A DNA stretch of 57,738 nt, counting the filler, from Dugesia japonica (lineage: Eukaryota), in assembly GCA_001938525.1 (NCBI GenBank). It is 5 parts of 5 records of this genome, joined end to end, with 100 filler letters (N's around TTAATTAATTAA, not from the genome) between each part and the next. Parts side by side here need not be neighbours in the genome. Positions count along the whole stretch, not along the records: positions 28,644 to 38,295 come from MQRL01592429.1; 4 more parts are not named here. One strand, written 5' to 3'. Positions 1-57,738 of this stretch are shown here, piece by piece. The notes below the pieces were generated by a model, which saw only the letters and a program-made list of their open reading frames with translations, made no database searches and was not told the DNA's origin. Both the position numbers and the translations under genes were made by a program. Positions within the stretch are counted from its first letter, which is position 1. Each line of letters begins with the position of its first letter.

Positions 1-1454
1 ATGCAGTAAATCAATTAAAGCCTAAAATCCCAACACTACAAATAATGATTGAACCAGATGATATAGATATAAAACTTCAAACAATAAAAACATACGCATG
101 TTTAAAAAAAAAAGAAACTATATAAAATGATTATAGATAAATGGCCAATACAATTTAAAAGGGATGACAAGATAAAAATACTTTTCTATAATCAAGAGCT
201 AATAAAAAATAAAACATCATGGAATACGGAATTATTCCAGAAAACAAAAATTATATCAAGGTTGTTATAATTAGAAAGGAATATTTAGCCAATAAAAAGA
301 TAAATTTGACAAGAGAAACATTGAACAAATGTGCTGAAGAAACGTTAAAGAGACCAATTAAAAAATTAATAAATGAAAAGGATTCTTCAAATAAACGAGA
401 CAAACTACATAGAAGTTGTTAAATATTCAACGAATAGATAGAAAAATGTGATGAAAGAAATAGTAAACCATGACTCTAAAGAGATGACAAATAAATCAAC
501 CCAAAAATTATTTGATAAAAATAATTTTTTAAAAGAAAAGGTGATAATTCAAATAGAAATTTTCAAAACCACTTAGTCAATTAGAAAAGATAACCGAAAA
601 AATAGAATTTCCAAACTATGGAAAACAATTAATAGAAAAACAAAAAGCAAATAACCAAATGAATAGTTGAGCTCTCCAATTGAAATGTATAACAAGAGAA
701 TATGGAAATAATAAAAAGAACCCGATAAAAGAAGCCACAAAAACATACTACGTGGAACCAGAACAGTTAATAGAAACACTAAAAGCAAACAATCAAGTAT
801 TAATTGATAATCAAACCATTCAAGTAAAAAAACAAAAAGTGAATAACCAAATAGTAATGAATAATCTAGTTTTTCTATTGAAATGCATGGCAACAGAAAT
901 GAAACTAAAAAGAAAAGAGATATATTAAAAAATACTACGAAAATAAACATTGATGAAACCAAAGTAGTAAAAACATTATCAAAAATGACATTCCTAATAA
1001 TCAAACAATTATATCTGATATACACCCAATAAAGCAAATTAGATACGCGAGTTTTAAAAAAGAAAATGTATCCTGTATATCTCTGAAACAAATCATAAAT
1101 ATAAAAGACACACCTAAACAATTTGGCCAAATTACAAATCTAAAAGATCCACCCATAAAAAACGATAAAATAACTAAAAGTGATAAAATGATTATATGCA
1201 AACAAAGAGACGAAATACATAACTCAATCAATAAAAATAATATAAGAATAAAAATAAACCCGATATGGATTACTATTAATACATTACTATACTTAATTAA
1301 AGATGCCGATTACAATTTTAATCAGGAAGAGAAAATATTATACCCTAGAGAGATAAAAAAATCAAATTGGATTAATTACACCTGTACAAAATTAGAAATA
1401 TGCGTTCTAGCTTTCATATTGAACTTAACAATGACACAAATGTACAAAAGTTAA
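1..1454 (+). pseudogene. Possible decayed 3' part of a non-LTR (LINE-like) ORF2
   Basis: A-rich sense strand with a chain of broken Lys/Ile-rich frames ending before a (TA)n tract near 1585-1600; no diagnostic motif recognised. Confidence 0.25.
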
Positions 1455-2422
1455 AGTTGGAAAAAACAACTTTATAAATATCCCGATCTTACAGATTACC
1501 AGACTTATTTTAACAAATTTTTTGTTGAACACTTAGTACAAAGTTTATTTCTATATTTCAAAATTTATATTCTCATTTATACCTATATATATATATATAA
1601 CGAACCACTCTTACAAGGTGTGGCAGTATTTTCGACATTACTGTCGATTCAATTAATTAATTTTCAGCTTCCAGGATCAAATCAGTTCAACAGTCAGACA
1701 AAATCAATACCAAGCATATCAAATACTTCAGAAAAGTCTATACAGAAATCATTATATTACACATATATAATACCGAATATATAGCAATCAAGTATACAAA
1801 TTAATACAAGACATAGTATAACCCCAATATAAAATTCAAGAATTATTACAAGCATTCAAACATATCAGCAGATGTTCAAATCACATATGAAACAGTCAAA
1901 AAGTGGATAAAAATGAAAATAACATTTTATAGGAATAAGATGCGGGTGCATCTTCCTGGAAGAGGAAACATTTGTTTATGGAAAGCCCGTAAATACTCAC
2001 ACAAAGACATATACATACTAAACACATGCAAAACACAAACAGACATAACATCAAATTCAATCAATGCAGCACTCAATTCAATACCCAATGATCTACTCAA
2101 TCAGAAGAACAGTAATCCTTTTAATCTTGTAAAATGTTGTTACTAAAATTCATCTCCTCATATAATGTGTTTAAACAATTTATTTCACGACTGTGAGATA
2201 TGACTAATAATATAATATTTCATATTATTATTTCATAATATTTCGACATATGTTTGTGATAATAGGTGAATGCGTGATTGACTGTTTGAATGTGTGTATA
2301 ATTTTAGTGCTCAGACATTATTGCATACCTGATTCCTCAAAAGCTATATATATGTATTTGTTACAGTGTCATTTGGTTTTTAGAATATATATTTTATGCT
2401 TAACTCTATTTCCAAATCTAAC

Positions 2423-3240
2423 ATGGCAACCACTCCAATCCTGTACTCGTAGATTCCAACACCCAAGATTTTCGAAATAGGAGGAAATATTGAAGAATTT
2501 ATTGAAGAAGCAAACAGATTTTTTGTAAATTCTATGACTTCGAATCAGTTAAAGAAAATAATTATAAAAGCTTTTATGACAACAAACGCAGGCAAATTAT
2601 ATGAAGCAGTCGATTCAAAGATTGAAGATTTCGAAACAAGATGTAGAAAAGCATTTTCAGAGCCTGCAGACATTGGTAAAGATCTAATTAATGCCTTGAA
2701 ATATTGTAGAATAAATAAATCCTCAATTTGATTTTTTTCAAAAGTTGAAAACTTAGCAGATAATATTCTGCGTCACCAGTTAACAAAATTCAACGGACGT
2801 TAAAGAAGTTGAAAAGGAAATTAAAATGCAAGATATAGAAGATGTTGAAAAAATGAAAGAAGTTATAATTAAAATTGATGGATTGAAAAAGGAAATGGAA
2901 CCAGAATATGGAATATCAGTGTTGAAGAAAAAAGTTACATATGCAACAGTAGCGCGTGAAATTCTAAATTCAAATAAAAGATTTAATAAACCAAGATTCA
3001 ATGGAAATTTAAATCAAAGTAAAAATTATGAGCAGAAATACGATTCCAAGATTTATCTAAGAAATACCGGAAATTTTACGAAAGGAAATTATGAACCCAA
3101 TGTTCAGACTTTCAGAGTGAGAAAATGTTGGGCATGCAGAGAAGAAGGTCGCATACGTTCACAATGTTCTAATGTTAAATATTAGTATTGTAAGAATCCA
3201 GGACATCTACGATTTTAATGCCATGAAATTAATCCTTTGA
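2423..3240 (+). pseudogene. gag: gag with two degenerate CCHC zinc knuckles
   Basis: ATG 2423 MATTPILYS*IPTPKIFEIGGNIEEFIEEANRFF; CWACREEGRIRSQC followed by YCKNPGHLRF*C. Confidence 0.8.
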
Positions 3241-3689
3241 GAGCCAAAAGAAGAAAAATGTACAACAAGCCACTAAGATTTTAAATGAATGTCTATGATG
3301 ATGATGATGGTGATGATTATGTCCGTCTCAGTGATAGAGTAGATCAAGGAGATTATTCGGGAAATGCCAAAGCTCTGATAAGGGAGGATGCAATTGGAGC
3401 TATAAATCTAGGTTAGATAATAATGTTTTGAGCACTAATGTATGTGATATGAATGCTTGTGAATGTTTGTTTGATGTAAATAATACAAATTATAAAAAAT
3501 TGAATGATTTAGTTTGCTTGAATGAATGTAAATATTTGTCGATTGATGATTTATTTAACAATACTATAGAATATATAAATGAATATTTTATAGATAATTT
3601 TTTAATTCCTAATGGAGTTTCAGTTTTAAATAAGGATTTACATAATACAAATTTAATAAATAATTATGAAGATAAAATTGTGTATAATA

Positions 3690-4900
3690 AAATGTCAGGA
3701 AGACCCTGTTTAAAGTTAAAGTTAAATAATGAATTAAATGTTGATTGTTTACTTGATAATAGAGCTAAAATTAATGTGATTGACCATGCAATATTCTTAA
3801 AATTAAATATTACTAAAATTAAAAGTGAATATATTAACGTTACGTGTGCTAATGAAAGTCAACTAAAAATAATAGGAAGTATTATGTTAAAAATTACACT
3901 TAATAATCAAACAGAATAAATTAAGTTTTATGTTGCAGAAAATATTTCTTCCAGTGTTATTGCAAGAATTGATTTTTTGTATATTTAATATAAAATTAAA
4001 TAAATTATATAAATAAAAAAATATTGGAAATAAAAACTATGAACTTTAAAAATGAAGTGAATACAAATATTAGTGATATAATTGAACGATTTTCAGCAAT
4101 TTTTTTTAAAGATTAATGGGATGTAGGTAAGACAACACTATTATACCATGAAATTGTTACCCACGGTGGTCCAGTTGTAGTAAATCTCAGGCGACAACCT
4201 ATTCATTTAAAAGATAAAATTAATAAAGCTATTTTAGAAATGGAAGAAAGGAGTATAATTAAAAATGTGGAATAATCCATTAGTTTGTGTTTGAAAGAAA
4301 GAAAAAAGACATTAGGATTTGCTTGGATTTTAGACTAATGAATAGTATAACGGAGAGACCATTGTTCCCAATACCAAACATAAGAGAAATGCTTGACATT
4401 TTGAATGGATCAAAATTTTTTACAACGATAAATTTGGGTAATTCATATTACCATGTAGAATTAGAGAAAAGCTCAAAATACAAAATGGCATTTTCCTCAA
4501 AGTTTGGTCAATTTTGCTTCAATCGAATGCTATTTAGAATAGCTGCAGCACCAGCAATATTTCAAACATTAATGATAAAAGTGTTAGGACCATTAAAATG
4601 GAAGGAAGCAATTGTTTATCTTGATGATATACTGATATTTTCTAAAACTGATAACGAGAATAAAGAAGATTAGAAATTTGTTTTAATCAAATCAGAAATT
4701 CAGGTTTGAAATTAAGTTCTGATAAATGTGTATATATGAAAAGTGAGATTAAGTTTCCTGGCCATATCATTTCAAAAAATGGTTTAAAAACCGTTCCAGA
4801 AAAGATAAGAGCAATTAAAGAATTTAAACAACCTAAATGTTTGAAAAAACTATGTGGATTTTTAGGGCTTACAAATAGTTATATATCATTTATAAAATGA
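3690..4900 (+). pseudogene. pol: Retropepsin protease and reverse transcriptase
   Basis: CLLDNRAKINVID (decayed LDxGA); IRICLDFRLMN, FPIPNI, AAAPAIFQ, VYLDDILIFS, GFLGLTNSY. Confidence 0.92.
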
Positions 4901-5876
4901 TATTAAGATTTAAATTTGTTAATATTAAATGACATGATTTGTTTAAATAATTTATTATTAATAAATAATTATGGAAAGTTCAAGTCTTTTAACTGATGAC
5001 CACGCCAAAATAGGTGTACCGACGAAAAAAGAAAGAGATGATCGCCAAAGAATTTTTGCAAAGCTGCCATTTTCATTACAAAAATTACTTATCTCCAAAC
5101 CAAGTTTTTTCGAGGGATCATCTAAAGCGGCTAATGAATAGATTCAAACGACCAAAGAATTTGCTGCGTTTAATCAAATGGAGCTATCATTCGCGTTTGA
5201 TATATTAATGAGACGAGATGTAAAAGAATTATGGGTGAAAAAATGTAAAGATGTAATTTTGACGAACGAGGTCTGCGAAAAATGGTTTCGTGAATCAGTT
5301 GTGATTTCAGAGACACTAGTGAATAAAATAACACTTGGAGATTAGGTTTTAAAAAATCTTTTATTTTTAAAAAAAATTCAAAATCACAAATTAATTAAGA
5401 AATTAAAATAAATTAAAATTTTTGGAAATGTCAAATTCATTTTGAAAGTTCAGAAAATTTTAAAATGATAATTTAATAGCAAGTGATTTTATTTTGAGAA
5501 TTTTATGAAAGTTTTGTGAAAATTTTAAAAGATATATTATTACAAATGATCATTTTTTGATCAGTTTTTTTTGGTTTTAAAATTTTGTAAAAATTTTTAA
5601 ATTATATGGTAATACGAATGATCATTTATTTTTGTTTTAAAAGTTTATGAAAATTTTAAAATGATGTGTTATAAAAAATAATTATTTTCTGTAAAATTAT
5701 CAAATTTTTTTAAATCTAAATTTTTACATTTTTGAAAAATAATTTCCGATTAGAGCATGGAGTTTTAATTTGTTTGTTTAAACGAATAATGATGGATATA
5801 GTTTGTATTTGAAATAAATTTTATGGAATGGAATTTTGAAATTAATGATTCGAGGAGTTTTCCAAACTCTCCTAAC

Positions 5877-6130
5877 ATGGTGGCAGCGGTAAACACCGAT
5901 GCAATCACAGAAAGATTGTTGCCAAAAATATTTTGCAGAAGCGATGATCTAGAAAAGTTTATTAAATGGTGTGAAATATACTTTAATGCAAAGAACATCG
6001 TTAAAAAAGATCAGGAACATTGGGTAACATGTATGCTTCATGAAGATTTATTGGAAGCATATGTAAAGACATTGAAGAAAGCTGATGGATATTGAGAGAA
6101 ATTGCGATTAGCTTTTGAGACAGAATAAAA
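5877..6130 (+). pseudogene. gag: N-terminus of a second gag, between RT and RNase H
   Basis: LPKIFCRSDDLEKFIKWCEIYFNAK resembles PKIFEIGGNIEEFIEEANRFF of the gag at 2423. Confidence 0.6.
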
Positions 6131-6143
6131 AATGACGACATGA

Positions 6144-7080
6144 CAAGAAAAGAACATTGAATGGACAAAAGAATGTGAGGATAGTTTTCAATCTTTGAAG
6201 ATAAAATTGTGTAGAGCTCCGATTTTGACTTTCCCAAATAATAGGGGCAAAATGATATTAGATACTGGTGTTAGTTTTGATGCAATTGAAGGGGTTTTGA
6301 GACAAATAACGGATAATGAATTGGAACAGGTTATAGGATATGATTCTCGAACTTTAAACAATCACGATAAAGGATATTGCGTTACTCGCAAGGATTTGTT
6401 AGCTCTGCATGAAATTATAATGTATTTTAAACACTTTTTCTATGGTAAGAAATTTAAAGCAAGAACAGATCATAAAGCATTGACTTGTATGAGGAAGACT
6501 AGTAAACCCATTAGTTCTCAGTTTCAAACATGGATAAAAAATCTAGCAGAATTTAATTTTGAACTAGAATTCCGAAAAGGAGCAGCTCTTGAAAATGCTG
6601 ATAGACTTTCAAAGATAGGGGAGAATTTTTGCTCGCAATGTCAGACTATACATCAAAATGACAAAGGGAACGATCTCGAGTTAAAATAATCAACTTTTTA
6701 GACAAAACAAACTTTGATAGAAGCCATATTAAAGAAGTACAAAGAAATTATCCAATAACGAGAGAAATCATTGAATATATTGAAAGTAGAATGATAAATA
6801 ACAAGCTCAGCACAATGCTGACCAAAAGTAAATATTTTTCCAAACTGGAAAAGTTTGAGTTGGATAATGAGATACTGATTATCAATGAAAGAGACAAAAA
6901 AGAATTGTACTGGCAGGAAAATCGTTACCTGATCTTATAGATTTTTTACATGATGATTTATGTCATGTGGGAGGCCAAAAACTGACGGAGTATTTAAGTG
7001 TAAGTTATTTTTGGCCAAATATGCAAAGAAATGTAGAACATCAACTAAAAAAATACGTATGATATGTTGAAAACCACAAC
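6144..7080 (+). pseudogene. pol: RT connection/RNase H and integrase zinc-binding region (integrase core deleted)
   Basis: IEWTKECEDSFQSLKIKLCRAPILTFP, ILDTG, RTDHKAL, NADRLS; LHDDLCHVGGQKL...YFWPNM. Confidence 0.88.
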
Positions 7081-8027
7081 CCAGAGAACGACGAATGTAG
7101 CTCCAGCTGAAATAGTTTTTGGGAAAGATTTACACAAAGAATGAATTGTTAGGAATGATAAAAACAATGTAAAAGGAAGAAATCTAAAGCGTAAAGGAAT
7201 AATAAACAATTTAAATAACTATGAAAATTCCAAAAATTTAAAAAGAATAATTCAGTTAGAAAATTTAATATTGGTCACTGTGGTGAACCTTAGACCAGCA
7301 TTTGGCATACAAACTCAGGGGGAACCCCAACAATATTTCTACTTTTATTAAATTTATATCACTTATAAAAAATAATATATTCTATTTTTCTGATTGTATT
7401 TTCGCCTGATTTATCATTTCCATTTGTTATTTTTCTCTTCTTTTACCGGCATTATTTACTTGATTTATGTAATATTAATTATTTAATTTTCTTTTTATTC
7501 CTTGAACATTACGATAAGAAATATTATTTTCTTAATTATTAAACTTTCTCTTTATTTCATAAGCCTCTTTTATTTTTTATATTTCCGATATCTTGATTTG
7601 ATCTCTTTTCTTTAATTCGTTGCTATAATTTCTTTACAGTTTATTTAATTAATTATTTTATCCTAATAATTGCTTTTATCCTAATAATTGGATGAGTTTG
7701 ACAATTTTCAAAATTAATAATAGTATTGATTTTCCGAAAAATAAATAGTACTTAATATTATTTAAATAATAATAATAGTCATATACTGTTTAAAGTTTAA
7801 TAAGTGAAAAATACTAACCTTATAATAATTTCTTGTATTTTGATTGGCTGCCTATAATATAAGTAAATTAGATTTATATGTATAAAATCTTACTTAAAGT
7901 TTAATAAATGATTATTTTATAGAAAAAGGTAAGAAAAAACAATACACACCAAGCATACACATAAATACACACATTTTTACTATATATAAGATTAAAAACT
8001 TATTAAACTTTTTACAGTATATTAGTA

Positions 8028-10608
8028 ATGTCTGGTAGAAAACTGAGCGGAGCGCAAAGCCGTAAGAGGAAGAAAAATGCTGAGCAAGCAGAATAAAAAT
8101 CCAGTGATATATTCAAAGTCTTTTTTAAAAAAGCTAAGTCAGACAAATCTTAGTCAGATAACGATGTCCCTGCTACTAACAAGACTGTTGAACAGCCTCA
8201 ATAGGATAGTTCTTTGCACAAGGAATCTAACACAAATCAGTTGGTTGCTATTGATATAGATGACAAATTGAACATGAGAGTCAGAGTCAAGAAAACGATG
8301 ATTCTTTCGAGATGCATCACACATCTGATGACGAAAACTCAGTAGCTACCGAAGCAAATGACAGAGCTATCAAACTAATTGACTATATAGATGAAAGTCA
8401 GGATATCAAAGATTCATCCCATGATAATAACTTAGATGTTAATCAAGACGTTATTCCAGCTGTATTGTTGCTCCATGATGCTGCATACCTAGAACTTGAT
8501 AGTGAGATGCAACTTTCGGTCGTATCGCAATCTCTTCGCACTGAAATTATATCTCGTGGATCAATTCTGTTTCAAAATAAAGACTTTCAATTTGCAGTAC
8601 CGGGTAGACGTTCAGTAACTAAAACATGGTTTATGTAACTACTTGCAAACGGAGAAGAAGTGAATCGATCGTGATTACTTTATTCGACATCCAATAAAGC
8701 TGCTTATTCTTTGTGCTGTTTGTTGCTCACTTCATCTAGACCAAATTCTCGGTCTTCATTTGAATTGGCATCTGAATTTAGCAAGTAAAAAAAACCCAAA
8801 AAGTTGATAGAACACGAGAACAGCCGTAGTCATCGCAAATCTTTTACTACATGGAAAGAAACTAAGCAAAGGATAATTTCTGGGAAAACTATAAATGCGG
8901 CTATTCATGCCCAAATTCAAACAGAGAAACAACGATGGCGAGATGTTTTGAAAAATATACTTGCGTGCATTAAATTCCTCGCTTCTCAAAACTTAGCATT
9001 GCGTGGAAAGAACGAAAGTTTAATGGCTGAAGCTGGAACGAATGTCGGAAACTTCCTCTCTCTTCTCAAGCTCATTGCAGAATATGACCCACTTTTGGAA
9101 AGTCATCTAAAACTTGCCAGAGAAAGTCCAGGATCAGTGTCGTACTTATCGCCAGAAATTCAAAACAAATTCATCAGCTTCTTGGCATCTAATGTTAGAA
9201 ATAAGATACTGAAAGACATAAAACGAAATAAATATTATGCAATATTGCTAGATTCATATCCTGATCTCAGACACCGGGAAAAATGGTCTGATGTCATCCG
9301 ATTTGTAGATATTGATTTTGAAAAGAAAATCATTAATATAAAAGAATCATTTCTTGGATTCATCGAGATGCATGCTAAAGATGCAGCCACCTTTAAAACA
9401 GTCATCATTGAGAAATTACGATCTGAAAACATACCGTTAGATGATTGTAGGTCATAATGTTATGACAATGCCGCCGTGATGACTGGACACATATCTGGTC
9501 TTCATCAGAGGACTTGTGCTAGAAACCACCGAGCCCTGTTTGTTAATTGTGACAATCACAGTTTGAATTTGGCTGGAGTTCACTCAGCCAAACAGGATCC
9601 ACTGATTGTAACGTTCTATGGCACAATCTGTTTTTCTCGTTCAATTCTTCAATGAAAACAATTAAAAAATGCTGTACCTATCGCGATTAAACATGAATCT
9701 GAAACACGCTGGAGTGCTAGAGTGGAAACTGTTAATGCCATTTATGAAGGGCTTGATAACTTGGTTGGTTTACTAAAAAACTATCAGATGATGTAAATGC
9801 GACACACAAAACAAGAATCGATGCAGAAAAATTGCTGGAAAATGTTCTAAATTTTAATTTCTTCGCTCTATTGTACTTCTAGCACACCGTTATAGGTAAA
9901 ATAGACCGTGTTCAGAAGCGACTTTTGAATCCAACTATGAATTTCAAAGATGCTGTAGCTGATCTGGAATCATTGGAAATAAATCTTGCAGAAATCCGTC
10001 AAGACTGTTGGGTCAATTCTGTAGAAACAGCTAGAACCAGATGCATGACATGAGGAGTGTACATTAAAAGGCAGGCAAGACGAAGACGTCGGATGCCTGG
10101 AGAATTAGCACAGGATGCTGGTCTTTAGGCAGAGGAGGAACTAATCCGTGTTATGAAGGTCGTTCTAGACAGACTTCAACAAGAAATGTTGACACGATTT
10201 TCGCGGCTTAAGGATCTAAACTTGAAGTTAGGATTTTTACTAGATGTAAAAACTTTATTTAATAACGAATGTGACTGCCAAATGTTACTTCGAATAAGAG
10301 ATTATACTTTACCAGCAACTCCACTGGATCTTTTGTCTTTTATCATTTCTTATATTGAGGACGTTTTTCCAAATCTGCGAATTGCACTGTAAATTCTTCT
10401 AACAATTTCAGTATCAATCGCTAGCTGTGAGCTTTCTTTTAGCAAACTGAAGTTGATTTTGTCCTATTTGCGTGCATCGATGAGACAAAATCGTCTTAGT
10501 GACCTTGCACTTCTCAGTATTGAATGAAACGATTTGGAAAAGTATGATTTCGATGAAGTTATTGATAAATTTTCCACAGTTAAATCCAGAAAAATCAACC
10601 TGATATGA
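8028..10608 (+). pseudogene. hAT (Tip100/ZMYM1-like) transposase pseudogene
   Basis: MSGRKLSGAQSRKRKK start; NLALRG, YLSPEIQN, CYDNAAVMTG, CDNHSLNL, ETRWSAR; hATC domain FPNLRIAL..SIASCELSFSKLKLILSYLRASM..RLSDLALLSIE; multiple stops. Confidence 0.92.
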
Positions 10609-10784
10609 ACATTCTACAGGTACGGGCACAATGTATGTATAAATTTATTGGTAAAAATAAAATAAAATATAGTATTTCATTTGAATTATTTCTTGCTTGA
10701 CTAATGACATGTTTCGTCTGCATCAGTTTCTTCATTAGTCTTTATTTTTGTAGCCGTTACATTGGATGACTTTTAATTTTTCAG

Positions 10785-10847
10785 TGGGGGAGGGGCGCAA
10801 AATATGGATCTTGTCTCCGTGCGCCAAACACACTAGCTACGCCTCTG
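10785..10847 (-). repeat. Right terminus/TIR of the hAT element
   Basis: Ends ...ctagctacgcctctg (reverse complement CAGAGGCGTAGCTAG), a hAT-like end; matching left TIR not found. Confidence 0.65.
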
Positions 10848-11925
10848 CTCACCAGTCGTTACAATATGCTGATTCGGGTATAACTTCTTTAAGTAATCAA
10901 TTACAGTAAGCTCAAATCAATGATCAAATCTAATGTTTAAATCTAATCATTTAAAGAAAGTTTCTTGTATGCAATTAAGTTATATTAAAAATTTCAGAAT
11001 AATTTGCAAAAAGGAATACGCTTTTATCAAAACTAAACTAATTGATATAAGTAATACAATAATAATAATAAATCAGTAATAAATTTGATATAATAATTAA
11101 TTAAAATTATCAAATAAATTATGGATTGAAGTAGTATATTAATGAGAATTATAAATGAAATAATAAAACGATACATCAACAAATAGATTATAAATATTAT
11201 AATTGTTTCTTTATATACAATTATCGATTATTTTTCCTTTATTCTTATGATAATAATTTCCGCATTTGATTTATCAATGCACTATATTGCTTTATTTAAT
11301 TGTTAGTTTTTATTTCTTTAAACATTAGGCTAATTCAGCGCAACAATAATAATAAAAAATATAAAATAAAATAAAAAAATATCTGAAAAATCGACAGACC
11401 AAAGTGAAAAATGAAAACGAACAGCTATTTATACCATTCTAAAACCAACTGACCATTAATAGGGTTAATATGAGTTAACTCAAGGGTTTGTTCATTATCA
11501 ATATCCAGGAAAGAAAATGACAAAAATCTCCTTTCATTTGCATAGAGTAAACAATAAGAAAATTTCTGGAAAAGAAAATTAAATATTTTATACAATGGCA
11601 AAAAATTAATTAAATAAAAATATTAATTATATATAAAATAATATGTTATATAAATAACTATGAACATAATGATGTTCATAAATCAATTAAATAGGTATAA
11701 TATTAGATTATAGTATTGATAAGGGCTAAGCAATAAAAATGTAAATAAAACGATAACTTTTTGAAATAACAAAAATTAAAAGTAATAGTTAATTGTCCTC
11801 AAAATGATTATCAAACATATCAAACTATATTTTTATATTACTTTGACGTACATACTAATGCATATAACCATGTTAACAAAATGGAATTATATTAATATAA
11901 TTTTTATAAAAAAATGGGTTGATGC

Positions 11926-12131
11926 AATAATTTCCCCTGGAAATAATTTCCCCTTGGAAATAATTTCCCCCTGGAAATAATTTCCCCTTGGAAATAATTT
12001 CCCCTGGAAATAATTTCCCCTTGGAAATAATTTCCCCTGGAAATAATTTCCCCTGGAAATAATTTCCCCTTGGAAATAATTTCCCCTGGAAATAATTTCC
12101 CCTGGAAATAATTTCTCCATGGAAATAATTT
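11926..12131. repeat. Minisatellite, about 13 x 16-17 bp (GGAAATAATTTCCCC[T]T)
   Basis: Near-perfect tandem copies read directly. Confidence 0.97.
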
Positions 12132-13467
12132 TGATGGTTTGACACATGGTTTTCATGAACTTTAGGGAATTATGGGGATTTTGTGAATATTAATGGATAT
12201 ATATGTGATTTTCGACAATTTTTAGTAGTTTTATCGGGATTTTTATGATTTATTGGTATTTTTCGGTAATTTTAAGGAAATTGTGAGGTCTTTCGTAAAT
12301 TTTAGGAGTATTGTGGATCTTCATGAAATTTAGAGACTCACAAAGATTTCATGAATTTTATGAGATTTATTGAATTTTTTTCGGGACGCTTAAGGATTCG
12401 TGGTAATTTCATCGATTCTTTGAGATTTATTAGTAATTTTCGGTAATTTTTGTGAAATTTATAAGTGTTCATGAATTTTTATGGTTTTTGAAGGTTTCAT
12501 AAAATGTAAGGATTCATGGAGATTTCATGAAATTTATGGGATTTGTCGAAATGTGTTAGGAAATTTTAAAGGATTTATAATGTTTTCATTAATTATAAGG
12601 TGTTTATGAGGTTTCATAAAATGTAAAGATTCGTGGATATTTCATGAATTTTATTGTGATTTTTCGGGAATTTTAATGATTTATGGTGTTTATGTGAATT
12701 ATAAGGGGTTTACGGTGGCTTTCAAAACTTTTAATGGATTTAGAGCAGTTTTCATGATTTTAGGGATTTATGGTTGTTTTCATGAATTTTTAGGTGTTTG
12801 TGGGGTATTTATAGAGATAACGGTATTCTATTTGATGTTTTATTGTGTTTTACATGGTTTTATAGTACTTTACTTAATTTTCTATTATTGTCAATGGTTT
12901 CCTATAAATATCCTCTTTAAATGTTTCATAATAATTACAATAATATTACCCATATAAATTAAAATAATAATTAAAATAATAGATTTATTCATTAAAACTC
13001 GTATGAAAAAACTCAGATTTCAGCGCTCAAATCTCTGAATCCTTAAATTGCACGGAAACACCAGAAAACCATTAAATATTCATTAAATATTCGACAAAGT
13101 CCTAAAAACTAGTATAAAGTCACAATAAATCAATTTTGAACATATAAAATACCATTATAAAACCCTTATGAATCTCTTATAAAACCAAAACAAATCCCCT
13201 GAAATTCAAAAAATTCAAGAATTATCCATGAATCTTTACATTTTATAAAACCCTATAAGCCCCTAAAAATTTCATGAAATTTTTATGAATCCTTAAATTT
13301 CATGAAGACCCACAATACTCTTAAAAATCACAAAAGACCTCACAATTTTCTAAAAATAACTTAAAAATACCAATAAATCACATAAAACCACTAAAAATTC
13401 ACAAAATCCCTATGATTCCTTAAATTTCATAAAAACCATGTATCAAACCATTAAAATTATTTCCAGG
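12118..13467. mobile_element. Non-autonomous foldback-type element with long imperfect inverted arms
   Basis: tggaaataattttgatggtttgacacatggttttcatg at 12120 matches the reverse complement of 13425-13466; further matches 12245-12360 vs 13262-13385 and 12605-12650 vs 13210-13258. Confidence 0.8.
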
Positions 13468-13480
13468 AGGAAATTATGTC

Positions 13481-13554
13481 AGTAGATAGATAGTAGCACT
13501 AAAGAACAGCACACATTCAGCAACCCCCCGCCGACGTAATCGGATTATGAGATA
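13481..13554 (+). mobile_element. Polinton-type terminus (AGTAGATAGATAGTAG), cut by gap
   Basis: Same start and downstream aacccccccgcc...acgtaatcggattat block as the copy at 35919. Confidence 0.7.
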
Positions 13555-13653
13555 NNNNNNNNNNNNNNNNNNNNNNNNNNNNNNNNNNNNNNNNNNNNTT
13601 AATTAATTAANNNNNNNNNNNNNNNNNNNNNNNNNNNNNNNNNNNNNNNNNNN
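13555..13653. other. Artificial contig linker N-TTAATTAATTAA-N (also 28544-28643, 38296-38395, 48950-49049)
   Basis: Identical 12-mer with stops in all six frames centred in N runs, four times. Confidence 0.95.
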
Positions 13654-15059
13654 NTATATATATAATATACATAGCATTTAAATAAATATATATTCGAAAT
13701 CAACAAAAAAAGAAGAATCGAATCAATATTCTCCCTCTCCACATCCAAACTCATTAATCATTAAAAGTTGTGGATCCCTACTAGACTTCAATTATATGAT
13801 CCTATTTAATTGACTATTTAATTAAATGATTTTTATTTTGATTTATTTATTTGACTTTATTTATTTTGTGAGTGAAATTATTGATTAATTTTGTTATAAG
13901 AAATTTTGTGTATAAAAAATTATTGGAATTTAATCTTCATTTGGAAATTAATGATTTTGCAAAAATCAATACAGGTGACAGTTATTTTATTAGTTGATAT
14001 ATATTTTATTGTTATATGTGTGTGAAAATCCACTGATCAGAATTAGCATAAATACTAATCTGTTTCACTGGTTGTTCAGTAACTTTTAGTCAGTTGACAT
14101 CNAACCTCTCTGGGCAGCATCGTCAACCTGATTTAAAATATTACTGAATAAGGTTTTAGGCTTGTATCTATATTTTTTTTATACATCAAAATATATTATT
14201 GTAAAAGGTATATCTTTGATTTATTTATATTGGACACTTACACATATATTACATTATTTATAATTTTCAGTTAAAGATATATATTAATTAATATCGCATT
14301 AACATATAAAGGGTAAAATCAAACACCCGTAAACTCATAGACATACTATCGAACAATAGTTATAAAACAAACGAACCATAAAATAATTTGTTGAGTAGAA
14401 ATACCCAACAAATATAAATTAAACTATTAAATGACGATTTTAATATTTTTCATCATTACAAATTTAATTTTGACTTTATTAAATACTGATAATGTTGACA
14501 CCCTGAATTGTGCATTTGATGCTGACAATAACAGACAAATTTATTTTTCAATTATATCCAATACATGCAGAATTCCGAAAATCCATAAACTGGTGATATT
14601 AAAACAAAGACATAATTCGCCTGACAACTACAGCAGGTATAGCAAACCAGAGGAAAATTTTGATTTCTAAATTCGATGACAATCGTCTGCCGAGTAGAGT
14701 GGCGAGATAAAATACATGCCCATACACAAAAGATGAGAAACGTTAGTGTGAAAATGTAACCATCAACATTGTAAAATTAAACGGAAAGCAACATATGAGA
14801 AGGTGTTATTTCAAAATAATCGATGGTGTTTGGTCAACCAAAGAGTGAACGCAAACTCTTGCCCAGCGTAAAAATAAAATACAAACACCCAGAGGAAACC
14901 AGTCAGTTATAAATTTTAATATACAAAAACATCGCAATATTTTTAGCTTATTATTAGAAATATATATTTTATCAATTTGGATTATTATACAGTCGCATTA
15001 GTATTTTAGTAATACTACCATTAGCCAGAAAATTGGTATAATTAAAAGTAAAAGAATTT

Positions 15060-15660
15060 GGGCGAAAACACTGTCTTCAAATGAAGAAATGAAATTGATT
15101 TCTCTCAAGTTGATAAACAATAAATTCTTAAATAACGGCTATCCAAAAGAAATTATATCGAAATATTTATCTTTGAATACAAAACAAAAAAATTCAAACC
15201 AAAAACCAACACAGTTATTAAATTACCTTTTATTAATGAGAAATGAAGACAAATCACGCAAAATGAAATCTTAATTCAAAAACAATCCAAGAATTATATT
15301 CAAAACACAAGCAGCTTTGGACATCCAATTACAAACCAAGACAAAACGTTTGTGGTCCCAAATGTATTTGTGATGGTAGAAATATATGCAATAAGAAAAA
15401 TGTAACTTATAAAATAACATGCACATATATAGATGAAACATGCAGAACCATTCGAACAACAATTGAGGAACATCTGAAACAAAAAGAAAGAGAAGTCTTA
15501 AAACACTTTCAACACAAACATAAAATTTCACCAAAACAACATCACTTAACATGGATAAAACTAGGAACAAGATCCATTTCTACACTACATAGAAAAAAAC
15601 ATGAAGAATCTCTAATTAAAGAACACACTCCTAAAGTAAATGTAATTTATAATAATTAAA
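15060..15660 (+). mobile_element. Penelope-like retroelement remnant (RT C-terminus and GIY-YIG endonuclease)
   Basis: FLNNGYPKEII, then ICNKKNVTYKITCTYIDETCRTIRTTIEEHLK matching the PLE consensus NVVYKIxC..YIGETxRxLxxRxxEH. Confidence 0.8.
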
Positions 15661-15759
15661 AATAAATAAAAATAAACATTAACCAATTAAGTTTTAATAA
15701 AATTAAATTAATTCTAAATTAATTACCACTATAAACATAAATCTTGAATAAACTACAAT

Positions 15760-15800
15760 GTCAATTCCTGACAAAGAGAACGTCAAAATATAGTTATTAT
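15760..15800 (+). ncRNA. Degenerate hammerhead ribozyme in the Penelope 3' repeat
   Basis: gtcaattc-CTGACAA-agagaacgt-CAAAA aligns with the copies at 28751 and 48262; core mutated. Confidence 0.45.
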
Positions 15801-16078
15801 CAAAAACCAAAAAAACAAATTTTGATCGAGGCTTTTATTTTAAATGAATTCTGAAAAAAAATCAATGGTTTCATCCAAGAATTATTCTCACAATAATTGC
15901 AATTGTAAAATAATTAATTTGAATTAAAAATTGTGTTTTTGTTTTTCATCAAATTTTACTCATTCGTTCTATGATCTTTGAACACTCCTGTCTTAGAGCA
16001 TATCAAATCCTTTGCATTCTTGATTGAGAAACGTGATGAAAGAAACTGTCTTTTCAAACATTTCGTACTTTTTCTGAT

Positions 16079-16349
16079 GTAAATTAGAGAAATTATTTTG
16101 CAGTTCTTCACAATTCATTTAGCTCTAGTTGTTAATGCATTGATTTCAGCATGGTTTACAATAAAAGAAGACTTCACATTAATAACGTTTTATTCAAAAA
16201 TACTTTTTTATTAAAAAGTAACACCAGTTGTATTATTTAAACAAATTTGACCAGTGTTTTAACTATGTGGTTGCATTAGCTTATGATGATTTTGTCTCCA
16301 CTGTCCAATAAATACTATTGTGATATTACCGAATTGTTTTGTTTATCAA
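16079..16349. repeat. 271-bp segment duplicated at 28273-28543
   Basis: Identical by eye apart from one N. Confidence 0.95.
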
Positions 16350-17205
16350 TATTCAACTGTTTTCTGCATTACTAAAATACTAATGACAATAATAATTAAT
16401 ATTATAAAAATAATATTTCATCGATTTTATCATAAAACATTTCAAATTCCCAAGAAACCTTTGACGTTTAATTTAAAATTCATTTCATCAAATTCACTCC
16501 AAAATGAAATTTTGTATTGAAAATTATATTCTACTTTTAATTCAAGATAATATCATTTATTAAAATTTTTGTTTAAAATATTTATTAAATTCAGTCCACA
16601 GTAAAATAAACGTTAAATTTAAATTGAAAACATTATCAAATAAATTATAACACGCAACGGTAGACATTTATTTATCTATATTAAAAAAGAATTTCCAATT
16701 GTACTCAGAAATATTTGTTGCATTTATTCTACTTACGTTCTATAAGTAAATTATGTTATTTTAATAAAACCATGTTAATAAATTTGAATTTCGGCAATGT
16801 TTTAATTTTTGAGTGTTAATTTTTCTTAGTTAGGCTTTTGTGAGATGGAACGAAATTTTAAAGTGTTGACTGAGGTTTGAACTTTCACCCCTTAGTGAGG
16901 TGTGTACTTTCACACCTTGATGTAAATACTGAATTTTCACAAACAAAATGCTTTGATGTGTTATTTTTGACACCTTATTCTATAAATAATGAACTTTCAC
17001 ACCTGAGATCAAGATTTTTCGTATTTATTTTATTCTCAGGTAAAACTAGTGATGAGCCCCAATAGTTACATATATTTTAACTTGTAAACCTTCATAGTTG
17101 ATGCGTGAAGTTTCTCACTTCAAGCTTGACTTCATTGATGAATCTTAATATTTTATCATTATTATTATATATCAAATTAATATCAAAAATACGTAAAGAA
17201 AATAT

Positions 17206-17676
17206 TTATTTACATGACGACAGATAATGTACACATAGTTTTAAACATTTTTTGTAAGCACAATAATCTCCATTATAATATTGACAAAAAATATTTTCCG
17301 GTATATTTAATTGAGGAGGCTCATCAGAGTTATAATTGACAATTCGAAGATTCGGGAAAAAGTGTTTGAAAGTATTTATTTTCTTTTCATTTACCTGATT
17401 ATTCACATAAAACAGCGCATTTTTTGGAATTGCTTTCAAGTCATTGATTATTCTAAATGGATCAAAGTTTGAATCTCTATCAATCCACCTGAGATGATGA
17501 CGCCAGAGCCGTAAGTACTCATTTGTTGTTTGAGAAGATTTTGATAAACTACCCATTGATTCCTGCATGACAAACATGTAATAAAACGGTTGAAGAATAT
17601 TATCTACATCCATTATACATAATTCTTTCACCATTATTATCCTGAAAGGCTTCATAATCAATAAAAACACAGACAT
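17206..17676 (-). CDS. Polinton accessory protein, DEDD/DnaQ exonuclease-like, N-terminus probably frameshifted
   Basis: VKELCIMD..HHLRW..C-terminal CQYYNGDYCAYKKC; an alternative frame at the start reads IDYEAFQDNNGE (DxE motif); abuts the protease gene. Confidence 0.55.
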   Translation of the reverse strand: MSVFLLIMKPFRIIMVKELCIMDVDNILQPFYYMFVMQESMGSLSKSSQTTNEYLRLWRHHLRWIDRDSNFDPFRIINDLKAIPKNALFYVNNQVNEKKINTFKHFFPNLRIVNYNSDEPPQLNIPENIFCQYYNGDYCAYKKCLKLCVHYLSSCK

Positions 17677-17699
17677 TTTAAATTTTATTGATAATAACA

Positions 17700-18056
17700 T
17701 TAAAATTGTTTATACTGGCTTTTAAACCATTCAATACAATATTTTCCATATAGAAATGTCAAAAAATTCTGATACATGATATGATTGTATTCAAAATGTT
17801 TTTGCATACGATCCAACTTTGTAACCAACAATGGTGGGTAAAAATTACAAATTTGTTCAAATACACGAATAATATTTGGTTTGACATGAATTGCAATCCA
17901 ATGCTCACCATCCAAATTCGAGGTATGTGTATTGATTACATAGGATCCGTTTTGTAAAAAGTCCAGTAATCGTTCTAGTGAAAACACTCCTTTAAATTTC
18001 TTTCTGCCGAAATCACGTTTCAGTATAGTTTCTATCAGAAAAGTACTATTAATCAA
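17700..18056 (-). pseudogene. Adenain-like (C5) cysteine protease, catalytic residues decayed
   Basis: FKGVFS, VINTHTSNLDGEHW, FEQ in place of FDS, YQ, LYGKYC in place of TCGxYC. Confidence 0.85.
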
Positions 18057-18123
18057 TAAATTCTATTTATAAAAACAAATTATACTTCATGCTATGCAAT
18101 ACACACATACATGTATGTATTGT

Positions 18124-19393
18124 TTATACAACCACTACTCCATTTTTGGTGATTTGAATTTCCAAATCAAATACTCCATATGCATACATTGTCACTGATT
18201 CCGTCAAGGCTTTATGGAAACGCACATCCAACTTAAGATTTCCGGTTTTTGGTAATTGCGGTTGATCAACTACAAAGTGCGGAGCCAATACAAAGATGAA
18301 AAACGTATAAGAGTCTTTAAATTCCTTCATTGAAATACAATTGTTTCGATTCAACAGACTCATATTACGAATAATAGATTAAAAATATGCCTGAATATAA
18401 TCAGTATCAAAGTCAGTAGTATATGTTTTTCGATAATCAACGTTTCTTGCCAAGCATATTGACCTTACACCAAAATTTGAGAATGTCGAACAAAATGAAT
18501 CATAATCACCACTTGCTTGTTTTGATGATTGGAAACCAATTAAAATAAATTTTGTAATCGTTCATCGGAAAAGATATTATCTTTATATTTCCTATGTGAG
18601 TTCTTTGGAATTGTAAAATGCACGATTTTTGTTTTCTGGTAGAATTAAATTGGATTTTGATGTTCCAATCCTTAACGATGTCCAGTCATAACCGACTGAT
18701 CAACACAAACACGTCGCACTAATAATTTGTCTTCTATAATGTAAGGTTGTGGACTTATCTCATGTTTTCCTGCAGCGTTTTAGGATATTGGTAAATTATC
18801 GAACCAACATTTCAAATCAATTTGATTGTCACATTGACTCATGGCAACAAATACTTTGGTTGGTCAAAGAAATTCAAATTTAGTGCACCACAGAGCGTTG
18901 GCTTTGCAGACGCTTTTATCGAGCCTTTTCTCTTGTAATCTTCTTTATGATAACCAATGGCTTCAAGAAAAGTGTTTTATGTATCCAATCCAAAATCCAA
19001 TGCGGCTTCAATTACCGCCTTTTGCATATACGTATCATTTGTATCTTCAACCTTTACATTATTTAGTGTTAATGATGCTTCTTTGAATAGAGTGTGAAGC
19101 AAATAATTGAAAGGAATCAGATTGGTAGTATCAGTTGATGCAAATTCCGTCCCATTATGTTTCACCGTCTTCATTTTTATAATGAGTAATGTATCATTCA
19201 AATCCAAGTAATCATTATTTGAACTAATAATATTGAATTCAATTTGTTGTCCAGCATACCCGGTTATAGAATCTTTTAGGTAGATTTCTTCAAATGTGGA
19301 TCTTTTAACAACGACTTGCGGTATATTGTGGTCAAAAAGTGATAACCAGTTTTTCCGGCATACATAATTTTAATTTTGCAAAGATGGTTCCAT
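18124..19393 (-). pseudogene. Polinton major capsid protein (double jelly-roll, PY/hexon-like), copy 1
   Basis: YLDLNDTLL, NYLLHTLFKEASLTLNN, C-terminal YTFFIFVLAP..GNLKLDVRFHKAL..YGVFDLEIQI; broken frames. Confidence 0.88.
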
Positions 19394-19517
19394 CTAATCG
19401 TCGTCTTTTGTTTATAGTCGATAGTATTTTATTTTTCCGTTTACGTATTCCACTGTCATGCTGTCTACCAACAACTTCTTTGATTATTGTGCTATGATTT
19501 TTTGGTTAGTTTTTTTT

Positions 19518-19842
19518 CTAAGATTTTTGGGATCAAAAAATGTTTGATCGGATCAAATTTTTTTTGATCCTGGAAATGTGAGTATTTAAAAATTTTAAAA
19601 TTTGAGTGTGGGTTGTTTAGGGCTTTTTTAAAAAGTAGGTCAAGTTGAGTTTGTGTGTGTGTGAAAGTATGGTTTGGGATTCAAGGAGTAGCTGGAGATC
19701 TTGCAAATAATTTTTTTGTAATTTTTAAGATTTTTTTGTTGTTGGACAAAAATTCAGTCTACATTGTTTAAAGGACTTATGGTGCGTGATGGATGGTTTT
19801 CACTAGAAGGATAGTTGAGCCATGGAACAGTCGTATGAGTCT
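19518..19842 (+). repeat. Copy of polinton subterminal sequence (matches about 32912-33240)
   Basis: Shared taagatttttgggatcaaaaaa...aaggacttatgg...acagtcg. Confidence 0.85.
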
Positions 19843-20352
19843 TTTTTTATTTTAAACATATAATTTTAATTAAATCTTATAATTAAATAAAAAATCTTTT
19901 TTATAATTACCTTTTTGAATTGTTGGTAATATTTTTAATTTGGATACGAAATAATTTCTTTCAAAATTGTCCAGCATTTCTTCTATAACAAGGTCCAAAT
20001 TCATTATTATTAATGGACATTTAAATTAATTTTGTTTATATTTAACATGCATCTGATATGCGCAATGCATGCTTACGTCTTGTACAATGTATGTTTGCAT
20101 TAAAGAAACTTAATAAATAATAAAAACAAACAAATGATTATAACAACTTTTATTTAAATAAATACAATAATATACAAGTTTGGTCCTAAAGAGGACCGGT
20201 TATGCTTTCACAAATGATTTTTTGAGAATGTTTTCTTTTTTAATCTAAATAAAAATACAATTATAAACCAAATAAATAACTACCATTGTTGAGGTTTTGT
20301 TCTTGACTAGGCTGGATCAAATGAACGGTTTTATGGAAAAATAAATTATATT

Positions 20353-23300
20353 ATACTAAAGTGACCAATTCCGTAACACAATTTGATCTCAGGATTTTGT
20401 TAGTGTTGATGTAATTCTCGAAAATTGAAGCCTGGCGGAATTTAATTCCTCGATGAACCTCTGATACTTTAACTCCTAAACTTAAATACATCGGCAGAAA
20501 TCTCCAGTGCACTACGTAATTGTTCTTTGAGTAGTGCGTTTACATTAATTTCTTTACTTTACAACCTGGAGTGCTTCTATGTTCTGGTGCAACCGACAAA
20601 TCATTCATATAATTATGAAATTCTGCAGGAATCATCATGTCTACTTCTAGAGTGTATCCACATGGCAATGAATTTAGGTCTGCATTTTTACACTCTTCCA
20701 ACACTTTATCTAATTCATCATAGACCCATTCAAATTTATCAAAGGGCAACTTGTGACTAAGTGCCCCACCATATAGATTATTAATATCTATATACAAAAG
20801 GTCAACATTTTCATTGGTGACAACATGGTGCTTGTTAACGAATATTAACTCTCCTCTTATACCTCCTTCGAAAAAGGTATACATATCATTATCTTGGAGC
20901 AGCTCAATCGGTTTTCCTAATGACATCAACGCAGATGCCAATGACATTCCAGGTATTTCAAAGAAATACAACGGTTCCAAGTTGTTGCGTGCTAAAGACT
21001 TTGCACGGATTTGCGGGAAAAAATCTGCTAACAAATACGCATCCAGTTTTAAATATAACATCATATAGTCCAACAAATTCGTACAGTTGAATATTTCCCA
21101 CATCGATAATGCTTTCTCATACTCTTCTCTACTAACATCCTCTCATTTTGGTTCCATTTGCTATGTTTCTTCATGAACCTGTAAACTTGTTGCAAAGCTG
21201 TACGGAAATATCTCCTTTGACTTGGTAATAATCTGATTCCTAAATTTCTCTGTAGTCAAAGGTGTCGCTTTTAATGATTTAACAGCAGAGTCCAATGAGG
21301 AATTTATGAACTGATAGCTGCCGATGAATTTAATTGTTGTTTGATTTTGTTGTACAATTAAATATAGAAATTTTTCTGATGTTGTTTGGAGGCAAGATAT
21401 TGTCTAATTCCTTAACTTATTAATACCATACTTGCGGATATGATGAAGATCATATCCTCGTAAATTATGAAAAACCACTGGTAGTTGAATATAAAGTTTT
21501 TTACTTAAATTGAATTGGTTGCATGCTGCTCCTCTATATTTCCCTGTGAAATGGTCATGGTCACGAAAGGGATCTCTTATTACCTTCTTGCATAAGTAAC
21601 AAATCTTTGCAGCTTTGAATTCTTTATCTTGATCCTTCGTTATTATAATTCTTTTTTTTCCTTTCATTTTATAATAAGGAAACACTATGTTTTCACTTAT
21701 TTTCTCCATAGCTTTTAAAAACTTATACACACAGTCATCTCAAATAAACTGTCTGTATGTTGATTCGTTGGTAATTGTTTTTACTAGCAACAGACCAGCC
21801 GAAAGAGGTAAATGTTTCTGGAAATGCTTCTCGTCTGGTGGTAAAACCGACTCAAATTCCGCATGTATCACAAAAGGTGGTGTTAAAGTGTTGGAATAAT
21901 CCCTAAAAATCAAGTTCTTCTCCGATGGAATCGTATACATTGTGGTACCTGTATGTATTTTTTCACAGATTGGTTCATGTTTCTCATATGCTACTTGATT
22001 TTTGAATCCACTGAGTCAGTTAGGACACCATATTAACCGAATGCAAACACCTAGTCTTTTAATATTCTTGTTTATTAGACTATTTAGATTTATTACTGCA
22101 GTGTAATGAAATCTTTTGTTATTTTCCAGTAAAAACAGATATATTTTCTCTTCATCTATTACTTTTGATCAGTGTTTTATATCCAAATTTGGATGTTTCA
22201 TGATTACTTCAGCATCTTCATCCTCCACTGACTCTTGATTTAACGATAGTACATTGATGGATAGTTCAGGATTATTCTTTTCGAATGTTGGTATATCAAT
22301 CAGTTTCATCGGCATATTCTCTTCTTTGAATATAAGCTGCGACATGTATTTTTTATATAATGTTATGTGGTGTTTATTCTTTTGTCTAACTTGATCACTT
22401 TTGGCGCAAGCAAGAATGCTGTAAATAAAACAGTATTTGTCATCGTTCCTGATGTTTACAATTGCTCTTTTCATTTTTAAATCTTTCGGTGATGGAATAT
22501 AATTTTTTCCTGAAAGTCGACAAATATCTGCAAATTCTGTGATCTTGAAATTAATTTCCAGTATTCTATTCAACATCCAACTGGAGCCTAGTTTGCTTCT
22601 TATTGTTATTTTCTCATTCAATTGGTTGATACCCTCTTCAAAAAAGTTATCAGTTAATGCAACGGCTCTATTTGATATCCTACAGGTTTTAAACTCAAGT
22701 TCTTCTCTTTCAGCAGTTGTTGTTAACCTTTTGAACTCAACATGTACCCCAAATTGTATTTTAACTTGTTTCATTTCTTCTATTGTCTGAAATAATTTGT
22801 TTACTATAGCTTCTGATAACATTATTTCACGACAATTCCATATTGAAACATCTATTTTAAGTATCCTATGACAGCGATACACATCTATAATAACTCCATC
22901 ATCCACAATATTATTTGCTGATCCACCAACTTGATTATATTTTCCATTTTTTCTACATCCATAAATTGTTGTAACATGATATCTTCTTCAGTATTCATTA
23001 TCGATCTACCAACTTGATTATTTTCCTCTTCCATATCAATGAGCTCATGTAACACGATATCTTCTTCAATGAGTTCATCAATTATTTCAAAACTGCTCCA
23101 ATAATTTGATTCAATATTGATTGCATCTTCTTCTTCTGGTTCCAAATTGATCATTTCTTCATTATATTTAACTACTTTAGTCTGTTCATCCTTGATTGTT
23201 ATTTCTTCAACATCATCTTCAATAACAATCGTTTCAAAAGGCTCATCCTTGATTATTATTTCTTCAACGTCATTCTCAATAACAATTATTTCAACTGGTT

Positions 23301-23370
23301 CATTCTTAACGGTTACTTTTTCTATCTTAATTCTCTTATTTACTGATGCTTCATAAAATTCACTATTCAT
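20353..23370 (-). pseudogene. Protein-primed family B DNA polymerase (pPolB), copy 1; motifs B and C deleted
   Basis: GSSW (TP-like), NDDKYCFIYS (OTU-like), HAEFES, RDHDHFTGKYRGAAC (EndoVII/HNH), FHNLRGYD, YLKLDAYLL, YIDINNLYG. Confidence 0.93.
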
Positions 23371-23730
23371 CTGCCTATATAATATTGATTTTAATATAAT
23401 TGTTTTACTTTTACTAAAACAAGTCAAGTGTTTTTATGTGTCCTATAAAAATTTGTATAGACACCTAAGCCTAATACCTTACAATTAGGATACAAAAAAC
23501 AAGTTATTCCATAAAACCTTTAACTATAGTATCCTTCCATGATACTATGGCATTTACCATTGTGATTCGCACTTGTGCAATGGTTGTATAATTTGCAATG
23601 TTCTAATAATTTAATAATAATAATAATAATAATATTATAATTTCAATAGTAATTTCAATAATAAAATAATGATTTTCATAACATTATTTTCTTTAAAAAA
23701 TATATATGCTTTGATATTTTTTCCAAAAGG

Positions 23731-23942
23731 AAAATCTCATTGGTATTGCAATTTTTAATAAAAAATCTCATTAGTGATGCAATTTTTCAAAATAAATCTC
23801 ATTAGTGTTGCAATTCTTAATAAAAAATCTCATTGTCGTTGCCATTTTTAATAGAAAATCTCTATGACAATGCAATTTTTAATAGAAAATGTCATTGACG
23901 TTGCAGTTTTTGAAAATAAAACATATTGATGATGAAAATTTC
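23731..23942. repeat. About 7 x 31 bp tandem repeat upstream of pPolB
   Basis: aaaatctcatt(a/g)gtg(a/t)tgcaatttttaata units. Confidence 0.85.
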
Positions 23943-24750
23943 TCAGAAAAATGATAAAAGCATAGAACTTTTTCATTTAAAAAAAAGCACTTCTTCTTCA
24001 TAACAACATAGAGCATTTCTTCTTAATATTATAGCATGGAACATAGCATATTTGTTCTTCATAATAAAATAGCATATTATTTTATTATTAAAATTTAACT
24101 TATAAAAAAAATATTTAAAAACATAATAAGATTAAAACTAACGTGCATCACCATTTAGGATCATCCGAGATCCTTCACCTTCAAGTCTCATTTGGTTAAA
24201 ATTCTAAATTACGTAATTAATTAATGAATAATATATAATAACAATCTTACAGCATAGTTGAAATAAATCTTCTTCCATTTTGTTTATATGAATTCATGAT
24301 AATTTTAAAAATTAAAATTTAATAATGTTAATAATAATAATAAATTACTTTAAGCTCTCTTGAATTGTTCACTTGTTTTATAAAGATAATTTTAAATTGT
24401 GATGAAAAAATAATAAATTTTACCAAGGTTTTTAAATCTAATCAATCAAATTCGAGCATGTATGTATTTTAAAATGTCAAATTAATTAAAAATATTGCAG
24501 ACATATTACTTTGCGGTATTTTAAATCAATTAAAAAAATACAGGCATATTACGTTGTGGTATTTTAAATTAATAGTATTTTTTACTAATAAAACGTGTCA
24601 AAATAATAATAAAAACATGTATTAATAGAACATTACTTACAAATTTTTTATAAATAAATGCTGTTATTTTAACCTTAGTTTTAATAAATAACAAAGATTT
24701 CATTTCAATAAAAGACATTTATTTTTTACAACAAGAACAAATAAATATTG

Positions 24751-25131
24751 TCAAGAATAATGTTGTTTTTTCAACCATAATAAATAGTGTTGACCACATG
24801 TAGTTGTAAATGGATCTTGATATCGGATTTTATTGTAGACTATTGGCTTCAATATTTTTGATAAGTGTGACACAAACATTGATGGATAATAAAATGCTAA
24901 TGAATCAAATACTAGTATTTGAGCAGGGTTATTGTAATCAGCTTTACAATGTTCTCCACCTAGATTTGATGTATGGGTATTGACAATTAAGGTATTGTTT
25001 ACTGGAATATATTTTTGAGGTTTATCTAACGCATTAACACCTAACTTTGCTGATCCTAGCCACTGCGATGCAATCCGATCAATTTGAATAGTACTATTAA
25101 AAACAAAACCATTAATATAATAACACTTACT
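24751..25131 (-). pseudogene. Adenain-like cysteine protease, copy 2 (absent from ORF track, no start codon)
   Basis: Manual translation: IVNTHTSNLGGEHC..VFDSLAFYYP..YNKIRYQDPFTTTCGQHYLLWL*; His, Asp, Gln and Cys present. Confidence 0.88.
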
Positions 25132-25163
25132 TCATAACATATACCAATTACACAACATATTGT

Positions 25164-26434
25164 TTACACTAATACTGGTCCGTTTTCTTTAATCTGAATT
25201 TCTTTTTCAAATACTCCATAAATTATAACATGTGTCGATGTTGTTAAAGCTTTGGCAAACTTGATTTCCAATCTCAAATTTACTTGTTGAGGTAATTGAC
25301 TCTGATTTATATCGAAATCTAGATTAAGAACAAATGTAAAGAAAAGATAATTATACTTAAAATCTTGAAGTGGTATTCCACAATTCATATTCTTATCCAA
25401 ATATCCCATATTTCTTACTATAGATTGCATATATGTTGTAGCATAATTATCCTTTGTAAAATCTTGAGTATATCTTTCTCGATAATCAGTGTTTTCTGAC
25501 AAGGAAACAGAAACAGCATCTAGATTTTGAAATGTTGAACTCGAGATTTTAAAGCTACCATTATATTGTTCACCACTTTGAAATGTAACCAGAATAAAGC
25601 TAGGTAATTGACGATCACTAAAGATTTTTTCCTTATAAAACGATGAACTATCTTTACTAATTGCAAATGCAACCATTTCTTGGTCCTTATTGGATAGACA
25701 TCATTTTGCTTTTTTAAACCCATTTGATGAGCTGCTAGTACTGAAGGTTCAACTCATACAGGTCTAACCATTAATTTTGCATTTAGTAATACATATTTAG
25801 GTTCATAAGCTGCAGATTCTAAACAAATCTAATAAGATGATAATTTCAACCGAATATAAACATTAACACCAGGAATAAGGTATTTCGGTTGATCTATAAA
25901 ATCTAGTTGTAATGAACCACATAGAGATAATTGTTTTGATGTTTTAATAGACTTTTTTCTATCTGCTTCTGATCCATATCCCATTGATATAAGACACATA
26001 TTCTTACTATCACCATTATAATTTATTACAGTTTTAATTAATGCTTTGTGAAGATAAGATCCATTTCCACCTTCAATTTTGAAATTATTAAACGAAAGAA
26101 TTACATCCTTAAAAAGTGTATGCAACATAAATTTACTTGGAACTGCATCATGGGTGTCAGTCAAATCTTTACCAGCGTTATTAACCACCTTCACGTTAAT
26201 ATACAATAAAGTATCATTCAAATCCAAATATTCTGTTTGAGATCCATATATAAAAAACTCTCCGTCACTTTGTGATTCAGAAATTGAATTCATAGGAAAG
26301 ACATCTTCGAAAGTACCACTTTCAATTACAGCTTGAAGAGATAGTCGATCAAAAATACATAATTCAATTTTACCGCAAATCATTTTTACAGTATTGTTCC
26401 ATGTCCTCTCATTCGTTTGTTTATCGTGATCCAT
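25164..26434 (-). pseudogene. Polinton major capsid protein, copy 2
   Basis: KIELCIFD..QAVIESG, EYLDLNDTLLY, QPKYLIPGVNV, QLPSFILV, NLRLEIKFAKAL..IIYGVFE. Confidence 0.92.
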
Positions 26435-26814
26435 GAGATTTCTTACGTTTTTTACTATTTTGTGGTGTCATGACTTGATTTGTTAGCATGTTAGTTATTT
26501 CAGATGGTATTTTATTAGTAATACTTTGCGGTTTGTTACTTTTGGAATCATACTGGTTACTTCGCTAGGTAATGATGACATAACATTTCCAATTTCAGCT
26601 AATGCATTTGATTTCAATGTTGGTAGTATTTTCCCATCATTAGCTAGTACATCTTGAGCTGTTTTCATACCAAAAGAACCATACGTTTAAGAATCGGTAA
26701 AGCAAATCTCCCTATTGTTCTTAGCCAACCAGATCCATACTATTTTCCAAGAAAGTAGGGTAATTCTCCACATGCTTGACTAGTACTATACAATGATACA
26801 ATATCAGGATTCAT
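26421..26814 (-). pseudogene. Polinton core protein (PZ/pVII-like)
   Basis: MNPDIVSLYSTSQACGELPYFLGK*YGSGWLRTIGRFALPILKR with basic tail KKRKK; lies between penton and major capsid. Confidence 0.7.
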
Positions 26815-26815
26815 T

Positions 26816-26960
26816 ATTTAGTTTTCTAAAATGTAAAGTTAAATGGGTTTTTGAATGTTTTGGAAATTTGATTAATTTTCCGTTATCATCGCGTATATTA
26901 ATTTCTATATTGTTTATACATGATGTTGCAATGGGTAAATACATTGGATTATCAACTACG
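26816..26960 (-). pseudogene. C-terminus of the minor capsid protein (penton/PX)
   Basis: VVDNPMYLPIATSCINNIEINIRDDNGKLIKFP..HLTLHFRK. Confidence 0.85.
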
Positions 26961-27940
26961 TACTAGTGAGAAATTACTAGTAGGTAGTGACAGAGGACCT
27001 GTAGAAAATGGAAGAAAACCAGTGGATAATGAGGGAATATCAGTGGATAGTTGCAGAAGACCATTAGAGAGTAAGAAATTACTAGTAGAGAGTAAGAGAA
27101 TGCCAGTGAGTAGTGGGTAAAAACCAGTGGTAAGTGAGAGAATAATAAGTGAAAATCAGTGGAGAGTAGATAATATCATTAGATAAAGGGAGAATACCAG
27201 TAGATAGTGAGATAATACTAGTGGATAGCGAAAGATTACTAGTGGATAGTGGGATAATACAATTAGATAGTGAGATAAAACAAGTAGATAGTAATAGAAG
27301 ACTTTTATAGAGAGAAAATATCAGTAGATAGTTGCAGAAGACCTGTAGACAGTGAGAGAATACCAGTAGACAGTGAGATAATACTAGTGGATAGTGAAAG
27401 ATTACCAGTGGATAGTGGCAGAAGACCTATAGAGAGTGTGAGTAGACCATTGGAGAGTGGAAAAATACCAATGGGAGTGGTTGAAGACCAGCAGACAGTC
27501 AGAGAAGACCCATAGAGAGTGGTGAATACTAGTCGAGAGTAAGAGAATACCAGTGGGAGTGGGAGAAAGTCAGTTAATGATTGAGAAGAGGGAAAAGTGA
27601 GAGAAAATAAGTAACTGTGAAAGAAGACCTGTGCAGAGTAGGAAAATACTAGTAAACAGTGAGAGCAAACCAGCGAGGTGTGTAGAAACCAGAAAGAAAA
27701 TGTTATAGACTAGTAAACAGTGTTAGAAAGCCAGTAAGCAAGACGCAATATCAGTGAAGAGCGAGAGAAGAAAGCTAGAGAGTGTGACAGAATACCAGCG
27801 AAGAGTAAGAGTGATAAAATAAATGTGAGTTAAAACTGGTAAAAGGTAGAATAAAGATATTAAGAATGAGAAAGGGCCAGTAAAGAGAGAGAATAAGCAG
27901 GTAAGAAAGTTAGAAGACCTGGAAAGAGCGAAGAAATATT
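26961..27940. repeat. Purine-rich degenerate minisatellite, unit about 21 bp (ccagtggatagtgagagaata)
   Basis: Recurring c(c/t)agt(a/g)ga(t/g)agt spaced about 21-22 nt over roughly 1 kb. Confidence 0.85.
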
Positions 27941-28750
27941 TTTACAATTTTAAATCTTTAATCCCTAATAATCATTACATGTTACTAAAATTAAAACAAC
28001 ACTAATGTGTTCATTATCTTATTTCCCATCCAACAATATCAGGTTTGACCAGAAAACATGATTTTAAATTGACGTTTGCCCTTTTGAGTGGGAAGGAGTT
28101 ATTTTAATAAATTCTGTATTATCGTTATGTTGGTTTAGTGCCATAAACCCTATATCTCGGCCACAAAGCATTTTTTGACAACGGTATTTTAAGCAATGTA
28201 TATGTAGTATATTAAGTCTACTTTTATTGTAAACCCAATCTTGTTTTTGAAACATATCTTGCATTTTCTGAGGTAAATTAGAGAAATTATTTTGCAGTTC
28301 TTCACAATTCATTTAGCTCTAGTTGTTAATGCATTGATTTCAGCATGGTTTACAATAAAAGAAGACTTCACATTAATAACGTTTTATTCAAAAATACTTN
28401 TTTATTAAAAAGTAACACCAGTTGTATTATTTAAACAAATTTGACCAGTGTTTTAACTATGTGGTTGCATTAGCTTATGATGATTTTGTCTCCACTGTCC
28501 AATAAATACTATTGTGATATTACCGAATTGTTTTGTTTATCAANNNNNNNNNNNNNNNNNNNNNNNNNNNNNNNNNNNNNNNNNNNNTTAATTAATTAAN
28601 NNNNNNNNNNNNNNNNNNNNNNNNNNNNNNNNNNNNNNNNNNNGTCATATTTTTTCACATGTCAAAATTATTTAATATTTTTATTAAATTAACAGCTTCG
28701 ATCAAAATATGGCTTTTGTATTTTATGTTTTTTTAGTTTTTAGTATTTAA

Positions 28751-28790
28751 GTCGATTCCTGATGAAGACAAAGTCGAAAATTCGAAATAC
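28751..28790 (+). ncRNA. Minimal type I hammerhead ribozyme (Penelope-associated)
   Basis: gattc-CTGATGA-a-GAC aaa GTC-GAAA-at-TC-gaaat: intact core, 3-bp stem II, palindromic AATT at stem III. Confidence 0.7.
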
Positions 28791-29396
28791 TATCAAGAAC
28801 TAAAATATATTAAAAAGAAAAACAATATTTTGATCGAGGCTATTAATTTAATGAAATCTCTGATACAATAATGAAATCTCTCACAATAATTCTTGTAATT
28901 TTAAAATTAATATTATTGTTTTCTGCATTTTATTTACTGTCACTGAGATGTACATACAATACCTCTGGAATTTAACTCTTCTTTGATCATAAATATTTAT
29001 TTTTATTACAATTAAGAAAAAATAATTACTAATTAACTATAATTATTTTTTAATTAAAATTAAAATACACATAAAATATGCCAATTAATTAACAATCCAA
29101 ATTACAATTTAATATTTATACAAAACAATATTATCTTAAGTAAATTTGACAATTTTCCAAAACCACTTGAATTCAATAAAATTCGGATAAAGATTTCTAC
29201 ACAAAATACTTTTTAAAATTTTTCATTCACATTTCCCAGATGTTTTTCAATAAAAATTAATTTTTGGAAAATTTATCGTTATTTTATTATGTTCTTAATT
29301 GATAAACAAGATTGCAAAAGGGTTTGTCTTTGAAACATCGAAATGTTTTCACAGCACATTTTCAGTTATCAAATCGACGATTAAATTTGTATTTAG

Positions 29397-29718
29397 AAAC
29401 ATCATGGCTATGATTCCTCAAATCAAAAAGGTGGCAAAGACTGCTCGTTCATCAGTTCAAGTCAAAAAGGAACAACTTATTATATTCTGTCAACAGAATA
29501 CCCAAGAATATCAGGTCCAGGATCACCCAGCAATTAGCAATTTTTTTGTAACGCGACATTATAAATACGCAAAACCACTTCATTATTCATTAATATTTGA
29601 TTTATTGCTTGCTATTTATATAATTAATAATGATTATAATTATAATTATGGTGATGATGACGACGCAGATAATTTCTCAATCAATATTTCAAGCATCATT
29701 ATTTATGTTATTTTACCG

Positions 29719-29788
<70 letters not shown>

Positions 29789-29840
29789 NNNNNNNNNNNN
29801 NNNNNNNNNNNNNNNNNNNNNNNNNNNNNNNNNNNNNNTT

Positions 29841-29871
<31 letters not shown>

Positions 29872-30870
29872 TTATTAATATTAATATTAATATTAATGAT
29901 TTTACTCGAATTTAAGACGATAATAAAATAAATATGCAACATAAGCATGAGAATAAATTGTTTTTAAGTAACACATAAGGAAATAATATGAATATTGAAT
30001 CTTTATTTAATGGAATTTATCAGTATACATTTGCTAAACATTTGGATATTCTTAGATAAAAGCTACTAAAATCGTCGTAAAAATACAAAATCACACGACA
30101 TATACTAGTTATAGGAGTAGATAAACATCATATTGACGTCTTCTGTTTTGTTCTTCGTCGTTAAACGTTTGGAAAACTAAAAAATCAAACAATTAATTGA
30201 AAAGTGGCTAGAGTATGACGTGATAAGATTTATTGTTATCATCATTTATTCTCCTGATATCTCATTGTTTGGTATCAATTGCAGACATGAGAAAACCATC
30301 CACATCACAACCAGTACTTCTAAAATTGGTAAAACTTCCAAATCTTCACTGAAAGATTTATTATTGATGTGGATCGAAAAAAACACAAAAGAATATCAAG
30401 TAGAATTTCTACTTTTAATATTATTTGTTATTTTTCTTAATGCTGCTAATGCTTCTGCCAATTAATGCTTTTTAAAAAATAAGTGTATGAGAAATATTTA
30501 TGAAAAATGGTTTAGAATGTCAGCATCACGAATTATTCGAAAAGTTGGGCAGACGGATTAGCATTTTGTGCACTGATTCACCATTTCTATCCGGATTCGT
30601 TTGACTACAAAACTCTTTCATCAAAAAATCCAGTTGCTAATTTCACTTTGGCGTTTGATACAGCAAAGTAAAATATTTTTCACAGACAATATAATGAAAC
30701 GAATTTTTAGGAAATGTGCTGGTATTGAACCTTTAATTGAACCAGAGGATATGATAACTCTTGAATCGCCCGATGAGAAATGCGTTTATACGTACGTTCA
30801 ATTCATGTATAATGCGTTGAAAAGCCATCCAAGAAATATGGTCAAATATGTAGCAAATTCGGAGGGATAA
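29397..30870 (+). CDS. Smoothelin/MICAL-like calponin-homology domain protein; exons 29397-29514 or 30285-30399, then 30516-30667 and 30711-30870
   Basis: Spliced: LKDLLLMWIEKNTKEYQ|NVSITNYSKSWADGLAFCALIHHFYPDSFDY..NFTLAFDTAK|KCAGIEPLIEPEDM..PDEKCVYTYVQFMY; GT-AG introns keep frame. Confidence 0.88.
29721..29875. repeat. (TAT)n microsatellite spanning a gap
   Basis: Direct reading. Confidence 0.97.
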
Positions 30871-31321
30871 ATTTTTCAGATGTTATTTAGAATAGATATT
30901 TGGTTGATAGATGTATTAAATAGATTATTGCTGTTTCCCTGTGAAATAGTATACATGTATACATGCACACACGCATCATGCACACATGCATATTTGTTTG
31001 TATGCAAAATTTATATTTACGTAATTATTTTAAATATAAAAACGATTTGAAAATGAAAATAATTTGGCGATCTTTTGCATTTTATCAAAAAATTATAGAG
31101 AACAAAAACTTTCAAGTAAACAAAAAATATCAACAAAACATACAAATCGAATTAATATTAAGAGAACAATTTGTTGAATGTTTGTTCGCAGAATAATACC
31201 GCATTAAATATTCATATTTGCACAAAAAATTTGATCAGGAATTCAATTTTCTAGATATTTAATCAATAATTCAAATTAATAATAAATATATTATTCAAAT
31301 TAATCAATTACTCAAATTAAT

Positions 31322-32785
31322 AGTAGATAATGGCGCACAGCGCCCACAATCCCCTGCCCCGCGGTAGCAAATTTTTGGGGAGAAATGTGATTGGCTGCAC
31401 ACAAATTTCCTGCAATTTGATTGGTCGTAAATTTTAGGTGTGTGATAATGTAATTGGGACAGTAATACTGCAATTTCATTGCCTAGATTATGTGTTGATC
31501 ACGCAATGAATGCGTAATAACGACGTCATAGTTACGTAATGATTACATATCCATTACCAAACAATTAGTTTTGTTTAAATGAAGTGAAAATAATGATTCT
31601 TTGTATAAATTAGTCGACATTTATGATTATTTGATTAAATTAAACAAAATTAATAATTTTCTTTGTTTCAATTAAATGAAATTATGAGTTTCTTAATGGA
31701 AAATCGATGGAAAAGCCTATGTTTCTTCCAATTAACAAAAATTGATCGAATGTGATTTTCTCACCGGCAATATAACCATTAAATATTCCCCGGACAACAT
31801 TAGTATTAGTGTTTTCTCAAACAATATTAATATTCACATTAGATTCTGCTACGGGAAATATTAATATCAATATTCGTTGCTCCAGGCAATATTAAAATTA
31901 TTTGCTCAGGTTTCACATATTGGATTCTCGGTGGTTCATACTATTAGTTGCTCCAGAGCTCATACTAAGAGATTTCTATGGGTTCACACTCTTGGCCACA
32001 CCCGACATTAGATGCACCCTGGTTCATACTATTTGATATTTCGACAATAGATGATAACAGACGCATACTATTAGATTATCCAATATTAGATTATTCCAGT
32101 TCCATTAATATTAGATGCTCTACGGTAACTAGCATTAATCGTTCACAATATTAACAATAAAATAATGAATCAAAACAATAATCACATTGGAAAAATTTAT
32201 TACATATTTATAACAAACATTTAATAAATTCAGTTTAATAAAAGACAGTTTAAATACATACAGTGTGTTTGGATTCTTCGTTTGATTGCTAAATAATAAA
32301 TAAATAAATTTCTAATAATTTCAAATAAATTCATTATTGATCCAAAGTCTTATTTATTGCGGTCAAACTATAATGTCCTTATGAAACACTAGTGTTTTCG
32401 TTTATCCATACTCCCTTATCGTCATTGTTGGTCAATGCTATTTTTGGACCCTTATAGCTATACAATTGGTGGTTTATTGTACCTATCCTAAATTTTTCTA
32501 CTGAGACCGATTGATTAATTTTGTAACAATCTAGACACGACTAGTGTGTTTAATCAGTATTTTTTAATGTTACCCTTTTAGCTTTCATGCTCTTCTTTTT
32601 GCTAAGGAGAATGTAACATTTTGGTCTTATAAAAACCCATTCCTTAAATATGTTACCCTTGCTTTTGTCTTTGAATTTGCCTATCACTGAGTTTAGATTG
32701 TTGTTATAAAGCAGATATTCTGCACTATAATTTGAAGTATCCAACAACTAATATTGTACTATCAATTCTAGCAATCTTTCTAATC
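31322..32785. mobile_element. Polinton end fragment: terminus, subterminal repeats, 3' end of pPolB
   Basis: AGTAGATAATGGCGC start, GC-rich block, gattgg boxes, then pPolB C-terminus on the minus strand. Confidence 0.65.
32367..32750 (-). pseudogene. pPolB C-terminal fragment
   Basis: LDTSNY, VIGKFKD, IRPKCY, KAKRV, ALTNNDDK, GHYSL. Confidence 0.9.
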
Positions 32786-34581
32786 AGTAGATAGATAGTA
32801 GCTCACGGTCACAATTTTAGGGGGACCACCTTCCCCCTCCCCGGGGGAGGCTCGACAACTGCTTACGATTGTGACCGAATTTTTGTGACGGTATTTCTGT
32901 GATGGTGTTTTTAAGATTTTTGGGATCAAAAAATTTTTGATCGTATCATATTTTTTTGATCCTGGTGGTGTGTGTATTTTTAAATTTTAAAATTTGTGTG
33001 GGTTTGGGTTGTTAAGGTGTTTTTTAAAAAGTATGTCAAGTGGAGTTTATGTGTGTGTGTGTAAGAATGAATTAGGACTCGAGGTGGAGCTAGAGATCTT
33101 GGAGATAACATTTTTGGTGTTTTTAAGATTTGGTTGTTGTTGGACGAAAATTCGGTTTATATATTGTCTAAAGGACTTATGGGGTTGGATGGATGGTTTG
33201 TCCTAGAAGTGCAGTAGCGCACGGTTACAGTCGAATGAGTTATCGTGGGGTGTTTTTTGGGAGGTTGTAGGATTGTAGTGGGTTGTTGTATTTTGTTGGT
33301 TGATGGTTTATTGGAGAGGTAATGTAATGGAGAATATTTTTGGATGTCGATTGTGACTTAATGACTGATTGGTTGTTTTTGAATTTGATTGATTGATATT
33401 TATAAGTAGTATAATAGTGTTTAAAAAATTTCGGGAGGAGGAGAGTGGTATGTGTGGAAAGACAATTAATTATCGGATTTTATAAGATTTATTTGAAAAT
33501 TTTCTGTTGGGGGTGTATGACGTCATAATTTTTTGAAATCTTTATTTTGCTTTAAAATGCTGTATTTTGCTTAAAATGATGAATTTGATGAAATTAATGT
33601 TATTTTTGTAAAATGATGTATTTTTGAACTGGGAAGAGGGGAGTCTTGATATTTTTTTTGACGGGAAATTTAAAAATTTATTTTTGCATAGGAAATTTAA
33701 ATTTTTTTTGAGCAGACTTTATATTTATGTATGTGATGGGGCTGTCTTGATATTTTGCATAATTGAGGGGAGTCTCTATATTTAGCATGGTATGATGGGA
33801 GTCTCTGTATTTTGCATGAGATGGGGAGTATAAAATTCATAGGCTCGTGATTTTTACAAAGTGTTGACAATCGTCAATCAAGCCTATACACTGGACAATA
33901 TTGACAATTTGAATAGGTGTATAGTTAATAAAGCAGAGAGAATAAAAGGAGAATATAATCTGGAGCCCTTTATGAATACAATGACAGAAATATCCAACAA
34001 CGAAATTTTGTTGTATCAATATAAGTTGGAGAAGACACTACAAAAGGGTCTTCATGCTTTGATAGAAATTCAATTTCTTGATAGTTTGGTGGTAATAATA
34101 TTATTATTAATATTAATACAATTATTATTATTTAATTAGGTATTAAGCAAAGAAGAAAACATTAAAAAACTTCAATTAGATCCAAAAGTCCTTGAAAACA
34201 TGTCATTTTTAATGAAAAACTTGGTAAGGTTTTTTGAACTTGATCCACCAACAGCAGCTATCGAGATTTATAAGGAAAAAAGTGAACATTACCAATAAAT
34301 TTAACATGGACATACAATATCAGAGTCCGGAGATAATTAATATAAACAGAACAAATGTTAAAATGCAAGCCCTATCCATTGCATTTGGTAAACAAAGACA
34401 ATGCCGTGTGGATAGGAAGAAAAATATCGGTAATATAGTTTTTTTTTATGTAAACTTATTAATTATTAGTGTAGATCCAGTATGCAATAAAAACCAGTCA
34501 CATCAACATTTTGTTTCTTGGTTGTAAAAGACTTTATTTGTTAAGTGTTGTAAATATTTGGTATACTTTTATGAGTTGTTT
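32786..34581. mobile_element. Polinton end fragment inserted into pPolB
   Basis: AGTAGATAGATAGTAG start; 33370-33850 is homologous to 50340-50790 of the element carrying pPolB copy 2. Confidence 0.75.
33855..34527 (+). pseudogene. Polinton accessory gene of unknown function with 48-nt intron (34092-34139); 5' truncated and frameshifted
   Basis: Paralogous to 51081-51843; removing the GT..AG segment joins FLDSLV|VLSKEENIK in frame. Confidence 0.65.
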
Positions 34582-35918
34582 AGTAGGTAGATAGTGGCGC
34601 ATATCCCCTCTTGATTTTATCCCTAAAAAAGCCCGCCTCCCCCACTTTTTAAAAAGGGGATAAAATTTTCAAAAGAAATAAAAAAAGAAGATAAAATTTT
34701 TAAAAGGGGATAAAATTTGTTAAAGAAATTTAAAAGGGGATTAAGTTTTTTAAAAGGGATAAATTTAAAAAATAAAGTAAAAGTGGTGTTTAATTTTTCT
34801 TGTGTGTTTAGTTAGGAATTTATTCGGTGAGGTGGAATGAGGTCAATTTTTGATTTTTCCGGTGAAATTGGTCAAATCTTTCCTCAGTTTTGGTCAGTTT
34901 GGGTTATTTTTGGAAGATTTGGTCAAGTATTTAATCGGGAATGGTACTTTGTTAATTTTCAGTCAATATTGGTCAAATATTTCCTCGGGATTACTTGGTT
35001 TGGGTAATTGGTTGAATTTTTTCTCGGGATCGGTAATTTTTGGGTGATTAAGGTGAAATTGGTCAAATATATCCTCGGGAATGATTAATTTGGGTAATTT
35101 GGTTAATTATTTCATCGAGAATGGACAGTTTGGGTTAAATTTTAAGGAACTTCATGATAAAAGTCGAATTTATTTAAATTTTAAAGTTTTTTAAGAATTT
35201 TTATCGGATTGTTTTATAGGAATCCGGGCAAACCGTTCATGTTGTTTAAATAATATGAAAATTTAAAATTTTTTTAATGAAACTTTTATGGGAATCTGGG
35301 TAAACAGTCTAAAATTTCGAAAAAATATGTTATATATCTCAGATTCCAAAGATTTGTATACCAAACTGCTGAGAATTTTACGGCGATCATTTCTCAGAAA
35401 TAAAAACTTTTCGAAAAACTATTACTATTCAAATAAGTTAAGAAAGTATCTATTAGATAAAGAAATTTTTGCTGATTCGAAATCTGTTAACCTAAAATCG
35501 CCAAAGTCAATACTCGATGAAATAAATAATGTTTTATATTGAAAAAATCTCAAAAGTTTAACTTTTATACTCAATTTTCTCTGTGTACATAACTTGTATG
35601 GTTTCAAATTTGGTATTATTTTACTCAGGAGAAAAGAGTGACTGTACAAAGTTAAAATATCGTCTCGGGAAAAATGCTTCCTAACGAATATGTATAACTG
35701 TCCTCCCAGATTTGATAACATTTTTTGAAAATATCAAAAGTACCTCAAAATTTATCTAACTTTATACTATTTGACTGGGAATTTATCGGTAAGTACGAAT
35801 ATTACTGTTAAAAATCACCAAACTGTATAGATAAAAAGTTATATAGAAAAACATGTATTTAAACAGAAAATAGTTTAATAATTTACTCGATTCAACCTAT
35901 TTTTTGTATTGGTTTACG
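34582..35918. mobile_element. Polinton-type end fragment with internal short repeats
   Basis: AGTAGGTAGATAGTGGCGC start; aaaaggggataaaattt and ttggtcaaatatttcctcggga repeats. Confidence 0.6.
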
Positions 35919-36793
35919 AGTAGATAGATAGTGGCGGGCATAGCCATCTGTGTGTGAACCCCCCCGCCCCCTTTACGTAATCGGATTATTACATAAGTAT
36001 GGCTATCATTTTCTAATGTAAATAGGCGGCGGCACACATTTGTATGCATTACATAATGTAATTAATTTTGTAGCGACAATATTACATAAGTGGCTATCAA
36101 TTTTTCCTGTGTATTTATCATTTGTCCTTTGAGCATTCTTTTAATGTATACTCTTCTTGAGCACCGTTATTTTTGATTTCATCTCTTATTATATTTTCAC
36201 TGGATAATTAATTCACTAAATTCATTCGTTTCTTTATTCTAAATAATGCTTCTCTTTAATTCTCCATTTCCCATTAATTTAATTCAAGTTTCATTTACTT
36301 TATCATTTTAATGAAATTGTTGCTTTCTTTTGATCTTTATTGTTTCTTTTACTACTACTATTTTTTTTATTACTTCATTTCTACTTGGCGACATTATCTC
36401 TTCTCTTTTCTAGTTCCTTTTAATTTTAAACATAAATTTCAATAACTGGCCTGTTTCAGTCCATGAGAGCAACACAACGCGATGCGGAAGAATATACTCA
36501 GCTCTCGGAAAGACTAGCCTGTAAGGTTTAAACAGTTATCGAGATGCAGCATATCAATCAATGAGATATATTAAGCGGCATATGAGATGAATTACTTATG
36601 AATTGTGATTGGAAATCGAGAGTACAACCTCATCTGTAATGACGAGTGATTGTTAATCGATCAGAGCTCGTGGTAACATCCATTTCATTCTTTAAAATTA
36701 AAATAAATTGAATAGAGATATTTATGTTGAGGTATTATAATATGAAATACTCTTATAGTATGAAGTACCATGGTGATGTTATATTATTTACAG

Positions 36794-37327
36794 ATGACNA
36801 ATTCNATNACCAAAGCAGAAGCAATGAAATCATACGCACTGGCCGGATATACATTCGAGACAACGCCATGTAACAATATGCCACCGTTGTGGTATTTGGT
36901 GACCATGGAGGGAACTGCGGTCGAACCATGGTGGATCACTAAGGCACAGCTACAGGTCACGAAGGACAAGATAACGGAGATGCGAGAGGAGATATTGAGA
37001 CAACGATAGCAATTCGCCGAACAGATAAAGAAGATTAATACTCGGCAGATACGCGTCGAACAGCAAGAAAGCCAACATCAATTGCAAGTGATGGAGATTA
37101 CTAGATGGCAGCAGGAGCGTGAAAAGGAACTAGTAACATTGTTAATACGAGTAACAGAACTCGCCAAGCAGCAGCAAACAGTTATTCAGTCCATGAGAGC
37201 AACACAACGCGAGGCGGAAGAATATACCAAGCTCTTGGAAAGACTAGCCTGTAAGGTTGAAACAGTGCTCCAGCAAGTGTTTGCATCTTTGGACGAGACA
37301 GTAGACATTGTGGAAACAATAGTGTGA
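36794..37327 (+). pseudogene. Coiled-coil protein of unknown function, one in-frame TAG at 37007-37009
   Basis: ORFs 36770-37009 and 37082-37327 share a frame; higher GC than flanks; Q/E/R/L heptads. Confidence 0.55.
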
Positions 37328-37679
37328 TCCTTGTGACATCAGCAATATAATTTTAGTTAANNNNNNNNNNNNNNNNNNNNNNNNNNNNNNNNNNNNNNNN
37401 NNNNNNNNNNACAGTGCTCCAGCAAGTGCTTGCACCTTTGGACGAGACAGTAGACATTGTGGAAACAATAGTGTGATCCTTGTGCCATCAGCAATATAAT
37501 TTTAGTTAATGATTTTCTGGTCTTAATTTTCTGTTTAAATAATTAGAGATGAATTTCATCTTAAGTTATAAGGAGTTAATTTATGAAGTTCTTGTTAACG
37601 AATACGATGAACGATTTTACATCTTAATAAATTATTTATTTAAGAATACTTATCAAATGCTATATCTCAATTATTTATA

Positions 37680-37985
37680 GTGACCGAGGCAAGGAAGCTC
37701 ACTGATATGACCGACATTAAAGCCAAATGGTTCGCCATACAGCGAAAATTAAAGAGTGAGATCGTAGAGTTACAGCAAACAAATCTACAGCTCAGAAATA
37801 AAATGGACAAGATGAAAGAAAGAGAGCTAAAACTATCGCAAACATGCCGGGCTATGGCCGATATTATCAAGACGTATGCTGATTGGAAAGGAGTGCTGAT
37901 ATCCACCGTTCGCATCCTTACCCAGGTATCAAGACCAGTCAAAGAAATCAACCAAGAAAAAGACATTATTAATATCGACGAATGA
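37680..37985 (+). CDS. Coiled-coil protein exon/ORF of unknown function
   Basis: 101-aa open frame following an acceptor-like ttatttatag; heptad LKSEIVELQQTNLQLRNKM. Confidence 0.5.
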   Translation: MTEARKLTDMTDIKAKWFAIQRKLKSEIVELQQTNLQLRNKMDKMKERELKLSQTCRAMADIIKTYADWKGVLISTVRILTQVSRPVKEINQEKDIINIDE

Positions 37986-51843: not shown

Positions 51844-53356
51844 AAGACTTTATTTGTTAAGTGTTCTAAATATTTTGTATACTTTTATGTGTTTTTTTCC
51901 AATGTTATATAATAAATCGTATTTTAAATATATAGTTTTAATTAAATATTATAATTTAAAAAAAAATCTTGTTTTAAATTGCTTTCTTGAATTTTTGGTA
52001 ATATTTATATGTTGAGGTACCTTGGGGGATTTGGCCAAGATAAGTCAACAATGCGTGAGTTTAAATAAAATAAATTAAATAATCCCAGTATAATAATGTT
52101 ATAAATTGAACTTATAAACTTTAATATAGCTACTATAAATATAATGATATAATGGATATATAAGGCTATATAGTAATCCTTATAATAAATAATGAAAATT
52201 CATTTTCGTATATAAACTTTATTATAGATGATAACAATTTACAAAGTAATTAGCTTTTTATATTTTTAACCTTCTTTGTAAATCTGAAGAAGATTTAAAC
52301 GGTTGAANGGTTTTAAATTGGTGTCTCAAACTAAATTTCAATCACTATTTATACTAATTTTGAGATAAAAACGGAAACCATAAAATTATCAAAGTTTTAC
52401 ATATAATTTTAAATGATATAAATAATAATAAATAAAATTTACATTAATAATGATAATTGTGCAAATACTCTTTCGAATTAATAAAATTTACATTAATAAT
52501 TGTTCAACGGAAATAAATAAAATTCACATAATAAAATTCACATTTCAACGCTTATTGATTCAGTAATAATTATACAACGGAAATAAATAAAATTTGATTC
52601 AATAATAATTATAGCGTTTAAAACTTTAATAGTGATTTAAAAATAAAAATTTACAATAAAATAAAATAATGATTATTAAAAAAAATGATTGTCAAGATAA
52701 CATTTAAATGATTGTCAAGATAATATTTACACATAATCGATAGTTCGAATAGTAATATTCCAATCACAAAAATACAATATTAGTCCGATTTTTTGATTGA
52801 ATTGTTGTTCGAATATTGATTTTTTGGATTGTAGGTTGACTCGAATATTGGATATTGATTGTATCCATATGTTTGTATATTATATAGGTGTATGTGTGCA
52901 TGTGTATTTAAGGTTGGTTATATGGTTGGTTTTTCCNNNNNNNNNNNNNNNNNNNNNNNNNNNNNNNNNNNNNNNNTTTTCAGCATTTCTTCTATAATAA
53001 GATCTAAATTCATTATTAATGAATATTTAAATGAATTTTGTTTTTATTTAACATGTTCGTGTCATGCACAATGCATGTTTGCAATAAAAAAAACTTAATA
53101 AATAATAAAAAAACAAATGATAATAACAACGTTTATTTAAATAAATACGAAAATATACAATTTTGTTCCTAAAGAGGACCGGTTATACGTTCACAAATGT
53201 TTTTTGAGAATGTTTTCTTTTATAATCTAAATAAAAAATAATTAAAATAAGCATTTAAAAAACAAATAAATAAATAAATACCGTTTGTTTACCAGACTTG
53301 ATCGAATAAACNNNNNNNNNNNNNNNNNNNNNNNNNNNNNNNNNNNNNNNNNNNNN

Positions 53357-56300
53357 GACACTGCTATTTTTACCTACCCATACGCACTTATCGTCAGTGT
53401 TTGTTAGTGCTAATTTGTTCGACTTAATGCTAAATAATTGATGATTTTTTGTGGTTATCCTAAATTGTTCCACCGAGACCGATTTGTTCTCATTATAACA
53501 GTCAAGGTAAGACTGATGAAAAATTTCTGTGTTCTTCAATGTTATGCCTTTTGTTCTCGAGCGGTTCTTATCTCCGAGAAGGCTATAGCATTTCGGCCTC
53601 AAAATTACCCATTCTTGATACTTCTTCCCTTTAATTTCGTCAGTGAATTTCCCTATTACTAAGTTCATTCTGTTACTCTAAAGGTCATGATCTTAATCAT
53701 TATTCAAAGTATCGAGAAGCTAATCTCTCACTATACTTGCTATTATAGTTTCTAGTTTAATATTTTTTTTCCAGAAAAAAGCTATCTGTATCGCCGTCTA
53801 CAATATTAATTTTACAATTATATTCCTTCCTGTACTTGGCCAACTCAATGTACTGAAGTTTGTACATTCTCAATTTTGAGAGGTCAAGTACAATTTGCCC
53901 TATGTAGCTTGGACGATCTAAATAAACTATATCCTTATTGAGAAGAACAGCTATTAAATCATCATCAATTTTTGTAGTTTTATAAATCTGGCTTTTGATG
54001 TATATGTAATCAGCTTCTTTGTCGAATTACATATACGCAGAATTGATCTGGTTCTTGAGATTCTCCACTGATTTTCCAAATAAACTGTTGTTTAACAGTT
54101 TAAAATAATTTTTATCCACTTCCGTACACAATTTGATCTGAGAATTGTGTTTGTATTTATATAATTCTCAAAAATTGAAACCTGGCTGAATTTAACTCCN
54201 NNNNNNNNNNNNNNNNNNNNNNNNNNNNNNNNNNNNNNNNNNNNNNNNNTACAATATTAATTTTACAATTATATTCCTTTCTGTACTTGGCCAACTCAAT
54301 GTACTGAAGTTTGTACATTCTCAGTTTTGAGAGGTCAACTACAGTTTGTCCTATGTAGCTCGGATTATCTAAGCAAACTATATTCTTATTGAGAAGAACA
54401 GCAATTAAATCATCATCAATTTTGGTTGTTTTTTTAAATCCGGCTTTTGATATGTATGTTATCAGCTTCTTTGCTGAATTACATAAGCGCAGATTGATCC
54501 TGTTCTTGAGATTCTCCACTGATTTTCCATATAAACTGTTATTTAAAGTTTATAATAGTTTTTATCCGATTCTGTAACACAATTTGATCTGAGAACTGTG
54601 TTAGTATTGATATAATTCTCGAAAATTGAAACCTGACTGAATTTAACTACTCGATAAACCTCTGTTACTTGAACCCCTAAACTTAAATACATTTTAAGAA
54701 ATCTCCAATGCACTATGTAATTGCCCTTGGAGTAGTGCGTTAACATTAATTTCTTCACTTTACAACTTGGAGCGCTTCTATGTTCTGCTGCAATAGGTAA
54801 ATCATTCAAATAATCATGAATATCTGCAGGAATCACCATGTCTACTTCTAGAGTGTATCCGTATGGCAATGAATCCAAGTCTGCATTCTTACACTCTTCC
54901 AAAACCCTATCTAATCCATCATAGAACCATTCAAAATATGCAAAGGGTAACTTTTGACTAAGTGCCCAACCATATAGATTATTAATATCTATATACAAAA
55001 GGTCCGCATTCTCAGTAGTGGCAACATCGTGCTTGTTAACGAATGTTAACCCTCCTCTTATACCTCCTTAAAAAAGGTATACATATCATTATCTTGAAGC
55101 AACTCAATTGGTGTTTCCAATGACATCAATGCAGATGCCCATGACATTCCTGGTATTCCGAAAAATTCAACGATTTCAAATTATTGTTTGCTAAAGACTT
55201 TGCACGGAATTGCTGAAAATAATCAGCTAATAAATACACATCCAGTTTCAAATATAGCATCATATTGTCCAACAAATTTGTACAGTTGAATATTTCCCAC
55301 ATTCATAATGCTTTCTCATACTCTTCTCTACTAACATCCTCCCATTTTGGTGGCATTTGCTTTGTTTCATCCAGAATCTGTAAGCTCGTTGCAAAACTGT
55401 ATGGAAATATCCCCGTTGACTTGGTAATAATCTGATTCTTAAACTCCTCAGTAGTCAAAGGTGTTGCTTTTAAGGATTTAACAGCGAAGTCTAATGAGGA
55501 ATTTATAAACTTATAGCTGTCGATGAATTTGATTGATGTTGATTTATTTTGCCGAACAATTAGACATAGAAATTATTCTGATGTTGTTGGGATGCATGAT
55601 ATTTCTCAATTTTTAAACTTATTAATACTATAATTAAGGATATGATGAATATCATATCCTCGTAAATTGCGAAAGACCACTGGTAGTTAAATATGCAATT
55701 TTCTACTTAAATTGCATTGGTTGCATGCTGCTCTTCTATATTTTCCTGAGAAATGGTCATGGTCACGAACGGAATCTCTTATTTCCTTCTTACATAAGTA
55801 ACAAATTTTTGCGGCTTTGAATTCTTTATCTTGATCTATTGTTATTATAATTTTCTTTTTTCCTCCACAGCCTTTAAGAAATTATACACACAGTCATCTC
55901 CTAAAAACTGTCTGTGTGTTGATTCGTTAGTAAACTTATTTACCAACAATACGCCAGCCGAAACTGGTAAATGTTTTTGGAAATGCTTCTCATCTGGAGG
56001 TAAAGCCGACTCAAAATCCGAATATATAACAAAAGGTGGTGTTATAGTTTTCGAATAATCCTTAAAAATCAAGTTCTTCTCTGTTGGCATCGTATACATG
56101 GTGGTACCTGTTTGGATTTTTCGCAAATTGGTTCATGTTTCTCATATGCTATTTCATTTTTGAACCGGTTGAGACAGTTAGGACACCATGTTGATTGAAT
56201 GCGAACACCTTGTCCTTTATTACCCCGAGTCATTAGGCGATTTAGATTTAGTACTGCGGTGTAATGAAATGCCTTGTTATTTTTCAGTAATAACAGATGT

Positions 56301-57738
56301 ATTTTCTCTCCATCTACCACTTTTGATCGGTGTATTATATCCAAATTTGTATGTTTCATGATTACTTCATCTTCTTCATCCTCCACTGAATCTTGATTCC
56401 ATGATAAAACATTGATGGATAGTCCTGGAGTATTCTTCTCAAACTTTGGTATATCAATCAGTTTCATCGGCATATCATCTTTGTCGAATATAAGCTCTGA
56501 CATGTATTTCTTATATTTTCCTGCTCAGTTTTTATTCTTTTCTCCAACTTGCTCTTTTTTAGTGATAGCCAGAATACTGTAAATAAAACAGTAATTGTCA
56601 TCATTCTTGACGTTTAAAATTGCTCTTTTCATTTTTAAAATTTTCGGTGTTGGAATATAACTTTTCCCCGAAAGTCGACAAATATCAGCAACCTTTGTGA
56701 TTTTGAAATTAATTTTCAGTTTTCGATTCACATTCGAACTAGAACCTAATTCGCTTTTTATTGTTATTTTCTCATTTAATTAGTTAATCCCATCTTCAAA
56801 AAAGTTATCAGTTAATGCAACGGCTCTATTTGATATTCTACAGGATTTAAACTCAAATTCTTCTAAATCAGCAGTTGTTAATCTTTTGAACTCTACATGT
56901 ATTCCAAATTGTATTTTAACTTGCTTCATTTCTTCTATTGTCTGAAATAATTTGGCAACTATTGCTTCTGGTAACATTATTTCATGACAATTCCATCTTA
57001 AAACATCTATTTTAAGTATCCTATTACAGCGATACAAATCAGATTCTATAATTACTCCATCATCCTCAGTATTATTTGCTGATCCACTAACTTGATTATT
57101 ATTTTCCGCTTCTTCTGTATCCATAAACTGTTGTAACATGATATCTTCTTCTGTATTCATTATCAAACCACCAACTTGATTATTTTCCTCTTCCATATCG
57201 ATGATCTCATTTAACACGATATCTTCTTCATCGAGTTCANNNNNNNNNNNNNNNNNNNNNNNNNNNNNNNNNNNNNNNNNNNNNNNNNNTTTCTTCTATT
57301 GTCTGAAATAATTTTGCAACTATTGCTTCTGGTAACATTATTTCACGACAATTCAATTTTGATGCATTTATTTTAAGTATCCTATGGCAGCGATACAAAT
57401 TCGATTCTATAATTACTCCATCATCCACAATTATATTTGCTGATCCACCAACTTGAGCATTATTTTCCGCTTCTTCTACATCCATAAATTGTTGTAACAT
57501 GATATCTTCTTCAGTATTCATTATCGATCCACCAACTTGATTATTTTCCTCTTCCATATCGATGATCTCATTTAACACAATATCTTCTTCATCGAGCTCA
57601 TCAATTATTTCAAAACTGCTCCAATTATCTGATTCAATATTGATTGCATCTTTTTCTTGTACAGTATTTAATGTTTCTTCTTCTGGTTCCAAATTGTTGA
57701 TTTCTTCAACATATTTAATTACTTCAACAGGTTCAACC
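53357..57738 (-). pseudogene. pPolB copy 2, nearly full length, with duplicated segments across gaps
   Basis: NDDNYCF, FHYTAV, CPNC..HEPIC, YSDFES, RDHDH, YIDINNLYG, KLLNNSLFGK, GDTDSFF, LRPKCY; runs off the window. Confidence 0.95.

What the first reader, a model, noticed from the sequence alone, without database searches (positions are those of the whole stretch)
31322..35990. Nest of polinton termini, all in one orientation
Seen: AGTAG(A/G)TA starts followed by a GC-rich block at 31322, 32786, 34582 and 35919 (also 13481), all on +. The 32786 end lies where a pPolB fragment stops. The 34582 end lies where similarity to the paralog near 51880 stops. Known: polinton TIRs begin with AG-containing short repeats used in protein-primed initiation. 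Inference: successive polintons inserted into each other near their ends with orientation bias, implying self-targeting or a trap locus.
Basis: partly seen in the sequence, partly recalled or inferred. Interest (0 to 1): 0.75.

Follow-up and report, generated by a model that had tools for sequence, protein, structure and literature searches.

The report
Russian-doll nest of Polinton ends
Four real transposon-type ends lie in a row within 4.6 kb of a repeat-rich genome, most likely because virus-like Polinton elements jumped into one another in turn; their shared direction is what the left side of any such nest looks like and does not show that the elements target each other.

Summary
The motifs are real. 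A shared 17-mer occurs 4 times, against 0 in 100 shuffles. Older sequence is cut cleanly at them: a decayed polinton polymerase stops 2 nt before 32786, and paralog similarity stops at 34581. Contigs from other sequencing runs bridge 2 of the 4 junctions. The likely history is successive polinton insertions, seen from the left side only.

'All on +' is not orientation bias. An element with inverted ends shows this motif on + at its left end whichever way it lies. Only A and B carry orientation markers, and the 47744 host lies the other way. No right end or target duplication is in the window. Clustering is modest (p about 0.02), and 4 of 6 insertions into polinton DNA is unremarkable in a window about 40% polinton (p 0.19). 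Nesting of polinton-like viruses is already published. Self-targeting remains open but unshown; all four polinton-in-polinton ends sit 1.1-1.8 kb from the host element's end.

The parts
29839..31321 (.). Low-copy host flank left of the nest; holds the last exon of a host gene (stop near 30870; calponin-homology-like by eye, recalled, no Pfam hit)
   Evidence: Summed contig depth 0-32 in four runs, against hundreds to 1e5 inside the nest; Pfam negative
31322..32785 (.). Element A: outermost, decayed polinton; left terminus, about 1 kb non-coding, then the 3' end of pPolB
   Evidence: Terminus motif; host|A junction bridged by contig X3 record 10 (30643-31795, depth 10.3)
32337..32783 (-). [quoted passage not shown]
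   Evidence: tblastn to P0001 residues 381-529, 75% identity, E 5e-65; 67% DNA identity to 53358-53754
32786..34581 (.). Element B: left terminus, subterminal region and a broken accessory ORF (+, 33843-34524) of a polinton family whose other copies in the window run on into pPolB
   Evidence: 80-90% identity to 19515-19840 and 50344-51897; A|B junction bridged by contig X6 record 22 (32709-32878, depth 12.4)
34582..35918 (.). Element C: left terminus and gene-less subterminal repeats; polinton identity inferred from the terminal motif only
   Evidence: 17-mer match; B paralog similarity ends at 34581 with no microhomology; high depth
35919..36110 (.). Element D: left terminus, same family as the 13481 end; polinton identity inferred from the terminal motif only
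   Evidence: 17-mer match; 55/69 identity to 13481-13554; high depth
36111..38295 (+). Repeated sequence after D with broken coiled-coil ORFs; unassigned (interior of D, or another element)
   Evidence: Bin depth about 700-4900 (laid to 36790 only); no informative homolog
13481..13554 (.). D-family left terminus on another assembly piece, cutting the right arm of a foldback-type element
   Evidence: Arm alignment 13257-13480 against 12367-12105 ends at 13480
47556..47743 (-). Diverged homolog of B's accessory ORF in the opposite direction, cut exactly by the 47744 terminus
   Evidence: 68% DNA identity to 33887-34073; tblastx E 1.5e-4
47744..47850 (.).
   Evidence: GC 0.67 after the motif; relaxed pattern
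49056..49150 (.).

Best explanation
The four motifs are left ends of mobile elements that cut cleanly into the sequence before them, and they most likely record successive insertions of different Polinton families into one another (A, then B in A, C in B, D in C), seen only from the left because the assembly piece ends inside the nest. Shown: the motifs, the exact breaks at A|B and B|C, and the polymerase in A and in B's paralogs. Inferred: each end was joined by the element's retroviral-type integrase, and matching right ends with 6-bp duplications lie beyond this 9.65-kb piece. All ends read AGTAG on + because an element with inverted ends does so at its left end in either orientation. The pile-up likely needs nothing more than abundant polinton DNA and the harmlessness of landing in an already dead element.
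For: Motif far above chance. The pPolB match begins 2 nt from terminus B. B's paralog alignment ends at 34581 and the paralog continues with unrelated letters, so there is no microhomology. The same clean cut is seen at 13481 and 47744. No N gap lies between 29839 and 36798. Host|A and A|B are bridged by contigs at single-copy depth from two samples of one study; the host|A contig differs from the window at 24 of 1154 letters. Depth steps from at most 32 in the flank to hundreds in A and 5e3-7e5 in B, C and D (rough, not a copy number). The outer element is decayed, with 4 stops in 149 codons. Window polymerases belong to polintons, and relatives carry the full module with an rve integrase. 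Nested PLVs and virophages are published: 14 nested among 77 complete elements, one triple (bioRxiv 10.64898/2026.07.28.741278).
Against: No right end or TSD was found for any of 7 termini, so insertion is inferred. B|C and C|D are not bridged by any of the 32 listed contig pieces (110,088 not shown). C and D carry no polinton gene. Spacing is tighter than uniform placement of 7 ends predicts (p 0.019-0.049). Seven left ends and no right end is itself lopsided (p 0.016 if independent, 0.125 counting four pieces).
Confidence: 0.65

Rival explanations
1. True self-targeting: the integrase, perhaps through a C-terminal chromodomain reading silenced chromatin, prefers the subterminal 1-2 kb of existing polintons and so builds nests.
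For: All 4 termini that cut polinton-derived DNA lie 1.1-1.8 kb from the host element's end: 1464, 1796, 1337, and about 1105 in B coordinates for 47744. Three successive gaps of at most 1.8 kb have p 0.019. Integrases of 3 of 4 related elements give a weak Chromo match, E about 1e-3, below Pfam's cut-off. Plant LTR retrotransposons show family and region preference in nesting (PMC6911290, abstract only).
Against: 4 of 6 is not above a window about 40% polinton (p 0.19). Pieces of 9-15 kb can only show closely spaced ends. Subterminal sequence is far deeper in contigs than the polymerase part, so it offers more target. One polinton-polinton junction (19514|19515) lies deep inside an element, upstream of the capsid gene. 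Two termini cut host DNA or a non-polinton foldback. No integrase of these families is in the window.
Confidence: 0.15
2. Adjacent deletions or one-ended events: later elements landed farther inside or nearby, and deletions ending exactly at the new terminus pulled the ends together, leaving no TSD and no full nest.
For: Deletions are common in these copies. B lacks about 400 bp present at 50791-51188, and the S2 copy lacks the terminus, the ORF and the polymerase 3' part. No right ends are seen.
Against: Nothing positive requires it. The absence of right ends is expected from a piece that ends at 38295.
Confidence: 0.12
3. B|C and C|D are assembly chimeras among very high-copy repeats, or C-D is one composite element with an internal copy of the terminal motif.
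For: Neither junction is bridged among the listed contigs. B has an internal near-copy of its terminal motif at 33213 (15/17). Other copies join a C-like first 20 nt to D-like sequence (joints 34601>35975 and 34602>35962 in all four runs). C has no paralog in the window with which to test C|D.
Against: B|C falls on the first base of the motif without microhomology, which a repeat-collapse error would not favour. The two junctions that could be checked are real.
Confidence: 0.07
4. The motifs are GATA microsatellite seeds with no relation to element ends.
For: The 8-mer also occurs in a 21-bp minisatellite.
Against: At most two GATA units per site. A shared 17-mer and a C-run follow. Homology breaks coincide with the first base or lie within 3 nt of it at 4 of 4 testable sites.
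Confidence: 0.01

Closest known systems
Polintons/Mavericks of animals (pPolB with an endonuclease VII domain, rve integrase, protease, double jelly-roll capsid)
   Same: pPolB relatives carry PF03175 and PF02945. Window protease and capsid fragments match complete relatives L012, L013 and L043. Ends begin with AGTAG, like the (AGT)2 class (PMC8097293 section 7).
   Different: The sixth base is A or G, not T, and a short GATA run follows. In the window's families pPolB points toward the near end and is co-directional with the capsid genes, whereas L012, L013 and L043 have them convergent. Only fragments are present; paired TIRs and TSDs are not seen.
Nested PLVs and virophages of Halocafeteria seosinensis (bioRxiv 10.64898/2026.07.28.741278, section 8 read)
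   Same: Elements of this supergroup inserted inside one another, up to three deep, and inside other transposons.
   Different: Those are complete elements in a protist with marked TIRs and TSDs. Here four levels are inferred from left ends only, with insertion points close to the host element's end.
Nested plant LTR retrotransposons with autoinsertion and region preference (PMC6911290, abstract read)
   Same: Integrase-made nests; a model for how a preference for one region of an older element is tested.
   Different: A different class of element. Preference there rests on 1491 pairs; here there are 4.

Membership tests
Polinton/Maverick | [quoted passage not shown] | tested here: met
   A: 75% identity to P0001 over 149 aa. 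B: through paralogs 19515-23433 and 50344-57738, which continue into pPolB. Not present in C or D.
Polinton/Maverick | Retroviral-type integrase | tested here: inconclusive
   None found among window ORFs or in tblastx against relatives. Present in 4 of 4 tested relatives (rve, E about 1e-12).
Polinton/Maverick | Capsid and protease module | tested here: met
   Met for a B-family copy: 24760-26956 matches L012, L013 and L043; weak DJR-like Pfam hit, E 9e-4. Not within the nest itself.
Polinton/Maverick | AG-rich conserved end motif | tested here: met
   7 ends begin AGTAG(A/G)T; resembles but is not identical to the published (AGT)2 motif.
Polinton/Maverick | Paired terminal inverted repeats | tested here: inconclusive
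   No inverted partner for any of 7 terminal segments in the window; the assembly pieces end before partners would be expected.
Polinton/Maverick | 6-bp target site duplication | tested here: inconclusive
   0 of 7 searches for right-end motif plus upstream hexamer hit; needs the right ends.
Polinton/Maverick | Length 13-25 kb | not testable with these tools
   No whole genome held; the piece is 9.65 kb.
Self-targeting element or trap locus | Insertion into own kind above genome share | tested here: inconclusive
   4 of 6 against about 40% of the window, p 0.19; it would be p 0.001 if the genome share were 10%, which is unknown.
Self-targeting element or trap locus | Orientation bias of inserted elements | tested here: inconclusive
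   Terminus strand carries no orientation information. A and B agree; C and D have no marker. Of 6 marked fragments in the window 5 agree and 1 (47556-47743) is opposite (two-sided p 0.22 by arithmetic).
GATA microsatellite | Tandem GATA array unrelated to homology breaks | tested here: not met
   At most two units; coincides with breaks at 4 of 4 testable sites.

The most novel reading that the evidence does not exclude
Polinton integrases of this lineage home in on the subterminal 1-2 kb of earlier polintons, possibly by a chromodomain that reads the silenced chromatin laid over them, so that different families build Russian-doll nests at each other's ends. This would be the first target-site preference of that kind that my searches found for animal polintons.
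Probability: 0.15. Interest if true: 0.7.

Novelty: new member of a known kind. Interest (0 to 1): 0.3.

Why it matters
As it stands, this is a neat four-deep example of nesting among virus-like transposons. It is also a caution: same-strand termini say nothing about orientation for elements with inverted ends. If a genome-wide test showed a real preference for the subterminal region of older polintons, it would explain how 15-20 kb elements persist at high copy without hitting genes. It would also give the chromodomain-like tail of their integrase a testable role.

Tried and rejected
No whole genome was available, so TIR pairing, TSDs and flank statistics could not be done genome-wide.

The 17-mer scan of viral contigs gave 5 loci, all inside contigs, with no GC block and no pPolB; three share the same flanking text. 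I treated them as chance. The single-protein viral scan found no relative.

None of 49 pPolB loci (L006-L054) had an AGTAG(A/G)T start at a contig end. The 5 internal GC-filtered hits did not match the longer window motif, so the motif could not be tied to a complete element. No homolog of the A, B, C or D segments was found in those loci.

B's accessory ORF has no homolog found. The ORFs after D gave only low Atlas scores and two unrelated repeat proteins. The host exon search failed, so the organism's lineage was not established.

The absence of B|C and C|D from the listed contigs is not evidence against them, because 110,088 pieces were hidden. Bin depths are inflated by short contigs (274 at 35785 inside a bin of 676,100), so they were not used as copy numbers.

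A uni-strand piRNA-cluster reading was considered and dropped: RT and hAT-like fragments lie on +, polinton genes on -.

The genome-wide expectation of such nests ranged from 0.007 to 51 over assumed end counts and genome sizes, so it decides nothing.

Papers read in passages without bearing: PMC3014272, 10.1101/2024.01.15.575659, 10.1101/2025.02.07.637071, PMC8547959, PMC6431247.
Full report
Setting. The window is 28% GC and is five assembly pieces joined by N44-TTAATTAATTAA-N44 linkers: S1 1-13554, S2 13655-28543, S3 28644-38295, S4 38396-48949, S5 49050-57738. Whether the pieces are neighbours in the genome is unknown, and no whole genome is held. The four-end nest lies in S3, with no N between 29839 and 36798. 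The 13481 end is 74 bp from the end of S1.

Observation. The five stated starts are there, each followed by a GC-rich block. The bare 8-mer has 11 hits, 6 of them in a minisatellite or host DNA, so the GC block is needed. A 17-mer shared by four ends has 4 matches against none in 100 shuffles. A looser pattern, defined after seeing the sites, finds exactly 7 places: the five plus 47744 and 49056. All are on + and none on -. With a GC filter the shuffle mean is 0.09; without it the block-shuffle mean is 1.6, maximum 6. Beyond the first 14-17 nt and a C-run the ends are unlike each other, except 13481 and 35919, so several families are involved.

The motifs are element ends. At every site where the upstream sequence has a partner to compare with (4 of 4), similarity stops at the motif. 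The polymerase fragment in A matches P0001 residues 381-529 at 75% and begins at 32783. B matches 51616-51897 at 89% up to 34581, after which the paralog continues with unrelated letters. A reversed homolog of B's ORF stops at the 47744 end, and a foldback arm stops at 13480. C|D has no partner to test.

Read support. Contigs of four public runs (4 of 12 listed) give depth 0-32 over the host flank, 150-1,300 over A's non-coding part, and 5e3-7e5 over most of B, C and D's first 200 bp. These are rough figures, not copy numbers. One contig bridges host|A (30643-31795, depth 10.3, 24 other letters) and one bridges A|B (32709-32878, depth 12.4). Both come from one study, in two samples. B|C and C|D are bridged by none of the 32 pieces listed; 110,088 were not shown.

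They belong to polintons. A window polymerase fragment finds 82 relatives among 267 candidates, many with PF03175 and PF02945. Three related contigs (L012, L013, L043) match the window's polymerase, protease and capsid fragments, and L012 and L013 also carry an rve integrase. A is tied to polintons by its own polymerase. B is tied by two copies in the window (from 19515 and from 50344) that continue into pPolB. C and D are tied by the terminal motif alone. Vertebrate Mavericks end in (AGT)2 or (AG)3, with TIRs of 46-1,447 bp and lengths of 12.7-24.6 kb (PMC8097293, section 7 and passages). The ends here share the first five letters of the first class. Their role in protein-primed initiation is recalled, not tested.

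Orientation. An element with inverted ends reads AGTAG on + at its left end whichever way its genes face. In a nest, left ends collect on one side and right ends on the other, so four + ends in a piece that stops inside the nest are expected. Orientation can be read only from internal genes. A and B agree (polymerase 3' end toward the captured terminus); C and D have no marker. Over the window, five fragments agree (two in S2, A, B, S5) and the one cut at 47744 is reversed; 5 of 6 gives p 0.22. Seven left ends and no right end gives p 0.016 if all were independent, but 0.125 when the four pieces are counted.

Targeting. Of 6 ends with readable flanks, 4 cut polinton-derived DNA, 1 a foldback element and 1 host DNA about 450 bp after a stop codon. 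With about 40% of the window polinton-derived by my own intervals, p is 0.19; it would be 0.001 at a 10% genome share, which I could not measure. Given 7 ends in the window, three successive gaps of at most 1.8 kb have p 0.019, and four ends within 4.6 kb have p 0.049, before allowing for the locus having been picked for this pattern.

The near-end pattern. The one feature that stays interesting is that all four polinton-in-polinton ends lie 1.1-1.8 kb from the host element's end. Three things weigh against reading this as targeting. Short pieces can only show close ends. Subterminal sequence is much more abundant than polymerase sequence in the contigs. A fifth junction, at 19514|19515, joins B-family sequence lacking its first 122 bp to the interior of another polinton, upstream of its capsid gene. 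A possible targeting device exists: integrases of 3 of 4 relatives give a C-terminal Chromo match at E about 1e-3, below the curated cut-off. No integrase of the window's families was available, and chromodomain-guided integration by LTR elements is recalled (search listing only).

Mechanism. Shown: motifs, clean cuts, polymerase identity, two junctions in other samples, decay of the outer element. Inferred: integrase-made insertions in the order A, B, C, D; right ends and 6-bp duplications beyond 38295; accumulation by abundance and neutrality. No right end or duplication was found in the window for any of 7 ends. Adjacent deletion therefore cannot be excluded, and deletions are visible in these copies.

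Comparison. Nesting among such elements is in print. In Halocafeteria, 5 PLVs and 9 virophages lie inside other viral elements, one three deep, among 77 complete elements (bioRxiv 10.64898/2026.07.28.741278, section 8 and passages). Cryptophyte PLVs carry nested retrotransposons (PMC12220804, passages). Region and family preference in nesting is documented for plant LTR elements (PMC6911290, abstract). Eight searches showed no paper reporting self-targeting or orientation bias for animal polintons. The library lacks most subscription papers, I did not read the original descriptions by Kapitonov and Jurka or Pritham et al., and I opened no supplements; the closed bioRxiv supplements may hold positional detail on the Halocafeteria nests. 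Earlier notes of this scan list 25 'polinton nest' findings in at least 6 other genomes (8 shown). They are unchecked leads that point the same way.

Verdict. The feature is real and correctly located, and it is probably a four-deep nest of polinton families. The orientation argument fails, and self-targeting is neither shown nor excluded. New member of a known kind; interest 0.3.

Noticed in passing
   Followed up: yes
window 17209-26956: Two polinton fragments head to tail in one direction: protease-capsid of one, then a B-family copy lacking its first 122 bp, its accessory ORF and the polymerase 3' part, followed by its own protease and capsid genes.
   Followed up: partly
window 33213-33229: Internal near-copy (15/17) of B's terminal motif about 430 bp inside the end; loose ends of 32 contigs at 33205 show a related motif in other copies.
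   Followed up: partly
window 11915-13480: Foldback-type element with long inverted arms and a tandem array of a 16-17 bp palindromic unit; its right arm is cut by the 13481 terminus.
   Followed up: partly
window 26948-27700: 21-bp minisatellite whose unit contains the first nine letters of the terminal motif and reads as a 7-residue repeat on +; it abuts the S2 polinton fragment.
   Followed up: no
window 33843-34524, 51063-51840: Accessory ORF of the B family between the terminus and the polymerase, with no homolog found in Pfam, the protein collection or the Atlas.
   Followed up: partly
window 20365-26467 against L012, L013, L043: In the window's family the polymerase is co-directional with protease and capsid genes, whereas the nearest fetched relatives have them convergent: an inversion of the polymerase module.
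   Followed up: no
window 16051-16349 and 28245-28543: 299-bp repeat at 98% identity, the second copy ending at the end of piece S2.
   Followed up: no
window 37262-37509, 53799-54648, 56929-57600: Duplicated sequence on both sides of 50-N gaps, likely unmerged contig overlaps or collapsed paralogs; gene fragments there may be mosaics.
   Followed up: no
window 4284-6686, 8789-9454, 44943-45206: Decayed LTR-retrotransposon RT/RNase H, a DUF4371 (hAT-like, recalled) fragment and a kinase fragment.
   Followed up: no
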